DNA from: a candidate division FCPU426 bacterium
Lineage (GTDB): Bacteria; Oederibacteriota; PGYV01; Palsa-1178
Assembly (NCBI GenBank): GCA_963840035.1
Contig: CAWIXE010000002.1
Span: 992,099-1,056,098 of the forward strand
Length of the DNA: 64,000 bases
Direction: 5' to 3'
Shown here: positions 1 to 64,000 of the stretch, one piece after another
How positions within the stretch are numbered: position 1 is the first letter of the stretch
Layout: the number at the start of each line of letters is the position of its first letter
The notes under the pieces: generated by a model
The model's input: only the letters and a program-made list of their open reading frames with translations
Told to the model about the DNA's origin: nothing
The model's database searches: none
Program-made: the position numbers and the translations under genes

Positions 1-808
1 CCTTATCAATGATTACATTGAAATCCGCAAGCAGCGTCTTTGGCTTTCCCACCGGCAGGTTAAGTTTGTCTTTTTCCTCGTTCTTTTTTGCAAGATATAT
101 GGCTTTTTTATCAGGATTCATCTCGAGGAGTTTTTCAGCCTCTATCTCTTCAGCGGTCATTTTAACAACAACCGTGTTTGACTCGTCATCCTCTTCTATC
201 TCAGGTTTCTTTTCCTTCTTTTCATCCCTGCTTAAGAGGGATATCTGCAGCGACACGCCCCATATGGACCTGGGCCCGTTTTCTTCTTCGCCCGCCGTAA
301 ATACAAGGAAGTTACCTTTTTTATTCCAGACCGGCGGGTCTATGTATTGCGGAAGTTTAAGTTCAGCCGTTGCGGAATTACCTTCAGGGTCGGTAAGCGT
401 CCTGAGTTTTTCTCCAAGATTATATTCTATTTTTTCCTGCTGGCTTTTTGACACAGGCAGGTTCAGATTATACGACTGCCCTGTTATTTCCGCGTTCTCA
501 TCCGGCGGCAATGTTGTCATTCCGATGGAAAGAGCGTTCATTATATTGACTGAGCCTGATTTTTTCTTTTTATCGAACATGTCAAAGGCAAATGACCATG
601 AATCCCCTGACCAGCTTAAGTTGGCGGGCTTGTACTTGTACGAAGGCGTAATCTTGCCGAAGGTCATGACATCAAGCGGTTTCTCGTAAAAAATAGTGGC
701 CGCGTACGCGAAGATGGCCAGAAAAAGAAGCACTATAGTTGAAATGGCTGTTATCCTGGTAGGATACCTGTCATCGTCTTTAAGCGGGTCCTTGGTAACA
801 GACATCAT
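1..808 (-). CDS. hypothetical membrane-anchored Lys/Glu-rich protein, 3' portion (runs off window start)
   Basis: Minus-strand frame is stop-free from ATG ATG at 808-803 to position 1 (hand translation ...MMSVTKDPLKDDDRYPTRITAISTIVLLFLAIFAYAATIFYEKPLD...DFNVIIDK); plus ORF 9..689 is its S/F-rich antisense shadow. May be continuous with 780..1469 through a frameshift. Confidence 0.4.
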   Translation of the reverse strand, partial: MMSVTKDPLKDDDRYPTRITAISTIVLLFLAIFAYAATIFYEKPLDVMTFGKITPSYKYKPANLSWSGDSWSFAFDMFDKKKKSGSVNIMNALSIGMTTLPPDENAEITGQSYNLNLPVSKSQQEKIEYNLGEKLRTLTDPEGNSATAELKLPQYIDPPVWNKKGNFLVFTAGEEENGPRSIWGVSLQISLLSRDEKKEKKPEIEEDDESNTVVVKMTAEEIEAEKLLEMNPDKKAIYLAKKNEEKDKLNLPVGKPKTLLADFNVIIDK

Positions 809-1469
809 CACAAGTATGATGGCCGCCAATGCAAGAACAAAACTTGGGATAACAAAGTAGAAAATGAAACGCAGCTGCTGCCAGGAATATGAGCACCGCG
901 CCGATGAACATATAAATGTCGGCAAGTATCTTTTCCTTGTTTTTCCTGACGTAAATCACAAAATCAATGGTAAAGAGCACAACAAAAACGCCCAAAGCGC
1001 CCAACAAAATGTACTTGTTTATGGTCATAGAGAACCTGTTAAAGAACTCCACGCCAAACACGCCTGCCAGCACCAGAAATACCGATGCCATGATGAATTT
1101 GGAAAGGAGTGATATGTTTTGCGGGTCTTTGCTGAATTTTTTCGCTATGCTTATATCGATGAAAACCGAGATTGCCAGCGCGAGCGCGCCCAATACCGCG
1201 GGAAGCGGTATGAATTCCTGGCCTTTGACGCCGAATACTATGCCGGCGAGTCCCGCTATCATAAGGATGAATTTAAAGACCGTAAAGAATATCCTGGTAT
1301 CGAGGACCGACTGCTTTAACGCCTCATCCAGGTTCTTCGGCTCAGGCTCCGCGGCCTCGGGCGCTGTTGCCTCGCCTTCCGCGGGCGCCGCCTTTTGCTC
1401 GGCCGCGTCAAGCGGGTTCGGGGTTATATCTTTTGGTCCTTTTTCATTCTCAGCCATGATTGCCTCCAA
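780..1469 (-). CDS. polytopic membrane protein with Ala/Pro/Glu-rich N-terminus
   Basis: 229-aa ORF with about 5 hydrophobic helices after a low-complexity N-terminus; the C-terminal 20 aa (CYPKFCSCIGGHHTCDDVCYQGPA) look out of frame. Confidence 0.45.
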   Translation of the reverse strand: MEAIMAENEKGPKDITPNPLDAAEQKAAPAEGEATAPEAAEPEPKNLDEALKQSVLDTRIFFTVFKFILMIAGLAGIVFGVKGQEFIPLPAVLGALALAISVFIDISIAKKFSKDPQNISLLSKFIMASVFLVLAGVFGVEFFNRFSMTINKYILLGALGVFVVLFTIDFVIYVRKNKEKILADIYMFIGAVLIFLAAAAFHFLLCYPKFCSCIGGHHTCDDVCYQGPA

Positions 1470-1553
1470 GTGTTGTTATATTAAATTAAGTGCTATGTGC
1501 CGTGTGGCGCGTGCTAAGTGGTACGTGGTACGCGGCTTGCGCCGGATACCATC

Positions 1554-2474
1554 TTAGTTCATTAAAAACTTCAGCGAATAACTGCCTGCGCTGCCTTTAA
1601 AATTAAATGAGGGGATTTTCGAATCAAGCCAGGCTTCAACACCTGTCTTTTTCCTCTCGGCGATAACAAAAGGCCTGCCTTTTATCCCGGCCATTTCAGC
1701 CGCGCCTTCTATGGCGTCGTCTATGGAACCTATCTCGTCTACAAGGCCGAGTTCTTTGGCTTCCCTGCCCGTAAAGACCCTGCCGTCAGCAATGTTCTTA
1801 AGCATATATTCTTTTATTAATGCCCTTCTTTTTTTCTCATTTTTCTCTTTTATTTTGAAAGCGGCCGCGAGTTTCTCGTCCCTGCCGATTATGACGTCAT
1901 CCACAAACTGGTTTAAAACATCCGTAATAAGCCTCTGCATTATGGCCCTGTCTTCCTCAGTCACAGGCCGTGAAAAAGAACCGGTATCCTTGTATTTTCC
2001 GCTCTTTATAGTGGTGAAATTAACGCCTACTTTTCCCATGAGTTTTTCAGCGTTCATGAAACTCATTATGACGCCGATTGAGCCGGTCAGCGTGCCCGGG
2101 TTTGCGTATATCTTATCAGCGGCTGAAGCCAGGTAATAAGCGCCTGAAGCGCCAAGCTCGCCCATGGATACTATTATTTTTTTGCCTGAAGCTTTCACCT
2201 TATTAATCTGCCTGTAAACTTCCTGAGAAGCCGCAACACCGCCGCCAGGGCTGTCCACGCGAAGGACAATGGCCTTTACAGAGGCGTTATCCTCATATGT
2301 TTTAAGGAGTTCAAGGATGTGGGTAGTGTCGATTATTTCACCGTAAATATTGATAAGAGCCACCTTTTTAACAAGAACCGGCGCGGAAGAAGCGCCCGCG
2401 TAATCAACAGCCTTGCCAATAACCAAAAGAACAAGAATAACCGCGCATATTATTAAAATAACACGTTTTTGCAC
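1554..2474 (-). CDS. sppA: signal peptide peptidase SppA (36K type)
   Basis: N-terminal membrane anchor, 'VLRVDSPGGGVAASQEVYRQI' and 'GELGASGAYYLASAADKIYANPGTLTGSIGV' SppA/ClpP-fold motifs. Confidence 0.9.
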   Translation of the reverse strand: MQKRVILIICAVILVLLVIGKAVDYAGASSAPVLVKKVALINIYGEIIDTTHILELLKTYEDNASVKAIVLRVDSPGGGVAASQEVYRQINKVKASGKKIIVSMGELGASGAYYLASAADKIYANPGTLTGSIGVIMSFMNAEKLMGKVGVNFTTIKSGKYKDTGSFSRPVTEEDRAIMQRLITDVLNQFVDDVIIGRDEKLAAAFKIKEKNEKKRRALIKEYMLKNIADGRVFTGREAKELGLVDEIGSIDDAIEGAAEMAGIKGRPFVIAERKKTGVEAWLDSKIPSFNFKGSAGSYSLKFLMN

Positions 2475-2622
2475 TATAAAACTCCTTATATTAAATGATA
2501 AATATAAAAATATGCTATATTTTAATAGTTTTTTGGGTTTAAGTCAAGAATAATAAAGAAAAAGCAATGGGCTATGAACTAAAGCTATGTGTACTGTTAA
2601 CATGTTCTATTTAAAGTCTATG

Positions 2623-2780
2623 TTTGTCATTGCGAGGAGGCGTTTTTGTAATTTGCCGACGAAGTCCTTCGACTTCGCTCAGGACCATGAGCCTGTCGAA
2701 TGGCAATCCCGCTGTTCCAGAAGGAGAAAACGCGATTGCTTCGTCGCCATAAGTCAACTACGGTTCCTCGCAATGACAAA
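2623..2780. repeat. ~158-bp palindromic MITE/REP-like intergenic element, copy 1
   Basis: Terminal inverted repeats 'tttgtcattgcgagga' / 'tcctcgcaatgacaaa'; internal core 'aagtccttcgacttcgctcaggaccatgagcctgtcgaatggcaatc' identical to copy at 18519..18668. Confidence 0.75.
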
Positions 2781-2869
2781 CTGTAAACATATTTTTTTAA
2801 TATTATAAGTATACGCCATGAATAAAAAATCATTGTATTAACTAATTGCTCATAGCTTATCGCTTAATA

Positions 2870-4726
2870 CTAAAAAGGAATTACCCCGCCCACCAGCAAC
2901 TGTATATTCCCCGCCGACATTGAATCCACTCCGTCAGGAAGCGGGCTGCTCATTATGGATGTGTAGCCAATGAGCCCGTCCAGCTGGATTTTTCCCATGG
3001 CATATCCCGCGCCAAGCGTTATTGTAAGGTCGTTTTGGTTGGGATTATCAGCGGTGCCCGGCGCCGGGCCGCTTACTCCTCCGGCTTTGGTTTTTTCAGA
3101 GGTTGTTGAAAAAGATAAACCGGCCCTTAACGCAAGCTCCCTGGAGAGCTTGTATTCACAACCGGCAGACGCTTTAATTGTGGATTTATCGTCAGTTGAC
3201 TCGCCTCCGGTGTACTTCGCCCCCTGTCCGTTATTTTCAAATTTAAATTCAACGGGTATGAGCAGTGATTCTGAAAGGTTCATCGTCGTGCCGGCTGCTA
3301 TGCCGAGATAGCCAAGCGATATTGTTGTGGGATCCGTATCGGTTGAACTGCTGAAATATTTATACCCCGCGCCTCCTAACTGCACGCCGAGGCCCAGCGT
3401 AAATATTCCGAACCTGTAACGTCCCTTAACTCCGAAGTTCATAAGGGATCCGTCCTTTGCCGGGCTGTATGCAGGCAAATCAGTCGTTGTTGACGCTCCG
3501 GTGCTTATTGTCGTTACAGTCCGTTTGGATGTTGACTTTCCGCCAATCCCGGCTGTCATGCCGAACCCCGCGAGCAATTCAAGATTATCCTTTTCATAAG
3601 CGCCGGCAAGCGATACATTAACTCCTGATGCGGCAATATCCGTGACTGTCGCCACATGAAATCCCATCATCTCATATGTGTCTGTAACTTTAATATTCCG
3701 CAGGTCTATATATGTCTGCGCGCTGTTTACCGAAGGCGCGCTGTATAATGTCATGGAAGCTCCCGGCCATGGCGCGAGCGAGCTTTTATCCGAAACCATC
3801 AATCCTGCCGTAACTTTTCCTGCCGACGCGGCTAATTCAGGGACATATGAGGCTGAAAGCCCCCACTCAATCTGGCTTGTCTCTGTTTTTGTGAGCGCGC
3901 CAAAAGCCAGGTCGCCAATTTCGTCAAACCATCCTCCGTTATAGCCGGCATATACGCCGGCTGAAAATCCGCGGAAGATCAGTCTTGAGTACTCAACCTG
4001 AGTCATAAGCACATTCGCAGGCGCCTTGACTTCCGTTGAGAATCCGCCGCCGGACATTTTTGTGGCAAGCCCTACGTTCATATAGAATAATTTCAGGTTA
4101 AGGACATCACTGTTTGTCAGCCAGTACGTGACAGCGCTATAATTCCTTACCGGATCGGCCGACAGCGGGAATCCGCCGCCGCCCAATTCAAATGTGGAGT
4201 CAATAGGGGGTGATGACACGGACTTTGACCAGGCGCTGAAATAACCTGTTATTGCAGAGGCCAGGTTCTTTCTCGGCCTTAAAACAAGGCCCGAAGCGAA
4301 TCCGGTACCGCCGTACATGTCAAAAGCCGACGACGCGTCGCGCAGTGTAAGCTCAGGGGCGCCCAGCGCAGCCATCCTGCTGTAACTGCCGTTGTAATAA
4401 TAAGCGCCGCCGCCTGCCGCGCCGCGGGGTTTTAAGGAATCAATGTATTTCTTAAGAGCCGGTGATTTTTTTATTTCATATGATTTTTCCAGGTATTGCG
4501 CCGCGCCTGCCCTGTCCTTCATGGCCAGCCTGCAGTACCCCATATACATAAAAGCCGCAGCGTTTTTGGGGTTTAAAGACGCAGCGCCTTCAAAAGCCGT
4601 AAAAGCGGCTGAATACTTCTTTTGGGCATATAGCTTCGAGCCATTTTCCATATAGGTTTTTTCAGAAATACCGAACAACGAAATCGAAAACATGAACAGA
4701 ATGATTATAATTGCGTTTTTTTTCAT
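2870..4726 (-). CDS. secreted TPR-containing protein with C-terminal beta-rich (outer-membrane-like) region
   Basis: Signal peptide (MKKNAIIIILFMFSISLFG), TPR-like N-terminal segment, Gly/Ser/Thr-rich alternating C-terminal region ending in aromatic residue. Confidence 0.5.
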   Translation of the reverse strand: MKKNAIIIILFMFSISLFGISEKTYMENGSKLYAQKKYSAAFTAFEGAASLNPKNAAAFMYMGYCRLAMKDRAGAAQYLEKSYEIKKSPALKKYIDSLKPRGAAGGGAYYYNGSYSRMAALGAPELTLRDASSAFDMYGGTGFASGLVLRPRKNLASAITGYFSAWSKSVSSPPIDSTFELGGGGFPLSADPVRNYSAVTYWLTNSDVLNLKLFYMNVGLATKMSGGGFSTEVKAPANVLMTQVEYSRLIFRGFSAGVYAGYNGGWFDEIGDLAFGALTKTETSQIEWGLSASYVPELAASAGKVTAGLMVSDKSSLAPWPGASMTLYSAPSVNSAQTYIDLRNIKVTDTYEMMGFHVATVTDIAASGVNVSLAGAYEKDNLELLAGFGMTAGIGGKSTSKRTVTTISTGASTTTDLPAYSPAKDGSLMNFGVKGRYRFGIFTLGLGVQLGGAGYKYFSSSTDTDPTTISLGYLGIAAGTTMNLSESLLIPVEFKFENNGQGAKYTGGESTDDKSTIKASAGCEYKLSRELALRAGLSFSTTSEKTKAGGVSGPAPGTADNPNQNDLTITLGAGYAMGKIQLDGLIGYTSIMSSPLPDGVDSMSAGNIQLLVGGVIPF

Positions 4727-4782
4727 ATAAACACCTCTCCCTTTTTTTATATATTAACATGAAAAACGGGGGGTGTAAAGAC

Positions 4783-4856
4783 CATTGACAATTGTTGATT
4801 GACGATTGACAATTAATTACTACAACAATCAAAAAAGCAATTGTCAATTGTCAATT
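4783..4856. promoter_or_regulatory. cluster of ATTGACAATT direct and inverted repeats (candidate operator/hairpin) between PilZ gene stop and TPR-protein gene start
   Basis: 'cattgacaattg', 'gattgacgattgacaatt' and inverted 'caattgtcaattgtcaatt' within 75 bp. Confidence 0.35.
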
Positions 4857-5264
4857 ACTTTCTGGATTTAACAAATAATTCCACACCGACTCAAACTGGT
4901 TCTTGAAATATGCCTCCATGTAACGCCTTTCTTCTTCAGTCATTGCCGCGAATTCGAGGCCTATGCTGTACTGCATGCTTTCTTCGCCAAGGAATATGTG
5001 CCCGTTCCACACTACCTCGCAAACCGCGTGTATTTCCTTTCCGTCAAGGATAAAATCCACCCTTAATATGTCGCCGGGCTGGAACTTGTCATAGGTAAGG
5101 ATGCCTATGCCGCCTTCCGAGATATCATGGCCTTTGGCTTTTACAAACTGTTCATGTTCGACCGCTTCAGCGCCCATCCTTAAGATTTTGTATTTAACAT
5201 CCCTGTTCATCGGAAGCCTTTGCGCCTTTCTTCTCTCTTTTAACATAAGGTCCATAGAATCCAC
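4851..5264 (-). CDS. PilZ domain protein (c-di-GMP receptor-like)
   Basis: 'RRKAQR' (RxxxR) and 'DISEGGIGI' (DxSxxG) PilZ signature motifs. Confidence 0.7.
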   Translation of the reverse strand: MDSMDLMLKERRKAQRLPMNRDVKYKILRMGAEAVEHEQFVKAKGHDISEGGIGILTYDKFQPGDILRVDFILDGKEIHAVCEVVWNGHIFLGEESMQYSIGLEFAAMTEEERRYMEAYFKNQFESVWNYLLNPESN

Positions 5265-5271
5265 CTCCCTG

Positions 5272-7197
5272 CTATTTTAGGATTACCATCTTTTTTGTTA
5301 TCGTTTTACCCTGCGCCGATACCTTTATCAGGTACACGCCGCTTGCGGCTTTCATTCCGCGCTCATTGTCAAGGTTCCATACAACTTCGTTAATCCCCGG
5401 CCGGGTGGCCGCGGCTGTAAGGGTTTTAGCCCAGACCGGCTTATTATTGATATCGGTAATCAACATACCCGCCTCACAGCTTTCCTTTAGGGGGAACCTT
5501 ATCGTTGTAAAATCCCGGCACGGGTTTGGATAGTTATAAGTCTCTGCCGGGTCAAGGGTCTCATAACGAGATTCAACAACTATTGGCGCCGGATTTTTAT
5601 CCGCAAGGACAAAAACCCTAGCGCATTTCTTGCGGGTGTCAATGGCATACTCAACGCCGCATTTCCCGCAGTAAATAATGACACCTTCCGGGAAACCCCT
5701 GGTTAAGAACAACCTGAATAAATTGTCGGCAATTACGCCAAAGTTGGACTTATTGCATCCTTTTTCAGCCATATTGAATTCGCATGATTTTATGGCATGG
5801 CCCTTTGACGGCAGTTCTATATAAATCTTTTCAAGCTTTGTAAAATGGTCATGGGACATCCTGAACCTGAAAACATGCATGCATTTAACTGCTGTCGTTG
5901 CCGGAGTTATTTCGGTTGTGGGCACTTGTGTAGGCATCACGGTTGCCGTCTCTTTAATTATTACAACCACTGTCGCTGTTTCAGTTGGTGTTTGTGTAAA
6001 TGTTTCTGTATCAACAGGCGTTTCAGTAAACGTTTCAGTATTGGTTGGCGTTTCAGTAAACGTTTCAGTATTGGTTGGCGTTTCAGTAAACGTTTCAGTA
6101 TTGGTTGGCGTTTCAGTGAAGATTTCAGTATTGGTTTGTGTTTCAGTGAAAGTCTCAGTATCAGCAGGAGTCTCCGTGAACGTCTCCGTGGCTGTAAATG
6201 TTTCCACAGGCAGCTGCGTCGGTTCTTCAATACGCAGTTCAAAAACAGCTACGCCTTCAGGATAGTTAAACTGCCCCGGCAACGGGCCCTTTACAGCCCC
6301 GAAACTCTTTTCAAACAGTCCATCGGAATTAAATTTCTGTACCCTGTTATTGCCGGCGTCAGCCACATATACATAACCCTCTGAATCCACTGATATGCCG
6401 TATATGTCGCCAAACTGCCCCGCAGCCGCGCCTTTGCTTCCCCATTTTAATTCAAACGCGCCCTCGCGCGAGAACCTCTGCACCCTGTAATTATTCGCGT
6501 CAGCCACATATACCCTGCCGCTGCTGTCGATTGCGGCGGCGCGCGGGTAATTGAACTTGCCTTCCGCCGACCCTATTCCGCCGATTATCTGAAGCGCGTT
6601 GCCGAACGCGTCAAGTTTTTTAACCCTGTTATTTAAAGTATCACATACATATATCAGTCCTGTAACGGTGTCAACTGCCACACCCTGGGGGTTATTGTAG
6701 TCCATGATACCGCTGCCGGCCTTTGTTGAGCCAAAAGTCATAGCCCATGTACCGTCAGCGTTTAAGACCTGTATTCTGTTGTTTCCGGTGTCAGCCACTA
6801 CCACGCGTTCAAGCCCGTCAGTGACTATAACTGCAATGCTGTTCGGGCTGGAAAAACCGCCATTAAGCTTGCTGCTTGCCGGCCCGCCCCAGGTCCCGCG
6901 CCAGTTTCCTGAAGTGTCAAATACCTGCAGCCTGTTATTACCCGTATCAGCTACATATATAAGGCCGCTTGCCATTCCTGCCGCAATGGAACCCGGATAA
7001 CTAAACTGGCTTACCCCGCTGCCTTTTGAGCCCCATGACATAATAACATTGCCGTCAAAATCCATTGATTGGATCCTGTAATTTGAGGTATCAGAGATGA
7101 ATATCGAGCGGATTGTCTGGGCTTGTGTATTATTTGCCAGGAGTAAAAGTACTGTAAGGCTGGTCAGCGTTTGTAGGAGTGATTTTTCTGTTTTCAT
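5272..7197 (-). CDS. secreted NHL-repeat protein with Thr-rich tandem-repeat linker and T9SS-type (Por/FlgD-Ig-like) C-terminal domain
   Basis: Start set at MKTEKS (RBS AAGGAGGTG upstream); repeated 'YVADTGNNRLQVF'-type NHL blades; 'TNTETFTETP' repeats; C-terminus 'NYPNPCRDFTTIRF...GVYLIKV...KKMVILK'. Confidence 0.7.
   Translation of the reverse strand: MKTEKSLLQTLTSLTVLLLLANNTQAQTIRSIFISDTSNYRIQSMDFDGNVIMSWGSKGSGVSQFSYPGSIAAGMASGLIYVADTGNNRLQVFDTSGNWRGTWGGPASSKLNGGFSSPNSIAVIVTDGLERVVVADTGNNRIQVLNADGTWAMTFGSTKAGSGIMDYNNPQGVAVDTVTGLIYVCDTLNNRVKKLDAFGNALQIIGGIGSAEGKFNYPRAAAIDSSGRVYVADANNYRVQRFSREGAFELKWGSKGAAAGQFGDIYGISVDSEGYVYVADAGNNRVQKFNSDGLFEKSFGAVKGPLPGQFNYPEGVAVFELRIEEPTQLPVETFTATETFTETPADTETFTETQTNTEIFTETPTNTETFTETPTNTETFTETPTNTETFTETPVDTETFTQTPTETATVVVIIKETATVMPTQVPTTEITPATTAVKCMHVFRFRMSHDHFTKLEKIYIELPSKGHAIKSCEFNMAEKGCNKSNFGVIADNLFRLFLTRGFPEGVIIYCGKCGVEYAIDTRKKCARVFVLADKNPAPIVVESRYETLDPAETYNYPNPCRDFTTIRFPLKESCEAGMLITDINNKPVWAKTLTAAATRPGINEVVWNLDNERGMKAASGVYLIKVSAQGKTITKKMVILK
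6021..6140. repeat. 30-bp in-frame tandem repeat, 3 perfect + 1 degenerate copies, inside NHL-protein gene
   Basis: Unit 'tttcagtaaacgtttcagtattggttggcg' at 6021, 6051, 6081; degenerate copies flank. Confidence 0.85.
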
Positions 7198-7373
7198 GTC
7201 GCTCACCTCCTTCGCAGTTCCCCTCTCATTTGTAATATAGCTCACAAATGATTTTTTGTCAAGTATTATGTTAAGTATATTGTTAGTATTTAACTAAAGT
7301 GCACGAAAACGCCACTAAAATATGGTGAATTTTTGAAATATCGAATATTGTGTTTTTTGATTTTTTGCGTTTT

Positions 7374-9512
7374 TTAAAAATTATAGGTTAATGATATTCC
7401 CACATTTTCCATATCCAGCATGGGCGCAAACCCTATCTTATTTTCCTTTGCTATTCTTTCGCTTCTGTTGGTATAAACCGCGTTGTAAACCGCGGTATAG
7501 CCGGGCGCGGAAGCCACATCAGCAAGATATGAAATTCCAAATAAAGCAATACCCGCATAGCGCATAAAATCCTGCGTCGTATTCCCTGTTTTTGTCCCCG
7601 GGTTGGCGAGGTATAACACCGCGCCAAGCGCTTCAACGCCTGCCAGAGTAAACGCCGTTGAATAATTTTCCGCGTAAAAATTACCCGCGCCATGCGCGAG
7701 CAGTCCGGGGCCGGCCGCTATTAAAAACGCGATGCCCGGTTCCTTTTCATCTTTCTTTTCCGTTACCTTATACGGGCTGTTCGGGCAAAGAAGCTGTTTG
7801 TAATATTCCGAATTGACATTATCGGTATGCAGCAGCGAGCCATAAAGGTCTATGCACCTCATGACGGTGTAAACGCCGATTGCGGAATACATAAAACCCT
7901 GCGCGATCTTTTTATTATCATCGCCGGCTTTTCCGTTATAAATCATTCCCACCCCGTATGTAATGCCCGTTAAAATCGGCGTGGCAATAAGCAGCTTAAG
8001 CGCTGTCTCGTTATCGCCCGCCCACCAGTGCCCTGCTCCGGGAATAATTCCGGCGGTAAGCGAGAATACGGAAGTAAGGGCCGGGTCTTTGTATTCCACC
8101 CTTTCCTTTTCAACTTTAAGCTCCATCGTTTTTATCTTATTAAGGTACAGCTCCGCGTTCTCGGTTGCCACAAAAGGAGCCGTGACATAATCAGTCAAAA
8201 GCCCCGCCGCCATCATGCCGGCTCCTGCTGACATAAGCGCGTAATCGGATTTTTCCGTATTTTCAAATTTACCGTTGATTATGGCGCCGGCCGTGATAAG
8301 CATGCCGCCCACTATGGTAAGCGACGAAGACGCGGGCGTCCATGTCTGCAGCCTGCTCCGCGAATAGAAATTACCGAACCCGGCGTAAAGCAGGTTTATG
8401 GGAAAAAGGTCTATGTACGAAAACATATGGGCCGAGAAAGGCGATTTAAACTCCTCATCAACATTCCTCCCCGCGTAAATCTTGTCCATACCCGCCGCGT
8501 GCGACGCCTCAAGTTTTGTGAGGTATGACGCGGTGGAAACATCGCCCGGATTATAAGACAGGTATTTTTTATAGAAAACTATTGCCTGCTCTTTATTGCC
8601 GAAAGAAACATAACAGTTGCCGAGGCGCTGATACGCCTGGTATATGCCCGCGTTGAGTTTTACAACCTCGGAATAGGCGTAGAATGCCTGCTTGTAGTTG
8701 CGCTGAGATTCCAGGGCCAGCCCTTTTTTATAATACTCCTGCGCCTTTGCCTTATTATCGTCAACCGGCGCTATTTTACCCGCTTCTTCAGCCAGTTTTT
8801 TATTTTGTTCTTCAAGTTTTTTCGCGTTTTCCTGCTGTTTTTTCTCGCTCTCGCGCTGCTGCTCTTCAAGCTGTTTCTGAGCGTCCTTCTGCTGCTGTTC
8901 ATACTGGCGCTGCTGTTCCTCGGTGCGTTTCTTCGCGTCCTGCTGCTGTTGTTCATACTGACGCTTCTGTTCCTCAGTACGGTTTTTGGCGTCCTGTTGC
9001 TGCTGTTCGTACTGGCGTTTCTGTTCTTCAGTACGGTTCTTCGCGTCTTTCTGCTGCTGTTCATACTGCCGTTGCTGCTCTTCAGTTCGTTTTTTTGCGT
9101 CCTGTACCTGCTGTTCATTCTTTCGTTTCTGTTCTTCAGCCTGTTTCTTAGCTTCATTTAAGCGCTCTTCATAGCGTTTCTGGCTGTCATCAGCCGCCAT
9201 TTTTGAGTCTTTATTCTTCTGTTCGACAGCCTTTAACTGTTCTTCCTTTTTTGCCTTCAGCGCTTCCTGATTCTTTTTATAGGCTTCCTGCCTTGCTTTA
9301 TAATCAGCAAGCTTCTTATTATAAGCCTGCTGTGTAGCCTGCGCCACTGCCGCCTTTATCTTAGAAACTACAGGCTTTACAGTTTTGACTGGAACCGCTT
9401 TAACCGCAGGTTTAACCGTAGGTATTGCCGTAGGCTTAACCGTAGAAGCAGCCGCTCCAAAGAGCATATTTGCCGAAGCCAAAAGCACAATTAGCAGTAT
9501 ATATTTTCTCAT
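7374..9512 (-). CDS. secreted coiled-coil repeat / TPR protein with C-terminal putative beta-barrel-like domain
   Basis: Signal peptide; 18-aa Q/E/K-rich repeats (DAKNRTEEQKRQYEQQQQ); TPR-like segment; C-terminus ends '...ISLTYNF'. Confidence 0.5.
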   Translation of the reverse strand: MRKYILLIVLLASANMLFGAAASTVKPTAIPTVKPAVKAVPVKTVKPVVSKIKAAVAQATQQAYNKKLADYKARQEAYKKNQEALKAKKEEQLKAVEQKNKDSKMAADDSQKRYEERLNEAKKQAEEQKRKNEQQVQDAKKRTEEQQRQYEQQQKDAKNRTEEQKRQYEQQQQDAKNRTEEQKRQYEQQQQDAKKRTEEQQRQYEQQQKDAQKQLEEQQRESEKKQQENAKKLEEQNKKLAEEAGKIAPVDDNKAKAQEYYKKGLALESQRNYKQAFYAYSEVVKLNAGIYQAYQRLGNCYVSFGNKEQAIVFYKKYLSYNPGDVSTASYLTKLEASHAAGMDKIYAGRNVDEEFKSPFSAHMFSYIDLFPINLLYAGFGNFYSRSRLQTWTPASSSLTIVGGMLITAGAIINGKFENTEKSDYALMSAGAGMMAAGLLTDYVTAPFVATENAELYLNKIKTMELKVEKERVEYKDPALTSVFSLTAGIIPGAGHWWAGDNETALKLLIATPILTGITYGVGMIYNGKAGDDNKKIAQGFMYSAIGVYTVMRCIDLYGSLLHTDNVNSEYYKQLLCPNSPYKVTEKKDEKEPGIAFLIAAGPGLLAHGAGNFYAENYSTAFTLAGVEALGAVLYLANPGTKTGNTTQDFMRYAGIALFGISYLADVASAPGYTAVYNAVYTNRSERIAKENKIGFAPMLDMENVGISLTYNF
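8881..9100. repeat. 54-bp in-frame tandem repeats (about 4 copies) encoding 18-aa coiled-coil units
   Basis: Units beginning 'gcgtcct(t/g)ctgctg...ttcatactg...' recur every 54 bp. Confidence 0.75.
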
Positions 9513-9513
9513 A

Positions 9514-10152
9514 TCAGAACCTCCACGAAAGGCGTGCGGGTATGTAATTAAGCGCCCACGCCGAAGGCCCTAAAGGGATGTACCACAACTTAACCACCTG
9601 TCTAAGGTCTGTGGCTTCAGTAAACATCACCGAGAAAGCGGTTGATAAAACCAGGTTGTCGGTAAGGTTAGCTGAAACTCCTACTTCCACAGAGGGAGAA
9701 AAGAAAGATGAAGAGGTGGTTTCAAGCACCGAGTGTATCTCCCCTGTCTCATTCCTCATAGGATAGGAGGCATTGCCGGAATTAAGTTTTTGTCTTGAGA
9801 CAAAGGAAAAAGAAGGCAGCAGGTTGATAAAGAGGCTGTATCTTTCATCAATTGCGGAAGTCCTGGCCCCGAGGATTACGGCTATATTGGTTATCGCGTC
9901 ATTATATACCGTGTCAGAAAGCGTTGCGGAATCATTATAAAGCATGGGTATGTAAGTAAGCCTGCCGCCGATATAGAAGTTATTAGTGGCGTTGTAAACG
10001 CACTGCCCTTCATATACGGGAAGGTTAATAGCCGCCGAAATAGCGTACCCAATCCCGGCCTCAACGCCGTTATCAAAACTCTTCATTTTAAAAGCCGATA
10101 TAACCGGCACAAACAGCGCCACCAAAACAATCGCTCCAATAAGTCTCTTCAT
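9514..10152 (-). CDS. outer-membrane beta-barrel-type protein
   Basis: Start set at MMKRLIGAIVLVALF signal peptide; alternating hydrophobic pattern, C-terminal '...ARLSWRF'. Confidence 0.5.
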   Translation of the reverse strand: MKRLIGAIVLVALFVPVISAFKMKSFDNGVEAGIGYAISAAINLPVYEGQCVYNATNNFYIGGRLTYIPMLYNDSATLSDTVYNDAITNIAVILGARTSAIDERYSLFINLLPSFSFVSRQKLNSGNASYPMRNETGEIHSVLETTSSSFFSPSVEVGVSANLTDNLVLSTAFSVMFTEATDLRQVVKLWYIPLGPSAWALNYIPARLSWRF

Positions 10153-10331
10153 CATTTCTCCTTTTTCCCCAATAAAACAATTATATTTTATCACGTCTTA
10201 CATATATTAGTCAATTTTTAACCAAATTAGTTCCGTTTAAAAGCCCAATCGTAAATCAACAACAAACAACTTCGCAGCACTTATGCTTTTCCATTATATG
10301 CCCGCACAAGCAACAAAATAGTCAGGTTTTC

Positions 10332-10395
10332 GTAGAGACACAGCTTGCTGTGTCTCGCCTTTCAACGTCTGAGACGCAGCAAGCTGCGTCTCTAC
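10332..10395. repeat. 64-bp GTAGAGA...TCTCTAC double-hairpin repeat, copy A
   Basis: 'gtagagacacagcttgctgtgtctcgcctttcaacgtctgagacgcagcaagctgcgtctctac'; two adjacent perfect hairpins; ~97% identical to copy B. Confidence 0.8.
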
Positions 10396-10450
10396 AAAAA
10401 TCCGACTCATCAAGTAGTTCTTAGAATTGCCGTATTACATTTAAAAGCAA

Positions 10451-11104
10451 TTAAAAACTTGTTATGCAACGGGCTGTTTTCATAGGCGTTTTCTTTAACA
10501 TCGTTTTATATTTACCATATGTCCGCCATGTTAAAAAACCCATAAAACGCAAATAATAGATTTCGCATGCCTTCAAAAACGAAAATTTTTGCACCTTATT
10601 CTTATCTGAAACCGTCATTAGCCCGACCATATTCTTTCCTATGCTTGGTTTACCCTGATATAAAAACAGCGCAAAGTATGCGATAAACATTATGAACGCT
10701 ATTATCAGATTTACAGCCATTACGAGGTCGCTTATCACAACATAGCCCCGGATAAAGCCCCACTTAAATTCGCCCGTTCTTAAGTATTCCACACTCAGCG
10801 TAACACAGCTTGTTATCGCGCCGATTGGAATCATCAAAAAAAATGCGTCTATAATAAATGCTGCAGACTTACGTATCCATGACGGCTTTGCGTTAATTAT
10901 CTTAACTTTAAAATCAATGCGCTGAAAAAAATATATGAATACAAGATAAAAAACTGCCACCAGCACGCTTTTCAGTGATGAAACGGCATATACTTTTGTA
11001 GCGCCATTGCTTGATTGTATGGATGTGGCTGAACCAGGATTTAAGAAAATAAGAGCCAAAAATATAACAGTAATTATTTTATCCCAGTTTTTAATTTTAA
11101 CCAC
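10451..11104 (-). CDS. RDD family membrane protein
   Basis: Polytopic membrane protein with 'QGKPSIGKNMVGLMTV' resembling the RDD-domain G-x-[ST]-x-GK...G motif. Confidence 0.5.
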   Translation of the reverse strand: MVKIKNWDKIITVIFLALIFLNPGSATSIQSSNGATKVYAVSSLKSVLVAVFYLVFIYFFQRIDFKVKIINAKPSWIRKSAAFIIDAFFLMIPIGAITSCVTLSVEYLRTGEFKWGFIRGYVVISDLVMAVNLIIAFIMFIAYFALFLYQGKPSIGKNMVGLMTVSDKNKVQKFSFLKACEIYYLRFMGFLTWRTYGKYKTMLKKTPMKTARCITSF

Positions 11105-11147
11105 ATCGCCTTCCTATTCATCTTTGTATTATAAGAATCACAAACCT

Positions 11148-11211
11148 GTAGAGACACAGCTTGCTGTGTCTCGCCCTTCAACGTCTGAGACGCAGCAAGC
11201 CGCGTCTCTAC
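11148..11211. repeat. 64-bp GTAGAGA...TCTCTAC double-hairpin repeat, copy B
   Basis: Same sequence as 10332..10395 with 2 substitutions; lies between uvrA stop and RDD gene start. Confidence 0.8.
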
Positions 11212-11226
11212 AAAAAACAGAACAGG

Positions 11227-14049
11227 TCAGCACTTCGTCCTGCCCATGTGCTTGCACAGGTACTGCCCTGTATAGGAATTCTTCACCTTCATTATTTCTT
11301 CCGGCGAACCTACAGCTACCACATTTCCGCCTTTATCCCCGCCTTCAGGGCCTATGTCTATGATATAGTCGGAGTTTTTAACAACATCAAGGTTGTGTTC
11401 TATTACCACAACCGTATTTCCCAGCTCAACCAGCCTGTTTAATACCGTCAGCAGTTTTTCAATATCCGCGAAATGCAGCCCTGTTGTGGGCTCGTCAAGT
11501 ATGTAAAAGGTGGAGCCTGTGGAGCGCTTGCAGAGCTCTTCGGCGAGCTTTACCCTCTGCGCTTCGCCGCCGGAGAGGGTTGTCGCCTGCTGTCCCATTG
11601 TTATATAGCCAAGCCCCACTTCATCAAGCGTTTCAAGGACAGTTTTTATCTTGGGTACGTTGGCGAAGAACTTTAACGCGTCCTCCACCCTCATATTCAG
11701 GACATCTGATATTGATTTATCCTTATAAAGTATCTCCAGGGTCTCCCTGTTATATCTCTTACCACCGCACTCCTCGCACGGCACATATACATCCGGCAAA
11801 AAGTGCATTTCTATCTTGATAATGCCGTCTCCGCCGCATACTTCGCACCTGCCGCCCTTGACATTAAAACTGAAACGCCCCGGTTCGTATCCGCGCAGTT
11901 TTGCTTCCTTGGTATTCGCGAAGATGTCCCTTATCTCGGTAAAAACACCCGTATATGTGGCCGGGTTTGAGCGCGGCGTCCTTCCTATGGGAGACTGGTC
12001 TATCTCTATGACTTTGTCCACCTGCTGCCAGCCAATCATTTCCTTATAACCCGAGGGCCTTAAACCGCCCCTGTAAACCTCATACATGAGAGCCGGGAAA
12101 AGAGTCTCCGCAATCAGCGATGATTTGCCCGAGCCTGATACGCCCGTGATGCATATGAAATTACCCAGCGGGAACCTGACATTTATGTCCTTTAAGTTAT
12201 TCGTTGTGGCGCCGCGGAGCTCTATGTACTTTTCCGCGCTTCTTTTTGATGTCTTTGGTATGGTTATCTTTGTCTTGTTATTTAAATATTTCGCCGTAAG
12301 TGATGTCTTGTGTTTTAAAATATCCTCCAGCGTCCCTGCCACAACAATTTCGCCGCCATGAACGCCCGGCCCGGGGCCCATGTCTATAACAAAATCGGCC
12401 TTGACTATTGTTTCCTCGTCATGTTCGACGACTATGACTGTATTCCCGAGGTCCCTCAGCTTTTTCAGGGTGCCAAGGAGTTTTTCGTTGTCGCGCTGGT
12501 GAAGCCCTATGGAGGGTTCGTCAAGGATATAAAGCACGCCCATTAACCCCACGCCTATCTGGGTGGCAAGGTGTATCCTCTGGAATTCGCCGCCGGAGAG
12601 CGTGCCTGATTTGCGGTCCAGGGTCAGGTACGCAAGGCCGACGTTTAAGAGGAACTGCAGCCTTCCTTTTATCTCCTTGAGGATCTGCTTTGATATAAGC
12701 TCGTCCTTTTTTGAAAGTTCAATCGAATTAAAATAAGCGTAGGCCTTTTCAATGGACATGGAAGATGCTTCAACAATGGTCTTCCCGCCCACGCGCACAT
12801 TCGCGGCCTCGGGCTTTAGCCTTTTGCCGCCGCATGTCCGGCATTCCTTTTCCATCATGTATTTCTGAAATATGTCGTCGCGTATCCTCTCGGTATCAGT
12901 ATCCTTATAGCGCCTTTCCAGGAACGGTATGAGCCCTTCAAACCCGCCTGTGTGCTTCCAGTCGGACGTATAACTTTTGTATTTATATTTGATGTTCTCG
13001 TCGGAACCGTATAAAATTATCTTCCTTATCTTATCCGGTAGTTTTTTAAATGGTATGCTAAGGCTGAATTTAAAATGCTCGGCTATGCCTGAAACCAGGT
13101 GCCAGTAATACCCGTCCCTGTTGCCCCACGGTTTTAAAGCCCCGTCCTGTATGGACAGTTCCTCGTTTACCACAAGCTTTTCATCCACTTCCACCCTGCT
13201 GCCTATTCCCATGCATTCCGGGCACGCGCCAAACGGGCTGTTAAACGAGAACAGCCTGGGCTCAAGCTTCTGCATTGAGAAGCCGCACTTCGAGCATGAG
13301 AGCTTTTCGGAGAAAAGCGTGTCTGTGTTTTTTTCCGAATCATTTATGATGGCAATACCCTCGCCTATTTTTACGGCGAGCTCCACAGACTGGGTTATCC
13401 TTTTCTTTTCCGCCGCGGACACGGCTATCCTGTCGACCACTATTTCCACGCTGTGTTTTTTGTTCTTTTCAATGGTTATCTTGTCTTCCACGGATTTCAC
13501 AACGCCGTCCACACGGACCCTTAAAAAGCCTTCTTTCTTAATATTCTCAAACATTTTGGAGTACTCGCCTTTTCTTCCCGAGATTACCGGGGCGAGTATG
13601 AGTATCTTCGTGCCTTCCTTCATTTCCAGCACCCGGTCAGTTATCTGCTGGACGCTTACCGACTTTATCTGGGTTCCGTCATTGGGGCAGTATGGCACGC
13701 CGATCCTGGCCCAGAGCAGCCTGAAGTAATCGTAAATCTCGGTAATGGTCCCTACTGTGGACCTCGGGTTTGACCCGGCGCTTTTCTGCTCTATGGCGAT
13801 TGCCGGCGATAGACCTTCTATGGTATCAACATCAGGCTTCTGCATCTGCCCGAGGAACTGCCTGGCGTACGCTGAAAGCGATTCCACGTAGCGCCTCTGG
13901 CCTTCCGCGTATATGGTGTCAAACGCCAGCGAAGACTTGCCGGAGCCCGATACCCCCGTTATGACAACGAGCTTGTCGCGGGGTATGCTGATATCTATAT
14001 TCTTGAGATTGTGTTCCCTTGCGCCTTTGATTGTTATGAATGATGCCAC
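11227..14049 (-). CDS. uvrA: excinuclease ABC subunit A
   Basis: 940 aa; '[57 protein letters not shown]'; duplicated ABC ATPase modules and zinc-finger cysteines. Confidence 0.95.
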
Positions 14050-14059
14050 TTTACACCTG

Positions 14060-14764
14060 TTATTGTAGCAGCCCTTGCGGATTGCTTATTTTCTTCTCAC
14101 TTAACATGAAAAGAATTCTGTCGTACGCGTACTTTTTTGTTTCCTTATCCTTTGTGTTCTTATAGACCCAGGCCCAGTACTTTGCCGCCTCATCAGGGGT
14201 TTTGGAGACTTCATATATGTTTCCCAGCAGCCTTTCAATTATTGCGGGATGGTCGTTAAACTTCAGCGCGTCCTCCAGCAGGCTTATGTATTTAAGGGTA
14301 TCCCCCTGCTTGCTGTACATGATGGCCGCCATGTAATACCTGAGTTTCCAGAACTGCGGGTTATAACGCAGCCCCTTTTGTATCACGGCAATTGCCTCGT
14401 CATATTTTTTAAGGTTAAACGCGAGTATGGCTCCGCCGTAAGTGTAAGCGAAGGTAAAGTGCGGGTCAGCGTCAGTCATGTTGTCAATATACGTGTAGAG
14501 TTTGGTCCACCTGCCGGTCATATTGGACCTGTCGCCGTAATACTGCAGGAAGGATATGTATTCAAAATCCGCCAGCAGCGCCCTGTATCCGAAGGAAACG
14601 CCCATGATATGGTCAAACTTCTTATACGAATGCGGTGTCAGAAAATACCAGTCAGGCTGTGTGGCGAAAAGCATTTTTGCGGCGCCGGAGCTGAAAAAAC
14701 ACATTCCAGCCGCCATGATAACAGCCGATACGGCAAGCACGGACTTCCTGGCAAAAGATCCCAT
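14060..14764 (-). CDS. hypothetical protein with N-terminal signal/anchor and TPR-like helical repeats, co-operonic with ABC transporter
   Basis: Start set at [20 protein letters not shown] (the ORF-track N-terminus overlaps the permease gene). Confidence 0.45.
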
Positions 14765-14765
14765 T

Positions 14766-15539
14766 TTAGAATTCCTTTTTTTCAAATATAAACGAAGCAG
14801 CCATGAGCGTGATGGCCGCATACAGCACAGCGTAACCCAGCACAAACCCCAGATAATTGATGTTAAAGATCCCTTCGGGCGAGGATATTTTATCCTTAAG
14901 GTTAAAAAGCTCCATGTTTGGCACTATGTAATAAACCGCGTCAACCGCTGTTTTTACGACCATATCCGAACCCGCCTTTACAAGGTTCTTTAAATGTATG
15001 GTCAGGTGGCCCAGCGCGTAGAGGAACACGAGGTAAATAACGCATGTCGGGACAGACGTCGTAATCACGGAAAGAAGCAGCGCGGTCGAGGCGATAGTGG
15101 CCACGCCCATGAAGGAATAAAACGCCGACACAATTAACCGCAGGTCCCACGGGTCCCCGCCTTTAATCGAAATGATCACCATAAGCACGATGAGCATCAT
15201 CAGCACATTAATAAAAAGGGTCGCGGCGATGCCTAGATATTTGCCCACTATGTATTCATGGCGCCTGATCGGCTTGACCATAATCATGGATATGGTCTTT
15301 AACTCTGTCTCCTCGAACATCTGGATGGTGATGGAAAGCGCCAATGTGAGGAACGCGAATATCGATATGGCAAAAAGTCCGAAATCCAGCACCATCTTCA
15401 TCTCAGATTCCTGGGCAAGCGCCGATATGGCAAGAGAAAAGCCTATGGCAAAGACCGCGAATATGACAAGAATATTCAGCATCTTGTTCCTGAAGCTCTG
15501 CTTGAAGATGTATTCCGCCACAGCGAGAATCCGCCTCAT
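14766..15539 (-). CDS. ABC-2 family transporter permease
   Basis: 257 aa, 6 predicted TM helices, typical ABC-2 permease size and topology; 4-nt overlap with upstream ATPase gene. Confidence 0.7.
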   Translation of the reverse strand: MRRILAVAEYIFKQSFRNKMLNILVIFAVFAIGFSLAISALAQESEMKMVLDFGLFAISIFAFLTLALSITIQMFEETELKTISMIMVKPIRRHEYIVGKYLGIAATLFINVLMMLIVLMVIISIKGGDPWDLRLIVSAFYSFMGVATIASTALLLSVITTSVPTCVIYLVFLYALGHLTIHLKNLVKAGSDMVVKTAVDAVYYIVPNMELFNLKDKISSPEGIFNINYLGFVLGYAVLYAAITLMAASFIFEKKEF

Positions 15540-16285
15540 TTTTCCACCCCCGCGGTCACTTTTTTAACGAAGTAATTTTCCATGGATTTATATTTCTTCA
15601 TTATGGGTTTCAACGGGCTGACGTCCACAAGCACGCCCTTATTAAGCACCGCCACCCTGTTGCATATCTTTTCCACTTCGCTTAATATGTGCGTGTTAAA
15701 GAATATGGTCTTTCCCCTTGCGTGCAGGGCGAGTATTATGTCCCTGGTCTCCTTGTATCCGAGCGGGTCCAGCCCTGACATGGGCTCGTCCAAAAATAAA
15801 AGGTCCGGGTCGTTTATAATAGCCTGCGCCAGGCCGAGCCTTCCCTGCATGCCCTTGGAAAGCCCCTTAACCATGGTATTCGCCTTATCTTTTAACCTCA
15901 CGGTATCAAGGACATCATCTATTTTCTTATTCACAGTATCAGCGGGTATGCCAAGTACCGCGGCAAAATATTCAAGGACTTCCCTGACTTTTAAATATTT
16001 AGGAAAATAAGGCAGTTCAGAGAGATACCCTATGCGCGCACGCACGCTTATATCGTCTACGGATTTGCCGAATATTTTTATGCTGCCCGAAGTCGGTTTC
16101 AAAAGCCCTAAAAGGACTTTCATAAGCGTTGTCTTACCCGCGCCATTTAACCCAAGAAGCCCGAATATCTCGCCTTTGTATACGGTAAGATTAACATCTG
16201 AGATGGCTGTAGTCCTGTCCTTCTTCCAGAAATCAAGCGCTTTGTAAATCTTTGTCGCGTTTTTTATCTCTACAACAGGTTCCAT
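15536..16285 (-). CDS. ABC transporter ATP-binding protein
   Basis: Walker A 'GLNGAGKTT', signature 'LSKGMQGRLGLAQA', Walker B 'LLFLDEP'. Confidence 0.9.
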   Translation of the reverse strand: MEPVVEIKNATKIYKALDFWKKDRTTAISDVNLTVYKGEIFGLLGLNGAGKTTLMKVLLGLLKPTSGSIKIFGKSVDDISVRARIGYLSELPYFPKYLKVREVLEYFAAVLGIPADTVNKKIDDVLDTVRLKDKANTMVKGLSKGMQGRLGLAQAIINDPDLLFLDEPMSGLDPLGYKETRDIILALHARGKTIFFNTHILSEVEKICNRVAVLNKGVLVDVSPLKPIMKKYKSMENYFVKKVTAGVEK

Positions 16286-16301
16286 AATACCTCCATGAAT
16301 C

Positions 16302-16392
16302 AGCTTAAAACTGAAAGCTTAAAACTGAAAATTGAGTCAAAACCGGACTTGAAATATTATTTCATTTTCAGTTTTCAGCTTTAAACTTTAAA
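16302..16392. repeat. simple-sequence imperfect inverted repeat at operon junction
   Basis: 'agcttaaaactgaaagcttaaaactgaaaattga' vs downstream 'ttcattttcagttttcagctttaaactttaaa'. Confidence 0.6.
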
Positions 16393-16398
16393 TTTGTC

Positions 16399-17211
16399 TT
16401 ACGACCCTATATGTATCGGGTCGACTATCTTCTTAATCAGCACTATGACCGACAGCGCCGTTATATAACTGGTTTTAGGGTTGCGCGGCGACGGAAGATT
16501 CTCCGATATGACCCTGAAACGGCCGAACTCGCCTTCGACTATTATTTCGTGCATATTTGAATTAATGAAAGGGTCTATGACTATCTTTACTTTTGTCCTA
16601 TCCGGCCCAATTCCTGCGATGCTTAACGTGGCTGCCACGTTCACGTTTGCCGGGAAATGCACCACTGCTTCCCTTGCTGACCCGTCGAACACGACAGTTT
16701 CCGTGGTAATAGCATCAAGGTTAATCTTCATCTTTTCAAGGTATTCGTTTCCCTTAAACGCCTGCGGCGGTTTGCGGGTAATAAGCGTGACTGAAGTCAG
16801 TCCGCTGAGTTTGGCCGCGTCAAGTCCGTCAATCCCCACCACGGCGCCGGACGGGACATAAATATTTATCTTCTGTTTCCTTGCCTCCTCCACGAGGTCC
16901 ATGCAGTCGAGCACTCCTCCGGCAGAGAGGAACATGATGTCCCTTTTATGCTTTATCGCCAGCTCAAAAAAGCCCCTTACGGCGGATTTAACCGCGCATT
17001 CCACAACCAGGTCGCAGGACTTTATGAGGTCTTCGACATCCATGAATATCGGTTTTACGCTTTTATACTTTGCGGAAAGCGCGTCAAACTTTGACTTGTC
17101 CTTGTCATAGCAGGCGTGCAAAGTAACATTTATGTCCCCTTTGTCAATGGCCATGGCTATTTCGCTTCCGATGTTACCGCACCCAATTACCCCGAGTTTT
17201 TTCGTGTCCAT
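16399..17211 (-). CDS. nadX: L-aspartate dehydrogenase
   Basis: 'GVIGCGNIGSEIA' Rossmann motif and C-terminal '...ENLPSPRNPKTSYITALSVI...' resembling Thermotoga NadX. Confidence 0.75.
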   Translation of the reverse strand: MDTKKLGVIGCGNIGSEIAMAIDKGDINVTLHACYDKDKSKFDALSAKYKSVKPIFMDVEDLIKSCDLVVECAVKSAVRGFFELAIKHKRDIMFLSAGGVLDCMDLVEEARKQKINIYVPSGAVVGIDGLDAAKLSGLTSVTLITRKPPQAFKGNEYLEKMKINLDAITTETVVFDGSAREAVVHFPANVNVAATLSIAGIGPDRTKVKIVIDPFINSNMHEIIVEGEFGRFRVISENLPSPRNPKTSYITALSVIVLIKKIVDPIHIGS

Positions 17212-17220
17212 TTTTTCCCT

Positions 17221-17580
17221 CTACTTTATCCTGTTATTTTTATCCACTTTCACGATGCGCGGTTTAAAGGCCGACCTTTGCCCCGCCTCGACCAATCCGT
17301 ATGACACAATGATAATGACGTCATTTTTTTCGGCGAGCCTGGCGGCCGCGCCGTTTATGCATATCTGCCCCGAACCTTTTTTTCCTTTTATGACATATGT
17401 CTCAAACCGGTTCCCGTTATTGATATTAAGGACATGCACTTTCTCATTTTCAAAAATATCCGCCGCTTCCATGAGCTTCTCGTCTATGGTAATGGACCCC
17501 TCGTATTCAAGGTGTTTATCCGTCACACTCGCGCGGTGAATTTTTGATTTCAGCATTTCTACAAGCATTGGAACCTCCAT
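17221..17580 (-). CDS. panD: aspartate 1-decarboxylase
   Basis: '[25 protein letters not shown]' with Gly-Ser self-processing site. Confidence 0.9.
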
Positions 17581-17629
17581 AAGGGCGAATTTTCAATTTT
17601 AAATTTTATATTTTCAATTAACACCGGAA

Positions 17630-18481
17630 CTACCCAGCTTGAATTATCGTATTGTCAATCAACCTGGTTTTGCCCACATATATCGCTGCCGCGATTAAAG
17701 CGCTGCCGGTTATCTTTTCGAGCGGCTTTAATGTCTTAGCGTCGACTATCTCCACGTAATCTATCTCTATGTTTGATTCCTTTAGTTTCCTTCTTATTTC
17801 CTTCTTCAGCGTATCGCAGGACTTTTCCCCGAGTTCTATCATGCTTTCCGCCATCTGCAGCGACTTATAAAGCGCCGGCGCGGTATTGCGCTCCTCAGGC
17901 GTTAAGTACATGTTCCTGGAGCTCAGCGCGAGGCCGTCCTTTTCCCTGAAAATCGGGCACACCACAACCTCGGTCTGATAGTTCAGGTCGGCGGCCATCT
18001 TTGTCAGCACTACGGACTGCTGCGCGTCTTTCTGGCCCAGGTAAAGCCTGTCGGGTTTTACTATATTAAGGAGCTTAGTCACTATGGTAGTAACGCCCTT
18101 AAAATGTTCGGGCCTTGTAATGCCGCAAAGGCATTTTGTCATTTCATTTTCGAGCGCCACGTACGTGGCGTACCCTTCCGGGTACATCATGGCGTTGTCC
18201 GGCGTAAACACGCAGTCAACTTTTTTCGACGCCTTTAGCATTTTCAGGTCCTTCTTAATGGGCCTGGGATACTTTTCAAAATCCTCGCCGGCCCCGAACT
18301 GTGAGGGATTCACATAAATGCTTACTATGACCTTTTCATTTTGCTTATCAGCTGCCTCAACAAGCGACATGTGCCCTTCATGAAGCGCGCCCATAGTCGG
18401 GACGAACCCGATGGTATGGCTGCGTTTCTTCAGCTTTGCCGTGTATTCATGCATTTCACTTAAAGTACCGATAATTTTCAT
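17630..18481 (-). CDS. panC: pantoate--beta-alanine ligase
   Basis: 'GFVPTMGALHEGHMSLV' HIGH-type motif, 283 aa. Confidence 0.9.
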   Translation of the reverse strand: MKIIGTLSEMHEYTAKLKKRSHTIGFVPTMGALHEGHMSLVEAADKQNEKVIVSIYVNPSQFGAGEDFEKYPRPIKKDLKMLKASKKVDCVFTPDNAMMYPEGYATYVALENEMTKCLCGITRPEHFKGVTTIVTKLLNIVKPDRLYLGQKDAQQSVVLTKMAADLNYQTEVVVCPIFREKDGLALSSRNMYLTPEERNTAPALYKSLQMAESMIELGEKSCDTLKKEIRRKLKESNIEIDYVEIVDAKTLKPLEKITGSALIAAAIYVGKTRLIDNTIIQAG

Positions 18482-18518
18482 TTCGCTCCTTATAAAATTA
18501 CACTCATTTTCTCAGCCA

Positions 18519-18668
18519 GTCATTGCGATGAGGCGCCTATTACTTCGCCGACAAAGTCCTTCGACTTCGCTCAGGGCCATGAGCCTGTCGAATGGCAATC
18601 TGGCTGTTTTAGAACTTAAACCAGATTGCTTCGTCGCCATAAATCAAATACGGCTCCTCGCAATGACA
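18519..18668. repeat. ~150-bp palindromic MITE/REP-like intergenic element, copy 2
   Basis: TIRs 'gtcattgcgatgagg' / 'cctcgcaatgac'; shares identical 48-nt core with 2623..2780; sits between panC and panB. Confidence 0.75.
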
Positions 18669-18690
18669 GTCCTTAACATTCACGCCATGC

Positions 18691-19479
18691 TTAATAATAA
18701 TTCTTTTTACCCGGGAACTTCCTGCCTCTGACGTCAGCCGAGAATTTTTTTACGGCTGTCACGGTGCGCGCCGCTATCTTTTCATATTGTTTTACAAACG
18801 ACGGCTTGAAATCCTCAAACGCTCCGAGCATGTCGTGCGTGACAAGCACCTGTCCGTCGCACCATGGCCCCGCGCCTATGCCGATGACCGGCACTTTTAC
18901 AGCTTTTGTTATCTCAGCGGCTGTTTTTGCCTCTGTTTTTTCCAGGACAATCGAGAAAACGCCGGCTTTTTCCAGCTGCATGGCTTCCTGTATAAGGCGC
19001 TGCTTGTCTTCCTCTGTCCTTCCCTGCACCGGATACCCGCCGTATTTATTCACTGACTGGGGCTGAAGCCCTATGTGGCCCATGACAGGCACGCCTATGG
19101 CTACCAGCGCCTTAACCTGCGGGATTATCTCTGCCCCGCCTTCTATTTTTACGGCGGACGCGCCTGATTCTTTCATTAACTTTCCGCAGTTCTTCAGCGC
19201 GTCTTTTACGGAAGCCTGATACGTCATGAACGGCATATCAGCCACAACCATGGTTTTTAACGCGCCGCGCTTTACCGATTTCACGTGGTAAATAACCTCT
19301 TCAAGCGTAACCGGAAGAGTGTCTTTTATCCCCTGAAAAACCATTCCAAGGGAATCGCCCACCAGTATTATATCGACGCCTGATTTTTCGAGGTATGACG
19401 CCATCAGGTAATCATACGCGGTAAGCATAACTATCTTCTGTTTTGACTTAAGTGATTTGACGAACGGGGCGGTAAGCAT
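18691..19479 (-). CDS. panB: 3-methyl-2-oxobutanoate hydroxymethyltransferase
   Basis: 'KIVMLTAYDYLMASYLEKSGVDIILVGDSLGMVFQG' PanB signature. Confidence 0.9.
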   Translation of the reverse strand: MLTAPFVKSLKSKQKIVMLTAYDYLMASYLEKSGVDIILVGDSLGMVFQGIKDTLPVTLEEVIYHVKSVKRGALKTMVVADMPFMTYQASVKDALKNCGKLMKESGASAVKIEGGAEIIPQVKALVAIGVPVMGHIGLQPQSVNKYGGYPVQGRTEEDKQRLIQEAMQLEKAGVFSIVLEKTEAKTAAEITKAVKVPVIGIGAGPWCDGQVLVTHDMLGAFEDFKPSFVKQYEKIAARTVTAVKKFSADVRGRKFPGKKNYY

Positions 19480-20127
19480 TTATTTCTCCTGCCTCGGGGT
19501 GTAATAGTTTATGCCGCCTTTAATATTCAGCACATAATTTTTTATCATCTGGTAGGCCTTTTTGTCAGAGGCAAAATCCACCTCGTCAGTATTTACAATG
19601 GCAAGCGGCGCCGATGTAAACGTGGAGAAAAAGTGGTTATAGGCCTGCGTGAGGTTGTATAAGTATTCCTTGGAAACTGATTTTTCAAAACTGCGTCCGC
19701 GCTTTTTTATCCTTTCCATAAGCGTTTCAATGGAAGCCTGCAGATAAATCACCAGATCCGGCTTTGCCAGGTTGCCTTCGTTGACAACGCTGGAGTATAT
19801 CTTTTCATACAGGTTAAGTTCGTTTTCATTTAGGGTGATATACGCGAATATGCGGTCCTTTTCTATAAGGTAATCCGCCACTATCTTTTTTGAAAAGAGG
19901 TCCATCTGCTTTAAGGGTTCCTGCTGCATGGCGCGGTTGACCAGGAATGTAAGCTGGGTCTGAAGGGCAAACGTGTCCATATCCTTATAAAATTTCTCAA
20001 GGAAAGGGTTATTGTCAACCTGCTCTAATACGATCTTTGCCTCAAGGTCGTCCGCAAGCATCTTGGCAAAAGTGGTCTTGCCGACACCGAGGACCCCCTC
20101 AACCGCTATATAGTGAAAATCCTTCAT
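19480..20127 (-). CDS. deoxynucleoside kinase family protein
   Basis: P-loop 'IAVEGVLGVGKTTFAKML' and dNK-like layout, 215 aa. Confidence 0.75.
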   Translation of the reverse strand: MKDFHYIAVEGVLGVGKTTFAKMLADDLEAKIVLEQVDNNPFLEKFYKDMDTFALQTQLTFLVNRAMQQEPLKQMDLFSKKIVADYLIEKDRIFAYITLNENELNLYEKIYSSVVNEGNLAKPDLVIYLQASIETLMERIKKRGRSFEKSVSKEYLYNLTQAYNHFFSTFTSAPLAIVNTDEVDFASDKKAYQMIKNYVLNIKGGINYYTPRQEK

Positions 20128-20610
20128 TTACAGCTCTCCAATCTTTTTTACGGATTCGCTGAAATTGCCATTTTTTAAGAGTTCTTTTATTGTTAATTTA
20201 AGGGCCGGATGAACGAAATCCGCCGCTATTTCCGATAAAGGCTCAAGCACAAACCTTCTTGCCGCTATTTCAGGATGCGGAATTTTAAGTTTTTCGCTGT
20301 CTATAATTATATTCTTATAAAACAATATGTCAATATCTATAATACGCTGGCCCCACCTGTCCGACCTGACCCTTCCCATGTCTTTTTCAATCTTTTTGGC
20401 GGTTTCCAGCAGTTTTTCAGGGTCAAGCTGGGTTTCCACCTGCAGGCAGATATTGTTGTAATCAGGCTGGCTTTTGACGCCTACCGGCTCAGATTCATAT
20501 AAACCTGTCTTTTTTATTATGGTAACGCCATTCTTTTCAAGAAGATGAATAGCGGTACGCAGGTTGTCCGCCCTGCTGCCAATGTTGGTCCCGAGACAAA
20601 GGTATATCAT
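20128..20610 (-). CDS. folK: 2-amino-4-hydroxy-6-hydroxymethyldihydropteridine pyrophosphokinase (HPPK)
   Basis: 'IYLCLGTNIG...RIIDIDILFY' HPPK motifs, 160 aa. Confidence 0.85.
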   Translation of the reverse strand: MIYLCLGTNIGSRADNLRTAIHLLEKNGVTIIKKTGLYESEPVGVKSQPDYNNICLQVETQLDPEKLLETAKKIEKDMGRVRSDRWGQRIIDIDILFYKNIIIDSEKLKIPHPEIAARRFVLEPLSEIAADFVHPALKLTIKELLKNGNFSESVKKIGEL

Positions 20611-21770
20611 TACTTCTTCAGACCCACCTTTTTAAGCCTGTCTATGGCTTTCTGTATCTTATCCTCTTCCACTGTCAGCGCGATACGGAAATACCTGTCG
20701 CCCGAGAGGCCGAATCCGATGCCGGGCGTGATTACCATATCAGCTTCCTCAAGCACCTTTGTGCAGAATTCCATGGATGTGAAGCCTTCCGGCACTTTTA
20801 CCCAAAGATATAGCGTGCCTTTTGATTCAAGGACATCATAACCGAGCGTCTTTAAACCGGCTGTAAAAGCGGCTGCCCTGTTGCGGTAAAGCCCGCGTAT
20901 CTTAGCCGCTTCATCATCACAGTTTGCAAGCGTCCACGCGGCTGTTTCCTGTATGGCCGTAAATGTCCCCGAGTCCATGTTTTCCTTTACCTTGCCAAGC
21001 CCGTCTATGATCTTTTCCGCGCCCACGGCAAAGCCTATCCTCCATCCCGTCATGTTGTATGTTTTTGACATGGAGTAAAACTCGATTACGTGGTCCTTTG
21101 CCCCCTGTATCTGCAGCATGGAAATGGGCGGCGCCCCGAAATAAATTTCCGAATAGGGCGCGTCCTGGGCGATTATGAAATCGTACTTTTCCGCGTAAGA
21201 GAGCGCTTCCTCATAAAACTGATAATCAGCCATGGCTGATGTCGGGTTATTCGGATAGTTTAACCACATTATTTTTGTCTTTTTAAAGACATCTTCCGGT
21301 ATCAGGCTGAAATCAGGGAGAAAATTATTTTCCGCGATGAGCGGCATGACATGCGTCTTTCCTCCGGATAAAAGCGTGCCGGAAGTATAACCGGGATATC
21401 CGGGATCGGGCACAAGCACTATGTCGCCCGGATTAATGAACGCAAGCGGCAGGTGCGTGATACCGTCCTTTGCCCCTATCAGGCAGGCAACTTCCTTATC
21501 AGTGATGGCGACATCAAACCGCTTGTCCATCCAGTCAACAACAGCCTGCTTAAACTGCTTGCTTCCGCGGCCGATAGGATACTGGTGGTTCGACGCCTTT
21601 TGCACAGACTCTTTGAAGTTGTCAATGATGGCCTGCGGAGTCGGCCTGTCCGGGTCGCCTATGCCAAGGTCCAATATGTCCCTGCCCGCCTCTCGCGCGG
21701 CTTTTTTCTTCTTATCCAGTTCAACAAAGACATAGGGCGGTAAAGACTTTAGATTGTTTGAAAATTCCAT
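20610..21770 (-). CDS. dapL: class I PLP aminotransferase, LL-diaminopimelate aminotransferase-like
   Basis: N-terminus 'LPPYVFVELDKKK...GRDILDLGIGDPDRPTP' typical of DapL-type enzymes; located in a dapB-dapA-dapF-lysA cluster lacking dapD/dapC/dapE. Confidence 0.6.
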   Translation of the reverse strand: MEFSNNLKSLPPYVFVELDKKKKAAREAGRDILDLGIGDPDRPTPQAIIDNFKESVQKASNHQYPIGRGSKQFKQAVVDWMDKRFDVAITDKEVACLIGAKDGITHLPLAFINPGDIVLVPDPGYPGYTSGTLLSGGKTHVMPLIAENNFLPDFSLIPEDVFKKTKIMWLNYPNNPTSAMADYQFYEEALSYAEKYDFIIAQDAPYSEIYFGAPPISMLQIQGAKDHVIEFYSMSKTYNMTGWRIGFAVGAEKIIDGLGKVKENMDSGTFTAIQETAAWTLANCDDEAAKIRGLYRNRAAAFTAGLKTLGYDVLESKGTLYLWVKVPEGFTSMEFCTKVLEEADMVITPGIGFGLSGDRYFRIALTVEEDKIQKAIDRLKKVGLKK

Positions 21771-21868
21771 AACGTTCTCCTTCTTGGTAACCGCAACCTT
21801 TAGGCCGCGATACCGGGTATATTTTGTCCGCAGGCTGAAGCCTGCGACTACCGGAATTTAATGTATAA

Positions 21869-22630
21869 CTAGCGTACGTAGTTAATAAGTCGTCCTATTT
21901 CGCCTATTTCAACTTCCACTTTATCCCCGCGTTTCATGGGGCCAATCCCCGCTGGGGTTCCGGTGCTTATCACGTCTCCCCTGTTTAAGGTCATAACTTG
22001 CGATACAAAGCTCACTATTTTTCTCATTTTAAATATAAATTTCGACGTGTTCGAATCCTGCTTCAATTCTCCGTTTAAGTAAAGTTTTATATCCTGTTTG
22101 TCAGGATTTATATCTTTAACTATGTAAGGCCCGATCGGGGCGAATGTGTCGAACGACTTTGCCCTTGTCCACTGTCCGTCCACGCTCTGAAGGTCACGCG
22201 CGGTAATGTCGTTAAAGCACGTATACCCCAGGACGTTCATGTCCACCATGTCCTCGGAGATGTTTTTGCATGTGTTCTTGATTATTACCGCAAGCTCCGC
22301 CTCAAAATCCACGCGCGACGACATTTCCGGGTATATTATCTCGTCCATGTGGCCTATTAATGACGACGGCGGTTTCAAAAATATTACCGGTTCCTTTGGC
22401 TTGTCAGCTTTCATTTCCTTCGCGTGGTCGGAATAATTAAGCCCCACGCAAATAATCTTTGAAGGTTCGCATGGCGGCAGTATGCGCACCCTGCCGAACT
22501 CAATGACATTGGGCATGACCTTATACTGCGTATATATGTCGCCTTCTATATCGGTAATGTTCTTGTTATTATTAACTATACCCCACTGCGCCGGACTGCC
22601 TTCTATCGAATAACGCACGAACTTAAGCAT
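21869..22630 (-). CDS. fumarylacetoacetate hydrolase (FAH) family protein
   Basis: 'KIICVGLNYSDHAKEM...PVIFLKPPSSLIGH...FEAELAVIIK' FAH-fold motifs. Confidence 0.75.
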   Translation of the reverse strand: MLKFVRYSIEGSPAQWGIVNNNKNITDIEGDIYTQYKVMPNVIEFGRVRILPPCEPSKIICVGLNYSDHAKEMKADKPKEPVIFLKPPSSLIGHMDEIIYPEMSSRVDFEAELAVIIKNTCKNISEDMVDMNVLGYTCFNDITARDLQSVDGQWTRAKSFDTFAPIGPYIVKDINPDKQDIKLYLNGELKQDSNTSKFIFKMRKIVSFVSQVMTLNRGDVISTGTPAGIGPMKRGDKVEVEIGEIGRLINYVR

Positions 22631-22647
22631 GAAGACTCCTCAATGAT

Positions 22648-22764
22648 CGGGAATGGGGAATTGGGAATGGGGAATGGCAGACATAACATCCAGCCACAAA
22701 CCCAAAAACCAAATCCTTACGCCCTTTATTATTGCCATTCCCTATTGCCCATTCCCTATTCCCC
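22648..22764. repeat. simple-sequence imperfect inverted repeat filling the FAH-dapB intergenic region
   Basis: 'cgggaatggggaattgggaatggggaatggcag' vs 'ttgccattccctattgcccattccctattcccc'. Confidence 0.65.
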
Positions 22765-22766
22765 AC

Positions 22767-23546
22767 TTACAGCCCCAACACATCCGCCATCGTATACATG
22801 CCCGGCTGTTTGCCGGCTACAAACTTCGCCGCCTTTAAAGCGCCCATTGCCAGTGTTTCCCTGGAAAAAGCCGTATGTGATATTTCAAGCTTATCGCCCA
22901 TGGAACCGAATATGACTGTGTGCTCGCCGACTATGCCTCCGGCGCGTACCGCGAAGACTCCGATTTGATCCCTGTTTCTTTCATTATTCCTGCCGTCCCT
23001 GCCAAAGACCATGTTGGCTTTCGGGTCAAGCCCTTTTTCCCTGAGGATTACTTCCGCCGTTGTTAAAGCCGTGCCTGACGGCGCGTCTTTTTTCATCCTG
23101 TGATGGGATTCCACTATGTCAATATCATAATCTTCTTTTAATGCCTTTGTAGCCTCTTTGAGCAGCTTCCACATGACATTAATGCCGACGGAATAGTTTG
23201 AGGACAGGACTATGGGTATTTTCTTGGACGCGGTCTCAATCTCAAATAATTCATTCGCGTCAAATCCCGTAGTGCCGATCACCATGGGTTTCTTCGCCTC
23301 TACAAGCGCTTTTATGTGGTTAAGCGTGGCAACAGGCGTGGTAAAGTCTATAAAAACATCCGTGCCCGCTACGCCGGACTTCAGGTCATCGCTGATGGTA
23401 AACCCGTTTATGTTTCCGCCGACAGCTTTGTTTCCTTTCGCCTCAAGCAGCATGGAAATACGGAAATCATCCGGCTGCTGCGCGGCTGAAGATATAAGAG
23501 CCTGCCCCATACGGCCGGCCGCCCCGGAAATGCCTACTTTTAACAT
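22767..23546 (-). CDS. dapB: 4-hydroxy-tetrahydrodipicolinate reductase
   Basis: 'MLKVGISGAAGRMGQ' NAD(P) motif and 'ESHHRMKKDAPSGTA' catalytic motif. Confidence 0.9.
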   Translation of the reverse strand: MLKVGISGAAGRMGQALISSAAQQPDDFRISMLLEAKGNKAVGGNINGFTISDDLKSGVAGTDVFIDFTTPVATLNHIKALVEAKKPMVIGTTGFDANELFEIETASKKIPIVLSSNYSVGINVMWKLLKEATKALKEDYDIDIVESHHRMKKDAPSGTALTTAEVILREKGLDPKANMVFGRDGRNNERNRDQIGVFAVRAGGIVGEHTVIFGSMGDKLEISHTAFSRETLAMGALKAAKFVAGKQPGMYTMADVLGL

Positions 23547-23634
23547 AAAATCCTCCTTGTTAGTTCAAAGCCCAGAGACCAAAGCTCAAGTAAAACCTGA
23601 CTTGGGCTTTTTAACCTTGAGCTATGGGCTTGAT

Positions 23635-24513
23635 TTATATCTTTATCCCGTAATCCTTCATAGCTTTCTTAATCTTCTCGAGGTTTTCTCCGTCCGGAAC
23701 AGTCATCGGAAGCCTGATCTCGGTCTCTACTAATCCCATTAAGGCGGCGGCTGCTTTCACCGGGATCGGGTTTGTCTCTATGAACATCGCTTTTATCAGC
23801 GGGAACATTCTGTGGTGCATGGCCTGCGCTTTCTTAATGTCGCCTTTTTCAAAAGCCGTCACCATTTCTTTTACATCCTTCGGGATAATATTCGCGACAA
23901 CCGATATAATACCCTTTCCGCCTATGGCCAGCAGCGGGAGCGTGAGCGCGTCATCGCCCGAGAGCACGTCAAAATCAGGGCCGCACTGTTCTATGACTTC
24001 GCTCATCTGAGCGAGGTCTCCGCTTGCTTCCTTGACGCCTTTTATATTCGGGCATTCCTTGGCAAGCCTGGCAAGCGTTGAAGTGGCGACATTAACCCCT
24101 GTCCTGCCCAGTATGTTATAAACTATGACAGGTATCTTTACGGACTGCGAAATAGCTTTAAAGTGTTCATATAAACCCTTTTGCGTGGGCTTGTTGTAGT
24201 AAGGGTTTACCACGAGGGCCGCGTCAGCGCCCGCCTTTTCCGCCGCCTGCGTGTATTCGATGGCTTCAGCCGTGGAATTCGACCCTGTTCCGGCCATGAC
24301 CTTCATGCGCTTGTTCACAAGTTTTACTGTAAGCGCGATTAAGTGTTCATGTTCTTCAGGCGTTAAAGTCGGCGACTCGCCCGTTGTTCCCGCGGGCACA
24401 ATCCCGTCAGTGCCGGCGGCAGCGTGCATTTCAATGAGCCTCTTATAAGCTTCCTCGTCGAGCTTCCCGTTCTTAAACGGGGTTACGATTGCTACGTAGG
24501 ATCCGCTAAACAT
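23635..24513 (-). CDS. dapA: 4-hydroxy-tetrahydrodipicolinate synthase
   Basis: 'AIVTPFKNGKLDEEAYKRLIE...GTTGESPTL' DapA signature. Confidence 0.9.
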   Translation of the reverse strand: MFSGSYVAIVTPFKNGKLDEEAYKRLIEMHAAAGTDGIVPAGTTGESPTLTPEEHEHLIALTVKLVNKRMKVMAGTGSNSTAEAIEYTQAAEKAGADAALVVNPYYNKPTQKGLYEHFKAISQSVKIPVIVYNILGRTGVNVATSTLARLAKECPNIKGVKEASGDLAQMSEVIEQCGPDFDVLSGDDALTLPLLAIGGKGIISVVANIIPKDVKEMVTAFEKGDIKKAQAMHHRMFPLIKAMFIETNPIPVKAAAALMGLVETEIRLPMTVPDGENLEKIKKAMKDYGIKI

Positions 24514-24557
24514 GATAGACCTCCAGAAATTTTCAATTTTATATTTTCAATTTTCTA

Positions 24558-25370
24558 TTACCATTTTAATGCTTCAGGACCCGCCATGCCTTCGGCTACA
24601 ACCCTTGCGTTACCTTCAAGAAAAACATCATTAATTATGCCGCCGTTATCCTTGAAATATATCGTCAGTTTTCCGCCTTTGGCAAAGAGCGTTACCGGCG
24701 ATTTTGCCACGCCGTTTAAATACAGCGCGATGCCCGCGGCTGTCGCGCCTGTGCCGCACGCGTAAGTTTCAGCTTCCACTCCGCGCTCATACGTCCTTAT
24801 GGCGAATGAATTCTTGCCTGTTTTCTGGACAAAATTTACGTTTGTGCCCTTAGGGCCGAACACCCTGTGAAACCTGAGCATCCTTCCCGTCTTTGCCACA
24901 TCAACTTTTTTTATATCCTTAACCGGCACCACAAAATGCGGCACTCCGGTATTCATGAAAGCGCCTTCCACTCCGCCCGCTGTAACCGCTTTTTTTATGT
25001 CAAAAGGGTCTGTCATGCCAAGTTTCACTTCTCCGTTGGGCTTTACCTGGGCCGTATGCGGCCCGTCATTGGCCATGAACTTAACCGTCGTTCCGGAGTA
25101 TCCCTTCAGGTAAGAGAACCTGGAAATGCACCTCGCGCCGTTTCCGCACATGTCAGCTTCTTTGCCGTTGTTGTTATAAAACTTCATGGTAAAATCAAAT
25201 CCCTTTGAAGGCTTATTCAAAAGTATAAGCCCGTCAGCGCCTATGGAAAACCTGTTAGCGCAGAGCGCGGCTATTTCCTTAGCGGAAAGTTTTATCTTCC
25301 CCTTGTAATTGTCTATCACTATAAAATCATTCCCGTTGCCGGACATCTTGGTGAAGCGCAGTTCTTTCAT
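24558..25370 (-). CDS. dapF: diaminopimelate epimerase
   Basis: 'FTKMSGNGNDFIVIDN' and second-half Cys motif 'YERGVEAETYACGTGATAAG'. Confidence 0.9.
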   Translation of the reverse strand: MKELRFTKMSGNGNDFIVIDNYKGKIKLSAKEIAALCANRFSIGADGLILLNKPSKGFDFTMKFYNNNGKEADMCGNGARCISRFSYLKGYSGTTVKFMANDGPHTAQVKPNGEVKLGMTDPFDIKKAVTAGGVEGAFMNTGVPHFVVPVKDIKKVDVAKTGRMLRFHRVFGPKGTNVNFVQKTGKNSFAIRTYERGVEAETYACGTGATAAGIALYLNGVAKSPVTLFAKGGKLTIYFKDNGGIINDVFLEGNARVVAEGMAGPEALKW

Positions 25371-25382
25371 GAATTACTCCTT

Positions 25383-25466
25383 TGATATTTGATATGCGAT
25401 ATCGGATATTAGATATATATCCTTCTGCCTTCAACGTTTATATCTAATATCAAATATCCAATATCA
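25383..25466. repeat. simple-sequence imperfect inverted repeat between lysA and dapF
   Basis: 'gatatttgatatgcgatatcggatattagatata' vs 'tatatctaatatcaaatatccaatatc'. Confidence 0.65.
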
Positions 25467-25475
25467 CACATGCCC

Positions 25476-26717
25476 TTAAATCTCGTTTTCAACCAGCGTA
25501 TCGTAAGTCTCGCGTTTCCTTATGAGTTTGTGCTCGCTTCCGTCCACCATCACCTCAGCCGCGCGCGGCCTTGAGTTGTAATTGGACGCCATTACCATGC
25601 CGTACGCGCCTGTGGAGCGCACGCACAGGAGCTCCCCGTTTTCTATCTCAGGCATGTGCCTGTCTTTGGCGAGGAAATCCCCGCTCTCGCATATCGGGCC
25701 CACTATGTCGCATACCTGAAGCTTCGAGCCCTTCTTTACATTTACAGGCAGTATCTTGTGGTAAGAACCGTATAATGACGGCCTTATCAAGTCGTTCATG
25801 CCGGTATCGGTTATGATGAAGTTCTTCACGCGCCCTTTTTTATTGTAAGTCACCCTGGAAACAAGCACACCAGCGTTGCCGATGATGAATCTACCCGGCT
25901 CAAGAATCAGCTTTATATCCAGCCCTTCAAGGTACGGCTTTACAGCCTTGGCAAAGACATCGGCTGTCGCCGGTTTTTCCTCGTTGTAAATTATGCCGAG
26001 CCCGCCGCCGATATTAAGGTACTGTATCCGCACGCCTTCCTTACGCAGCTGCTTTACAAACTCGACTATCTTCGTCACCGCGCTTATGTACGGTATGGGC
26101 GTTGTTATCTGCGAGCCTATATGCATATCAACGCCGATCAGATTTATGTGCTTTAACTTCTTAGCGCTCTTATAAAGCCCCAGCGCCAGGTTTATGTCTA
26201 TGCCGAACTTTGATTCCTTCTTGCCTGTATTCACGTAAGCGTGCGTTAAAGCGTCGACGTCAGGATTAATACGCACCGCGATATCAGCCTTCCTTTTCAT
26301 GGACTTGGCTATATCATTTATGGCCTTTAACTCCTCCTGCGACTCCACGTTAAACATAAGTATGCCTGACTTTAAGGCGTACTTTATCTCTTCCTCGGTC
26401 TTGCCGACACCCGCGTATACTATCTTCTTGGGGTCCACACCGGTCCTTAAAGCCCTGAAAAGCTCGCCGCCCGAGACTATATCAAACCCCGCGCCTTCCT
26501 TTTTCATTTCCTTAAGTATGGCGCCGTTTGAATTGGCCTTAACCGAGTAGCATATAAGGGTATCCATACCCGCAAAAGCGTCCTTAACCTTCCTGAAATG
26601 CTCTAAAAAGGTCCTCTTGCTGTAGACATAAAGCGGCGTGCCGTACTTCTCAGCCAGCACGTTAATATCCACATTTTCCGCGTATAAAGTGTTCTTTTTG
26701 TAGTTAAAATAGTCCAT
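25476..26717 (-). CDS. lysA: diaminopimelate decarboxylase
   Basis: Start set at MDYFNYKK (RBS GGAGG upstream); 'YSVKANSNGAIL' PLP-lysine region; C-terminal 'CESGD' motif. Confidence 0.9.
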   Translation of the reverse strand: MDYFNYKKNTLYAENVDINVLAEKYGTPLYVYSKRTFLEHFRKVKDAFAGMDTLICYSVKANSNGAILKEMKKEGAGFDIVSGGELFRALRTGVDPKKIVYAGVGKTEEEIKYALKSGILMFNVESQEELKAINDIAKSMKRKADIAVRINPDVDALTHAYVNTGKKESKFGIDINLALGLYKSAKKLKHINLIGVDMHIGSQITTPIPYISAVTKIVEFVKQLRKEGVRIQYLNIGGGLGIIYNEEKPATADVFAKAVKPYLEGLDIKLILEPGRFIIGNAGVLVSRVTYNKKGRVKNFIITDTGMNDLIRPSLYGSYHKILPVNVKKGSKLQVCDIVGPICESGDFLAKDRHMPEIENGELLCVRSTGAYGMVMASNYNSRPRAAEVMVDGSEHKLIRKRETYDTLVENEI

Positions 26718-27097
26718 TTTAAGCCTCCGTAAATGCGTAAGTGTATAGTTTAAGAAATATAACATAATTGCGTTTTTTAGTCAATTTATAGATATAATGG
26801 CTGATTCGGGATTCTGGATTCTAAATTCTGGATTAAAACATCCCAAAACAATTTTACGCTTTATTTTAAAGCAATTTCCGGAAAACGGCAGACGGGAAGC
26901 TGATTTTTGAATAAGCTAAACGGGCACATAGTCATGCTTCACCTCCTGGTATATCCCAATCAAGCCGGCCCGCCAGACCAAAAACCAACCGTCAATTATA
27001 TCGCCTCAGCATCTCACATTATCACTGCAGCCTCCAGCACACCCCGTCAGCTAATTCAAAAATCAGCTTCCCGCCTGCCGCTTCTACGTGGTCTGTC

Positions 27098-27130
27098 TTA
27101 AAAAAAAAAAGCCCGGCTTTCGCCGGGCTT
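27098..27130 (-). terminator. Rho-independent terminator downstream of SPFH gene (bidirectional form)
   Basis: Hairpin 'gcccggctttcgccgggc' flanked by A11 on one side and T4 on the other; on minus strand GC stem followed by 11 U. Confidence 0.7.
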
Positions 27131-27149
27131 TTAAATTTCAGGATTTGTT

Positions 27150-28025
27150 TTACTGCTGACCCGCCTCGACTTCGTTTATCTGCTTGAGGTCAATTATCAT
27201 CCCGCTTCCATTGCCCGACATGATTTTCGGAAGTTTCCCGTCCCATTTGTCTATCCACATTTTTTTAAGCATTATCCCTGAAAGGGTTGTTTTCTGCATT
27301 CTCTGCGCTTCAGCATCGCCGCGCGCCTGGTTGATTTTCGCCTGAGCTTCAGCCTCAGCCTGCTTTGCCACATAAATGGCTTTCTTTGCGTTTTGCTCAG
27401 CCACCTGTTTTTCCTCGATAGCCCTGTTAAATTCGTCGCCGAAAGTGAAATTCACAAGGCTCACATCAATTACAATTATCCCGTACTTTTCCATCCTGAG
27501 CTTAAAATTATTGTCTATTTCCAGTTTTAAGGATTCCCTTTCGGTTAATATGGACTCCGCGTTCTTTTTAGCCGTTGCCGCCTTTACCACTTCATTGACA
27601 GCCGGGTTCATGATATCGCCGAGCACGTCATTCTCGTCGCCGATGGTCTGGTAAATTTTGTTAACCTGCGCCGGGTCCAGCTTCCAGTTGATCGCAACCC
27701 TTGTATGGACGTTCTGCATGTCCTTTGTCGCCGCCTGAGCGTCAACTTCGGACTTTTGTATCTGTACCGTCATTTTCTTTACAGCCGTAAATATGGGGAC
27801 CCTCCAGTGAAAGCCTTCATCATAAACCTTACTCATATCCACCTTACCGAGGTTAACTATAACACCCCTCTCGCCCGGCCCGATAATGACAAACGGGACA
27901 AGCAGGAAAAACACTACTACAACTACAACTCCAGCAATAAGAAACTTTACAACATTGTTTGTTTCCGGCATGTTAAACACCCCTTCTTTATTTTTGGTTA
28001 ATGGAATTTCGACTTTCCGCGCCAT
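27150..28025 (-). CDS. SPFH/band 7 (prohibitin-like) membrane protein
   Basis: N-terminal TM anchor, SPFH core, Ala/Glu/Gln-rich coiled-coil tail 'AEQNAKKAIYVAKQAEAEAQAKINQARGDAEAQR'. Confidence 0.8.
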   Translation of the reverse strand: MARKVEIPLTKNKEGVFNMPETNNVVKFLIAGVVVVVVFFLLVPFVIIGPGERGVIVNLGKVDMSKVYDEGFHWRVPIFTAVKKMTVQIQKSEVDAQAATKDMQNVHTRVAINWKLDPAQVNKIYQTIGDENDVLGDIMNPAVNEVVKAATAKKNAESILTERESLKLEIDNNFKLRMEKYGIIVIDVSLVNFTFGDEFNRAIEEKQVAEQNAKKAIYVAKQAEAEAQAKINQARGDAEAQRMQKTTLSGIMLKKMWIDKWDGKLPKIMSGNGSGMIIDLKQINEVEAGQQ

Positions 28026-28096
28026 TACATTCCCTCCGTCTGAATAAAATCATATTTAAATCTTATCATGTACCGGCCAATAATCAATAATAAACA

Positions 28097-28867
28097 TTAT
28101 TTTTTCACCGCCGTTATCATCCAATCCCAAGGAAAAGGCTCTTTCATCCATTTCGGCGGGGATTCAAACTCCGTATCCCAGCCATATTCCACCTTTTCAA
28201 ATTCAAGGCCGGTAAATCCGTATTTCGGGAGCATCACTTCAAGCTCCTCCTTCAGATAATGTTTTGTTGTGACGTTATCAATGTTTATCAGGCCATGGCA
28301 GACAGAACCTTTTCTTTTATGCGTCGATCTTAATCCGTCTTCTATGGCTTGTTTACGGCTCACGCCGGTGTTTAAGTTCCATTCAAAGAGCCTGCAATTG
28401 ACATAAAGCGACGACTCATGCGAAGGCACAACAAAAACCATACATCCGCCTTTTGCCACGCAGGCGCTGATGTTTTTTAGTATTTTATCCCGTATAACCT
28501 GCGATTCCGCAATAAGCACATTTGTACATATCCCGAACTTTACAGGCCTATTTAACGGCTTCTTTTTAGCCAGGTCTGCCTGTGAAAAATCCACATTTTT
28601 ATATTTAGCGTACTTCTTTATCGCCTTGTCCACCAGCTGTCGCGAAAGGTCCATGGCGTATACATGTTTAAAAGAGGCAGCCAGCAGCGGAATATAAAGC
28701 CCGATACCGCAGCCAAAATCAGCGGCAGCGACACTCTTTGACGCAAATTTGTTTATGCGTTTCCTTATAACCCCGCGCATGTCGCTGTCGAGTGAGCTGA
28801 ATATTTCTTCCTCATAGCTCTTGGCAAGCTTATCCCAGTATTTTTTATCCACTTCCGCCCCTTTCAT
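28097..28867 (-). CDS. class I SAM-dependent methyltransferase
   Basis: Motif I 'AADFGCGIGLY'. Confidence 0.7.
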   Translation of the reverse strand: MKGAEVDKKYWDKLAKSYEEEIFSSLDSDMRGVIRKRINKFASKSVAAADFGCGIGLYIPLLAASFKHVYAMDLSRQLVDKAIKKYAKYKNVDFSQADLAKKKPLNRPVKFGICTNVLIAESQVIRDKILKNISACVAKGGCMVFVVPSHESSLYVNCRLFEWNLNTGVSRKQAIEDGLRSTHKRKGSVCHGLINIDNVTTKHYLKEELEVMLPKYGFTGLEFEKVEYGWDTEFESPPKWMKEPFPWDWMITAVKK

Positions 28868-28948
28868 ATTTATTTTATGGTTTTATTATACCATTGTCAA
28901 ATATACTTGTCTAAAACATTAATGTATAGCCGGGGTTTTATTTTCATG

Positions 28949-28976
28949 TTGAAAAACCGGGCAGATACTATATAAT
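28949..28976 (+). promoter_or_regulatory. sigma70-like promoter TTGAAA-N16-TATAAT
   Basis: -35 at 28949..28954, -10 at 28971..28976, about 40 nt upstream of the ATG at 29017. Confidence 0.4.
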
Positions 28977-29016
28977 TAGAGTATATTATAAACGCTGTCA
29001 AACATACTACCCCGAG

Positions 29017-29412
29017 GTGCTTATGCCGGCAATTGACGACCCTGTTTCAAAGGTTAAGCTGGGATTCACCAGCGTCAATGGCAAAAGACTTTTCCGCGCC
29101 GAACTTAACGATTACAAGGGAGAGAATTTTGACGAGCTGCTAGTTAGGGGCGGCAAATTCATAAGGAATGAACCTCCCGGTTCAGTGCTTTGTCTTTGTG
29201 TCTTTAACGACCATACGCCAATGGTCACCAATAAAAACGACATTTCCGAATATTTGAAGGCCAATAAACCCTACATAAAAGCCTCCGCAGCCTGCGGCTT
29301 TAACAAATTCTTCACACCTATTTACAACGCTATCTTTTCCATATCCGGCAGGCAGGATATCAGGGTTTTCAGCAGTGAAAAAGAAGCCACCGACTGGCTC
29401 TTATCACGGTAA
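29017..29412 (+). CDS. small hypothetical protein, possibly STAS/SpoIIAA-like fold
   Basis: 131 aa; C-terminal '...DIRVFSSEKEATDWL' resembles anti-sigma-antagonist-like endings; own promoter and terminator. Confidence 0.4.
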   Translation: MLMPAIDDPVSKVKLGFTSVNGKRLFRAELNDYKGENFDELLVRGGKFIRNEPPGSVLCLCVFNDHTPMVTNKNDISEYLKANKPYIKASAACGFNKFFTPIYNAIFSISGRQDIRVFSSEKEATDWLLSR

Positions 29413-29420
29413 AATAAAAA

Positions 29421-29447
29421 GGGCGCGGTTTTACCCGCGCCCTTTTT
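29421..29447. terminator. bidirectional Rho-independent terminator
   Basis: 'aaaaagggcgcggttttacccgcgccctttttc': GC stem with A-run upstream and T-run downstream; between convergent genes. Confidence 0.7.
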
Positions 29448-29457
29448 CATTTATACC

Positions 29458-31860
29458 TTAGATCATTTCGAACTTCAAAACAATCTCACCGGATACCGTG
29501 CCAAACCCTGCCTTTTCAAAGATCTTCCTGAGCGTCTCATTATCAGCGCCTTTTCCTTTATAACTTTTTACCGTTACAGACTTAACTTTGCCGTTCTCAA
29601 CCCTGAGCTGTACTTCCAAACCTGTCAGCCCGTTATCCGCAAAGTACTTGTTCAGTTCATTCTTTATCTTCCCAAATACTTCAGTCTCAGCTTCATCCAG
29701 GGTATATCCGGCAGGCACACTGCCGTCGGAAATTGCGAGTGATGAGCCCGCATTTGCTGTTGCCGCATCGTCGGTAGAACTCTTATCCTTCTTCCCCCAC
29801 GAACCAAACCCCAGCTGAAGCTTTGATGACTCTTCTTTTTCTTCAGCCAAATCATACAGCGGTTCAGATGCCGGCGCGTTTGACATCATCTTCATGGCGC
29901 GCGTAGAACTTCCGCCGGAGTATCCTGAGTAATTGGCCGGAGCAGCCGCGGCCTGCAGCTGCGTCCCTACCGCATTATCGCTTACGCCTTCAGGCAGCGG
30001 GAGCGGCTGTTTTACAGTAACCACTTCGCCTGTTTCCCTGACCACTTTATCTACCGCTACAAAAGATGTGTAGGCTGTCATCAGATGGTACTTTAAGCCA
30101 AGCTCTGTCACTTCATCCTTAACATTCGCGCCCACTTTGGAGTAATCATCAAGCCTGGCCACTTTTTCGCGGGCCCAGAGGTACTTAATCGCTTCATTTC
30201 TCGGGTCCTGCTCATATCCGCCCATATTTATTACCTTTTCAAATTTTCCGTTTGCCGACATGCCGGTTACTATTATCCTGCCTGACGCGTGTTTATATTT
30301 GCCCGATATAACCAGAGGCCTCTGCGCGAAAAGGTCCGGGACTGATTCAGGTTCAACGTCATACGCGTCAAAGCCTTCATACTTTACCTTTATGTCCGTC
30401 AATACAGGCGACTTTATGTAACTTATGAACTTATCAGCTGCTGCCTGCGCCTCGTCCTGCCCCGTTACAACGAACGGCTCGCCTTTTCCCATCCTTGCCA
30501 TGCCTTCAATTAAAAACCTGTTCACGGATGTGCCGATGCCGAAAGAGAAAAAGTTTGCGCTGCCCATCTTTTTGGCCATCAGGTCAAAAACTTCCTTTTC
30601 AACCGAGATGTAACCGTCCGTCATCGTAACAATAATGCGCGACATGCCTTCTTTTTTCGCCAGGCCTGAAGCCTTTGTAAAAGCCTCGAGTATTTCAGTG
30701 CCGCCCGAGCCTTCCTGTTTGGTTATCATCTCTATGGCTTTGTTCCTGTTATTGGATGTGGCAGGCATGGGTTTCTCAAAAAGCGTGTTTGACCCGCCGG
30801 CAAAGAACATGATATTGAAGTAGTCCTGTCCGCGCAGGTTTGAAAGTATTTCTTTAATGACTTTCTTGGATATTTCCAGCGGGAACCCGCTCATGGAGCC
30901 TGATACGTCCATAATGAAGAGGTATTCCCTCGGAGGTATCATTGACGCTTCAACCTTTGCCGGAGGCTCTATCATGGTCAGGAAGAAGTTCTCATCCTGC
31001 CCCGGATAAAGAAGCACGCCGGTATTTATGGCATTGCCCCTGAGCGAATACTTAAGGATGAAATCCCTGTTGCCGCCGTTCTCTTCCTTGGGTGATAACG
31101 CGACCTTCACGTTATTGCCGTCTGTAAAGTCGGTAATAATCTTGTGCGACGGCGACCATGCTTTCGCGACCATGATACCCGACTTGATATTCACGTTCAT
31201 GCCGAATGTATACGGCGCAAGCTTGCCTTCGTGCTGATACGGATTAACCGTCCAGTTGTCCTTGCCTTTTAAGTCCTCAGTTGAAGACTCTCCGGTAAAC
31301 CTGGGCCCCACAACCGTCGGAAAAATAAAGCCGTATTCGCCTGCGTCAGGTATGAGCGCTTCGGAATAGTAAACAGTCACTTCTACCTTATCACCGGGCA
31401 TGATGTTCGCCACGTTCATCTGGAAAACATTCGGCCTTTTCTGTTCCAGCAGCGATGCTGTCTTGCCCTGATTCTTTGCCGCTTCGTAAATCTGCCTTGC
31501 CTCTTCAGTTTTGTGGATGTCAGCTTCGATTATTCTGGTCCCTATCTGCATCCTCATGGCGTTAATCGCCGACTTGGTACCCAGAGGAAATACGTAAATC
31601 GCCTCTATGGTTTTCTTCCCGTCATTCTTATAAACCTGTTTGAGTTCGGTCTGAGCCACCATTCCCGCGATGCTCACATTAGCCGTAGTAGAAAGCAAAG
31701 GAAACCCCTCAACATCCCCCGCGCCCTGCACCAGGAAGTAAGGTGAAAGTGACTCCTTATCCTCCTTGGCAAAAAGACTAATCATGCTTAAAGCTAAAAA
31801 CACAACAACAAACAACAACACCTTAACCCTCATCCTTCCCCTTATCCTTAGCTGTTCCAT
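29458..31860 (-). CDS. secreted VIT domain + von Willebrand factor type A domain protein with C-terminal TonB-C-like module
   Basis: Start set at MEQLRIRGRMRVKVLLF (RBS AAGGAGG); vWA MIDAS motif 'FIMDVSGSMSG'; VIT-like N-terminal region. Confidence 0.7.
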   Translation of the reverse strand: MEQLRIRGRMRVKVLLFVVVFLALSMISLFAKEDKESLSPYFLVQGAGDVEGFPLLSTTANVSIAGMVAQTELKQVYKNDGKKTIEAIYVFPLGTKSAINAMRMQIGTRIIEADIHKTEEARQIYEAAKNQGKTASLLEQKRPNVFQMNVANIMPGDKVEVTVYYSEALIPDAGEYGFIFPTVVGPRFTGESSTEDLKGKDNWTVNPYQHEGKLAPYTFGMNVNIKSGIMVAKAWSPSHKIITDFTDGNNVKVALSPKEENGGNRDFILKYSLRGNAINTGVLLYPGQDENFFLTMIEPPAKVEASMIPPREYLFIMDVSGSMSGFPLEISKKVIKEILSNLRGQDYFNIMFFAGGSNTLFEKPMPATSNNRNKAIEMITKQEGSGGTEILEAFTKASGLAKKEGMSRIIVTMTDGYISVEKEVFDLMAKKMGSANFFSFGIGTSVNRFLIEGMARMGKGEPFVVTGQDEAQAAADKFISYIKSPVLTDIKVKYEGFDAYDVEPESVPDLFAQRPLVISGKYKHASGRIIVTGMSANGKFEKVINMGGYEQDPRNEAIKYLWAREKVARLDDYSKVGANVKDEVTELGLKYHLMTAYTSFVAVDKVVRETGEVVTVKQPLPLPEGVSDNAVGTQLQAAAAPANYSGYSGGSSTRAMKMMSNAPASEPLYDLAEEKEESSKLQLGFGSWGKKDKSSTDDAATANAGSSLAISDGSVPAGYTLDEAETEVFGKIKNELNKYFADNGLTGLEVQLRVENGKVKSVTVKSYKGKGADNETLRKIFEKAGFGTVSGEIVLKFEMI

Positions 31861-31972
31861 ATATTTCCTCCTTTTTCCGGGCGTTCGCCCTGTGTTTTGT
31901 GCCTTCACTGAGGAAGACACCAACCCGGGAAAAAGGTTCCATAATAAAACGCATTATTTATAAGGCCATTTG

Positions 31973-31997
31973 TAGGGACAGCGCTCCCGCGCTGTCC
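31973..31997. repeat. GC-rich hairpin, inverted duplicate of hairpin at 32062..32083
   Basis: 'tagggacagcgctcccgcgctgtcc', palindromic stem 'ggacagcgc'/'gcgctgtcc'. Confidence 0.7.
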
Positions 31998-32045
31998 GCG
32001 CGGGGATTATGTTATGATTTTTAAACGTGGCTATAAATTCAGGTG

Positions 32046-32083
32046 AAAAAAAAACGCCGGCGGACAGCGCGGGAGCGCTGTCC
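32046..32083 (-). terminator. Rho-independent terminator immediately after 32084..32602 gene
   Basis: Minus strand reads 'ggacagcgctcccgcgctgtcc' followed by 'gccggcg' and U9. Confidence 0.65.
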
Positions 32084-32602
32084 CTACTCTGCGTACACCC
32101 ATTCAAAATCTCTTATTTTACTATTCCAATAAGCAATCGCGCTGTCAGCGTGAAACCGTTTAAACATGATTACCGGCGTTTTAAAAGTCCGGCCCTGCCA
32201 TGTCCCGGTGAAACTTTCCAGGCTGAGGTTATCCGGTAAGGATTTATACTTTCCCAGGAAATATTTCCTGTAATTGGAGCCTTCGCTGATCAAAGCGATA
32301 GCCTGAGCGGAAAAATTCACAACAACCCCGTTTTCCACCACATCCGACCTGACAATAAAGGCATAATCCTTTATGCCGTCAGAGTTAAAATCCGTGTTTA
32401 CATATCCCGGGCTTTTTAGTGTTATCTTGTGTTTCTTTAAAAAGGTTAAAAAATCATCGCTTAAATCCTTTACAGTCATTGTCCTTGCGTCAGGGCCGAA
32501 TGACATGAGCACGCTTTCAAAATTAAGGCCTTCAATTGGCCAGATCTGTGAAAAACAGAAAACAGGAAGTAATATTAAAACAAGTACAAAGATTTTTTTC
32601 AT
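32084..32602 (-). CDS. secreted hypothetical protein
   Basis: 172 aa, signal peptide MKKIFVLVLILLPVFCFSQ; no recognised motif. Confidence 0.5.
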   Translation of the reverse strand: MKKIFVLVLILLPVFCFSQIWPIEGLNFESVLMSFGPDARTMTVKDLSDDFLTFLKKHKITLKSPGYVNTDFNSDGIKDYAFIVRSDVVENGVVVNFSAQAIALISEGSNYRKYFLGKYKSLPDNLSLESFTGTWQGRTFKTPVIMFKRFHADSAIAYWNSKIRDFEWVYAE

Positions 32603-32624
32603 ACCCGCCCCTTTTAAGTCCCAC

Positions 32625-32652
32625 GTAGAGATGGGGTTAACCTCATCTCTAC
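32625..32652. repeat. GTAGAGA...TCTCTAC hairpin (12-bp stem, 'ttaa' loop)
   Basis: 'gtagagatggggttaacctcatctctac'; same terminal heptamers as the 64-bp repeat family. Confidence 0.6.
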
Positions 32653-32658
32653 GAAGGC

Positions 32659-33705
32659 TTATTTTCCCTGCGACATTTTCAACACCGCGCCTGTTGCCGC
32701 GTCTATTTCAATTCCCGGAACACTGCCGGCCCATCCTTCGACAGGCTTGCCGTCTATTTTCCACACATTATCTTTGAGCAATACCGCATATGGTTTAAAT
32801 GAATCTAATGTTGCTTTATCAAATCCGGCTTTTATCCAGGCCTTTTCCGCGATCTCAACAGCCTGCACTTTTGTAATTGCAGCTTTTATACTTACCCCTG
32901 CTGTTTTTGTAGCGCCCCACGAATCAAAAGCCGCTTGTGACTCAAAACCGGGAGCCGCCTGTTCAGTTGAAACCCCTTTATAAAAATTCAAAGCTGAATC
33001 CTCAGTTTTGTCATATTCATAATTAGCCTTTAATTCGACACTTTCCGCTTGCGGTTCCATTAACCCTAGCGATTTTTTTGCCTTATATTCAATATTGACG
33101 CCTGCCGGTTCCGCGGGTGCCGCGGGCTGCGCCTGTGCTTTTGGCGCTGACGCCGGCATAGCCCTTTTAGCGCCGCTGACCGCCGCGCCTGTATCCTTTT
33201 TTGCCTTCGCAATATCAAATACCGCTTCTGCCTTGCCTGACCCTTTTGAAAGGCCTATTTCTTCATTTAATTCAGCCAGCTTATTATCCATTGCTTTTTC
33301 CTTCACCTGCGTCTCAGCCTCAAATTTTGCCGCGTCTTTTACGCCTGCCGCTGATTTATACTCGGGGGTATTTGTAATCTGCCTTATGAAAAAAGCTATC
33401 AGTATTACCCCAAACCCGGTTGCAAAGGCCCTGAAATACGGGTTAAAGACAAAACTTGCCTTCTTTTTGTCCGCCGCATTGAGCTTTTGGTCAAGCTTCG
33501 CGTAAAAGTTTTGCGGCAGTTCCAGCTCTTTTGCCTTTGTATTTTTAAGCTCATTGACGGCCTTTCGCGTAAGTTCAAGTTCCAACGGGCAGTCTTTGCA
33601 TGTTTTTAAATGCGCTTCGAAATCAGACAACGCTTTGCCCGTCAGTTTCTTATCTATATACTCTGATATGCTGTTGTGGAATTCTTTATGATTCATCTTC
33701 ATCAC
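32659..33705 (-). CDS. anti-sigma factor, zf-HC2 zinc finger, single TM, periplasmic C-terminal domain
   Basis: 'HLKTCKDCPLELELTRKA' zinc-finger; TM 'FATGFGVILIAFFIRQI'; overlaps sigma gene stop. Confidence 0.7.
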   Translation of the reverse strand: MMKMNHKEFHNSISEYIDKKLTGKALSDFEAHLKTCKDCPLELELTRKAVNELKNTKAKELELPQNFYAKLDQKLNAADKKKASFVFNPYFRAFATGFGVILIAFFIRQITNTPEYKSAAGVKDAAKFEAETQVKEKAMDNKLAELNEEIGLSKGSGKAEAVFDIAKAKKDTGAAVSGAKRAMPASAPKAQAQPAAPAEPAGVNIEYKAKKSLGLMEPQAESVELKANYEYDKTEDSALNFYKGVSTEQAAPGFESQAAFDSWGATKTAGVSIKAAITKVQAVEIAEKAWIKAGFDKATLDSFKPYAVLLKDNVWKIDGKPVEGWAGSVPGIEIDAATGAVLKMSQGK

Positions 33706-34291
33706 CTATTATCGGCGTCAGCTTGATTTTAAGCGCTTCCCTTGCCCTTGCTATCCTTGACTTCACAGTTCCGAGCGCCACTTTTGTTATTTCCGATATT
33801 TCCTCGTAACTTAACTCCTCTATCTCCCGCAGCACAAGCATTTCCCTTGCCTGCTCCGGGAGTTCGTCCACGGCCTTTCGTACTATCTCTTTTCTGTGGA
33901 ATTTCTCAAACTCCTCGTCTGCGCCCGGCTTTTTATCCGGCAGTTCAAGCTTTATCGAGCCTTCTTCGCCTTCTATGACCTCATCGAGCGAATCATGCTT
34001 AAAAAAGAACCTGCGGCTTTCATATCTCACCCTGTTCTTCCAGGCGTTTATGGCTATCCTGTATACCCAGTTCCCGAACGGACAGTCATGCCCGAACCTG
34101 TTTATGGAGTTATAAGCGTTCACAAAAGCGTCCTGGGCAATATCCTCAGCCGCCTCTTTTGAATTAGAGAGCCGGTAACAAAGATTATATACCTTAGCAG
34201 CGCATGACCTAACCAGCGCGTCAAAAGCATTCCTGTCGCCCTTTTTAGCTTTTAAAACAAGCTCTTTTTCTTCTTTAGTTATCTCAGCCAC
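33686..34291 (-). CDS. ECF-type RNA polymerase sigma factor
   Basis: sigma-70 region 2 and region 4 ('LSYEEISEITKVALGTVKSRIARAR'). Confidence 0.85.
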   Translation of the reverse strand: MAEITKEEKELVLKAKKGDRNAFDALVRSCAAKVYNLCYRLSNSKEAAEDIAQDAFVNAYNSINRFGHDCPFGNWVYRIAINAWKNRVRYESRRFFFKHDSLDEVIEGEEGSIKLELPDKKPGADEEFEKFHRKEIVRKAVDELPEQAREMLVLREIEELSYEEISEITKVALGTVKSRIARAREALKIKLTPIIGDEDES

Positions 34292-34363
34292 TTAAACAGA
34301 CACCATTCCTTTATTTTTGTTCCAGGTGTTTAAAAACGCCAATCGACAATAGTCAATCATCAA

Positions 34364-35269
34364 TTATTTGACAACATCGGTCTTACCTATGAGCATATTA
34401 CCCAGAATCCTCAGATAGTCTTTTATCGTTATATAAACCGCGTTATCAGGCATAGGAACCTTGTGCGGAAACGGCCTTGAATATACGTTAACCAGCGTAT
34501 GGTGAAGCACGTGTTCCCTTGTGTCACCATGGGTAAAGAACAGGAATATTTTTTCCATAAACCCCTTGTCGCTTAAATTCCTGGTTTTAATGTTCCTGTT
34601 GTTATAATCCCCCTCAACTATCAGGTTGCCGTGCTCTATCATCTGCGAATGGTGCAGGAAGAAAGAATTGATCCAGATGGAAACCAGGTATGAAACAGCC
34701 ACAGCCCCGGCGCTGACGCCGAATACGAAATGCGCGGCTGTGCCAAGCCCTCCCAAAAACAGGGCTATCATCAGCAGTGTCAGCAGCGATGATGATCTCC
34801 TGTATTTAGCTTTATACTTAGGATGAGCGGGCAGAACAGCCGTTCCCATAAGCGAAATAAACGCTATGCCCAGGAAAATTTCGGCAATGTTATAAATGAT
34901 CTTAACTGCCCTGCTCTTTATCTCGCCGAGCGGGTGGAACTCAGTGTCATCCCATGTATTTACTTGGGAGTGATGAAATCCGTGAAGGATCTTATATATC
35001 TGGGGGTCTGTCAGAAGCATCCAGGAAAGGACATAATACAATTTTTCATTGTCAATATTTGTCACATATTTATGCCAGGTCTCATGCATAAGGTATCCAA
35101 GCCAGGTAAAAAGATATAGCCCGGGGAATATCATATAAGCAACAGACCACCATCCCGCTGCGGCAAAAACATAAGGAAGCGTAAAAAGATAAGCCGGCCA
35201 CGCAAACATGATGAAATAGAACTTCCAGGCCTGAGATTTAATTTCCTGTTCAGATATGTATTCAGCCAT
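34364..35269 (-). CDS. membrane fatty-acid desaturase family protein
   Basis: Histidine boxes 'HETWH', 'HGFHH', 'HHSQMIEH', 'HVLHH'. Confidence 0.75.
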   Translation of the reverse strand: MAEYISEQEIKSQAWKFYFIMFAWPAYLFTLPYVFAAAGWWSVAYMIFPGLYLFTWLGYLMHETWHKYVTNIDNEKLYYVLSWMLLTDPQIYKILHGFHHSQVNTWDDTEFHPLGEIKSRAVKIIYNIAEIFLGIAFISLMGTAVLPAHPKYKAKYRRSSSLLTLLMIALFLGGLGTAAHFVFGVSAGAVAVSYLVSIWINSFFLHHSQMIEHGNLIVEGDYNNRNIKTRNLSDKGFMEKIFLFFTHGDTREHVLHHTLVNVYSRPFPHKVPMPDNAVYITIKDYLRILGNMLIGKTDVVK

Positions 35270-35395
35270 ATAACCCTCCTATATGAGTAGATAACGACAT
35301 AATTATATATAGTAAAAGGTTTTTTTGCAATGTTTTTGAAGCAGGTTATTGACATCAGGACATGGCTTGCCACCCACTACTCACCACCCACTACC

Positions 35396-37470
35396 CTACC
35401 TCACACACACCAGCTTCTCAAACCCCTGCGCCTTTTCCCCTGTCTCTATCTGCGCTGTGACCGAGTATATAAAAGTCCCTGAAGCTATGTGTCTTTTTGC
35501 CCTGTTTTTTCCGTCCCAGTGGAAGTTATTATGGCCGGCTTTCGCGTTTATGCCGCATTCTTCTATGACTATCTCGCCTGATACGGTAAACACCCTCACG
35601 CACACCTCAGCGTCCCTTGAAAGCCAGTAAACTATGTTTGTGTCCTCGGCAAAAGGGTCGTTATAATTGCCTTTTAGTATAAGCTGTAACCGCGGAGTTA
35701 CCGGGGTAACAGTTGCAGACGCCTGCGGTGTCGAAGTTACTGTGCGGGTCGGTGTTGCAGTAATTGTCTTTGTAAATGTCAATGTTGGTGTAATTGTCCT
35801 TGTTATTGTTTTTGTCGGGGTAAATGTCATGGTCTGAGTTTTTGTAATCGTATCTGAAACAGTCATTGTCGGCGTTATGCTGAAAGTTGTTGTCATGGTC
35901 TGCGACGGTGTCAGTGTTTGCGTGACAGAATTAGTCAGGGTGACTGTCCGGGTCGGCAGAAGCGTTTCTGTGTGTGTTACGGTATAACTCGGGGTCTCAG
36001 TCAAGGTATCCCCGGGCGTCTGCGTCTGTGTATAAGTCGGGGTCCTGGTAAAAGTCGGCGAATTCGGACTTGTTGCGGTCCTTGTCGCTGTTCTTGTTCC
36101 GGTCGGAGTGCGCGTTGGCGTTACTGTAGCGGTAGAAGTGGATACGAAATCCGTCATCCCTGACCCGCCCGGATAGCCATATCCATCCTGGTCGTCAAAA
36201 CCGTACACGTTGACGCCTATTGGAAGCGGTGAAATAATGTTGTGGCTCCCGACCCCGACGCTTACGCGCGTGGCCGAAAAACCGCTGGATGCAATAGAAA
36301 TAAAACTACCCGCAGGTATAACCGAACCGTCAACTGATAATAGCCCGGCTGCGGCGTCAGGGGCAGTGATATTTAAATAATTCGCAGAGAAACCGGATTG
36401 TGGCGTCCCAACAGTGTAATTATCCAGATACTGCTCGACAGGTTCTATAATCATCATGAACGGGTCGCCGGTTGTGGAATCAAACATGGTGCTGTTTGAA
36501 TACTGCATAACAAGCACCCGGTTGTTCGAAGTTATCATTCCCGCCCCGCTGATTAACGCCTCAAAAAACGCGCCTTTGACCATAGGCGACGGGTTTAAAA
36601 GAGCCCCGTCAAGGTACAGGTATGTGCCGTTTTGTGACGCCATAATTCTGTAGGTATCGGTCCCTGACCTTCCCGCAAGCGGAACGATAATAAATTGTTT
36701 CCCCCAGCTCGATGTCGGGGCAGCTGTTCCACAAGGTAATTGCAGTAGTTGGATGACACCGGGATATCCGCGCAGATATGGCCCCCGAAAACAGCAATAC
36801 GCCTGTCAGAATCCACGGTTGTTCCGGTTAAATCCTCACTGCCGGGATTGTCATCTCGCAGTAAATAGACCTGCCCTTTATTCAGAATTACGTCATACGG
36901 GACATTCTGGATCCTGCCGCCTATCGTGCAGTTAAGCCTGATTGTCACCGTGGTGTTATCTTCGACAGCCACTACGGCAAATTCACTTCCTACCGGGTTA
37001 TTTACGCCGCCGTTATTGAATGAAAGAATTATATGGTTGGTGCCAAGCGCTTCCACAGGAAGGCCCAAAAACGCGTCTGTAATGACAGGGCTGTGCGAAT
37101 AACCGTATACGGTTACCGGATCAGCCGAGGTTACATGTATACCCCTCACCGAAACAACGTCGCTGTCAAAAACGTCGCTGTTCCATGGCAGGTCCACATA
37201 GGTTATAGCGCCGGCAGTCACATTTACATTTTTGTTAAACGTCAGGACCGGCGATAAGGATATGGTCATGTTCACGGTTGCTGTCGTATTGGTCTGTGAA
37301 GTGATGAGTATTTGCTTTGCAGGCGATATTCCCGAACTGTAAGGCGAATAATATGACCCCGGGATGCAAATCCAGAAATCAGTCCCTTCGCTGGTGGGTG
37401 AAGAAAATGCATAAAACGGCATTATGAAAAGATATGCCATTACTGTCAAAACCTTAATTTTTAATTTCAT
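35396..37470 (-). pseudogene. frameshifted gene for secreted IgGFc-binding-like domain protein with Thr-rich linker and T9SS-type C-terminal domain
   Basis: ORFs 36595..37470 and 35396..36643 are one gene: the '...NYCNYLVEQLP' frame continues as 'PTSSWGKQFIIVPLAGRSGTDTYRIMASQNG...' in the next frame; shift at G4 run 36717..36720. Confidence 0.6.
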
Positions 37471-37558
37471 TCCCGCTCCAGTAAGGATGGACTTATTTCT
37501 CTATAAATATATCGGAAATATGGGAGAAACCTTGAATTGAATTAATGTTTTAAACACC

Positions 37559-37725
37559 GGTAGCCCGCAACCTTCGAGATGCTATTGCTAGCCTTGGCGG
37601 GCAAACATTAAATCAGCGCAATTCATCTAATCTTGCCGTGTTAATCACGGCTGGTTGCGAAAGGCAGGTTCTCGCCCGCCTGACACCGGCAGCCAGCCTT
37701 GCGCAACCTGAAGGTTGCGGCTACC
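37559..37725. other. GC-rich ~170-bp intergenic element with nested inverted repeats (candidate structured RNA or MITE)
   Basis: Closing stem 'ggtagcccgcaaccttc'/'gaaggttgcggctacc'; internal 'ggcgggc'/'gcccgcc' and three 'gcaacc'/'ggttgc' pairs. Confidence 0.3.
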
Positions 37726-37729
37726 AGAA

Positions 37730-38800
37730 CTATAAAATACCTTTCTTTAATTCTTCCATATAAACTTTCTTAGCCGTTTTTCCCGACTTATATATGGCCT
37801 CGACCATCCACTGCGTCTCAAGCCCGGCATCCTCGTCAACGTCCACAGGCGTGTTATTTATAATCGCTTCGTAAAAACGCCTTATCTCCACCGAATGGCA
37901 ATAGCCCCAGTATTCTTTCCATCCGCTTCCATAATCAATGAACTCGCTCTTTTTAGGTTTGGCTGAAAGATGGCTTCCAAAAAGTTTCTTCTCATTAAAA
38001 TAAACGTCTGCCTGGTCCTTCACTATTTTTACTTTGCCTTTTTCGCAGTGTATTTCCATGACCACGTCATCGTCGTATGAATAATGGCATATGGTATAGA
38101 AGTTGATGTACGAACCGTTCTTAAACATCACAACGCCGGCCGCGTCGTCTTCTACCTGTACTTTTACATGCATCCTGTTGGCGATGGACGCGTCTACCCA
38201 GTCTATTTCAGAGTTAAATACGTAACGTAGAATGTCCAATGAATGGATTGCCTGATCTATAATAACCCCGCCGCCCTCTTTATCCCATGTCCCCTTCCAG
38301 TCGCTTTTAAGATAATACTCGTCAGGCTTGCACCATGAAAGTATCAGCTTTGCCGAGAGTATCTTTCCCAGTTTTCCTGACTCAATTGTCTTTTTAGCCA
38401 GCTGCGTGGAGGGGTTATACCTGTTCTGGAACGAAATGGCAAACTTTACCTTCTTTTCTTTTATCTTTTTATAAAGCGCCACAGCGTCAGCTGCGCTTGT
38501 GGTCATGGGTTTTTCCTGGTAAATGTGGACGCCGCGTTCAGCGGCGTATTCAGTCATTTCTTTGTGCAGGTAGTGCGGGGTACACACATGTACCACGTCT
38601 GGTTTTACCTGGTCAATCATGCTTTTATAATTGGCGAATGTTTCACAGCCGTATTTATTCCCCGCGGCCAGAAGCCTGTCCTGTTTTATGTCACAAACAG
38701 CCTTTAATTCGGCAATATCCTTACATGCCTGACGCACAGATTCCGCGTGCATCGGAAAAATAGTTCCGCATCCTATGATCGCAACCTTTAACTTAGCCAT
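37730..38800 (-). CDS. Gfo/Idh/MocA family oxidoreductase
   Basis: Start set at MAKLKVAIIGCG (RBS GGAGGG); Rossmann motif and Gfo/Idh/MocA C-terminal domain. Confidence 0.8.
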   Translation of the reverse strand: MAKLKVAIIGCGTIFPMHAESVRQACKDIAELKAVCDIKQDRLLAAGNKYGCETFANYKSMIDQVKPDVVHVCTPHYLHKEMTEYAAERGVHIYQEKPMTTSAADAVALYKKIKEKKVKFAISFQNRYNPSTQLAKKTIESGKLGKILSAKLILSWCKPDEYYLKSDWKGTWDKEGGGVIIDQAIHSLDILRYVFNSEIDWVDASIANRMHVKVQVEDDAAGVVMFKNGSYINFYTICHYSYDDDVVMEIHCEKGKVKIVKDQADVYFNEKKLFGSHLSAKPKKSEFIDYGSGWKEYWGYCHSVEIRRFYEAIINNTPVDVDEDAGLETQWMVEAIYKSGKTAKKVYMEELKKGIL

Positions 38801-38812
38801 ACCTAACCCTCC

Positions 38813-38857
38813 ATTTGTCTTATTTGTCTTATTTGTCTTATTTGTCCTATTTGTCCT
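38813..38857. repeat. 9-bp tandem repeat x5 immediately upstream of oxidoreductase RBS
   Basis: 'atttgtctt' x3 then 'atttgtcct' x2. Confidence 0.85.
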
Positions 38858-38865
38858 ATTAGCCA

Positions 38866-39432
38866 TTACTCAAAAACGTGCGTCAGCTGCACTCCGGCAA
38901 AAATACCGCTCAAATCAATATACCCCGGATCAAAAGGCGCGTAGTTAAAGCCGGCTTTGTAATACCTGTATCCGACTTCCAACCCGGCATAAAACTGCCC
39001 CTTTACCTGATAAAGAAACGCTTCTTTAACCGCAAATTCAAAACCTCCGCCTTTTTCATCATTTACATCTATTCTATACCTTGCAATTCCATATCCGGCC
39101 GACACTGTTGACCAGAGCATATATTTTTTTTCATCAAATAACACCATATAGCCAAGGTCCACCGAAGGTATCGGCGAGATGATTCTCATGTTATGGCCTG
39201 ACAAATCCAAATCCTCAATGCCCAAATGATTATAAGCAAACCCCGCGCTGAAACCATTTTCCCAAACCCAGCCCAACCCTCCGTTTGGCACGGCAACCCT
39301 TCCGGATTTTATCCCGAAATCTTTATTTTCCCCGTACATCTCCTGATCATATCCGAGAGTAAGGTATAATCCGGCATTTATAATCGCCGACATAGCAGCA
39401 ACAAAAAAAAGTATCAGCACTGTTCTTTTCAT
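38866..39432 (-). CDS. small outer-membrane beta-barrel-type protein
   Basis: Signal peptide MKRTVLILFFVAAMSAIINA; Gly/Tyr-rich alternating strands; C-terminal 'LTHVFE'. Confidence 0.5.
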   Translation of the reverse strand: MKRTVLILFFVAAMSAIINAGLYLTLGYDQEMYGENKDFGIKSGRVAVPNGGLGWVWENGFSAGFAYNHLGIEDLDLSGHNMRIISPIPSVDLGYMVLFDEKKYMLWSTVSAGYGIARYRIDVNDEKGGGFEFAVKEAFLYQVKGQFYAGLEVGYRYYKAGFNYAPFDPGYIDLSGIFAGVQLTHVFE

Positions 39433-39440
39433 GTTCCCTC

Positions 39441-40196
39441 CTAAATTTGTATGCTTAAATATTCATTCCCGCCTTTTACAAACTCAAAATCAACCCTCTT
39501 TATCTCAAACTTTACCTTTGTAAATTTCATATCATTCATTATCCTGTCCACAAATTCGCACCTTTTCCACCTTAAGTTCACTATCGGGAATATCCTTATT
39601 TCCTCCCTCGTGACCCTGATGAGTTCCGATATGGCGTCGCAGTGGAAGTTATAGTCCAGGTGCTCATCATACAGGAAGAGAAAATGCGAAACAAGCGTCA
39701 GGTCAAACTCCTTATCAGTCAGAACCGTGTCAGGCAAAGACGTGTTTATGTACCTGTAATTGCCCTTTGCCTTATAATCAACAATGAACCTTTTATAAGC
39801 CTCTTCGCGGTATTTTTTAAGGGTTTCAATATCCTTATAAAAGCCCCAGTTATAGTTATCCTTTACAGCCGGCAGTTTCGATATCATCTCAGCCAGGTCT
39901 TGCCTGCATTTTGGCTCAAGTTCTTCAGGCGAATACTTATAGAGCCTGTCCGCTGATTTTGCGTCAAACCCCAGCTCATTTGCCTCCGCGGTAAAAGAAG
40001 AAACCCCTCCGCCCGCATCCAGTATCTGGGTATTCTTAAGCTCAGTAAACCGCAGGTCAAACATCCGGGAATACTCATCAAGCGTCCTGCCGATTGCGAT
40101 AATATCATTCAGTTCAAACTTTTCGATACTCAATTTGATACACCCCGTAAGTGTTTGCGGGTAGAGGGTTGAGTCCGAAGTAACTCCGAACCCCAC
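39441..40196 (-). CDS. SAM-dependent methyltransferase-like protein
   Basis: 'ILDAGGGVSSF' motif-I-like; true start may be internal because the annotated 5' end overlaps an intergenic hairpin. Confidence 0.45.
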   Translation of the reverse strand: MGFGVTSDSTLYPQTLTGCIKLSIEKFELNDIIAIGRTLDEYSRMFDLRFTELKNTQILDAGGGVSSFTAEANELGFDAKSADRLYKYSPEELEPKCRQDLAEMISKLPAVKDNYNWGFYKDIETLKKYREEAYKRFIVDYKAKGNYRYINTSLPDTVLTDKEFDLTLVSHFLFLYDEHLDYNFHCDAISELIRVTREEIRIFPIVNLRWKRCEFVDRIMNDMKFTKVKFEIKRVDFEFVKGGNEYLSIQI

Positions 40197-40212
40197 CCTC
40201 CACCCTCAAAAC

Positions 40213-40896
40213 CTAATTCAATCCTTCTTTATACCTGTCCTCAACTTTAACATTCATTATATCCGTGACTTTTGTCAATACCGCGTCAAATTCCGCCTCT
40301 TTTCCCTCTTCGCAGATAAGGTAAGCCCTGAGCGCCACAGAATCGCTTACCATGGCGTTTTTTACAGGCAGGTAATAGCCCGCCTCTACAGGCCCGGGAT
40401 TATAACCGGTGGTAAAAAACTCCACTACCAGGTTTGTTTCAAGTCCGCCTTCGAGCCTTAACCCAACTGTAAGGGCCAGGTTCATGGTTGTATAGTCCAT
40501 GTAATACTTATACACTTTATCTATGTTATAAACAATTTTTTCAAAGATATACTTGATCTCAGCCGGGGTATATTTGTGGAAAAACTCGTCATCTACCTCG
40601 ATAATCTCCTCATCAACTTCATCCATGGCCTGCGATACCGGGTCCGCAGGCGCGTGTTCGTGCTCAGGACCGTGCTCATGGCCGCATTCCTCGCATTCAT
40701 GAGTATCATTTTCCATGGATAAAAACTTCTTGATATCTGCCATCTCCGGGTCATTTACAGATTTTAAAGCGTCCCTTAAGTCCTCAAGCTCCAGGCATGT
40801 TATGCTGCCCTGCTCCACATGGCCGTTTAAGGTAAACTGATACAGAAAATCAGGTATCATTGAGGCAAGATCCAGGTTAAAATTAATTTTTTGCAT
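40213..40896 (-). CDS. hypothetical acidic protein with His/Cys/Glu-rich motif
   Basis: Start set at MQKINFNLD; 'HECEECGHEHGPEHEHAP' metal-binding-like stretch. Confidence 0.5.
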   Translation of the reverse strand: MQKINFNLDLASMIPDFLYQFTLNGHVEQGSITCLELEDLRDALKSVNDPEMADIKKFLSMENDTHECEECGHEHGPEHEHAPADPVSQAMDEVDEEIIEVDDEFFHKYTPAEIKYIFEKIVYNIDKVYKYYMDYTTMNLALTVGLRLEGGLETNLVVEFFTTGYNPGPVEAGYYLPVKNAMVSDSVALRAYLICEEGKEAEFDAVLTKVTDIMNVKVEDRYKEGLN

Positions 40897-42011
40897 TATG
40901 CTTATTCTCCGCTTCCATTTTGAGGTAGGCCTCGACATATACATCCAGGTCGCCGTCTAAAACTTTATCCACATCGCTGCGCTCCAAGTCGGTGCGCAGG
41001 TCTTTTATCATTTTATAAGGGTGCAAAACATAAGAGCGTATCTGGCTGCCCCACGCAATCTCGCGCTTATCACCGGCTATCGACGCAATGTTCTCCTTAT
41101 GCTGTTCTTCTTTTATGGCTACCAGTTTGGATTTTAGGACTTTCATGGCTATTGCCCTGTTTTTCATCTGGGAACGGTCTACCTGACAGGCTACAATCAC
41201 TCCGGTGGGTATATGGGTTATCCTGATGGCTGATTCGGTCTTGTTCACGTGCTGTCCGCCTGCGCCTGATGACCTGTATGTATCGACTTTCAGGTCTTCC
41301 GGCCTGATATCCACTTCCACGTCTTCTTCTATCTCGGGAATGACCTCCAGCGAGGCAAATGAGGTATGCCTGCGCTTGTTGGAATCAAATGGCGATATCC
41401 TGACAAGCCTGTGAACGCCCTTTTCCGGCCGGAAACAACCATAGGCGTAGTCGCCTATGACTTCAAAGGTCACATTTTTAATGCCAGCCTCGTCGCCGGG
41501 CATGGAATCAGTGACATTTACCTCAAAACCTTTCTTTTCACACCACATTACATACATCCGCAGCAGCATCTGCGCCCAGTCACAGGACTCTGTCCCGCCC
41601 GCGCCGGCATGCAGGGTTACTATGGCGTTGCTTCTGTCATATTTTCCGGAAAACATCTGGTTGAATTCTTCGTTATCCACAGCCTTCTTTAATTCCGCAA
41701 ATTTCTTCTGAAGTTCAGCCTCAAGCGACGCGTCTTTCTCGCTTTCAAGGAGTTCAAGCGTCACTTCAACCTCTTCAATTAAAGTGTTTATTTTATTTGT
41801 TTTTGTTATATCGTTATTGATGGCTTTTAACTTTAACTGTACTTCAGCCGCAGCCTTATTGTTGCTCCAGAAATCAGGCTCGGCAGTCATTGTCTCCAGC
41901 TTTATTTTTTCAACTTTCTTGTCTTTAACGTCAAAGATACACCTCTATCTTCGATGCTCTCTGCTTAATATCAGACAATGCTGACCTTATTTCCTTTATT
42001 TCCAGCGCCAT
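40883..42011 (-). CDS. prfB: peptide chain release factor 2, with programmed +1 ribosomal frameshift
   Basis: Frame 0 'MALEIKEIRSALSDIKQRASKIEVYL' ends at CTT TGA C (41936..41930) preceded by SD-like GAGGTG; +1 frame continues DVKDKK...; 'SPF' and 'GGQ' motifs present. Confidence 0.9.
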
Positions 42012-42070
42012 CACTACCTCCGGGTTAAATAGTTCATTTTGTTCAAGACAAATGATAATATAGCACAGCC

Positions 42071-42099
42071 ATTTTTGCAAGAAAAATCTGTAAAAAGGC
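42071..42099 (-). promoter_or_regulatory. candidate sigma70-like promoter for prfB (TTGCAA-N17-TATCAT)
   Basis: Read on minus strand in the divergent prfB/pheT intergenic region. Confidence 0.3.
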
Positions 42100-42277
42100 C
42101 TATTTTCACCTTTTTACCATATCCTTTATATAGATATCTATTATGTTTATTCTTTATTTTAAATCTTTATAAACCGCTTTTGCTCCTTATTTATATGGCA
42201 TTTTATTCATTTTAGGCCATTTTCAGTCATAACGTTTCTAAGGTATTCCTCGTTTTATTATACCATTACATTTAAAA

Positions 42278-42306
42278 TTGACATTTATTCTCTATTATGT
42301 AATAAT
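42278..42306 (+). promoter_or_regulatory. candidate sigma70-like promoter for pheT (TTGACA-N17-AATAAT)
   Basis: -35 TTGACA at 42278..42283; RBS AGGAG just before ATG at 42334. Confidence 0.4.
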
Positions 42307-42333
42307 CAGAAAAACCTTAATTTACAGGAGAAT

Positions 42334-44745
42334 ATGATGCTTGTCAGTTACAATTGGCTCAAAAATTACATTAATTTAACCATCTCCCCTGCGGAACTGG
42401 CTGATAAACTTAATATAGCCGGGCTTCCTGTAGAAGAGATCACAGAGAAGAAGGCACCCTTTACCAATGTAGTCATAGGTAAAGTACTTGCGGTTGAAAA
42501 ACACCCTCAGGCAGACAATCTTAACCTCTGTGACGTATCAGACGGTACAGAAACCTTAAAGATAGTATGCGGCGCGGCAAATGTCGCCGCCGGACAAACC
42601 ATAGCCCTTGCCAGGATTGGGGCTGTCCTTCCCGGAGATTTCAAGATTAAGAAAGCAAAGATCAGGGGCGTGGAATCCAACGGCATGATTTGTTCCGAGT
42701 CTGAGCTTGGCCTAGCAAAAGAATCATCAGGCATCATGGTCCTGGATGAGAAAAAGTATACTCCCGGACAGCCCTTTGAGCCGGTAAAACCCGACACAAT
42801 TTTCAGCCTTGAGATAACCCCGAACAGGCCTGACCTGCTGTGCGTAACCGGCGTCGCCCGTTTTATTTCGTCGCGCCTTGGCATTGATTTTAAGTACCCG
42901 TCATGCGAAGTATCCCCCGGCAACATTGACCAGTCACTCGACGCCGGCGCTGTGGTTAAAATCGAGAACCTTGACGCGGTACGCTGCCCGAGGTACGCGG
43001 CAAGGGTCATAAAGGGCGTTAAGATATCCGATTCACCTGAGTGGCTAAAGGAAGCCTTAACCGCCGTGGGTGTGCGGCCTATTAATAACGTAGTCGACAT
43101 CACGAATTATATACTCATGGAGATAAACCATCCCCTTCACGCTTTTGACTTGAGCAAGCTCAAGGGAAAAACCATAAAGATAAGGACCGCTGTACACGGC
43201 GAAAAAATTCTCGCCCTTGACACTAAGGAATACCATCCTCACGCTGAGGACCTTGTTATAGCCGATGACAAAGACCCTGTGGCCTTAGCAGGTATCATGG
43301 GCGGCGAACATTACTCCGTAGATTCTTCCACTTCCACGGTCGTCCTCGAGTCAGCCTGTTTCCAGCCTAAGACAGTAAGGAAGACATCACGCCGCCTGGG
43401 GGTATCTTCTGATTCCTCCTACAGGTTTGAGCGCGGTATTAACATAGACAACGTCACGAATGCCTTAAACAGGGCCGTGGAGCTCATCATACAGGTCGCA
43501 GGCGGAAAAGCCTCAAAGAACATCACGGACATTTACCCCTCGCCTGCCGTGCCGAAAGTCATTTCCCTGCGCTTTGCAAGGGTCAATCAAATACTCGACA
43601 TGGCGCTTTCAGCGCAGGAAATTAAGGCCCTCATAGAAATGCTTTACTTCCCCATAAACAACGTGTCCGCGGATTCAATGGAAGTAACAATCCCGGGTTA
43701 CAGGGTCGATATTTCCGAGGAGATAGACCTTATCGAGGACATCGCCCAGATAATGGGTTATGACAAAATACCGGTAAACCTGCCCGCTTCCCTGATGGGC
43801 GTCAGCCGCGAGTCAGGCATCGCGCTGTTCAAAAAATCGCTATCCAACTCAATGATGTCATGCGGTTTTTCCGAAGTAATAAACTACAGTTTCGTCAACA
43901 ACAAGCTCTTAAAGCAGCTTAAAGCGGAAACCCCTCTTCCCGAAGGAGCGATAGCCCTTAAGAACCCTTTTAATGACGAAGAAACGCATATGAAAACCAC
44001 GCTTCTGCCGGACCTTATTAAAAACCTAATCACCAATTACAATAACGAAAATGAGAACATACACATATTTGAGGTCTCTAACTCATTTTTAAAGCACGGC
44101 AGCAGCTACCTCCAGCTGCCGAAGATCGGCGCTGTAACCTATGGCAGCGTCATTAACCAGGCTTTTAACCGCAAGGAATTTACGACTGATTTTTATTACC
44201 TGAAATCGGTCATCGGCTCCCTGTGTCATACTGCGTCGCCCGAAATAGAACCTGTTTATAAAACGGCCCCAGCCGGCAATGATTTTTATGAATATTTCGC
44301 GGAGATATCAATAAACGGCAGGATAATCGGCACGGCCGGCCAGATAAAACAGGACATACTTTATGACAACAAATTCAAATCAAAGGCATTTGCCTTTGAG
44401 ATAGATATTGAAGCCCTTTATTCTTTCATTTCAAAGAACACGTCTTACAGCCATATCGCGCGCTTCCCTTCGGTTAAAAGGGATATTTCAGTGGTTGTAA
44501 AAGACTCGGTGGCCCAGGCCAGCGTTGAGTCGCTTATTACGGCGGATTATAAGGCGCTCATAAAGTCGCTCACCCTTTTTGACTTGTATAAAGGAAGCCA
44601 GGTGCCGGAAGGCTCAAAATCTTTAAGCTACAACATTATCTTCCAGTCTGAAAAAAAGACTCTCTCTGAACAGGATATAAATAAAGCCATGGAACGCATT
44701 ATTGGAAGGTTAAAATCCGAACTTCAGGCTGAATTGAGGTCATAA
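42334..44745 (+). CDS. pheT: phenylalanine--tRNA ligase beta subunit
   Basis: 803 aa; N-terminal tRNA-binding domain 'GKVLAVEKHPQADNLNLCDVSDGTETLKIVCGAANV', B3/4 and B5 regions. Confidence 0.95.
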   Translation: MMLVSYNWLKNYINLTISPAELADKLNIAGLPVEEITEKKAPFTNVVIGKVLAVEKHPQADNLNLCDVSDGTETLKIVCGAANVAAGQTIALARIGAVLPGDFKIKKAKIRGVESNGMICSESELGLAKESSGIMVLDEKKYTPGQPFEPVKPDTIFSLEITPNRPDLLCVTGVARFISSRLGIDFKYPSCEVSPGNIDQSLDAGAVVKIENLDAVRCPRYAARVIKGVKISDSPEWLKEALTAVGVRPINNVVDITNYILMEINHPLHAFDLSKLKGKTIKIRTAVHGEKILALDTKEYHPHAEDLVIADDKDPVALAGIMGGEHYSVDSSTSTVVLESACFQPKTVRKTSRRLGVSSDSSYRFERGINIDNVTNALNRAVELIIQVAGGKASKNITDIYPSPAVPKVISLRFARVNQILDMALSAQEIKALIEMLYFPINNVSADSMEVTIPGYRVDISEEIDLIEDIAQIMGYDKIPVNLPASLMGVSRESGIALFKKSLSNSMMSCGFSEVINYSFVNNKLLKQLKAETPLPEGAIALKNPFNDEETHMKTTLLPDLIKNLITNYNNENENIHIFEVSNSFLKHGSSYLQLPKIGAVTYGSVINQAFNRKEFTTDFYYLKSVIGSLCHTASPEIEPVYKTAPAGNDFYEYFAEISINGRIIGTAGQIKQDILYDNKFKSKAFAFEIDIEALYSFISKNTSYSHIARFPSVKRDISVVVKDSVAQASVESLITADYKALIKSLTLFDLYKGSQVPEGSKSLSYNIIFQSEKKTLSEQDINKAMERIIGRLKSELQAELRS

Positions 44746-45018
44746 ATGCCGCTTATCGCCCTTGACATACTCGACAACAAGATAAAAGAGCTGCTTATCA
44801 TCATCAGCCACCTTAAGGATGAGAACACCGCCTTAAAGGCCAAAATAAACGAAAACAGGCCTGCATCCTCCTCTTCTGTCAATGTATCTCCGGAGCTTAT
44901 GTATGAACTTGAGAACATGAAAAAGACGGTCATAAAATATAAAAATGACAGGAACCAGCTTTATTCAAAACTTGCCGGCATCTTAAGGCAGGTTGATGAA
45001 ATAATAAACAGGGAGTAA
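44746..45018 (+). CDS. small coiled-coil protein (ZapB-like)
   Basis: 90 aa, heptad-rich; immediately upstream of zapA. Confidence 0.45.
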   Translation: MPLIALDILDNKIKELLIIISHLKDENTALKAKINENRPASSSSVNVSPELMYELENMKKTVIKYKNDRNQLYSKLAGILRQVDEIINRE

Positions 45019-45019
45019 C

Positions 45020-45457
45020 ATGGAAAAATCAGTCATAACAGTAAACATATTCGGGAATGAATACACGATCAAAGGCGTGGCGCGTCCCGACTATATTATC
45101 TCCCTTGCCAACTACCTCAATAATAAAATGACCGAAGTACAGGAAGCAACGGGCCTAAAGGACGCGAAGAAAATAGCTATTTTAGCAGCCATTAACATAT
45201 CAGACGAGTTGTTCGAAGCTAAACGCGCAATGAAAGAAGGGTTTGTCCCTAATGACCAGCTTGCGGCCATAAGGAATAAGGTAGAGGGATTAATCGCCAC
45301 CATAGACCGTGAACTTCCATCGGGAATTGATATATCATCTGAAGTTCCGGCTCAGGGCGCGGGAAATACAGCTTCCCAGGCGCCTGCCGCTGACGAAGCC
45401 ATTAAAGAAGACATCACACCCCCGGATAATCCGTCCCTACCGCCAAAAACCGAATAA
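45020..45457 (+). CDS. zapA: cell division protein ZapA
   Basis: 'ITVNIFGNEYTIKG...AKKIAILAAINISDELFEAK' ZapA signature. Confidence 0.8.
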   Translation: MEKSVITVNIFGNEYTIKGVARPDYIISLANYLNNKMTEVQEATGLKDAKKIAILAAINISDELFEAKRAMKEGFVPNDQLAAIRNKVEGLIATIDRELPSGIDISSEVPAQGAGNTASQAPAADEAIKEDITPPDNPSLPPKTE

Positions 45458-45468
45458 GCTCCCGGATT

Positions 45469-46659
45469 CTAATAAGTTCCGTTGCTGTCCGTTTTAACAA
45501 AATATATGTTATATGAATTTTCGCCTGAAGGATTCTTTACCCATCCTGTTACCGCAATTCCGAAGTCCTTAGAGAGCGCGATACCTCCGAGATAATCGTC
45601 CATTTTGGTCCCGAAATTCCGGCTCCACAAAGGCGTGCCTGAACTGTCAGTCTTTATAATATACAGGTCGCTGCTGCCCTGGGTAAAGGATTCGCTAGTG
45701 GAACCTATTACATAGCCGCCTTTACCGTCGCTAATCACAGACTCACCGAATTCATTCAGCATGTCGCCGTACGTCCTGGCCCATACACAATCCCCTTCGG
45801 CGTCGGTTTTAACCAAGTATATGTCATTATTTTCAGCGGTTGAAACATATGTAGTGCCGCATATCAAATAACCGCGGTCGTCAGTTTGTATTATCTTGGC
45901 AGCGCTGTCATCTAAATTTCCGCCATACGCTCTCGTCCACACCGTATTTCCGCTTAAATCAAATTTTACGATTGCGGCATCAGTTTTTTCTTTTACATTT
46001 TTTACGGCTTCGCCTGAGACAACATATCCCCCGTCAATGCCCGCAATTATGCATTTTGCCTTGAATGAATGAAAACCAGCATCCGTCACTTTCGTCCACA
46101 CGCTGTTTCCGTCCTGATCTATCTTTATCAGCATGCATGAATACCGATTTGATTTAAGGGGGTCATGCGCTGAACCCGCAATTATAAAACCTCCGTCAGA
46201 AGTTTCCATGATGGCAGACGCCTCTTCATTCTCCGCGGTACCGTATGTCCTCAGGAACTTTATATTCCCTTTTTTGTCCGTTCTGACAGCTAAAAAATCA
46301 GCAAGGCCGGCGCCGTATGATGTAGTTGCCCCGGCCATGACAAAATCACCGTTTGAAGCGATTACTACAGAATAGAACCGATCATCCCCAGCTCCGCCAA
46401 AATAATTGTCCCATTGCTTTTTTCCATGACTGTCAAGTTTAAGCAAGTATGCGTCCACATAACCGGCGCCAGCGGCAGTGGACATGCCGGCAATGACATA
46501 ACCGTTATCATCAGTTGCTTTTATATCCCGCGCGCTGTTATATTTTACGCCGGTAATAACAGCGGGTTTTATACGCGAAGGCGGCAATACTGACAGCACG
46601 GCGGCAAATATTCCGGATAAAATAATTACAATAAATATTATAACTGCCATTTTTTTCAT
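45469..46659 (-). CDS. membrane-anchored beta-propeller repeat protein (SBBP-like repeats)
   Basis: N-terminal anchor; six to seven repeats of the pattern 'YGG..D...S...T.DGGY...G.T.S.G.G..D..L.K.D..GN..W'. Confidence 0.5.
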   Translation of the reverse strand: MKKMAVIIFIVIILSGIFAAVLSVLPPSRIKPAVITGVKYNSARDIKATDDNGYVIAGMSTAAGAGYVDAYLLKLDSHGKKQWDNYFGGAGDDRFYSVVIASNGDFVMAGATTSYGAGLADFLAVRTDKKGNIKFLRTYGTAENEEASAIMETSDGGFIIAGSAHDPLKSNRYSCMLIKIDQDGNSVWTKVTDAGFHSFKAKCIIAGIDGGYVVSGEAVKNVKEKTDAAIVKFDLSGNTVWTRAYGGNLDDSAAKIIQTDDRGYLICGTTYVSTAENNDIYLVKTDAEGDCVWARTYGDMLNEFGESVISDGKGGYVIGSTSESFTQGSSDLYIIKTDSSGTPLWSRNFGTKMDDYLGGIALSKDFGIAVTGWVKNPSGENSYNIYFVKTDSNGTY

Positions 46660-46674
46660 ATTATTCTCCGATTG

Positions 46675-46974
46675 TTAAAGGATTTTACTGGCTTTATTAT
46701 TGGATTTATAGACAAACACGAGCACTTCCGCTATGAGTTTGTATAGTTCGGGCGGTATTTCCTGGCCTAAATCAAGCTTCGAAAGCACTTCAATAAGGTC
46801 CGGGTCTTCGTGCATCGGTATGTTATGTTTCCTGGCGAGCTCGATTATCTTATCCGCCATTACCCCTTTACCTTTGGCTACTATTTTAGGGGCCGAATCC
46901 GTATTTTTATCATAATGTATGGCAAGCGCCTGTTTCTTTTTCTGTGGAAGGTTTGGGCTCAGCTTTTCATCCAT
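46675..46974 (-). CDS. FlhB C-terminal-domain paralog (YlqH/FhlB family)
   Basis: 'ALAIHYDKNTDSAPKIVAKGKG...IPPELYKLIAEVLVFVYK' aligns with the FlhB C-terminal domain in this window ('IAVALRYKEGVDGAPTVVAKG...IPNELFQAVAEILAFVYQ') but lacks NPTH. Confidence 0.75.
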   Translation of the reverse strand: MDEKLSPNLPQKKKQALAIHYDKNTDSAPKIVAKGKGVMADKIIELARKHNIPMHEDPDLIEVLSKLDLGQEIPPELYKLIAEVLVFVYKSNNKASKIL

Positions 46975-46976
46975 TA

Positions 46977-49616
46977 TTATGCCTGAAGGTTGATCCTGCC
47001 GACATTTACATAACCTTCACCCGAGGAAGGCGAAGAACCGGCTTTTTCGCTGTCTATTAGTATCTGAAATGCCTTCATATTAAAATTAACAGTATTTAAG
47101 CCTTCCATGAAGTCGTTTTTGCCCCTCATAAGCGCCTGCTTTGCCTTTTCGCTTGCTATGTTTACCGTGCATTCGACGTCGTTCTTATGGATCGTCATGC
47201 TTATCTTCACGCTGCCCAGGTTGGATGTATTTAGCATGAAGACAATATTTACAGGCATTGATTTTTCAAAACTGTCTTTTACTCCGCCTTTCCTGAACCA
47301 CACCTGGACTTCACCGTTAAAGAGTTTGTTGCTTAAGAATACGGGAAGCTGCGCGTATATCATCTCAAATGCAGCGGGTTTCTGGTTTATAAACTGCAGC
47401 GCGTTCATGTTTGTGAGTATGTCCGTTGCAGCGTCCTTTATCTGGCGTATTGATTCCTTGTGGGCGGGGCTTAGCTTGTATGAATCCATATTTTCGGTGA
47501 CCGAGCCCAGCTTAATCAGCGCCGACTTAAGGTTGTCTTTCATGCCCGCAATGTCCGTTGCGAGCCTTGCGGCCGCCTGATTGTTATCCTTTACTATTGA
47601 CTCATTTTTCAGGACAGCGTCCTTTAGTTTGTTCTCAATATTTAGCCCGCTTGATTCCATAAAACTCTTCAACTGCTGTTCTATAACCTGCTGTTTTAAG
47701 TTAGTATCCTCCGGGTTTATGACTACCTGGCGGATGGCGGTTTTTACGGCTTCAGCAGCGTTATACAATGCCGCGATATAAGGGGCATCCTCTTTTGGCA
47801 GGGCGTTTGACTGTTTAAGGCCGTCAAAACGGTTGATGGCATTGGATAGTTTCTCCAGTCCCTGGTTTAATTTCATGTCATCCTTAAAATATTTTCCCAT
47901 GGTATCTATGAATTTGTCATTGCCTGTCGATATATCCCTGGATTTAAGAAACGTCAGCGACTCCACCGTCGATTCGACATCAAATTCCGCGTTGGCAGCC
48001 GTGATCTTTAAAGCCTGGCTTTCCGCAACCCGGGGTTTAATTACGCTGAGCAGCTCGCTTTTCGCCATAAAATCTTTCATAACTGACTGAAATTTTAAAT
48101 AATCTTTGGGCGCTATCATTGTTTCTTCAGGATTATTCGTTATGCCTGTTTTTTGGATCAACTGGGTTATGTTGTCCGCCGCCTTATTTATCTCAGACCT
48201 GAAATTGTTTATCTGGCCCTGGGTTATAACCGATTTATCAACTGATTTATCAAGCCCTTCGCTTAACATCGTTATCCCGACATTTAACTTTGTTATGGCG
48301 GCGGCTATATCCTTAACGTTCTGGGGGAGGTTTGTTTCTCCGGGAGTTAACACATTCCTTTTTAATTCGGCGAATGAATCCCTGATTCCGGTTATTATCT
48401 GTTTCGCCTGCTGGTTTACCGCGTCAAAAATATCCGCTTTCTGATTTATGCCGTCAGGAGCCTTAAGGGCCAAAGCCTGGCTCCCAAGAAGTTTATTTAC
48501 AAAAACGTCCCTTAAGGCATTCGCGGCAGTATTTTCAGAAGCCTGCCCCGTTGACGGGGATGTTATAAACGCCTCCATGTCCGCCTTTAAGCTGCCAAAG
48601 GTTATTTCCAGGTCATTGTTAGGAGACATTGTCATCCTGATGTTTGCTGAATTTATAACGGCAGGCTGCCCGGTGGATACGGCCGCGATCATAACTTTAG
48701 CGTCAGCTGACGATATAAGCCCGTTCTTGACGGAATCATAAACAGCGTTTTCCATAATCTGCTTTGACGCGTTTTTAATTGTTACTGTTACACCGCCCTG
48801 ATTTGCCGCCACATTTATATCCCTGACCTGGCTGGAAACGCCGGCCAGCGTATTTATGATGTTTGTAAATTTTATCGCGGTGCCGGTCTTATCTCCGGAT
48901 GGCTGCGCAAGTGAGACGGCCTGCGCGGGCTGTTTTAGAGATTCCGGCGTATTTGCCGCAGCGGTTTCAAGCGCCTGAAAAGGCTGCGATATCTGAGCGG
49001 CTTCAATGGCGCTTTTGGCTGCATTTGCGGCTTCGGCGCTGAGTTTTATCATCCCTGAAACAAATACTTCTTTGGCCACGGGAAGGGTCTCAATATTCAA
49101 CGCCCTGATATCTATACCTTTTGCGTCCATGTAGCGTATCAGGCTCTGGTTAATATCCGCCATGTTCTGGGCTGTCACAGGCAGGTGATAGTCCATAAGT
49201 TTCTGGGCGATAAAAATATTTTGTTCATTGACAGGCACTTTGATATTTGTCAGCGTCTGCATAATCTGGCTTAATGAAACCTGCTGTCCCTGGAGTTGCG
49301 GGATATCCGCGCCTTTTCCTATATCAGCGGCAGGATTGGGTATTAGTTTCATCATGATCTGATTATTTATCTGCGATACTTCCACATTAATTATGTCGCC
49401 CTTCTGGACGCCCATACCCTGCGGAAGCTGAGATATTATGTTATACCCTTTAAAGTTTATAATGGCTTTATTTTCTCCGGGAATAATGTCAACCACCCTG
49501 CCTTTTAGGGTATCTCCGGGGTTTAATGTGGCGATAAAATCCCTTATGTCCTTATCAGCCGCGTTCAAAAGCTGGAATAAATTTTGATTTACGCTTTGTA
49601 CCGACATTTTTTCCAC
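46977..49616 (-). CDS. large FliK-like (hook-length control domain) protein
   Basis: 879 aa, Gln/Asn/Ala-rich; C-terminal region resembling the FliK Flg_hook domain; flagellar-locus context. Confidence 0.4.
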   Translation of the reverse strand: MEKMSVQSVNQNLFQLLNAADKDIRDFIATLNPGDTLKGRVVDIIPGENKAIINFKGYNIISQLPQGMGVQKGDIINVEVSQINNQIMMKLIPNPAADIGKGADIPQLQGQQVSLSQIMQTLTNIKVPVNEQNIFIAQKLMDYHLPVTAQNMADINQSLIRYMDAKGIDIRALNIETLPVAKEVFVSGMIKLSAEAANAAKSAIEAAQISQPFQALETAAANTPESLKQPAQAVSLAQPSGDKTGTAIKFTNIINTLAGVSSQVRDINVAANQGGVTVTIKNASKQIMENAVYDSVKNGLISSADAKVMIAAVSTGQPAVINSANIRMTMSPNNDLEITFGSLKADMEAFITSPSTGQASENTAANALRDVFVNKLLGSQALALKAPDGINQKADIFDAVNQQAKQIITGIRDSFAELKRNVLTPGETNLPQNVKDIAAAITKLNVGITMLSEGLDKSVDKSVITQGQINNFRSEINKAADNITQLIQKTGITNNPEETMIAPKDYLKFQSVMKDFMAKSELLSVIKPRVAESQALKITAANAEFDVESTVESLTFLKSRDISTGNDKFIDTMGKYFKDDMKLNQGLEKLSNAINRFDGLKQSNALPKEDAPYIAALYNAAEAVKTAIRQVVINPEDTNLKQQVIEQQLKSFMESSGLNIENKLKDAVLKNESIVKDNNQAAARLATDIAGMKDNLKSALIKLGSVTENMDSYKLSPAHKESIRQIKDAATDILTNMNALQFINQKPAAFEMIYAQLPVFLSNKLFNGEVQVWFRKGGVKDSFEKSMPVNIVFMLNTSNLGSVKISMTIHKNDVECTVNIASEKAKQALMRGKNDFMEGLNTVNFNMKAFQILIDSEKAGSSPSSGEGYVNVGRINLQA

Positions 49617-49638
49617 CTTTGTTCTTTATTTATATAAT

Positions 49639-49665
49639 ATATCGGAAATCCGCTGAAAATCTTTA
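49639..49665 (-). promoter_or_regulatory. sigma-28 (FliA)-type promoter TAAA-N15-TCCGATAT
   Basis: On minus strand: TAAA (49665..49662), 15-nt spacer, TCCGATAT (49646..49639); about 25 nt upstream of the FliK-like gene start. Confidence 0.45.
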
Positions 49666-49672
49666 GCGCAAA

Positions 49673-50278
49673 TTAACGCTTAATATTGCGTATTAACTGT
49701 ATTTCGCCCCTTGTAAGGCCGGTTACTTTGGCAATTTCATCCACGGATAGGCCGTTATTTAAAAGGGTATTTATATGCTGGTATTTATCCCTTCCTGCAG
49801 CCTTAAAATCCTTATCCATTACAGGCGCTTCAGCGTTATCTTCCAGGCCGTTAACAACAAGCCTGGACACGGCCGGCGTGTCCTTAACATCCTGTGTGTT
49901 ATCGCCTTCCAGGCTGTCTGATTTTTCGGCAGCGGGTATCTCGGATGGTGTATCATGTATGGCCTCTTTATATTCAGCCTGCCTTCTCAGCTGGTTTCTT
50001 TCCATGAGGTACTTCATCTCATTTATGCGCTCGGTAGCCGCTTTCATGGTCTGCTCAACAGATTTTTTCACTTCCTCCATCGCTATAATCCTTGTATTCG
50101 CGATCACGCTAAGCTCATCAATAAGCGATTTGAGATTTTGCTGGAATTCTATGAGGTCAATGCCTTCAAGTTCGGACATGGGGCCTGATTCGCGGGGTTT
50201 ATTAAGTTTGATAAGAAGAAAAACAACAACAGCTATGAGAATTAAATTTAGGACAACCAGTGTTATGAACATATCCAT
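49673..50278 (-). CDS. hypothetical membrane-anchored protein with C-terminal helix-turn-helix
   Basis: N-terminal TM 'FITLVVLNLILIAVVVFLLI'; C-terminal 'LSVDEIAKVTGLTRGEIQLI'. Confidence 0.45.
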   Translation of the reverse strand: MDMFITLVVLNLILIAVVVFLLIKLNKPRESGPMSELEGIDLIEFQQNLKSLIDELSVIANTRIIAMEEVKKSVEQTMKAATERINEMKYLMERNQLRRQAEYKEAIHDTPSEIPAAEKSDSLEGDNTQDVKDTPAVSRLVVNGLEDNAEAPVMDKDFKAAGRDKYQHINTLLNNGLSVDEIAKVTGLTRGEIQLIRNIKR

Positions 50279-50281
50279 CCT

Positions 50282-50602
50282 TTACGCTTTAATGTCGATT
50301 ATGTAGCCTTCGCCGGGGGATTTAACATCAGTTTCCGGTTTCCGGGAAACGTCAGCCTGCGCCTTTTTTAGGGGCTGTTTTTCTTTCTTAAGCTGTTTTC
50401 CGCGCCGGCCTTCTTCGCTTAAGGCTTTTGACGCGTGTTCTTCCTCGGCTTTCTGGGCCTGGGTAAGTTTAATATTCGCCTGCTCATTTATCTGCATGGC
50501 ATTTTGAGATTGGGCCAGTTGGCCCTGGTTTTGGTTTAAATTATGGAACTTATCCGCGGTGTTTAATGCGCTTATAGCCACCTGTACGTCATGCAGTCTC
50601 AT
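50282..50602 (-). CDS. hypothetical small Gln/Lys-rich protein in flagellar locus
   Basis: 106 aa, no recognised motif; operonic spacing with flanking genes. Confidence 0.35.
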   Translation of the reverse strand: MRLHDVQVAISALNTADKFHNLNQNQGQLAQSQNAMQINEQANIKLTQAQKAEEEHASKALSEEGRRGKQLKKEKQPLKKAQADVSRKPETDVKSPGEGYIIDIKA

Positions 50603-50634
50603 GGGCGCATCATCTCCTTCAGATATATTACGGG

Positions 50635-52293
50635 TTATCCCGAGTAAGGCAGGATCTGGATTTCGCCGTTTTTCTCGACAAAGGTAGCGTACTTTAACTC
50701 ATCCGATATGGTTCGCTGGACTTTGTTTATCACTATTTTTACGCCGGTGTAAATTATGCCCAGGCAGCTTACTTTGCCTCTTTTGGTTGTCGACATTTCC
50801 TTTGCTTTCGCGTCAAGCTTGGACTTTGTTTCTTCCCATTTTTTCTGGTCGGTCATGAGCTTAAACTGCGTCCTGGTAAGTTTCGCGAGCATATCGCGTT
50901 TGTCGGGAGGCAATGCCCCGCCGGCTTTCGCGCTTAAGTCTTTAAGGAATATTATCCCTTTTTTTGTCTTATCAAGCTGTTCCTCGATATTTTTCAGTTC
51001 AGTGACCGCTTTATTCATCTCTTCCCTCATCTTGGGGGTTTCGCCGATGGATATTTCAGTCGGGGTCGCCATTTTCGCGCCCATTTCCTTCGCTGATACT
51101 TCGTGAGCGGCAGCGATCGTCCCGCCTACAAGCAGGCCTTTGGCACCCTGGACAAGTATTTTCTCGCCGGATATAAGCGTGGAATGCATGGCCGCTTCGT
51201 TGACAATGATTGATTTTTCAGTTTCAACATTGGAGTTCCTGATGTATTTCGCGGTTACTTCCCCGCCGGCAGTCACTTTTGCCTTAACTATGCCGCCCTT
51301 AACAGAAACCTTTCCTCCGCATATAAGCGTCGAGGAATCGGCTACATCGTCAATGATAATATCCTCGCCTGCTTTTATCGTGAATTCGCCGACACTTCCG
51401 TGGACTATTACGGTCCCCACGAAGTCAATATTGCCGATGGATAAATTAACATCGCCCTGTATTTCATATACTTCAAGAACTTCAAGTTTGTTGTTTTTAT
51501 AAACTACCTGTCCGTCATTTGCCGCTACAAAGAGTTCCGGGTTTCCTACGGCAGGTTCAACGCCTTTTCCAAATACAAACTTAACATCAGCGCCGGATGA
51601 AGCGGGTATTTCCTCGCCGGTAACGGTCATTCCGTTAATACCGTTCGTCGGGGATACTTTTCTCGCGAGAGCCTCGCCTTTTTTAACATTCTGAATCGAT
51701 TTCACATTTTTATAATCAACTTTATCCTGATCCGCGCCTTCGGCGGCGGCGGCTTCGTTCATGGAAGTGTCTGACTGGAAAAGAAGCTCAAGTTTTGCGT
51801 CCTCGCCGTTAACCATGGAGGTGCCTTCGGCAACAATGTCCTCAATTGATTCCAGCAATATGGTGGGATCCATCCTGGCTTCAAGTCCTCTTTTTACAAG
51901 CGCCTGAATAATATTTTCTTTGAGGCCGAAAACCACTCCATTTTCAGTAAGCGCGGCTTTGGCTGTCTCGAGTGTTATATCCTTGCCGTTACCCTGCGGG
52001 GGAACGATGGTTAACATAGCCGACATTTTTTCGCTGTCAACTTTTACAAAAATCTGCCCGTCCTTTACGCTTACCTGTTCATGCACTATCAGGATCTGCT
52101 GACCGGTTGACTCGCGTACCGCCCTTTCAACCATGGTCCAGTCAACATCCTTGCCTTTATAGGCGTCCTTTTCAAGCTCGGATTTAACAACTGAAAGGTC
52201 GACTTTTTTCCCTTTGCCTTTTGGCGGGAAAACCGTCAGATAAAGCCCGTCTTCTTCCGTACTAATTGTAGGATAACCGTCCATGTCGACCAT
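50635..52293 (-). CDS. flagellar assembly protein FapA (DUF342 family)
   Basis: 552 aa; beta-helix-like Gly/Val/Ile repeat region; C-terminal coiled coil; adjacent to fliA. Confidence 0.65.
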   Translation of the reverse strand: MVDMDGYPTISTEEDGLYLTVFPPKGKGKKVDLSVVKSELEKDAYKGKDVDWTMVERAVRESTGQQILIVHEQVSVKDGQIFVKVDSEKMSAMLTIVPPQGNGKDITLETAKAALTENGVVFGLKENIIQALVKRGLEARMDPTILLESIEDIVAEGTSMVNGEDAKLELLFQSDTSMNEAAAAEGADQDKVDYKNVKSIQNVKKGEALARKVSPTNGINGMTVTGEEIPASSGADVKFVFGKGVEPAVGNPELFVAANDGQVVYKNNKLEVLEVYEIQGDVNLSIGNIDFVGTVIVHGSVGEFTIKAGEDIIIDDVADSSTLICGGKVSVKGGIVKAKVTAGGEVTAKYIRNSNVETEKSIIVNEAAMHSTLISGEKILVQGAKGLLVGGTIAAAHEVSAKEMGAKMATPTEISIGETPKMREEMNKAVTELKNIEEQLDKTKKGIIFLKDLSAKAGGALPPDKRDMLAKLTRTQFKLMTDQKKWEETKSKLDAKAKEMSTTKRGKVSCLGIIYTGVKIVINKVQRTISDELKYATFVEKNGEIQILPYSG

Positions 52294-52297
52294 TATG

Positions 52298-53068
52298 TCA
52301 CCTCTCCCGTTCCAGTTTCCTGAAACCGCTCCTCAGTTTTATAATCAGTTTTGTATGTATCTGACACACCCTAGATTCAGACACATTCATCGCCATCCCT
52401 ATTTCCTTAAGCGTCAAACCATCCCAGTAATACATCTCAAGCATGGCTCTTTCTTCGTTATCAAACTTTTCTATGATTTCAGCGAGGTGGCTGACAGCTT
52501 CTTTTTTCTCAAATTTCTCGAGTGTGCTGTCACTTTCGCCCATTATGTCTTCAAAATAGAAAGAATCCCCATCGCTGCTAAGGATTTCACTGTCCATAGA
52601 TATAAGAGAAATCCCTTTCATTTTATCGAGTATAACATAAAACTCTTCCTTTGTCATCCTCATTTCTTTCATAATTTCCTCATCATTTGCGGGCCTTCCA
52701 TACTCCGATTCAAAGCGTATATAGGCCTGTTCCAGCTTTTTTATCTGTTCCCTGACGTTCTTTGGAAGCAGATCCTCCTTGCGCAGCGCGTCAATTATGG
52801 CGCCCCTAACCCTTTTTGACGCGAATGTCTCGAATTTGACGTTTTTTTCAAGGTCAAATTTGTCAATGGATTCCATGAGGCCTATTATGCCTTCAATATA
52901 AAGGTCTTCCTTGTCGTTTGAGCGTACTTCCTGCGGAAGGTGTGAGGCTATCCTGTCAGTCATGTATTTAACAAGGGGCATGTAGTTTTTTACAAGCAAT
53001 TCCCTGTCTTTATCATTTTTATTCCTGACGTACCTTTTCCACAACTCGTCCGCATTGATATTGTCCAT
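52298..53068 (-). CDS. fliA: RNA polymerase sigma factor for flagellar operon (sigma-28)
   Basis: sigma-70 regions 2, 3, 4; 'LTLKEIGMAMNVSESRVCQIHTKLIIKLR' region-4 HTH. Confidence 0.9.
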   Translation of the reverse strand: MDNINADELWKRYVRNKNDKDRELLVKNYMPLVKYMTDRIASHLPQEVRSNDKEDLYIEGIIGLMESIDKFDLEKNVKFETFASKRVRGAIIDALRKEDLLPKNVREQIKKLEQAYIRFESEYGRPANDEEIMKEMRMTKEEFYVILDKMKGISLISMDSEILSSDGDSFYFEDIMGESDSTLEKFEKKEAVSHLAEIIEKFDNEERAMLEMYYWDGLTLKEIGMAMNVSESRVCQIHTKLIIKLRSGFRKLERER

Positions 53069-53073
53069 AGCCC

Positions 53074-53427
53074 CTATTTTCCGTAAATATCATCAAATAA
53101 ATCGTCATCCACTTTGGTAACAATGTCTAATTTCTTTCCTTTTATCGGATCGCTTTTCTTTAAACCCGCCGGTTTTTCCGCCGGCATGTTTTTTTTATCA
53201 GCTGTAAATTCTTTAACGGCAGTTTCCGGGCCGTTTTTACCGGCGAAAACCAGCTTTAAGGAATAGAAAACAGCGATAAAAACAATTACTCCTGTTATTA
53301 CCGCGGATAAGACTATTTTAATGATATCCGCGTCATTTACATTTATAAGCCCGCCGATAAAAAAGCCCAATACCCCGGCTAAGATAGCGGCTTCAGCGTA
53401 TGTTTTATTATCAGTTTGTCCGCTCAT
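53074..53427 (-). CDS. hypothetical small membrane protein
   Basis: 117 aa, two hydrophobic helices; overlaps PilZ gene by 4 nt. Confidence 0.4.
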   Translation of the reverse strand: MSGQTDNKTYAEAAILAGVLGFFIGGLINVNDADIIKIVLSAVITGVIVFIAVFYSLKLVFAGKNGPETAVKEFTADKKNMPAEKPAGLKKSDPIKGKKLDIVTKVDDDLFDDIYGK

Positions 53428-53792
53428 TTTTTCTTGTTGGGTTTGGCTTTTACGCCTTCCCTGAGTATGTATTTGATCAGCCTGTCCTGGTCCGGGCCTT
53501 CCAGGTCCTTGAATTTGATAACAGCCTCAAACTGGCCGCCCGATATTTCCTTCATGCCGATTATGGTTCCTGCTGTATCTATCGGCTTTTCCCCGGGAAG
53601 CTTTACCGCTATTTCAAGCAGCGTCCCTTTTTCTATCTTCTTAGGGACAAACATGGTCATGCCGTTCCCGCTTATAGTGTCGGTAAACGATGTATTCGGG
53701 GCTATAGCGGTGCTTGCGAACCTTTCTATTATTACCTTATACTCGATCTCAACCCTTTTCTGAAGCCTTACGTGATCCCTTCTTTCAGCCAT
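53424..53792 (-). CDS. PilZ domain protein in flagellar operon (YcgR/MotI-like c-di-GMP receptor)
   Basis: 'RRDHVR' (RxxxR) and 'DTISGNG' (DxSxxG). Confidence 0.7.
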   Translation of the reverse strand: MAERRDHVRLQKRVEIEYKVIIERFASTAIAPNTSFTDTISGNGMTMFVPKKIEKGTLLEIAVKLPGEKPIDTAGTIIGMKEISGGQFEAVIKFKDLEGPDQDRLIKYILREGVKAKPNKKK

Positions 53793-53809
53793 ATTGCACC
53801 CCCTTTATT

Positions 53810-54766
53810 TCATTTGAATAATTCAAATATTCTTTTAAAGACATTTCCCGCAGCCGCGTTCTTTAAGGCGCCCGCGCTGCCGGCTTCCCTTGTCATGCGC
53901 TGTGATATTTTCGCTGCTATTTCCTTTATGCATTCAGACGCCCTGGAATTCGGATGGAGCACCGTGTAGGGACGCTGGGCCATTACGCTTGAAAGCACAT
54001 TTTTATCCCTGTAAATAAAGCCATATGATTCCACAAAGGTATTTAGAAAGCGGCGGGCTAAAAGCACCACCCTTGACGCGATTTCCTTTGCCTCTTCCTT
54101 TGAATTAACCATGTTTACTATGAGCTTAAGGGGCACTGTTGATTTATTCATGGATGATACTTTTATAAGACCATAAGCATCCATTAACGCCGTAGGTTCC
54201 GGAGTGGTGACTACGATGGAATAATCAGAGGCGTATATGAAGCTCATTGTGTTTCTGCTTATGCCGGCTCCCGTGTCTATGAGCAGTACATCCACCATAT
54301 CCTCAAGCTCAGATATCTTTTCAATAAATTCAGAACGCTGCTGATTGCTTAAGTTGACAAGCTCCTTAACACCCGATCCGCTGGCAATTACCTTAATGCC
54401 GTACTCTGTCTCAGTTATTATATCCTTAATGTCCTTTTCCCCGCGCAGGACATGCACCAGGTTATATTTGGGGTTAATACCGAGCAATATGTCAATATTC
54501 GCAAGGCCTAAATCCGCGTCCAGTATCATTACGCGGTTTCCCATCTTGGATAGTTCAAGCGCCACGTTAACCGTAAAATTAGACTTGCCAACCCCGCCTT
54601 TTCCGCTGGCAACGGCTATGACCTTGGTTGTGGGCCTTGCTTCATGCGAATCAACTATCTCCTCGCCTGTCTCGGGGTCAATTTCTCCGCCGCCTTCAGG
54701 GGATGCGTTCATTGATTCCTGTTTTCTGGATTTTACGAGTTCCCTTAGCCTCTCTGCCTGATCCAT
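53810..54766 (-). CDS. flhG: flagellar number regulator FlhG (MinD-like ATPase)
   Basis: Deviant Walker A 'VIAVASGKGGVGKSNFTVNVA'; follows flhF. Confidence 0.85.
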   Translation of the reverse strand: MDQAERLRELVKSRKQESMNASPEGGGEIDPETGEEIVDSHEARPTTKVIAVASGKGGVGKSNFTVNVALELSKMGNRVMILDADLGLANIDILLGINPKYNLVHVLRGEKDIKDIITETEYGIKVIASGSGVKELVNLSNQQRSEFIEKISELEDMVDVLLIDTGAGISRNTMSFIYASDYSIVVTTPEPTALMDAYGLIKVSSMNKSTVPLKLIVNMVNSKEEAKEIASRVVLLARRFLNTFVESYGFIYRDKNVLSSVMAQRPYTVLHPNSRASECIKEIAAKISQRMTREAGSAGALKNAAAGNVFKRIFELFK

Positions 54767-55989
54767 GTTTCAAAATCTCCTTTGATGACAAGTCTGGATA
54801 TTACTTTTGGGTCCGCGATTTCAAGGTCATCCGGCACTGTCTGCCCGACCGTTAAAAATGATACCGGGATACCGCCTGAACCAACTGAAAGGTTAAGGAG
54901 CATTCCGTAGTTTTTGGTCTCGTCAAGTTTGGTAAAAAGCATCCTGTGTATGGGGACCATACCAAAATTATTAATAACGCTTAAAGCGTCATAATACTTT
55001 GTCATGGCGCTGATGACTATATGTGTTTCAATAGGGGAATGCACTTCAAGGAATTCCTTGAGTTCCGCCAGATGCTGCCTGTTCCTGGGGCTCCTGCCTG
55101 CCGTGTCAAAAAATATGAGATCCTTATCCATGTGCTTGTTAATTACCTTTTTAAAATCAGAAGGCGTCAGTACAATTTCCACCGGAATCCCCATTATCTC
55201 GCCGTATTTCTTAAGCTGCAGGTCCGCCGCTATCCTGTAAGTATCCGCCGTAACCATCACGACGCTTTTGCCTTCTATGAGCGCGTACTTCGCTGCCAGT
55301 TTGGCTATGGTGGTTGTTTTTCCTACGCCCGTGGGGCCTATGAATGCCACTACTTTAGAGCTTCCCGGCGTTGTTTTAATCGGCCCGGATACCTGCACCA
55401 TGTTCGCTATATAATCAAGAAGGTATTGCTCCATGAAGACTTTATTATTTATCTGAGTATCATTTAACTGCGCGTTTATATTCTGAAGCGTGCGGTATAC
55501 AAGGCTTTCCTCAACTCCGTTCTCAATTAACATTTTCTGTATGCGTCCTATACCCTGTTTTAAACTCACGGCAGGCTGCATGGAAGACATTGTCTCGCGC
55601 TGAGGACGCATGGCTGAATTTAAAGCCACTTTGCCTTCACTTAATTCCCTGGCAAGGGCTTCATTTTTCATGGAAATATCTTCAACCCGGTTATATACGG
55701 GCTGCATGGGTTCAAGACGCGGCTGGATATGATGCTGCTGGGATGATTTTTGTTGCTGATTATTTTGCTGCGGTGAATACCGCTGGGGTTCATTCATTGA
55801 CTGGCGGGGTTTCTCGACATTGATGTCTATTCCAGCGGTTACTTCAGTCATTTCCCTTCCAAAAAGCCCGAACACCCCGCCTTTTTTATACTTTTTCGTA
55901 TGAAGTATGACAGCTTCCGGGCCGAAATCCCTCTTAACTTTGGCGAGCGCTTCCTGGAGTGTGTCTGCCTCGTATTTTTTGATCCTCAT
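54745..55989 (-). CDS. flhF: flagellar biosynthesis GTPase FlhF
   Basis: SRP-type GTPase 'VVAFIGPTGVGKTTTIAKLAA', 'DTAGR'; follows flhA. Confidence 0.85.
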   Translation of the reverse strand: MRIKKYEADTLQEALAKVKRDFGPEAVILHTKKYKKGGVFGLFGREMTEVTAGIDINVEKPRQSMNEPQRYSPQQNNQQQKSSQQHHIQPRLEPMQPVYNRVEDISMKNEALARELSEGKVALNSAMRPQRETMSSMQPAVSLKQGIGRIQKMLIENGVEESLVYRTLQNINAQLNDTQINNKVFMEQYLLDYIANMVQVSGPIKTTPGSSKVVAFIGPTGVGKTTTIAKLAAKYALIEGKSVVMVTADTYRIAADLQLKKYGEIMGIPVEIVLTPSDFKKVINKHMDKDLIFFDTAGRSPRNRQHLAELKEFLEVHSPIETHIVISAMTKYYDALSVINNFGMVPIHRMLFTKLDETKNYGMLLNLSVGSGGIPVSFLTVGQTVPDDLEIADPKVISRLVIKGDFETWIRQRG

Positions 55990-58085
55990 ATATCAACTTT
56001 CACCGTCCCTACAGCGCGGACCTCAACTTTAGGAAGGATCTCGTTGTATGAAAGAACGGCAAGATTTGGCAGTATCTTCTCCGCGATTTTCCTGAAATAA
56101 CTTCTGATAATAGGCGAGCAGAGTATGACCGGGTCATATTCAGTGCTGGCGCTTTTTCTGTATTCCTGGATTAAGCTGTTATATATCATCTGGATAACCC
56201 TTGGTTCAAGTCCGATAATACCCGGCCTGTCGGATGCCCTGACAGAATCAACTATCTTCTGCTCAAGCCCCGAATCAAGTGTTATGGCGTACATAATGCC
56301 GTTCTTGGTATGCTTGCTTGTGAACTGCCGCGCCATACCCTGCCTTACAAACTCCGTTAACAGGTCTGTTTCTTTTGTGGTTTTCGCGTAGTCAGCAAGT
56401 ATTTCAAATATGGAAACAAGGTCCCTGATGGAAACTTTTTCCCTTAATAAATTCTGCAGTACTTTCTGGACATCGCCCAGCGAAAGCGCGCCCGGGACAA
56501 GCTCGTCTACAACAGCCGGATTGTTCTTTCTGACTACTTCCACGAGTTTCTGGACATCCTGCCTTGTTAAAAGCTCGTCAGAATGTGTCTTAATGATCTC
56601 TGATAAGTGCGTGGACATAACCGAAGGCACATCCACGACAGTATAGCCTTTCATTTCAGCTTTTTTCTTTTCATCCTCTTTAATCCACTTTGCCGGCAGG
56701 TTAAATGCCGGGTCTTTGCCGGCCACGCCGTCTAAATCAGAACCGTCAGATCCTGGCTTCATGGCAAGGTAATAACCTATCTCAACCTTGCCTGAGGATA
56801 CTTCAACACCCTTAATTTTAATTGAATATGAGTTCGACGGCAGCTGCATGTTGTCCCTGATCCTGATGGGCGGCACCACAAGCCCCAGGTCAATGGCTAT
56901 CTGTTTGCGGAGCATTGTCACCCTGTCCAGAAGATCCCCGCCCTGTGATGGGTCTACAAGCGGTATGAGGGCAAAACCTATCTCAAGCTCCATGGTATCA
57001 ACCTGTATAAGCGGCATGACATTCTCAGGCTCGCGCTTGACTTCTTCCTTGTCTTTTTTAACGGCTTCTTCTTCCTCTGTTTTCTTGACAGCCAGGTTCA
57101 GCGTATACGCCAGTATCCAGGCAGCGATGGCGATTATGAAGAATAATACTTTAACCAGCGGCGACGGAAATACAACGCCCAGAAGGAAGAGCACAATTCC
57201 CACAATGCTGATGGCCCTTGGTTGCCCGAGCATTTCTTCCGCAAAATCCTGCCCGAGATTGGCTTCAGAGGCAGCCCTGGTTACTATAATACCTGTTCCG
57301 ACCGATAATAAAAGCGCGGGTATCTGTGTAACAAGGCCTTCGCCGATGGTCAGTATGGTGTATGTTATGGCTGCTTTTGAAAGTGAGAAGCCGTGGAACA
57401 TTATTCCTATGAAGAATCCCGCTACGATGTTAATGATAACAATAACTATGGCGGCTATCGCGTCTCCGCGCACAAATTTTGAGGCACCGTCCATGGCGCC
57501 GTAGAAGTCAGCTTCCTTTTCTATAGACCTGCGCCTTGCCCTTGCCTGTTCATCTGTTATAAGGCCTGCGTTTAAGTCAGCGTCTATGGACATCTGTTTG
57601 CCCGGCATGGCGTCCAAAGTAAAACGCGCCGCCACTTCGGCGACTCGCTGCGCGCCGGAAGTGATTACGACAAACTGGACAAGAATTATAATGGCGAAAA
57701 TAACGAGACCTACCACCAGGCCGCTGAAATCCGCGGACCCTACGACAAAGTTCCCGAACGTTTCTATGACCTTACCCGCCTCAGCTTTGCTTAAAATTAA
57801 CCGGGTAGCGGATATGTTAAGGGCAAGCCTGAATACGGTTGTTATAAGAAGAAGCGTCGGGAAAGTGGAAAAGTGCAGAGGTTCCTGGGTATATACGGTA
57901 ACCAGAAGTATCAATAAAGCAAGGGCAATATTCAATGTAAGCAGTACATCAAGCAGCCATGTGGGCATGGGTACAACTATCATGAGTACTACAGCTATAA
58001 TAGCCATAACTATGACAAGGTCTACCGACCTTCTCATAGCAAATGCAAGGCCGGCTTTGTTATTGTCCGCGGCTCCGTTTGCCAT
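55986..58085 (-). CDS. flhA: flagellar export apparatus protein FlhA
   Basis: 699 aa; conserved N-terminal TM region 'FRLALNISATRLIL...' and cytoplasmic domain. Confidence 0.95.
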   Translation of the reverse strand: MANGAADNNKAGLAFAMRRSVDLVIVMAIIAVVLMIVVPMPTWLLDVLLTLNIALALLILLVTVYTQEPLHFSTFPTLLLITTVFRLALNISATRLILSKAEAGKVIETFGNFVVGSADFSGLVVGLVIFAIIILVQFVVITSGAQRVAEVAARFTLDAMPGKQMSIDADLNAGLITDEQARARRRSIEKEADFYGAMDGASKFVRGDAIAAIVIVIINIVAGFFIGIMFHGFSLSKAAITYTILTIGEGLVTQIPALLLSVGTGIIVTRAASEANLGQDFAEEMLGQPRAISIVGIVLFLLGVVFPSPLVKVLFFIIAIAAWILAYTLNLAVKKTEEEEAVKKDKEEVKREPENVMPLIQVDTMELEIGFALIPLVDPSQGGDLLDRVTMLRKQIAIDLGLVVPPIRIRDNMQLPSNSYSIKIKGVEVSSGKVEIGYYLAMKPGSDGSDLDGVAGKDPAFNLPAKWIKEDEKKKAEMKGYTVVDVPSVMSTHLSEIIKTHSDELLTRQDVQKLVEVVRKNNPAVVDELVPGALSLGDVQKVLQNLLREKVSIRDLVSIFEILADYAKTTKETDLLTEFVRQGMARQFTSKHTKNGIMYAITLDSGLEQKIVDSVRASDRPGIIGLEPRVIQMIYNSLIQEYRKSASTEYDPVILCSPIIRSYFRKIAEKILPNLAVLSYNEILPKVEVRAVGTVKVDI

Positions 58086-58087
58086 AA

Positions 58088-59224
58088 CTAACTACCTCCG
58101 ATCTCCGGATTGGGTATATATTTATCAGCTAAAATACTATTATCCACTTTTTTCGTATTTTCTTCAAGTCTTATTTTTCCCTTTGCCTGATAGACAAAAG
58201 CCAGGATTTCAGCCACAGCCTGGAATAATTCGTTGGGTATTTCCCACCCTACTTCAAGCTTAACAAGCGCCCTTGCAAGCGGCGGATTAGGTACTATAAT
58301 AACCTGGTTTGCCCTGGCTATTTCCTTAACTTTTTCAGCCATCAGGTTTATGCCCTTTGCCACTACAGTCGGCGCGCCATCCACACCCTCTTTGTAGCGC
58401 AGGGCGACGGCAATGTGGGTCGGATTCGTTATTACCACGTCAGCCTGTGGGATTTCCGATATCATCCTCTTGCGGGCCAGCTCGCGCTGCACCTGCCTTA
58501 TCCTGGCTTTTATGATGGGGTCGCCCTCCATCTGCTTCATCTCGTCTTTTACTTCCTGCTTGGACATCTTAAGGTTGTCTTCAAACTCGTACTTCTGGAA
58601 AAGGTAATCCAGTATTGAAAATATGACAAAAGCCACAATAAGTTTCATCCCGAGCTTGTATACCGCCGCCGCGGAAAAAAGAAAGTATGTATTTACATCC
58701 ATGAGCGGCGTTAAAAATATGTCATCCAGGATCTTTTTAACCGCCGAATAAAATATGTATACTATAACCACAATCTTAACGACAGCTTTCACTATTTCAA
58801 AGATAATCCTCTTTGAAAGAAAGAGCCGCTGAAAACCCTTTGCCGGGTTTATTCTGTCGATACTCGGCTTCAAAGGCTCAAAAGAAACCATGAATCCTAC
58901 CTGCGCGACATTTGATATGACGCCCATTAAGAAAACCGCGGCAAGCAGGGGCAGGAGTATCATTATTAATTTGAGTATTATTTCCGTCGTAAACGGCATG
59001 ATCATATTCATGTCTATGGGGGTGCTAAGCACGCTGCTCCATATTTTTGCGGATACTTCCTTCATCTGATGAAAGATGTATTCTCCGGTTATCTTCAGTA
59101 TCAAAAAAGATACAAGCACGTTTAATACCGCGTTGATCTCCATAGATCTGGCAACCTGCCCCTTTTTTCTGGCTTCATCCTTGCGCTTTGGGGTGGCGTT
59201 CTCTGTTTTTCCGGGATCTGCCAT
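58088..59224 (-). CDS. flhB: flagellar export apparatus protein FlhB
   Basis: 'NPTH' autocleavage motif ('VVITNPTHIAVALRY'). Confidence 0.95.
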   Translation of the reverse strand: MADPGKTENATPKRKDEARKKGQVARSMEINAVLNVLVSFLILKITGEYIFHQMKEVSAKIWSSVLSTPIDMNMIMPFTTEIILKLIMILLPLLAAVFLMGVISNVAQVGFMVSFEPLKPSIDRINPAKGFQRLFLSKRIIFEIVKAVVKIVVIVYIFYSAVKKILDDIFLTPLMDVNTYFLFSAAAVYKLGMKLIVAFVIFSILDYLFQKYEFEDNLKMSKQEVKDEMKQMEGDPIIKARIRQVQRELARKRMISEIPQADVVITNPTHIAVALRYKEGVDGAPTVVAKGINLMAEKVKEIARANQVIIVPNPPLARALVKLEVGWEIPNELFQAVAEILAFVYQAKGKIRLEENTKKVDNSILADKYIPNPEIGGS

Positions 59225-59225
59225 G

Positions 59226-60014
59226 TTAAACCCTCATGCTCTGTATAAGATAGTAAATATCATTCCACATGTCCGTCATAAGCGCGCTGAAGAGGTTTAC
59301 GATAATGGGCATTGATATCATGACAGCCACAAGGCCTACAAGTATGTTCAGCGGAAGGCCTACCATAAAAACATTCATCTGGGGTATGGTCCTGGCAATG
59401 AATCCCAGTGTTACGTTTGTCAAAAGCAGCGCCAGAGTGGCAGGTCCGGCAATCTTGAAGGCTATTATGAACATGTTATAAAACAGGTCAGCCAGTTTCG
59501 TTGTGGTTTCTTCCGATACGCCTACTTTTAAAAGCGGCACAATCCTAAAACTGTCAACCATAGCCTGAAAAAGGACGTGGTGGCCGTTTATTGTCAGGAA
59601 AATAAGCACCCCGAGAATAAACTGGAACTGGCCGATGATTGATACCTGCGTATTTGACATCGGATCAATAACATTTACGATGCCAAACCCCATCTGAAGG
59701 TCAATGATCTGCCCTGAAAGCTGTATGGCTATGAAGACCATATAGGTTGAAAACCCGAGTATGACCCCAAGTATTATTTGGTTAAGCACAAGCAGTCCGT
59801 ATGACATCGTATTTGTAGGCAGAACCAAGTTATGGTCAAGAACCGGATACAGTATGAAAGCGACTAAAAAAGCGAACCCTATTTTGACTATCACGGGTAT
59901 GTTTCTGCTTCCGATTATAGGCGCTGTCATGAAGATCGAAGTAACCCTGACAAATACGAGCAGAAAAATCTGAAGCTGGTTTAATGCCATATTGAGAAGG
60001 TCTGTATACTGCAT
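59226..60014 (-). CDS. fliR: flagellar export apparatus protein FliR
   Basis: 262 aa polytopic membrane protein, position after fliQ. Confidence 0.85.
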   Translation of the reverse strand: MQYTDLLNMALNQLQIFLLVFVRVTSIFMTAPIIGSRNIPVIVKIGFAFLVAFILYPVLDHNLVLPTNTMSYGLLVLNQIILGVILGFSTYMVFIAIQLSGQIIDLQMGFGIVNVIDPMSNTQVSIIGQFQFILGVLIFLTINGHHVLFQAMVDSFRIVPLLKVGVSEETTTKLADLFYNMFIIAFKIAGPATLALLLTNVTLGFIARTIPQMNVFMVGLPLNILVGLVAVMISMPIIVNLFSALMTDMWNDIYYLIQSMRV

Positions 60015-60018
60015 GGCC

Positions 60019-60291
60019 TTACATTTTCATGTATTCGGGCAGGTTTAAGAAAAGCGTGGTGGTGAAGTTAATGAGTATCCTTAAAATCCAGGGCCCGAAA
60101 ACGATGACTGTCAGCATCACAACTATTATTTTTGGCACAAAAGTAAGTGTCATTTCCTGTATCTGAGTCACAGCCTGGAAAATGCTTATGATAACACCGA
60201 TTAAAAGGGCAAACCCTAAAAGCGGGGCGGATACTATAAGGGTAACAAGGAGCGCTTCCCTTCCTAAGTTAGTTACAAATTCAATGCTCAT
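60019..60291 (-). CDS. fliQ: flagellar export apparatus protein FliQ
   Basis: 90 aa, two TM helices, 'QAVTQIQEMTLTFVPKI'. Confidence 0.9.
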   Translation of the reverse strand: MSIEFVTNLGREALLVTLIVSAPLLGFALLIGVIISIFQAVTQIQEMTLTFVPKIIVVMLTVIVFGPWILRILINFTTTLFLNLPEYMKM

Positions 60292-60362
60292 TCTGCACCT
60301 TTTGTTTCTATGATTTATGACACAATTTGTAATTTGTCATTGGTAATTAGTAATTAAGCCCT

Positions 60363-61124
60363 CTAAAAGCTTACTATTAAAGCCCTCGCGATAAGATGCC
60401 AGCCGTCTACAAGTATGAAAAGCAGTATTTTAAACGGCAATGAAATCATTACGGGCGGCAACATCATCATACCCATGGACATTAAGACGCTTGCCACCAC
60501 CATGTCTATAATCAGGAATGGTATGTATATCATGAAACCAACTGTAAACGCGGTCTTTAATTCGCTTATGATAAATGCCGGTATGAGTACGGTAGTCGGG
60601 ACTCCGTCCTGATTTTTCGGACGGGCTGTTTTTGACAGGAATATAAAAAGCGCAAGGTCCTTTTCCCTTGTCTGTTTGAACATAAAAAGCCTTAAAGGCT
60701 TTACAGCCGCTTTCATGGAATCATCTATGGTTATTTTATTGTCAACATACGGTTTCCAGGCCTTGTCATATATTTCCTGCCCCGTAGGCATCATAATAAA
60801 AAATGTCATAAAAAGCGCGAGCCCTATAAGAATCTGGTTCGGCGGTATCTGCTGGCTTCCAAGCGCCTGCCTTAGGAATGATAGCACAATGACGATCCTT
60901 GTAAAAGAAGTCATGAGCATCAGTATGGCCGGGGCCATGGTTAAAATGGTCAAAAGAAGTATTATCTGTATGGAAGCCGCCACGTCTTTCGGGGTATTCG
61001 CGTTGGTAACGCTTATCCCTATCTTCGGTATGGTTATCTCGGCAAAAACGCTGCTGAAGGCAAACACGCACATCATCAGCACCGAAACAGCTATGATACT
61101 TTTTTTGATCCACTTGGATTTCAT
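60363..61124 (-). CDS. fliP: flagellar export apparatus protein FliP
   Basis: 'MTSFTRIVIVLSFLRQALG...IPPNQILIGLALFMTFFIMMP' FliP signature. Confidence 0.9.
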   Translation of the reverse strand: MKSKWIKKSIIAVSVLMMCVFAFSSVFAEITIPKIGISVTNANTPKDVAASIQIILLLTILTMAPAILMLMTSFTRIVIVLSFLRQALGSQQIPPNQILIGLALFMTFFIMMPTGQEIYDKAWKPYVDNKITIDDSMKAAVKPLRLFMFKQTREKDLALFIFLSKTARPKNQDGVPTTVLIPAFIISELKTAFTVGFMIYIPFLIIDMVVASVLMSMGMMMLPPVMISLPFKILLFILVDGWHLIARALIVSF

Positions 61125-61749
61125 TTGGGCCCGTCCTTTTTCCTGAATTTATCCACTATATTTTTAATGACCACGTTGCCGCCGTCCACAAGTTTCTTCC
61201 CCTGTTTAAGATAGGTGGCTTTTAACTCTTCGTCAAACTTGCTTTCAGCCTTAAGCCTGTATTTGGATATGTACTCATTTGCCTGCTCTTTAATTTTAAT
61301 GATTGTTTCAGGGTCAGTAACTTCGGTGATGGTATTTAATCCGCTGGATGACGAACCCACGAGCATTATCTTGCCGGCAAACTCCACGACATAGAGCAGG
61401 TTCTTGCTGTCGAGGTATTCTTTTGCCAGGACCGTGACGACATTCTCGCTGCGCATCGGTATGGATGCCTTGACATAAAAGTATTTAATGGCTGCCATAA
61501 TTATATATATCAGGATAATTATGATTATTAACGAACCAATGAGGCTTATTACCGTGGATAAAACGCTGTTGGAAGGGATAGCCCTCGGGTATTCTATGTC
61601 CTTATAGGCATTTGACAGATATCCGGAATCCTTCTGCGCCGTATTTACAGCAGTATTGCTTACGGACGCAGTGGATTTATCTGCCGCGGCGCATAATAGT
61701 AGCGGTGCTAAAAAAAAAGAAACGCTGCGGTTATAATATTCTTTTTCAT
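61121..61749 (-). CDS. fliO: flagellar protein FliO/FliZ, interrupted by a frameshift in a 9-nt homopolymer
   Basis: ATG at 61749 sits 3 nt after the fliY stop; reads MKKNIITAAFLFF then TAG, while the +1 frame runs stop-free into the 61121..61498 ORF through a TM helix (VISLIGSLIIIIILIYII); A9/T9 tract at 61710..61718. Confidence 0.55.
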
Positions 61750-61752
61750 TAT

Positions 61753-62706
61753 TTATATCTTCGGTATTCTGTCCGCCGGCCTGACGATATCAGTGATCCT
61801 GATACCAAAGTTTTCGTCTATGACTACGACTTCGCCTTTGGCTATGTACTTCTGGTTGACAAGGATGTCAACCGGTTCGCCAGCGAGCTTATCGAGTTCG
61901 ATAACCGATCCCGGGGAGAGTTCAAGCACGTCACGGACAAGTTTTTCTGTCCTTCCGAGCTCTACTGTTACCTGCAGCGGAACGTCCATGACGATGTCAA
62001 GGCTGCGGTCATAAACTGAACCTACCGCGCGTTCCGGCTGTAATTCAGATGTTGATATATTCTGTGCTGTTGCGGCTTTCTGCATTTTTTTCCCTCCGCC
62101 TCCCGTGATATCTCCTACAAAGCCTTCTGTCGAGGCTTCTGCTTTTTTACCTGACTTTATAGCCGATGCTACTTCGCCCGAAAATATAAGGGCAAGCTTG
62201 CCCGGATTAAATTCGCCGATGTTAAGGTCCGCGTCAACAACAAGCACTTCCCCGTCTATGCCGGGTATCGAACCTGAACCAAGGTCAATAACACTGACTT
62301 CTGAAGGATTAGACATCAATCCCTGGCCTATCTGCGACGCTACTGAACTGATAATCGCGTCATTTACCTGGTTTGCAAGCTCTGTTACCGCGCTCAAATG
62401 AAGGTCTTCGAGGGCAGCGGGAGGATTTGATCCGTCCTGGCCTATCATGAGGTCTGCCATTATAGCGGCCTGCTCCTCTGATACTATCAACGCGACATTT
62501 CCCATGCCGTCGCCAAGTTCTATGGGAACAACAAGGTTCCTGCCCGGCATCATTGAAGCGACTGATCCCGAGTCTGTTTCCTCAACCGAACTCATGGAAA
62601 CAGAAGTAGCTTTCCCGAGCAGTTCGGATAACATCTTTTCCCCGTTTGGTATGGCATTACCTAATATCTCTGCTGCGTTATTTTTTTCTTTGTCATTTAA
62701 GGCCAA
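61753..62706 (-). CDS. fliY: flagellar motor switch protein FliY (CheC-like domain + FliN domain)
   Basis: C-terminal FliN region 'DVPLQVTVELGRTEKLVRDVLELSPGSVIELDK'; N-terminal CheC-like region. Confidence 0.85.
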   Translation of the reverse strand: MALNDKEKNNAAEILGNAIPNGEKMLSELLGKATSVSMSSVEETDSGSVASMMPGRNLVVPIELGDGMGNVALIVSEEQAAIMADLMIGQDGSNPPAALEDLHLSAVTELANQVNDAIISSVASQIGQGLMSNPSEVSVIDLGSGSIPGIDGEVLVVDADLNIGEFNPGKLALIFSGEVASAIKSGKKAEASTEGFVGDITGGGGKKMQKAATAQNISTSELQPERAVGSVYDRSLDIVMDVPLQVTVELGRTEKLVRDVLELSPGSVIELDKLAGEPVDILVNQKYIAKGEVVVIDENFGIRITDIVRPADRIPKI

Positions 62707-62763
62707 TTTCGCACCTCCGAAAGTTATTTTGACTTAACCGAGAATTTCTTCTCGTAAGATGTA

Positions 62764-63786
62764 TCATGTTTTCTTTATGATAGCGGTAATCTTGACCGCC
62801 TTCTTTTTGCCTTTTGTGCCGACCTTACCGTAGAACATCGGCTTATTCTCAACAGTTACTAAAAGGTCGTCCTTAGCGCCGGTTTCAAGCTTGATGATAT
62901 CGCCGAGCTTTAAATTCACGACATCCTTCATCTTAAGCGTGGCTGAACCGAGATTAACGTACATCGGAACCCATGTATGCTTGACTTTATCGTCTAGAAT
63001 CTGCTGGGTTTCCTGGTTCATCTCTTCTTTTGAAAGCGTGAACCACTGCTTCGCGCTTAACTTATAAAGAACTGACTCAATGACCATGTACGGTATGCAC
63101 ATGGACATGGAACCTACGTGTTCCTTTATTTTAATTTCAAAGTTAAGGTTTAAGCACATTTCATTCGGGGCCACAATCTGCACAAACTGCGGATTTGTTT
63201 CCCTTGCTTTAATCTCCGGGTCAAAATCCACGATCCTGTGCCATGAATCCTTAAGGTTAAGGAACCCTTTTTCTATAATTTTGCCTACGATGGCTTGCTC
63301 TAAGTCAGTAAGTTCCCTGGGTTTCGCGATAGCTTCACCCTGGCCGCCGAGCACCCTGTCAATAATCGGAAAAATAATCGAAGGATTAATTTCAAATATC
63401 GCGAGGCCTTTTAAAGGCTCAACGCTGAATACCGCGATTGATGTAGGGTTTGGTATCTTTTCAACGTATTCCATGTATGTCAGCTGTTTTACAGATGTGA
63501 CTGTGACTTCAGCTATGGTCCTGATATACCCTGAAAGGTCCGCGCCAAAATGCCTGGCGAAACTTTCATGCATCATCTCTATGGTCCTGATCTGGTCTTT
63601 GGAGAATTTATCCGGCCTGCGGAAATCATACATCTTCATTTTGCCTTTTTTCCGCGTTACTGCTGCCGGCCCGGCAGAAACAGTTTCCTGCTCGTCATCT
63701 CCGCTTTCGGCTTGCTGTTTTGGCCCGTCTTTCATACCTGCTAAGAGGGCGTCAAGTTCACCGTCAGACAGAATATCGTCAGCCAT
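62764..63786 (-). CDS. fliM: flagellar motor switch protein FliM
   Basis: N-terminal CheY-P binding motif 'ILSDGELDALLAG'; 340 aa. Confidence 0.9.
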   Translation of the reverse strand: MADDILSDGELDALLAGMKDGPKQQAESGDDEQETVSAGPAAVTRKKGKMKMYDFRRPDKFSKDQIRTIEMMHESFARHFGADLSGYIRTIAEVTVTSVKQLTYMEYVEKIPNPTSIAVFSVEPLKGLAIFEINPSIIFPIIDRVLGGQGEAIAKPRELTDLEQAIVGKIIEKGFLNLKDSWHRIVDFDPEIKARETNPQFVQIVAPNEMCLNLNFEIKIKEHVGSMSMCIPYMVIESVLYKLSAKQWFTLSKEEMNQETQQILDDKVKHTWVPMYVNLGSATLKMKDVVNLKLGDIIKLETGAKDDLLVTVENKPMFYGKVGTKGKKKAVKITAIIKKT

Positions 63787-63815
63787 TAATCACACCCCGT
63801 AATTTATTATTTTGT

Positions 63816-64000
63816 TTACTGTATCGCGAACGATGTAAAATAAACCTTGGCCAGCTGGCCCCTGTTTAATATCGCGTTTATTTTGTCCTTTAATTCCTGC
63901 TTTAAGGCTTCCCTGTTTTCCGGGTCCTGAAGCTGTATGGATGTCTTTGACCCGAGGGTTGATATTACTATGTCCTTTATCTGCGGCATCCTCTTATCAA
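63816..64000 (-). CDS. fliL: flagellar basal body protein FliL, C-terminal part (gene runs off window end)
   Basis: Hand translation of minus strand: '...IQLQDPENREALKQELKDKINAILNRGQLAKVYFTSFAIQ*', typical FliL C-terminus; stop at 63816..63818, 27 nt upstream of fliM. Confidence 0.6.
   Translation of the reverse strand, partial: DKRMPQIKDIVISTLGSKTSIQLQDPENREALKQELKDKINAILNRGQLAKVYFTSFAIQ

Follow-up and report, generated by a model that had tools for sequence, protein, structure and literature searches.

The question raised by this locus is whether a short, strongly folded and GC-rich island between two genes is a regulatory RNA or a repeat element that has settled there. The island lies in a 64,000-nucleotide stretch of DNA (hereafter the window) from a candidate division FCPU426 bacterium, and had been noted in a preliminary description as a segment of some 170 bp, closed by a 16-bp stem with nested complementary blocks, free of coding potential and situated 5' of a surface-protein gene, for which either a structured RNA (riboswitch or sRNA) or a non-autonomous element was proposed. 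The physical part of this account was borne out. The island spans 37559–37725 (167 nt) and has a GC content of 0.563, compared with 0.341 in the remaining intergenic DNA (37471–37558) and 0.458 in the whole window. It is intergenic between 37470 and 37730, and both flanking genes lie on the minus strand, which is also the strand on which the element is read; it begins 4 nt past the stop codon of a GFO/IDH/MocA oxidoreductase gene (37730–38866) and ends 88 nt short of the ATG at 37470 that opens a surface-protein ORF (36595–37470). No meaningful ORF was found within it, the sole frame being one of 41 aa with a GTG start. Its closing stem of 16/17 bp is formed by two arms that pair with one C bulged:

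37559–37575, left arm, 17 nt, GGTAGCCCGCAACCTTC
37710–37725, right arm, 16 nt, GAAGGTTGCGGCTACC

Folding of the island gave values well beyond those of dinucleotide shuffles, whether as plus-strand RNA (−77.6 kcal/mol, z = −5.55), as minus-strand RNA (−84.5 kcal/mol, z = −5.61) or as minus-strand DNA (−45.9 kcal/mol, z = −6.43), and in each of the three cases none of 200 shuffles equalled it. So stable a fold on the coding strand of the flanking genes, located 88 nt upstream of the surface-protein ATG, speaks for a cis-regulatory RNA (a riboswitch or leader in the 5' untranslated region of this gene) or for a free-standing small RNA. Against this, most of the fold signal is contributed by the closing stem and by a single 7-mer present in four copies (CGCAACC at 37566 and 37702, GGTTGCG at 37653 and 37713), while the interior (37576–37701) folded alone reached only z = −1.88, with 7 of 200 shuffles as good, and is not significantly structured. 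Compared by blastn with the remainder of the window and with some 250 fetched loci, the interior gave no significant match, and an exact 21-mer spanning a small hairpin at 37635–37651 had no match in the JGI metagenome collection. An Rfam scan, which the preliminary description had suggested as a check, returned no match in the whole window at gathering thresholds, and for the element itself permissive thresholds yielded noise, the best being Pseudomon-groES at 21 bits against a cut-off of 50.

A different reading emerges from the ends of the element, both of which carry an outward-facing GTAG (37724–37721 on the minus strand, 37560–37563 on the plus strand) followed by the half-stem CGCAACC. 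We consider it very probable that the element is a doublet of inverted GTAG-tagged REPs, which would make it a REPIN-like relic, itself non-autonomous, of a REP/RAYT system. On this view most of the nested complementary blocks noted earlier are repeated REP half-stems, to which the small hairpin in the interior is added. The parts are as follows, with the basis of each assignment in brackets:

37559..37725, minus strand, whole element, very probably two inverted GTAG-tagged REP units with GTAG outward, an HH dimer, REPIN-like (sequence, folding, family architecture)
37702..37724, minus strand, intact REP unit of tag GTAGC, 7-bp stem CGCAACC/GGTTGCG and 4-nt loop TTCA (exact 23-mer matches)
37560..37583, plus strand, second REP unit, inverted, GTAGC-C-CGCAACC-TTCG-AGATGCT (comparison with the family consensus)
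37653..37659, plus strand, GGTTGCG, possible missing 3' half-stem of the second unit (constrained fold)
37660..37701, no strand assigned, GC-rich 42-nt spacer with a hairpin of its own (AAGGC...GCCTT) in the loop-insertion parse (MFE structures)
37635..37651, no strand assigned, small perfect interior hairpin GCCGTG-TTAAT-CACGGC (present in all predicted folds)

The 23-mer of the intact unit reads GTAGCCGCAACCTTCAGGTTGCG. In the second unit the tag and 5' half-stem are kept, with one extra C, and the adjacent 3' half-stem is decayed (four of seven bases match). Two parses of the element fit. In the first, the intact unit (37702–37724, minus) would face a decayed one (37560–37583, plus) about 120 nt away; in the second, two intact units would be separated by the 42-nt structured spacer, the second of them occupying 37560–37659 and carrying an 80-nt insertion in its loop. 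A fold constrained to the latter arrangement has an energy of −68.5 kcal/mol, compared with −80.3 kcal/mol for the MFE fold, in which the two outer units pair with each other into the long stem. Loop insertions of this type, in which GC-rich hairpins occupy the loop of one unit, are also seen in other members of the family (L024, L025, L062, L078, L090, L093 and L120, where L numbers designate fetched loci). The availability of two topologies to the four 7-mers appears superficially switch-like and would thus suit a riboswitch, but such alternative pairing is due to the presence of two identical inverted hairpins.

The distribution of the intact unit was determined by scanning one genome per species for its 23-mer. 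Exact matches occur in at least 116 stretches from at least about 75 assemblies, with labels from some 17 phylum-level groups, these labels being those of the records and a few of them likely wrong (e.g., ‘Klebsiella sp.’). Assemblies with listed matches are all metagenome-assembled or single-cell genomes, and the labels among the matches listed include Ignavibacteria, Verrucomicrobiota, Planctomycetota (anammox lineages), Aerophobetes, Zixibacteria, Chloroflexi, Desulfobacterota and other ‘delta’ groups, Clostridia, Omnitrophica, Elusimicrobia, Nitrospirae, Aminicenantes, Chlorobi, Desantisbacteria, Ratteibacteria and FCPU426. Several copies per genome are present in places, as in eight stretches of JAGGXI01 or in the six matches within a single 8-kb locus (L017). 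Flanks and base composition are wholly different between loci, indicating that the copies stand independently in these genomes. That the REP units which give the element its structure adjoin unrelated genes in so many phyla is a further point against a leader or small RNA belonging to this locus. A degenerate form of the unit, GTAGCCGCANNCTTYAGNNTGCG, was additionally observed in 36 stretches of IMG/VR contigs classed as viral (L132–L167), some of which hold several copies.

All units share one plan, in which GTAGC precedes a hairpin with a 7-bp stem and a TTYA loop. Among the matches listed, the common form is a doublet with GTAG outward and a spacer of about 8–170 nt, typically GTAGC, a hairpin CGCAACC TTCA GGTTGCG, the spacer, a hairpin CGCAGGC TAAA GCCTGCG and finally GCTAC. 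Also among the matches listed, 79 doublets in which GTAGCCGC and GCGGCTAC face outward measure 43–214 nt (median 73, 90th percentile 134) and have variable interiors; at 167 nt the window element is at the long end of this range, with just two of the 79 longer. The partner unit is either the identical hairpin or a compensatory variant (AACC/GGTT, AGGC/GCCT, AAGC/GCTT, GACC/GGTC, AGAC/GTCT). Covariation was analysed in 84 distinct sequences picked by tag and loop alone (GTAG[CT]N7TTYAN7), with the query 23-mer excluded. Stem pairing in this set is bimodal, 45 of the 84 having six or seven of seven Watson-Crick pairs and 32 having three or fewer; paired cells amount to 69.6%, compared with 30–39% for slid partners, and the covariation score of 0.50, against 0.11–0.20, was reached by none of 500 shuffles. 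Family units avoid coding frames, 26% of them falling in a stop-free frame of at least 600 nt compared with 79% of random positions.

Repeats of other kinds were weighed against this family pattern. The shuffle results, together with the identical 23-mers found elsewhere, rule out a chance inverted repeat. In being small and having a long inverted repeat at its ends the element is reminiscent of a MITE, and irregular arrays of units in L017 and L028 at first resembled integron cassettes or a CRISPR. For these arrays the CRISPR reading was dropped because their spacing is irregular (33 to >1000 nt) and their orientation mixed, and the integron attC reading because of the same irregular spacing and orientation and the lack of an integrase. 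More generally, all-against-all clustering of 1298 ORFs revealed no gene recurring beside the at least 116 listed copies, be it an integrase, TnpB or any other. GTAG next to a short hairpin marks the unit as a REP, and it is a RAYT gene with which the family is associated. We therefore regard it as almost inconceivable that the element is a chance inverted repeat, an attC site, a CRISPR remnant, an IS200/IS605 end or a MITE with terminal inverted repeats.

The association with RAYT genes was brought to light by a motif search of ORFs in the fetched loci, which identified two Y1-transposase-like proteins. One is encoded in L077 by a Y1_Tnp-like ORF whose stop codon falls within the first GTAGCC of a doublet containing the exact window unit; the gene for the other, in L120, is flanked by a stem variant (tag GTAGC, stem GGAAACC/GGTTTCC, loop TTTA). 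A profile search with these two proteins retrieved 1067 relatives, many of which, where the sources give names, are called ‘REP-associated tyrosine transposase’ or ‘REP element-mobilizing transposase RayT’. One such RayT gene, P0159 (L123, L125), is bracketed by GTAGCCGCAACCTTTAGGTTGCG, whose first base lies 89 nt ahead of the ATG and which leaves a 66-nt gap, and by CGCAACCTAAAGGTTGCGGCTAC beyond the stop codon, and the L123 unit equals the window unit with one loop change. Genes P0144, P0154, P0184, P0193 and P0182 are flanked by stem variants that share tag and loop with the window unit. The full REPtron layout, with one unit ~20–90 nt before the RAYT ATG and an inverted unit ~20–70 nt past the stop codon, is found in L123, L174, L178, L182, L183 and L184.

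Scanning of JGI metagenomes with an 11-sequence RAYT alignment yielded 80 loci (L172–L251), of which 53 were examined. At least one unit (GT[AG]G, 7-bp stem, 4-nt loop) is located within 350 nt in 32 of the 53, where by our own calculation about two would be expected by chance; the loop is TTYA in 29 of these 32, and as a rule the gene has a unit on either side, the GTAG ends pointing outward. The exact window unit is found beside RAYT genes in two of these metagenomic loci (L172, L177). REP stem variants follow the RAYT clades while the GTAG[CT] tag and TTYA loop remain constant: RAYTs at least ~37% identical to P0159 have stems CGCAGGC, CGCAACC or CGCAAGC, and more distant ones GGAAGGC, GCAGGGC or GCAAGGC. 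The alignment retains the HUH motif, the WQ motif and the tyrosine motif Y-x3-NPVR, and RAYTs of this clade are compact, at about 149–168 aa. A motif search of the 64-kb window found no RAYT-like ORF, and no RAYT remnant was detected in the element interior. Weak tblastn hits to RAYTs at 18266–18511 (E = 0.2) were rejected, since the ORF at 17630–18481 reads as a pantoate-beta-alanine ligase by its HEGH motif and sequence.

The element thus displays the hallmarks of a REP, namely a GTAG tag, a 7-bp stem-loop, an inverted doublet and an extragenic site, and a cognate RAYT flanked by the same REP exists in other genomes (L077, L123/L125, L172, L177). Weighing against this identification are the decay or interruption of one of the two units, an unusually long internal segment of about 120 nt, the occurrence of just two family members in 64 kb and the lack of a RAYT-like ORF from the window. 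Placement of the window copy by a RAYT is a plausible extension from known systems, and the steps can be sketched by analogy with E. coli TnpA_REP. The unit would fold into a hairpin on single-stranded DNA, and the RAYT, an HUH/Y1 tyrosine nuclease, would bind the foot of this hairpin plus the 5' GTAG, then cut and rejoin nearby single-stranded DNA so that units are copied or rearranged. The REPtron is the autonomous form of this architecture, and the window element has the REPtron topology with non-coding DNA replacing the gene. In E. coli, the REP hairpin is bound by TnpA_REP only when accompanied by the 5' GTAG (Messing et al. 2012, PMC3479197); the enzyme works on single-stranded DNA, where it cuts at a CT dinucleotide and is able to transfer strands (PMC3479197).

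Comparison with known systems places the element within an established kind while marking its peculiarities. In GTAG REPs, HH dimers occur whose spacers measure 20–100 bp and are in some cases structured, and the repeats are found downstream of genes and on either side of RAYT genes (Di Nocera, De Gregorio & Rocco 2013, PMC3733652); such dimers are also named REPINs (Bertels & Rainey 2011, PMC3116915). Like them, the element has a stem-loop with an unpaired GTAG foot, inverted units with GTAG outward and a spacer that may have structure of its own, and its family is extragenic, mostly found after genes, present as homo- and heterodimers with compensatory stems and associated with RAYTs. It differs in that one unit is decayed and in that its spacer is ~120 nt (42 nt if an 80-nt loop insertion is assumed) rather than the typical published 20–100 bp. 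With the REPtron it shares the outward-GTAG bracket, but the interior of a REPtron is coding, whereas the element, with neither a coding interior nor a detectable RAYT remnant, corresponds to its non-autonomous counterpart. The E. coli REP/BIME and TnpA_REP system likewise combines a 5' GTAG with a hairpin, and its HUH, WQ and Y-x3-NPVR motifs recur in RAYTs of this clade. Yet the E. coli hairpin is imperfect, with a bulge that its enzyme needs, whereas here the sequence is another and the 7-bp stem perfect, and the RAYTs are short (149–168 aa) compared with TnpA_REP. Finally, subterminal hairpins of IS200/IS605 elements resemble these units in having a hairpin with a 4-nt guide at its foot and a Y1 HUH transposase acting on single-stranded DNA. 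In contrast, IS200/IS605 hairpins flank multi-copy transposase (and TnpB) genes and their left and right ends differ, while here units are dispersed alone and the transposase relatives are annotated as RAYT and embedded among housekeeping genes.

The window holds further repeats of the same general type. A second member of the element's family and three doublets belonging to two other GTAG families are located as follows:

21787..21851, plus strand, second member of the element's REP family: GTAACCGCAACCTTTAGGCCGCG (decayed unit), 19 nt, CGCAGGCTGAAGCCTGCGACTAC (intact CGCAGGC-type unit)
10332–10405, outward-GTAG doublet of another REP family
11148–11221, outward-GTAG doublet of another REP family
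31972–32087, outward-GTAG doublet of another REP family

With two members of the element's family and three doublets of the other two, the window points to a genome rich in REP-type repeats. Two of the three doublets are 95% alike and are built of units GTAG AGACACAGC TT GCTGTGTCT; in the other, whose units read GTAG GGACAGCGC TCCC GCGCTGTCC, 28-nt arms with 100% complementarity enclose a 60-nt AT-rich spacer. The window also contains two copies (~89–90% alike, at 2622–2781 and 18541–18668) of a ~150-nt repeat bounded by long terminal inverted repeats, TGTCATTGCGAGGAG ... CTCCTCGCAATGACA, which resemble a MITE or TIR-type repeat, and at 26883–27083 a pair of 42-nt inverted arms (86% complementary) around a 117-nt interior.

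A REP origin leaves room for a role of the element in the host's RNA, and it may be asked whether a REP-derived sequence, no longer mobile, now serves to stabilise the oxidoreductase mRNA, to attenuate read-through or to slow termination at the stop codon. E. coli REPs shield upstream mRNA from 3' exonucleases, and those within ~15 nt of a stop codon reduce translation. The position of the element in a same-strand gene row, 4 nt past a stop codon, is favourable to such a role. So is the placement of family doublets between ORFs, 34 being tandem, 12 convergent and 7 divergent, so that 46 of 53 lie between tandem or convergent ORFs; the same bias is reported by Di Nocera et al., who suggest that many REPs are RNA elements (PMC3733652). 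On the other hand, the tail after the element's stem reads CGGTGTTTAAAAC and lacks the U-run of an intrinsic terminator (CGGUGUUUAAAAC), and a scan for promoters and terminators found nothing at the element, its one promoter-like site being inside the downstream ORF. Moreover, the second family member (21787–21851) is situated between minus-strand ORFs 21869–22630 and 20610–21770, and the orientation of the two copies relative to their genes is opposite, which argues against a strand-specific role. We thus find a dedicated host RNA function unlikely, and it is in any case an added function compatible with REP identity and not an alternative origin. When transcribed, the doublet would presumably act like other REP stem-loops, and from its location 4 nt past the oxidoreductase stop codon it might stabilise that mRNA at the 3' end or form a partial barrier before the surface-protein gene.

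Further evidence comes from the same locus in related genomes. The exact oxidoreductase protein is found elsewhere only in a Logan contig of the same strain (L001), in which the intergenic region is 100% identical. In a relative whose oxidoreductase is 82% identical (L002), the gene is followed by an AT-rich 219-nt spacer without the element, and the downstream gene differs from that of the window. A third locus (L003) has another gene directly after the oxidoreductase, again without the element. In L006 (GCA_003142155.1, 76% identical) a fatty-acid desaturase gene directly follows the oxidoreductase, as compared at L006 5077–5115, and the element is missing. In the corresponding part of the window (34364–37725) the desaturase gene lies beyond the surface-protein gene, so that the REP doublet and the surface-protein gene separate it from the oxidoreductase. 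Since L006 has the oxidoreductase–desaturase adjacency, both the element and the surface-protein gene are extra in the window relative to L006, and this extra DNA puts the REP doublet at the edge of an insertion or deletion. The whole neighbourhood differs in the relatives, so that they offer no clean empty-site comparison for an insertion.

Absence from the syntenic site in relatives with oxidoreductases 82% and 76% identical goes against a conserved leader, as does the empty Rfam result, and a riboswitch, leader or small RNA is in our view highly improbable. Of the two possibilities raised in the preliminary description, the structured RNA is therefore unsupported and the non-autonomous element upheld in the form of a REP doublet; the finding that its ends match a known kind of repeat, a GTAG-tagged REP that flanks RAYT genes, is one that the description itself had named as a ground for refutation.

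Two observations concern the flanking genes themselves. The surface-protein gene (35396–37470, minus strand), described earlier as frameshifted, is indeed split in the window into ORFs of 291 and 415 aa by one C in a homopolymer at ~36716. The homopolymer counts four C residues in the window (C4) and five (C5) in L001, the same strain's Logan assembly, where the gene is intact and encodes a 691-aa IgGFc-binding-type protein; the difference is either an assembly error or a variable homopolymer. The oxidoreductase ORF, at 378 aa compared with 353–358 aa in homologues, starts with five copies of a 9-nt tandem repeat, ATTTGTCTT (38813–38857), encoding NRTNKTNKTN. This excess in length suggests that translation may actually begin at the internal MAKLKV methionine, which would place the repeat in upstream DNA.

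In kind the element is known, belonging with GTAG-tagged REP dimers, REPINs and REPtrons, of which it is a new member with a long interior. As to the family, no description of it was found in searchable full text: the unit (stem CGCAACC, loop TTCA) gave as a string only unrelated primer matches in literature full text, and it is absent from the text and supplements of a REP survey (PMC3733652). For annotation, the consequence is that a riboswitch or sRNA label would be wrong here, the apparent structured RNA being a repeat element; should it influence the oxidoreductase gene or the surface-protein gene, the influence would be that of REP stem-loops in general. The usual description of REPs is that they are species-specific (PMC6006769), whereas the unit of this element is identical in many phyla (at least ~17 labels). 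The patchy distribution of RAYTs has been ascribed to horizontal transfer followed by loss (PMC6006769). We propose, tentatively and at slightly less than even confidence, that there exists a REP/RAYT system whose recognition hairpin is conserved at 23 of 23 positions in at least ~75 uncultured genomes with ~17 phylum labels, and whose stem variants track RAYT clades. If true, this would imply either ongoing transfer of REPtrons between phyla or an unusually rigid protein–DNA recognition code, and would be at odds with the notion of REPs as species-specific and of REPIN/RAYT pairs as vertically inherited. A 23-nt hairpin and its small RAYT constitute a simple protein–DNA pair open to testing, and the copies assembled here a data set on the question whether REP/RAYT systems move between phyla.

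Follow-up and report, generated by a model that had tools for sequence, protein, structure and literature searches.

A block of near-identical 9-nt units separates two co-directional genes in an FCPU426-like uncultured bacterium, and it abuts the ribosome-binding site (RBS) of the second gene. The question raised by this locus is whether the array is part of the protein that follows, whether it sets the expression of that protein through unit number or by binding a regulator, or whether it is a product of replication slippage with little consequence of its own. The array was analysed within the 64 kb of DNA surrounding it, here called the window, and in relation to other loci. The likelier reading in our judgement is a lineage-specific, non-coding repeat born by slippage, whose role ahead of the RBS would not go beyond that of a passive, unstructured spacer; among the known post-stop repeats it would be one of unusual period.

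Sequence and assembly of the array

On the given strand, ATTTGTCTT is found at 38813-38821, 38822-38830 and 38831-38839, and ATTTGTCCT at 38840-38848 and 38849-38857, followed by a partial ATT at 38858-38860. In the mRNA sense, which is that of the minus strand, the array is (AGGACAAAU)2(AAGACAAAU)3 and its surroundings read ...CAC GUU UUU GAG UAA UGGCUAAU (AGGACAAAU)2 (AAGACAAAU)3 GGAGGG UUAGGU AUG, with coding continuing as AUG GCU AAG UUA AAG GUU GCG AUC AUA GGA UGC GGA. Similarity to the unit begins, in register, at the TAA, and the first full unit starts 8 nt past this stop. The five units have an A content of about 62% and hold stop codons in one frame only. Tandem Repeats Finder reported 38813-38860 with period 9, 5.3 copies, 97% matches and a score of 82. 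Both this program and direct reading of the sequence confirmed the units and positions of the five 9-bp repeats described in the initial annotation, and the landmarks given there, an array between the stop of the upstream small ORF and the GGAGGG of a Gfo/Idh/MocA gene, are as stated. The coordinates are collected in Table 1.

Chance is a poor explanation of the array. ATTTGTCYT occurs seven times in the window against 1.8 expected, a number that was reached in none of 100 shuffles, and a lag-autocorrelation scan found one period-9 array in the window's intergenic DNA, that at 38813, where 0.00-0.01 were expected. The array is also the sole perfect threefold 9-mer of the window, and 847 kb of unrelated control loci contained no perfect threefold 9-mer.

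Tandem repeats can mis-assemble, and a collapsed or expanded repeat was therefore weighed as an explanation of the array. A second independent assembly, Logan contig L001 (run ERR11594406), carries an identical five-unit array and is 99.994% identical to the genome contig (>1 Mb) over 16.8 kb. A single-base difference in a C4/C5 run elsewhere means that one or both of the assemblies hold small errors; across the array, however, they agree base for base, which makes an artefact unlikely, and the longest run of identical units (27 of 45 nt) is short compared with the read length and with k = 31. An assembly artefact is, on these data, extremely improbable.

The two records that carry the organism, the source genome and one Logan contig, both have five copies; they were found through exact look-ups of the 378-aa, 356-aa, 188-aa, 251-aa and 301-aa products. 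The species-specific array junction had no match in a scan of JGI metagenomes, and a look-up of a gene at the window's edge, aimed at sequence farther out, gave no match either. That the short-read Logan contig runs unbroken through the array is weak evidence for one dominant allele. If copy number does vary, the 9-mer would be a convenient strain marker for the lineage.

Table 1. Coordinates of the array, its neighbouring genes and other repeats. Positions are those of the window; the last row lists contigs.
Feature	Position	Strand	Remarks
Five tandem 9-nt units	38813..38857	-	Non-coding, unstructured; read from sequence, Tandem Repeats Finder, folding
Spacer 5' end UGGCUAAU	38858..38865	-	Last three bases AAU are a partial sixth unit
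Shine-Dalgarno (SD) GGAGGG	38807..38812	-	6 nt before start codon; anti-SD duplex -9.8 kcal/mol
TAATG: TAA stop of 188-aa ORF (38868-38866) overlapping ATG (38866-38864)	38864..38868	-	
Gfo/Idh/MocA-family NAD(P)-dependent sugar oxidoreductase, 356 aa (MAKLKVAIIGCG...)	37730..38800	-	Pfam PF01408, PF22725, PF02894
Upstream cistron, 188 aa	38866..39432	-	Signal-peptide-like N-terminus, beta-rich sequence
Rest of gene string: prfB, 227/243-aa ORF, 251-aa ORF	39441..41936	-	Co-directional
Period-7 arrays	1486-1543, 2839-2866, 4780-4856, 7337-7365, 16302-16397		Degenerate, own unit at each
Period-7 arrays, continued	17581-17624, 22640-22768, 24526-24563, 25379-25474, 26795-26836		Degenerate
Period-7 arrays, continued	34334-34368, 35369-35397, 60321-60359		Degenerate
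Heptamer array, loop and inverted heptamer array	4727-4850, 16286-16398, 22631-22766, 25371-25475		Intercistronic spacers
Contigs with (AAGACAAAT)n	L140-L144, L148, L072, L128		

Start codon of the oxidoreductase gene and its operon

Gene callers report a 378-aa product beginning MANRTNRTNKTNKTNKTNGGLG, which starts at ATG 38866-38864 in frame with the oxidoreductase and would include the array in the coding sequence. Restart of translation at overlapping stop and start codons is common in bacteria, and a restart at the TAATG would yield a 378-aa isoform with (NRT)2(NKT)3, that is five successive N-x-T motifs, because the upstream ATG is in frame and the frame stays open across the array. The open frame carries no weight, since a 9-nt unit leaves two of three frames open by construction, and by chance it would be expected in about one case in four.

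Comparison with homologs disagrees with the longer product. None of the 120 homologs listed has an N-terminal extension; their lengths are 273-362 aa and they cover at most 94% of the 378-aa query. For the 15 homologs retrieved by sequence, the N-terminus reads MxKL[KR]V.IIGCG or nearly so and lines up with M23 of the 378-aa ORF or a position close to it. The SD duplex at ATG 38866 (-2.2 kcal/mol) is at the background level for random AUGs, whereas that at ATG 38800 (-9.8 kcal/mol) is stronger than those of 80% of the window's 61 genes, and seven related loci have GGAGG 5-7 nt before the start of the oxidoreductase gene. Homolog lengths and starts, SD energies and the upstream GGAGG of the seven relatives thus establish that the oxidoreductase initiates at ATG 38800 (38800-38798, minus strand) and that the 378-aa ORF is an annotation artefact. 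It follows that the array lies in a 65-nt spacer and is non-coding. The annotation is thereby corrected to an oxidoreductase of 356 aa instead of 378 aa, without the NRT/NKT 'repeat protein' N-terminus, which is spurious, in agreement with the earlier remark that the N-terminus 'MANRTNRTNKTNKTN' is just these repeats translated. Some long form may be made, nothing points to a function of it, and a translated extension as the role of the array is very unlikely.

The 8 bases ATGGCTAA occur twice on the minus strand, at 38859-38866 and 38793-38800, 66 nt apart. One copy includes the spurious upstream ATG and the other the true start codon, with the array and the RBS in between. This pairing could be due to chance, or it could be the trace of an insertion or duplication event.

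The oxidoreductase gene is the last cistron of a conserved prfB-led string, in which the gaps between cistrons are 8-16 nt or the genes overlap. With gaps this short the simplest view is that the array is an internal part of the operon mRNA, and it is probably transcribed within the prfB...oxidoreductase message. No NCBIfam equivalog reaches its cut-off for the oxidoreductase, and a specific enzyme name was dropped for that reason. The 188-aa ORF has no Pfam or NCBIfam match, Pfam being empty even at E <= 10; the only features noted in it are a signal-peptide-like N-terminus and a beta-rich pattern, and the outer-membrane-protein label of the initial annotation is plausible but putative. At the head of the string, prfB contains the classic programmed +1 frameshift site CUU UGA C at 41936-41930 (minus strand), preceded by the SD-like AGAGGUG; owing to the frameshift, the listed 335-aa ORF is without its first ~25 codons (MALEIKEIRSALSDIKQRASKIEVYL).

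Promoter, RNA folding and possible effects on translation

The initial annotation proposed that a change in copy number would alter the spacing between an upstream promoter and the RBS. A sigma-70-type scan, which may not fit the host phylum, found no sigma-70-like promoter in or beside the array on either strand, and no intrinsic-terminator-like site was found there on either strand. On the same strand, the closest promoter-like site ahead of the gene string precedes prfB, some 3 kb from the array. Since no promoter-like site flanks the array, the proposed effect on promoter-to-RBS spacing is unsupported, and a promoter spacing role was rejected with the reservation that the consensus employed may not be that of the phylum.

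An effect at the level of RNA structure is likewise not predicted. The 65-nt spacer has a minimum free energy (MFE) of -0.35 kcal/mol, and in a 131-nt context the array is entirely unpaired (z = +1.2). The region was rebuilt with 0-10 units and pairing probabilities were computed; the predicted probability of the SD being unpaired was 0.47 at every copy number from 3 to 10, which is not better than the 0.40 +/- 0.19 obtained with random 45-mers. A hidden hairpin or partner arm was considered and rejected, as the sole copy of the unit in reverse orientation is 3 kb off and the fold is so weak. Rfam at gathering thresholds gave no matches in the window. Unstructured RNA and an RBS accessibility that is flat at 3-10 copies together suggest a structurally inert array, in which gain or loss of units is predicted neither to open nor to close the RBS.

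These results bear on the possibility of a contingency locus, in which unit gain or loss would tune the sugar dehydrogenase, perhaps for cell-surface glycan synthesis, by changing the distance from the upstream stop codon or a promoter to the RBS. A run of five near-perfect units is prone to slippage. Contingency genes typically include those for surface glycans, and one source names some homologs UDP-N-acetyl-2-amino-2-deoxyglucuronate dehydrogenase, but our NCBIfam search gave no specific enzyme. Known repeat switches lie between -35 and -10 boxes, inside ORFs or in a structured 5' UTR. The array, in contrast, is outside the real ORF, is not placed between -35 and -10 boxes or accompanied by promoter hexamers, and has no structure; with a unit length that is a multiple of 3 and a position outside the ORF, no frame switch is possible.

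The best-documented case of a transcribed repeat upstream of an RBS that tunes expression is H. influenzae hmw1A, where the heptamer repeat (ATCTTTC)n in the 5' UTR has this effect (Rapun-Araiz et al. 2025, PMC12721329). There, at least 11 units are needed, and the repeat pairs with a G-rich arm to form a long hairpin that is cut by RNase III (PMC12721329). The array described here resembles it in being a repeat upstream of the RBS, but it consists of 5 units, lacks a partner arm and is predicted to be unstructured, and the accessibility of the RBS is predicted to be equal at 3-10 copies.

Variation in unit number is documented for the same unit at a locus elsewhere. Arrays of AAGACAAAT occupy one locus common to AT-rich contigs, some of them labelled giant-virus MAGs (Table 1), with 3, 4 or 8 copies, and these differences show that the AAGACAAAT unit is mutable. 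This variation of 3-8 copies at a shared locus speaks for a contingency role of the 9-mer. As related elements the viral-contig arrays were rejected, being ordinary A-rich microsatellites that are informative on number variation only. For the 9-mer itself, both assemblies have 5 copies and the Logan contig is unbroken through the array. A contingency locus is, taken together, quite unlikely.

Alternatively, the units could together bind the ribosome itself or a regulator that recognises single-stranded RNA, with CsrA, Hfq, S1 or a cold-shock-type protein as candidates. CsrA would bind via AGGA and the SD, and Hfq via A-R-N-like triplets, and translation of the last cistron would then be set independently. 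The array abuts the SD, the position at which post-transcriptional regulators bind, and is fully single-stranded in folding. Two AGGA motifs lie ~35-45 nt upstream of GGAGGG, a spacing of GGA motifs that suits bridging by a CsrA dimer, and in this respect the region resembles a CsrA leader by sequence only. CsrA sites normally show GGA in hairpin loops, whereas no hairpin presenting GGA motifs forms at the array in folding. Three of the five units hold AAGAC and not AGGAC, the oxidoreductase genes of the relatives do without such a site, and the units of the other arrays in the window are unrelated, so that no single sequence-specific binder fits all of them.

Proteins of the S1, Csp and Csr types have been proposed as binders of the TAACTGA repeats in Beggiatoaceae (PMC4679880), and related arrays in metagenomes have a conserved core (see below), both of which favour binding. 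Overall, we regard a binding array as unlikely.

A-rich unstructured translational enhancers and ribosome standby sites occur upstream of SD sequences. The array has a similar placement and composition, being a single-stranded tract of ~62% A next to the SD on its 5' side (MFE -0.35 kcal/mol). It differs in that relatives manage with a short unique spacer, and its accessibility of 0.47 compares with 0.40 +/- 0.19 for random sequence. The preferred reading of a passive spacer allows for such a platform: the array would form a 45-nt, A-rich and nearly structureless stretch of operon mRNA between the upstream stop and the SD, ribosomes would initiate at the SD-led ATG 38800, and the array would neither hide nor expose the RBS, acting as a passive spacer or ribosome landing platform at most. 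From the absence of signal in these analyses we infer that the array is near-neutral.

Origin of the array and comparison with other repeats

The nearest relatives in genome collections are labelled candidate division FCPU426 or 'uncultured Spirochaetia'. The closest, L002 (82% identity), has the same order prfB - 227 aa - 251 aa - 188 aa - oxidoreductase with similar ORF sizes, a 190-aa ORF taking the position of the 188-aa ORF, and its spacer between the small ORF and the oxidoreductase gene is 36 nt of unique sequence. In L008 (82% identity) the 3' end of the small ORF and the spacer are nearly identical; these two are the closest relatives, and both have the shared gene order with the small ORF upstream. 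No repeat was found upstream of the oxidoreductase in the seven related loci (66-82% protein identity, L002 and L008 included), which share a layout of unique spacer, GGAGG and start codon. The array is therefore a lineage-specific gain.

The units are ordered in blocks, AGG, AGG, AAG, AAG, AAG, and the variants differ by one G/A transition. This pattern fits stepwise duplication of neighbouring units by slippage, and replication slippage in the intercistronic spacer of one FCPU426-like lineage would account for the array. It is 97% uniform, against ~70-85% for the heptamer arrays of the window, which suggests that the 9-mer is younger or still turning over.

These heptamer arrays form a population of their own. 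The whole 64 kb was scanned by lag-autocorrelation for periods 4-15, with thresholds of >=80% and >=70% self-identity over four copies. At >=80% nine arrays were found, eight of period 7 and the ninth being the 9-mer, and all nine fall in the 7% of the window that is intergenic. At >=70% the 4.3 kb of intergenic DNA yielded 16 period-7 arrays, where 0.13 were expected and no more than 2 were seen in any of 200 shuffles, while the window had no intergenic arrays of period 6, 8 or 10-15 at this threshold and one each of periods 4 and 5, which is near the chance expectation. Per 100 kb the window holds 28 arrays; FCPU426-like relatives (99 kb scanned) have 1.0, and Clostridia loci (694 kb) have 3.0. 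The arrays occupy nearly half of the window's intergenic regions, and period-7 arrays are almost absent from coding DNA. The repeat unit differs from locus to locus.

Most period-7 arrays begin at the stop of the upstream minus-strand gene. The start lies -6 to +10 nt from an upstream stop codon in 13 of 18 arrays, where 5.7 were expected, and this preference hints at some selection or mechanism beyond simple slippage. Provision of backup stop codons was rejected as their purpose, since three-frame stops are present in 6 of the 18 against 3.8 expected, which is not significant. The four spacers in which a heptamer array is paired with an inverted one (Table 1) fold into long hairpins of -25 to -52 kcal/mol (z -2.7 to -4.6) that stop just short of the RBS of the next gene and have no U-tract; they look nearer to REP-type or RNase III-type elements than to terminators. 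Single arrays, the 9-mer included, are unstructured. The 9-mer shares the post-stop position of the heptamer arrays and not their period. It would be the youngest-looking member of a genome-wide population of short arrays just after stops that is otherwise of period 7; given its uniformity of 97% and its other period, it may have an origin or fate separate from theirs.

Heptamer arrays are also present in unrelated Clostridia MAG loci (L025 469-561, L048 12110-12148, L023 6433-6467 and L043 12294-12329), those of L025 being an inverted pair. One Clostridia MAG array (AATTGAAAATGTAAAATTTAAAA) is closely like the window array at 17588-17619.

Rehm et al. (2015, PMC4692102) described post-stop heptamer arrays of comparable anatomy, with the unit GGGAATC in Xanthomonas and GGGGA(T/C)T in Nostoc, and also cite the heptanucleotide 'STRR' repeats of Calothrix/Anabaena. 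The Xanthomonas and Nostoc repeats consist of near-perfect head-to-tail units of 5-11 nt and are almost always intergenic; relative to the coding strand of the 5' neighbour, most lie 0-50 bp past its stop. They occur alone or in inverted pairs, are far more abundant than expected in certain genomes and differ between close relatives (PMC4692102). Heptamers are the commonest long-unit prokaryotic repeats and have been attributed to polymerase slippage, their prevalence being tied to how long a stretch of DNA the polymerase holds (Mrazek 2007, as cited in PMC4679880).

This description fits the heptamer arrays of the window, among them the GGGAAT-type array at 22631-22766; the 9-mer agrees with it in position. 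Like the intergenic long-unit simple-sequence repeats (LSSR) of prokaryotes, the array has near-perfect units, a non-coding and post-stop location, and a class that is over-represented, here in the 64-kb window; with a unit of 9 nt it falls outside the heptanucleotide subtype (STRR / Xanthomonas / Nostoc). Its unit is A-rich and not G-rich and hence, unlike the Xanthomonas and Nostoc repeats, without G-quadruplex potential. Whereas those genomes are large and of high GC, the host here is an FCPU426-like uncultured bacterium with a genome of ~1.7 Mb, and its unit changes at nearly every locus of the window, no single heptamer being dominant.

In marine Beggiatoaceae, cyanobacteria and Bacteroidetes, direct repeats of the heptamer TAACTGA precede start codons and sometimes overlap the upstream stop codon (MacGregor 2015, PMC4679880). 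They too are short tandem arrays in intercistronic spacers a few nt before the start codon. They differ in using one fixed heptamer genome-wide, which usually replaces a recognisable SD and has stops in three frames, whereas the array here is followed by a strong SD and has a 9-nt unit with stops in one frame.

The density and diversity of post-stop arrays in a small genome are more notable than the 9-mer locus itself. Arrays so placed were known until now chiefly in Xanthomonas and heterocystous cyanobacteria; a small genome with its own unit at each locus could help in deciding whether they are of mutational origin (7-nt slippage) or have a function (as RNA elements). One may speculate that post-stop tandem arrays, comprising the period-7 arrays of the window, the 9-mer and the ATAGGACNN nonamers described below, are a functional class of intercistronic RNA and not slippage debris, a proposal that we consider doubtful. 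If it were true, single arrays would provide multivalent platforms on which the ribosome or an RNA-binding protein could land, and paired arrays would be register-shiftable hairpins, e.g. RNase III or stability elements. Through the arrays, the output of one cistron would be adjusted relative to that of its neighbour, and evolution could tune this balance by changing the unit number.

In JGI metagenomes, threefold ARGACAAAT was found at 73 loci, which fall into two kinds, AAGACAAAT arrays, among them those of the AT-rich contigs described above, and AGGACAAAT arrays. As proof of a dispersed functional family these loci were rejected, because the collection is so large that dozens are possibly expected for any 9-mer, and the absence of perfect arrays from the 847 kb of controls gives only an upper bound for the chance frequency. 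Arrays of AGGACAAAT are found on diverse contigs of 22-66% GC. In their flanking units ATAGGAC is kept at 75-95% per position and the next two positions at 39-54%, and a core conserved in this manner may indicate a sequence-specific element; three of the five units in the window are without the conserved G. At least two GTCCT motifs are present within 150 nt of 14 of 32 AGGACAAAT arrays, and these motifs mark an inverted (GTCCTATNN)n arm, with which the array would fold into a repeat-armed hairpin. Among AGGACAAAT arrays with a co-oriented upstream ORF, 8 of 13 start <=20 nt from the ORF end. Rfam had no matches in 15 metagenome loci with related arrays.

Nonamer arrays of ATAGGACNN were observed in L065-L137 (e.g. 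L066 685-790, L070 5525-5650, L113 1931-2050 and L105 1757-1900), on many metagenome contigs that are unrelated and range from 22 to 66% GC. Their ATAGGAC core is conserved and two positions vary, and Rfam has no family for them. They often begin right after a gene end and are followed by an inverted (NNGTCCTAT)n arm.

Other elements of the window were noted in passing. The IgGFc_binding-domain gene (35396-37470) is present as 291-aa and 415-aa ORFs in the window and as one 691-aa gene in L001; the split is at ~36716, where the window has a C4 run and L001 a C5 run. Either the genome assembly has a homopolymer error here, or this gene for a surface protein carries a genuine frameshift or a phase-variable tract. 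Three intergenic repeats dispersed over the window are similar to MITE or REP elements: a palindrome of ~124 nt (GTCATTGCGAGG...CGCAATGAC) with two copies at 2655-2778 and 18547-18668 (87% identity), a 69-nt palindromic element (GTAGAGACGC...GTCTCTAC) with two copies at 10332-10400 and 11148-11216 (97%), and a 28-nt perfect inverted repeat at 31972-31999 and 32060-32087, inside which the Logan contig ends. In-frame tandem repeats with periods of 30/60 and 54/108 nt are located at 6017-6180 and 8853-9173, inside the large minus-strand ORFs 5272-7245 and 7374-9512, which presumably encode repeat proteins.

Follow-up and report, generated by a model that had tools for sequence, protein, structure and literature searches.

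Experiments have established that FipA binds FlhF through its conserved C-terminal motif and recruits it to the cell pole (PMC11620751). In three species the motif residues mediate FlhF binding, and loss of the contact gives the phenotype of a fipA deletion (PMC11620751). The same study confines FipA to polar flagellates among the gammaproteobacteria and states that Bacillus, epsilonproteobacteria and spirochaetes lack it; this defining paper regarded the family as essentially gammaproteobacterial and tied to polar flagellation (PMC11620751). Pseudomonas putida has a named fliK2-flhX operon that is FliA-dependent and adjoins fipA/flrD (bioRxiv 10.1101/2021.08.29.457346). The literature describes no function for FliK2 in any organism. 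The one role known for FlhX is that of Helicobacter pylori FlhX, which can partly substitute for FlhB-CC. We compared these systems with a block of genes inside a flagellar locus, within a 64,000-nucleotide stretch of DNA (the window). The host is an uncultured candidate-phylum bacterium.

Organization of the flagellar locus

All four ORFs of the block were confirmed on the minus strand at the coordinates that the preliminary description had given. Its account of the gene content, four genes after fliA and fapA, agreed with the ORFs and with their family matches. The genes fliA (52298-53068, minus strand) and fapA (50635-52293, minus strand) lie directly upstream. They belong to an upstream part of the operon (50635..55989, minus strand) in which Pfam and NCBIfam matches identified flhF, flhG, a pilZ-domain gene, a gene for a 117-aa membrane protein, fliA and fapA, and this order, from flhF through fapA, is kept in relatives. 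Synteny of the whole block extended to all related MAGs fetched, which bear the labels Goldbacteria, FCPU426 or "Spirochaetia". The four proteins and their order were kept at identities down to 31-40%, and because of this conservation of both protein and order we take the four ORFs to be real genes. Gene identities, gene order, promoter and conservation are reported here as observed.

A first operon would read ...fliMNOPQR-flhBAFG-pilZ-tm117-fliA-fapA-qk106-fipA, with the gene for a FipA/FlrD-type protein last. A second would encode FliK2, FlhX and probably also an exported beta-propeller protein. The block as a whole is probably best explained as the tail of a Bacillus/spirochaete-style flagellar super-operon followed by a short late operon.

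A sigma-28 promoter had been proposed ahead of the last two genes. We found a FliA-type motif, TAAA-N15-tCCGATAT, as TAAAGATTTTCAGCGGATTTCCGATAT (49639-49665, minus strand) in the 65-bp gap upstream of fliK2. It was the single match in the whole window; with about 0.2 matches expected by chance, and one obtained in 21 of 100 shuffles, the match alone is not statistically strong. The motif TAAAG-N14/15-CCGATAT was found in the same intergenic gap at six of the eight related loci examined (L004, L005, L007, L009, L010 and L011), while L001 kept the -10 element only and L008 had none. We accept the promoter as real because it is conserved at the same place in relatives. Since the promoter is of the FliA (sigma-28) type, the second operon should be expressed only after completion of the hook-basal body; both this timing and the FliA dependence of fliK2-flhX are predictions from the motif.

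The third gene of the sigma-28 transcript is probably that of a membrane-anchored, 396-aa SBBP-repeat beta-propeller protein (45469..46659, minus strand), assigned from a weak match to an NCBIfam SBBP lipoprotein model. It begins 15 bp after the flhX stop codon with no terminator-like site between the two genes, and a terminator-like hairpin (45465-45450) lies just after it. The gene was syntenic in most relatives and absent in L011 and L057.

The FliK2-FlhX pair

FlhX (99 aa; 46675..46974, minus strand) matched Bac_export_2 at 75.5 bits, far above the cutoff, over profile positions 262-335 of 335. Its match to TIGR00789 (flhB_rel) covered positions 2-83 of 84 at 110.7 bits, just below the curated cutoff of 117.35. 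The full-length FlhB in the window carries NPTH (...VVITNPTHIAVALRY). In an alignment with this protein, FlhX was 43% identical to FlhB residues 272-350, began at the residue after the NPTH motif (QKKKQ-ALAIHYD) and had QKKK at the NPTH position. This alignment bears out the earlier statement that the FlhB C-terminal paralog lacks NPTH. FlhX also aligned with two FlhB-CC chains, 3b1s_B and 3b0z_B, starting at residue 5 of the chain, and it has A-P and A..L at the positions aligned with Salmonella FlhB A286/P287 and A341/L344. Homologous to FlhB-CC only, without a membrane domain and accompanied by a full-length FlhB that bears NPTH, it is a stand-alone FlhB-C homologue. It resembles H. pylori FlhX (HP1575) and TIGR00789 proteins in its size (about 90-100 aa), in corresponding to FlhB-CC after cleavage and in having neither membrane domain nor NPTH. 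It differs from them in its predicted sigma-28 expression together with a FliK paralogue and in its slightly sub-cutoff TIGR00789 score. YlqH of Bacillus subtilis is presumably another stand-alone FlhB-C homologue of the FlhX/TIGR00789 kind.

The 879-aa ORF upstream of flhX (46977-49616) begins at GTG. The ATG at 49607, 5 nt after AGGTGG, is the likelier start and gives a FliK2-like protein of 876 aa (46977..49607, minus strand), which is also its length in the public collection. Flg_hook matched residues 790-858 of the 879-aa protein at 36.7 bits, against a gathering score of 29.8. The N-terminal region (about 1-160) and the C-terminal Flg_hook domain (T3S4-type) are conserved, and the middle varies in sequence and length. 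Relatives of FliK2 range from 518 to 945 aa at 29-43% identity, whereas FlhX is 71-80% identical across the lineage. The extreme N-terminus of FliK2 is hydrophobic, and an N-terminal alignment revealed an invariant F-x-x-x-(L/V/I) at residues 24-28. Only 2 nt separate the stop codon of fliK2 from the ATG of flhX, and this gap suggests that translation of the two genes is coupled.

The locus has the features of a fliK2 gene: a Flg_hook gene directly upstream of flhX, a conserved sigma-28 motif, and a canonical fliK in a relative (L022). As in P. putida (PP_4328-PP_4329), the gene for a Flg_hook protein is preceded by a FliA-type promoter and followed directly by the gene for a stand-alone FlhB-C homologue; the pair adjoins fipA/flrD where the flhA-fliA operon ends, and there is a separate canonical fliK, seen here in the relative. 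Domain, gene order and promoter, not sequence comparison, underlie the likening of this FliK2 to that of P. putida. The P. putida pair lies on the opposite strand to fipA, whereas here the genes are co-directional and the beta-propeller gene has apparently been appended to the operon. That very distant bacteria retain both genes in this order behind a sigma-28 promoter supports a real late flagellar function of the pair.

FlhX would be a soluble copy of the FlhB-CC fragment, the usual target of the FliK T3S4 domain, and FliK2 has a C-terminal T3S4 domain of its own on a ruler-like build. Late in assembly, the two proteins may act jointly on the export gate. FlhX could dock at the FlhB-CC site or act as a soluble mimic of FlhB-CC, FliK2 could be an exported early-type substrate or a partner of FlhX, and together they might tune or lock the substrate-specificity switch. 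We infer any interaction between them from these features.

A more far-reaching reading would make FliK2 and FlhX a second, sigma-28-timed FliK-C/FlhB-C switch pair that extends from Pseudomonas to the candidate phylum, would make QK106 (described below) a new small flagellar family at operon ends in several lineages, and would extend FipA-type control of FlhF well beyond the gammaproteobacteria. FliK2 would then bear early-substrate export signals (the hydrophobic N-terminus and the invariant F24-x-x-x-L28), and FlhX retains the residues at positions aligned with the docking pocket of FlhB. Once the hook is complete, they might hold the gate in late mode by acting as a soluble decoy or lock, or they might measure a later structure. 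We consider this combination of claims unlikely.

The pair can also be read more modestly, in line with the proposal made for H. pylori: FlhX would be a spare part only, replacing or backing up the cleaved FlhB-CC, and FliK2 would be functionally unrelated or a decaying duplicate. The end-to-end match of FlhX to the FlhB-CC chains, with the residues aligned to the FlhB pocket retained, fits such a role, as does the partial substitution for FlhB-CC by H. pylori FlhX. Against it, fliK2 and flhX are adjacent with a gap of only 2 nt, and they are linked in Pseudomonas and Nitratiruptor as well. Conservation at both ends of FliK2 speaks against decay, and late sigma-28 timing is ill-suited to a mere backup of a gate part that is needed early. 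The spare-part proposal is thus quite unlikely, and joint late action of FliK2 and FlhX at the export gate remains our preferred account.

A probable FipA/FlrD-type protein

The 201-aa protein (49673..50278, minus strand) matched Pfam DUF2802 (PF10975) at 37.0 bits, above the gathering score (33.5). The match was limited to the last 38 residues (163-200) and to profile positions 30-67 of 68. In the public collection the protein starts at the second ATG (50272) and has 199 aa. The AF2 model placed helices at residues 2-25, 34-108, 157-174, 179-186 and 190-200, a layout of membrane helix, long helix, disordered linker and C-terminal three-helix HTH-like unit. There is a single N-terminal membrane helix (hydrophobic 4-23, modelled 2-25, pLDDT about 90), and K24, K27 and R29 follow it, consistent with the positive-inside rule. 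The cytoplasmic region is modelled as a continuous helix from 34 to 108 (pLDDT 85-96).

FipA segments for comparison were decoded from the mutagenic primers in PMC11620751. G176, L188, E192 and L195 of the 201-aa protein align with the mutated residues G110/E126/L129 of VpFipA and G104/L116/L123 of PpFipA, and the spacings between motif residues (12, 16 and 19) are identical. Across 18 lineage members (alignment A1), each of the four is either invariant or conserved to at least 90%. Most of the 63 lineage relatives carry a precomputed PF10975 match, and NCBI names a relative a DUF2802 domain-containing protein of Candidatus Goldbacteria. The lineage profile did not reach gammaproteobacterial FipA in a word-indexed search. 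Upstream of the gene, on the same strand, are flhA, flhF, flhG and fliA, with flhF and flhG in the same operon, which is the genomic setting of fipA.

Motif, model and setting argue that this is probably a DUF2802 protein of the FipA/FlrD type. It shares with FipA (VP2224, PP_4331, Sputcn32_2550), called FlrD in Vibrio cholerae, the single N-terminal membrane helix, a cytoplasmic helix or coiled coil, the G...L...E..L residues of the C-terminal DUF2802 motif, and the position as last gene of an operon with flhA, flhF, flhG and fliA. As in P. putida, the gene adjoins fliK2-flhX. It differs in length (201 aa, against 163 aa in Vibrio), in a 50-residue disordered linker between the long helix and the motif, and in its host: FipA hosts are gammaproteobacteria, whereas this bacterium belongs to a candidate phylum (its relatives bear the labels Goldbacteria or FCPU426) and has a Bacillus/spirochaete-like operon. 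Its likeness to SwrB of B. subtilis, a single-pass membrane protein encoded by the last fla/che operon gene after the sigma-28 gene, is an analogy of position only; the SwrB paper reported no homologues of known function.

By analogy with the three gammaproteobacteria in which the activity was demonstrated, the protein would sit in the inner membrane as a single-pass protein and its cytoplasmic DUF2802 motif would bind the SRP-type GTPase FlhF. FlhF might thereby be held and activated at the membrane site of the future flagellum. Because the FipA study (PMC11620751) limits the range of the family and the host operon is Bacillus-like, functional equivalence in the candidate phylum would be an extrapolation. 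The locus brings both FipA-type DUF2802 proteins and the fipA | fliK2-flhX arrangement into a candidate phylum whose flagellar operon follows the Bacillus/spirochaete style.

The preliminary description had instead seen an unusual membrane-tethered HTH regulator, and the protein could be a true DNA-binding transcription factor whose C-terminal HTH acts on flagellar promoters and couples membrane or assembly state to expression. The AF2 model does end in three short helices, and the best Foldseek matches in the PDB, which superpose over about 35 columns at rmsd 0.5-1.3 A, are nearly all HTH DNA-binding domains (serine recombinase, TrpR, sigma region 4, LuxR-type regulators and IstA). Weak hits to Pfam HTH_7 and in NCBIfam, and the description of the V. 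cholerae orthologue FlrD as an activator of flagellar gene expression, point the same way. However, none of the fold matches was significant (E <= 0.001), the effect of FlrD parallels that of FlhF, and the conserved motif residues are those that bind FlhF in three species, where losing the contact reproduces the deletion phenotype (PMC11620751). No DNA binding has ever been reported for the DUF2802/FipA family. A tethered transcription factor is therefore very unlikely, and a FipA/FlrD-type protein, of a family known to bind FlhF (PMC11620751), is the better description.

FliK2 and the canonical FliK

The contig of the close relative L005, whose own FliK2 has 837 aa, also encodes a canonical FliK of 753 aa (relative L022; Flg_hook 58.6 bits), and the gene for it lies between fliJ and flgD. 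The window itself ends at fliM, and the evidence for a canonical gene comes from this relative. BLASTP found no similarity between FliK2 and this canonical FliK. With the canonical FliK present at fliJ-flgD in a close relative, we regard the 879-aa protein as a second paralogue, and FliK2 would be a deeply diverged FliK-type protein. A canonical fliK lies at fliJ-fliK-flgD-flgE and is expressed early; here the gene stands after fipA and behind a sigma-28 promoter, and in relative L022 another gene fills the canonical slot. FliK2 resembles FliK (Pfam Flg_hook) in its C-terminal T3S4-type domain, in conserved ends around a middle of variable length, and in an N-terminus and F-x-x-x-(L/V/I) motif like early-substrate export signals. 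It differs in having a conserved, perhaps folded N-terminal region and in a predicted late expression that is at odds with measuring hook length. That the 879-aa protein is the organism's sole hook-length ruler, a true FliK displaced to the operon end, would suit its Flg_hook domain and ruler-like variable middle, but is extremely improbable given the canonical FliK beside FliK2 on one contig in the relative, the missing BLASTP similarity between them, and a sigma-28 promoter that would supply the protein only after the hook was finished.

The 106-aa protein QK106

Profile searches placed DUF2802, Flg_hook and Bac_export_2 above their cutoffs and left the 106-aa Gln/Lys-rich protein QK106 (50282..50602, minus strand) without a match to any Pfam or NCBIfam model. 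Three of the four proteins thus belong to known families, with an established role for FipA and in part for FlhX, so the epithet "poorly characterised" is fair for FliK2, FlhX and QK106 and does not suit FipA. Because three of the four fall in described flagellar families, this is an ordinary locus of an uncultured candidate-phylum bacterium, and nothing in it overturns current understanding. FipA/FlrD and the sigma-28-driven FliK2-FlhX pair of Pseudomonas are already known; what is left over is one small unnamed family.

QK106 is a conserved, putatively accessory protein, predicted to be mostly helical and disordered: the AF2 model has a helix at residues 3-57 and then a disordered tail. In the lineage alignment (A2) the N-terminal helix (MRLHDVQV...QQQGQxAQSQNA) and a C-terminal G-x-IIDIK(A/V) are conserved around a variable, charged middle. 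Its Gln-rich N-terminus and C-terminal G-x-x-ID-I-K-V are reminiscent of YjfB-type putative motility proteins (PF14070). A scan of 23 family members gave no PF14070 hit at E up to 1-10 and so lent no support to a YjfB-type identity. A profile search of 1.84 billion proteins delimited a family of 43 representatives of 91-113 aa. Distant members are located after fliA, after fliA-fapA and after fliL, which draws attention to an unnamed family whose members, about 105 aa long, are encoded at the ends of flagellar operons.

Gene order and coding sequences

The flagellar block lies on the minus strand, and Pfam and NCBIfam matches gave the order of the upstream operon as fliM, fliN/Y, fliO, fliP, fliQ, fliR, flhB, flhA, flhF, flhG, a PilZ-domain gene, a gene for a 117-aa membrane protein, fliA and fapA. 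The preliminary description placed four poorly characterised genes after fliA and fapA, and these were found as open reading frames directly 3' of fapA on the same strand, encoding proteins of 106 aa (50282-50602), 201 aa (49673-50278), 879 aa (46977-49616, from a GTG) and 99 aa (46675-46974). The GTG falls within AGGTGG, the ribosome-binding site; translation more likely begins with the ATG at 49607, for a product of 876 aa, the length in the public collection. Only 32 bp separate fapA from the 106-aa gene, 3 bp the 106-aa and 201-aa genes, and 2 bp the 879-aa and 99-aa genes. The largest gap, of 65 bp, precedes the ATG of the 879-aa gene and contains a promoter motif.

The same order of all four proteins is kept in twelve related loci, with identities to the window of 33-46% (106 aa), 31-53% (201 aa), 29-43% (879 aa) and 71-80% (99 aa). 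The metagenome-assembled genomes of these relatives are labelled candidate division FCPU426, Candidatus Goldiibacteriota/Goldbacteria, "uncultured Spirochaetia" or plain "bacterium". From sequence comparison we conclude that the four genes and the promoter are real. The initial observation was confirmed, and its interpretation was supported in part. Three of the four proteins are new members of described families in a described arrangement.

The 117-aa predicted membrane protein (53074-53427, minus strand), between the PilZ-domain gene and fliA, had no family match; its position is kept throughout the lineage at 30-48% identity. Positions 1-42000 of the window carry housekeeping genes and no flagellar content. 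A zf-HC2 anti-sigma-like protein with an NTF2-fold immunity domain (32659-33705, minus strand), near a large VIT/VWA protein (29458-31923, minus strand), has no relation to the flagellar block, nor has its neighbour.

The 201-aa protein resembles FipA

Pfam DUF2802 matched residues 163-200 of the 201-aa protein with 37.0 bits (gathering score 33.5), and a relative already carries the NCBI name "DUF2802 domain-containing protein". This domain defines FipA (FlhF interaction partner A). The FipA proteins of Vibrio parahaemolyticus, Pseudomonas putida and Shewanella putrefaciens cross the membrane once and have a coiled region and, at the C-terminus, DUF2802; the V. cholerae orthologue is FlrD (PMC11620751). 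Conserved residues of DUF2802 mediate the binding of FipA to FlhF, and polar FlhF localisation and flagellation require FipA (PMC11620751). An AF2 model of the window protein, built on an 18-sequence alignment, showed a membrane helix (2-25), a long helix (34-108), a disordered stretch (112-160) and short helices at 157-174, 179-186 and 190-200.

We decoded the mutagenic primers of PMC11620751 to obtain the stretches of FipA that contain the mutated residues. These read ...ATKMVQL-G110-ADINELI... and ...ECELPKA-E126-AE-L129-MLSL... in V. parahaemolyticus and ...ELTQSCG-L116-TQAEAE-L123-M... in P. putida. The window protein reads NN-G176-LSVDEIAKVTG-L188-TRG-E192-IQ-L195-IRN; the spacing of G176, L188, E192 and L195 is identical to that of the mutated FipA residues, and all four vary little or not at all within the lineage. 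Since the conserved residues of the motif are those shown to contact FlhF, the likely activity of the 201-aa protein is FlhF binding rather than DNA binding.

This bears on the earlier proposal of a membrane-tethered helix-turn-helix (HTH) protein acting as an unusual regulator. Its description of the fold agrees with a Foldseek search of the model, in which nearly all listed structures were HTH DNA-binding domains; none of the matches was significant, and the list is consistent but weak. The novel regulator was not upheld, the protein being FipA-like. SwrB, also considered, is only a positional analogue.

The FipA family was described as absent outside polarly flagellated gammaproteobacteria (PMC11620751), and its range would therefore be extended by this lineage. 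A profile search with the lineage DUF2802 proteins did not reach gammaproteobacterial FipA and returned lineage members plus the unrelated, non-flagellar P0115 only. A PDB sequence search with the protein gave nothing useful, only a "CAP repeat" entry (E = 0.004).

Two further matches were observed. Pfam DUF6115, for which no mention was found in the literature, matched the 201-aa protein weakly over almost its full length (E = 1e-3), and its last 32 residues matched the C-terminus of the spirochaete coiled-coil family SpiroCoCo_C of NCBIfam (E = 9e-5). Coiled-coil proteins of Firmicutes and spirochaetes, groups said to lack FipA, may thus end in the same motif.

A second FliK paralogue and a stand-alone FlhB C-terminal domain

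The FliK-like character ascribed to the 879-aa protein was confirmed by a C-terminal Flg_hook match (790-858, 36.7 bits). A FliM metagenome scan recovered the region upstream of fliM from a close relative (locus L022; the related locus L005 lies on this 213,881-bp contig too). Here the order is fliI, fliJ, a 753-aa Flg_hook protein (58.6 bits), flgD, a small Flagellar_put (PF12611) gene, flgE, flbD, motA, motB and fliL, with features of this fliI-fliJ-fliK-flgD-Flagellar_put-flgE-flbD-motA-motB-fliL operon at 2122-4383 and 4917-5321 of L022. The Flg_hook protein between fliJ and flgD indicates that the lineage has a canonical FliK, which makes the 879-aa protein, here called FliK2, a second paralogue. 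BLASTP detected no similarity between FliK2 and the canonical FliK of the relative. The order upstream of fliM in L022 is of the Bacillus/spirochaete type, a context in which a FipA-type gene is unusual.

Among relatives, FliK2 ranges from 518 to 945 aa in total length; its first ~160 and last ~160 residues are conserved and the middle is 11-30% conserved, a pattern that, judged from the alignments, is ruler-like. PDB sequence searches with FliK2 and its N-terminal domain gave nothing useful. The N-terminal 200 aa (49008-49607, minus strand) matched Pfam DUF6240 weakly in five of ten lineage members (best E = 6.8e-4), a hint that other phyla have related FliK2-like proteins.

The 99-aa protein (FlhX) is 43% identical to residues 272-350 of the window's FlhB. 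It begins right past the position of NPTH, the autocleavage site, which is present in the full-length FlhB, and it matches crystallised FlhB-CC (post-cleavage C-terminal) fragments from chain residue 5. It is thus a stand-alone FlhB C-terminal paralogue without NPTH, as had been noted from the sequence.

The fliK2-flhX pair is already known from P. putida, where PP_4328 (fliK2) and PP_4329 (flhX) make up an operon dependent on FliA. It adjoins flrD/fipA (PP_4331), where the flhA...fliA operon ends (bioRxiv 10.1101/2021.08.29.457346). The same preprint credits Pallen et al. with first noting FlhX and relates that H. pylori FlhX partly substitutes for FlhB-CC. A flhX-fliK linkage in Nitratiruptor is also mentioned in the literature.

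A sigma-28 promoter precedes fliK2-flhX

The 65-bp gap before fliK2 holds the motif TAAAGATTTTCAGCGGATTTCCGATAT (49639-49665). The sigma-28 consensus is TAAA-N15-GCCGATAA/T, and the -10 element of the motif agrees with it at 7 of 8 positions. The pattern matched once in the window (0.21 expected), and at least one match arose in 21 of 100 shuffles; taken alone, the window match is weak. TAAAG-N14/15-CCGATAT was present in the same intergenic gap in six of eight related loci, with the -10 element only in one and neither element in another. This conservation bears out the sigma-28 promoter proposed for the last two genes.

A gene for a 396-aa membrane-anchored SBBP-repeat beta-propeller protein (45469-46659, minus strand) begins 15 bp past flhX and is syntenic in most relatives, being missing in loci L011 and L057. 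No terminator was found between flhX and this gene; the only terminator-like hairpin with a T-run lies right after it (45465-45450). The beta-propeller gene is probably cotranscribed as the third gene of the sigma-28 operon.

Possible docking of FliK2

FlhX keeps A-P (residues 28-29) and A..L (82-85) in alignment with A286/P287 and A341/L344 of Salmonella FlhB, which we take to be residues of the substrate-docking pocket. Evans et al. 2013 reportedly showed that these four form the FlhB pocket. Residues 2-6 of FliK2 are small and non-polar, and an invariant F24-x-x-x-(L/V/I)28 (49524-49538, minus strand) follows ~20 residues past this hydrophobic N-terminus. Early flagellar export substrates carry a hydrophobic N-terminal signal and a gate-recognition motif and dock in the hydrophobic pocket of FlhB-C (PMC8983047), and the FliK2 N-terminus resembles these elements. 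These features suggest that FliK2 may bind FlhX or FlhB in the manner of an early export substrate. We infer, as a lead and not as evidence, that a soluble mimic of FlhB-CC expressed late could, with a FliK-type partner, tune or lock the specificity switch.

The 106-aa protein belongs to a flagellum-linked family

No Pfam or NCBIfam family matched the 106-aa protein or 22 relatives above noise, and YjfB and FlgM were dropped as identities for want of a match. A profile search covering 1.84 billion representatives gave a family of 43 proteins, all 91-113 aa long and aligned over their full length. They have in common an N-terminal helix, the single long helix of the AF2 model (3-57, pLDDT ~80, modest confidence), a charged and variable middle, and a C-terminal G-x-I-I-D-I-K-(A/V). 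Distant members on unrelated contigs lie after fliA (L014, 7288-7626), after fliA-fapA (L015, 7788-8117) and after fliL (L016, 1247-1579), with no DUF2802 gene beside them in the part of each contig seen. This is a genuine, unnamed, flagellum-linked family.

Follow-up and report, generated by a model that had tools for sequence, protein, structure and literature searches.

The window analysed here, a stretch of 64,000 nucleotides from a candidate division FCPU426 bacterium, carries a long flagellar gene array that is followed on the same strand by a FliK-like gene and a gene for a fragment of FlhB, and this arrangement raises the question of which promoter serves this pair. The original prediction had proposed a sigma-28 (FliA, SigD) promoter directly in front of the pair, with fliA lying 3 kb upstream. 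Domain searches (Pfam, NCBIfam) agree with the gene identities given there, the first gene (fliK2) encoding a Flg_hook, FliK-like protein and the second (flhX) a paralog of the FlhB C-terminus, and fliA is found 2.6-3.4 kb upstream. From comparison of related loci, it is very probable that the motif is a functional FliA-class promoter, PfliK2, for fliK2, flhX and, probably, a third gene encoding a beta-propeller protein.

According to Pfam and NCBIfam matches, the minus-strand array runs through fliM, fliN, fliO, fliP, fliQ, fliR, flhB, flhA, flhF, flhG, a PilZ-domain gene, a 117-aa ORF and fliA. After fliA it continues with a gene for a FapA-domain protein, a 106-aa ORF, a DUF2802 (fipA-like) gene, the promoter motif, fliK2, flhX and the beta-propeller gene, the latter facing a convergent zapA. 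The features that matter for the promoter are collected in Table 1. Two small PilZ-domain proteins are encoded in the window (53424-53792 and 4851-5264, minus strand); the first of these genes, between flhG and fliA, holds its position throughout the clade and is a candidate for conveying c-di-GMP signals to the motor or to the placement of flagella. The 117-aa ORF before fliA (53074-53427) and the 106-aa ORF between the FapA-domain gene and fipA (50282-50602), both on the minus strand, have no Pfam or NCBIfam match, and their position is also conserved across the clade.

Table 1. The fliK2 promoter region and its gene neighbourhood (positions in the window).
Feature	Position	Strand	Remarks
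fliA	52298..53068	minus	TIGR02479, 213.9 bits (cut-off 189.6)
fipA-like gene, TM helix + DUF2802	49673..50278	minus	Pfam DUF2802, 37.0 bits (cut-off 33.5)
-35 element GCTAAAG	49661..49667	minus	Core TAAA 49665-49662; -36 to -30 by the geometry of the P. aeruginosa fliC promoter
Spacer, 14 nt, between TAAAG and TCCGATAT	49647..49660	minus
-10 element TCCGATAT	49639..49646	minus	Positions -15 to -8; consensus GCCGATAA/T
Predicted transcription start, A	49631	minus	Inferred from the -15..-8 register of the P. aeruginosa sigma-28 open complex
Ribosome-binding site and fliK2 start codon	49605..49620	minus	AAAGGTGG at 49620-49613; ATG at 49607-49605
fliK2, 876-aa FliK paralog	46977..49607	minus	Pfam PF02120 Flg_hook, 36.7 bits (cut-off 29.8), residues 787-855
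flhX, 99-aa paralog of the FlhB C-terminal fragment	46675..46974	minus	Pfam Bac_export_2, 75.5 bits (cut-off 24.4)
Membrane-anchored SBBP/beta-propeller repeat protein	45469..46659	minus	NCBIfam NF047494, partial match; N-terminus hydrophobic
Weak terminator-like hairpin + T run at operon end, facing convergent zapA	45450..45465	minus

The gap between the fipA-like gene and fliK2 measures 65 nt and contains the whole motif, oriented toward fliK2. In minus-strand order the sequence reads TAA TTTGC GCTAAAG ATTTTCAGCGGATT TCCGATAT ATTATATAAATAAAGAAC AAAGGTGG AAAA ATG, where TAA (49675-49673) is the stop codon of the fipA-like gene, the last of the upstream fliA array, and ends 5 nt before the -35 box. 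The sigma-28/SigD consensus of E. coli and B. subtilis is TAAA-N15-GCCGATAA/T. The proposed TAAA-N15-box reading fits this consensus, with 15 nt between TAAA and TCCGATAT (14 nt if counted from TAAAG), and the -10 element departs from it at its first base alone (T instead of G at -15). The range first given for the motif, 49636-49665, takes in both core elements. The fliK2 ATG follows the end of the -10 box by 31 nt on the same strand and the predicted start by 24 nt, so that the distance of about 25 nt in the original prediction was a fair one; the 5' untranslated region would thus be 24 nt long. This start codon matches the equivalent methionine of the homologs and is preceded by a good ribosome-binding site. 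The alternative GTG start that the ORF tool gives at 49616 is unneeded, the homologs beginning at the methionine equivalent to ATG 49607.

In order to compare this region among relatives, 12 genome and 20 metagenome loci were gathered, and removal of duplicates and of loci cut by contig ends left 17 distinct loci, window included. All of them carry TAAAG or TCAAG-N14-NCCGATAT directly 5' of the fliK2 ortholog, the general form being T(A/C)AAG, exactly 14 nt, and NCCGA(T/A)(A/T)AT. T, A, A and G are invariant in the -35 box, its first A being present in 14 of the 17 loci and replaced by C in 3, and CCGA is invariant in the -10 box, with CCGATAT in 15/17. Position -15 is either T or A, and never G, in the fliK2 promoters of the clade. 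Spacing of the boxes is constant (17/17 loci), and the ATG follows the -10 box at a variable distance of 27 to 74 nt. The boxes contain 1.4-2.1 bit of information per position, as compared to 0.01-0.45 bit at matrix positions 10-15, in the central spacer; the spacer is thus invariant in length and unconserved in its central part, and its 3' part is T-rich. A total of 24 full-length relatives of FliK2 were detectable, in metagenome-assembled genomes labelled Goldbacteria/Goldiibacteriota, FCPU426 or 'uncultured Spirochaetia', and the FliM homologs point to the same clade. The FliK2 proteins are merely 30-47% identical, yet the boxes are near-invariant, indicating that selection acts on the motif itself.

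Rearranged loci are informative as to which gene the motif belongs to. In one relative (L036) a decayed IS200/IS605-like transposase remnant with several stop codons (9400-9900) lies between fipA and fliK2, which are 630 nt apart, and the sigma-28 motif is still found beside fliK2. In another (L024 5031-12236, same as L025) the fliK2-flhX pair follows flgG-flgA-flgH-flgI-flgJ and a 124-aa ORF rather than the fliA array, and the promoter is kept. Retention of the motif beside fliK2 in both arrangements indicates that it belongs to the downstream gene. Together with the near-invariant boxes and fixed spacing, this behaviour bears out the sigma-28 promoter first proposed from a single sequence. 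The L- and P-ring genes of L024/L025 show that a diderm-type flagellum occurs in the clade. Degenerate boxes (CAAAAT ... TCTCATAT, with shorter spacing) precede an intact fliK2 in L009 (5894-7557) and L030; the FliK2 protein encoded there has 518 aa, keeping the N-terminal 170 and the C-terminal 335 residues and lacking the helical middle.

A different explanation is that fliK2 and flhX are expressed essentially by read-through from the flhA...fliA...fipA array, with middle-class timing, and that the motif adds little. The genes from fliM through the beta-propeller gene share one strand and are separated by short gaps, the fipA stop codon is 5 nt from the -35 box with no terminator-like site on the minus strand in the gap, and in P. 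putida the effect of FliA on the fliK2-flhX promoter (Ppp4328) was merely 2-3 fold in one study (Jimenez-Fernandez et al., PMC5026340). As the space from fipA to the -35 box has no place for a terminator, upstream transcripts probably also reach fliK2-flhX, and the promoter would not be strictly required for fliK2 expression in the window genome. However, selection on the motif, as judged from near-invariant boxes next to proteins of such low identity, and its persistence where an insertion remnant separates fliK2 from fipA or where the pair follows a different operon, are not expected of a motif that adds little. Read-through as essentially the sole source of expression is therefore regarded as possible but rather unlikely. 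Read-through and promoter can act together, and this explanation modifies rather than replaces the assignment of the motif as a FliA-class promoter.

The reader expected for such a promoter is encoded in the same array. [quoted passage not shown] The site in the window has the same register, with CTAAAG at -35..-30 and xCCGATAx at -15..-8, although the gene served is here neither a filament nor a chemotaxis gene. Alignment of the window FliA with the P. aeruginosa FliA chain 9wsf, whose numbering is offset by five from that of the paper, showed that the residues reading the -35 element are kept (S224/Q228 corresponding to S232/Q236); other correspondences are D66 to D72, Y76 to F82 and R97 to K103. 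The window thus differs from P. aeruginosa both at -15 (T, not G) and in having K103 where the latter has R97. The presence of K103 together with the consistent lack of G at -15 (49646) may reflect co-variation of reader and site, or may be coincidental.

Reading of the boxes by something other than FliA, be it another sigma factor, a repressor or activator, or through a 5' RNA element, was also considered and is judged highly improbable. An ECF sigma factor is encoded in the window (33686-34291), and a weak TTTTCA-N17-TATATA, seen by eye, overlaps the site. However, both boxes fit the sigma-28 consensus base for base and at sigma-28 spacing, neither the ECF nor the sigma-70 consensus fits, and the overlapping sigma-70-like hexamers correspond to unconserved spacer in the orthologs; no sigma-70-like site was reported on the minus strand in the fipA-fliK2 gap. 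An RNA element is further disfavoured by the location of the boxes upstream of the predicted transcript, and a search of Rfam gave no match at E<=1 between 44 and 54 kb of the window.

The strength of the site was evaluated by counting its occurrences and by scoring with a weight matrix built from ten orthologous sites, the window site being left out. Exact TAAA-N16-CCGATAT occurs once in the window (0.05 expected), and 9 times if one mismatch is allowed (1.8 expected). The fliK2 site scored 28.5 bits by the leave-one-out matrix, as compared to a maximum of 19.0 bits among 100 random windows matched to it in first-order composition; the runner-up scores in the window were 23.8 bits (37502-37536) and then 10.1 bits. 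Across approximately 370 kb of related loci, the fliK2-promoter motif was the sole match above 18 bits in any locus. Although 5 of 100 shuffled windows hold one exact match somewhere and CCGATA by itself is common (41 copies in the window), a chance match in AT-rich intergenic DNA has next to no probability given the position of the site in a 65-nt gap, its correct orientation and its score far beyond random, and it is refuted by the comparative data, the motif being at the same place with invariant spacing in 16 other distinct loci.

The runner-up is itself a sigma-28-type site, TCAAG-N14-TCCGATAT on the minus strand, intergenic, correctly oriented and scoring above every random window. It stands 38 nt before the ATG of a gene for a signal-peptide protein with IgGFc_binding and C-terminal FlgD_ig domains, which is a possible FliA target. 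The Pfam domain is split over two overlapping minus-strand ORFs, 36595-37470 and 35396-36643 (model positions 1-127 and 147-297), pointing to either a frameshift or an error in sequencing; no relatives of this gene were found in metagenomes. A programmed +1 frameshift is a known feature of prfB, the gene for release factor 2, and the prfB gene of the window (40883-42010, minus strand) has the site CTT TGA C at 41930-41936, with an internal Shine-Dalgarno-like AGAGGTG ahead of it.

With respect to the genes served, Flg_hook is the only Pfam match of FliK2 and occupies approximately its C-terminal 70 aa. In an AF2 model, of moderate confidence with a mean pLDDT of 68.7, the protein has a five-stranded N-terminal barrel (residues 33-88), a long helical middle and a C-terminal alpha/beta domain. 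A fold search with the whole protein gave no significant match (best E 0.12), and the model of the C-terminal domain has local matches only, to the PscP switch domain (5cuk) and the FliK C-terminal domain (2rrl). In two close relatives, L016 and L017 (the latter on the same contig as L001), with FliM 91% and 87% identical to that of the window, a canonical fliK encoding 753-803 aa with Flg_hook lies between fliJ and flgD, a region that is past the window end here. No significant BLASTP similarity was found between FliK2 and the canonical FliK of these relatives. The presence of a canonical fliK at its usual place in close relatives suggests that the promoter-linked fliK2 is a second paralog. 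Consensus sigma-28 motifs also occur inside fliJ of both relatives, at the same codon position: TAAAG-N14-GGCCGATAT in the 3' part of the L017 gene (1765-1791, plus strand) and GCCGATAG in that of L016 (approximately 1457-1488, plus strand). They lie roughly 330-360 nt before the canonical fliK and could be internal promoters or simply coding sequence that is conserved; the corresponding region falls outside the window.

The product of flhX is devoid of both the membrane part and the NPTH cleavage site of FlhB, and scores 110.7 bits against TIGR00789 (flhB_rel), under the curated cut-off of 117.35. It aligns to residues 272-350 of the window FlhB with 43% identity, just past the NPTH autocleavage site (267-270), and has no NPTH of its own; it thus mimics the processed C-terminal fragment of FlhB. 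The beta-propeller gene, which starts 15 nt after flhX, is probably the third gene of the operon; among the 12 genome loci, 9 have a gene of this type 3' of flhX.

The fipA-like gene next to the promoter encodes a protein with an N-terminal hydrophobic helix and the residues G176-x15-E192-x2-L195, at the spacing of the FipA invariant residues, which in Vibrio are G110, E126 and L129 (PMC11620751). FipA/FlrD of Vibrio, Shewanella and Pseudomonas share with it the transmembrane helix and DUF2802, the three invariant residues and the place at the end of the flhF-flhG-fliA operon. FipA has been described from gamma-proteobacteria as a partner of FlhF; the similar protein of the window occurs in Goldbacteria.

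Work on P. putida is the only literature found on the fliK2-flhX pair. In this species fliK2 (PP_4328) and flhX (PP_4329) form a two-gene operon, a FliA-type motif is conserved 5' of the pair across Pseudomonas and FliA is reported to be essential for expression; distal genes of the flhA-fliA operon show FliA-dependent expression on top of read-through, and fliK2 is called uncharacterised (Leal-Morales et al., bioRxiv 10.1101/2021.08.29.457346). The pair in KT2440 has the same gene order, a FliK-type protein with Flg_hook only and then the FlhB C-terminal paralog, and likewise adjoins the flhA-flhF-fleN-fliA...flrD/fipA operon, with a FliA-type promoter kept within the genus. Several differences are apparent. 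The Ppp4328 boxes, TCAAG ... GCCGTTTA (PMC5026340), match the consensus much more weakly than the Goldbacteria boxes, and the P. putida pair is convergent to the fliA operon while that of the window is downstream on the same strand. Also, the window FliK2 is about twice the length of the P. putida protein, with which it shares the Flg_hook domain, and the operon of the candidate phylum has the additional beta-propeller gene. The description of these genes as uncharacterised in the original prediction needs refining for the pair as such, which has a name and a demonstrated FliA dependence in P. putida (bioRxiv 10.1101/2021.08.29.457346; PMC5026340).

The H. pylori FlhX (HP1575) corresponds to a stand-alone processed C-terminal subdomain of FlhB and partly replaces the FlhB C-terminal domain, according to the text cited (bioRxiv 10.1101/2021.08.29.457346), which describes for it neither a fliK2 partner nor a sigma-28 promoter; the window flhX likewise begins right after the NPTH site. 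In FlhX loci of other phyla (L013-L015 and L018-L020, including a Nitrospirota and a Nitrospinaceae metagenome-assembled genome), a gene for a Flg_hook protein of 394-530 aa adjoins flhX in 5 of 6 cases, and a DUF2802 or DUF6115 gene stands directly before fliK2-flhX in 2 of 6 (L014, from Nitrospinaceae, and L020). These Flg_hook proteins share with the window FliK2 an N-terminal G-D/E-T-L/I-K-x-x-V motif, as read by eye. None of the six loci has a sigma-28 motif 5' of fliK2, indicating that the promoter is not universal to the pair. A copy of TCCGATAT inside the DUF6115 gene of L020 was discarded as a promoter; no -35 box accompanies it, and the sequence there reads as coding.

In the mechanism proposed, region 4.2 of the FliA holoenzyme would bind CTAAAG at -35 and regions 2 and 3 would bind TCCGATAT at -15 to -8, with DNA opening at the A of CCGATA and initiation close to A49631. 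Transcription would run through fliK2, flhX and probably the beta-propeller gene, and would end at the convergent zapA. As fliA belongs to the same long run of genes on one strand, those at its distal end can first be expressed weakly by read-through, with an increase through FliA to follow; where the pair is no longer next to the fliA array, the promoter would be its own means of expression. The promoter is predicted to depend on FliA in vivo. Late timing of fliK2-flhX, as implied by the placement of these genes in the late flagellar regulon, would in addition need an anti-sigma checkpoint; the window contains no FlgM checkpoint, flagellin or other classical late genes.

A broader reading is that FliA control of the pair is old, has been selected for and is common to Pseudomonas and Goldbacteria, and that FliK2 and FlhX act after hook completion. 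Synthesis of FlhX and its switch-domain partner would then await the release of sigma-28, and the two would modulate the export gate or lock it in the late-substrate state, and the fipA-like neighbours in the window, the Nitrospinaceae contig and a high-GC contig would tie the pair to FlhF-dependent flagellar placement. This reading is speculative and is regarded as rather improbable.

The promoter assigned here belongs to a known class and serves a known gene pair in a new phylum, and no new mechanism is revealed by it. With it, two flagellar genes of a candidate phylum known from metagenomes only receive a regulatory assignment that has good support, and the weight matrix supplied is specific for the clade and can be used to find the remainder of its FliA regulon. 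The coupling of fliK2-flhX to sigma-28, before documented only in Pseudomonas, extends to a lineage very far removed, in which the promoter comes close to the consensus. A late role of the pair in flagellar assembly thereby gains in likelihood, and it would be reasonable to study the two genes by genetics in a tractable species.
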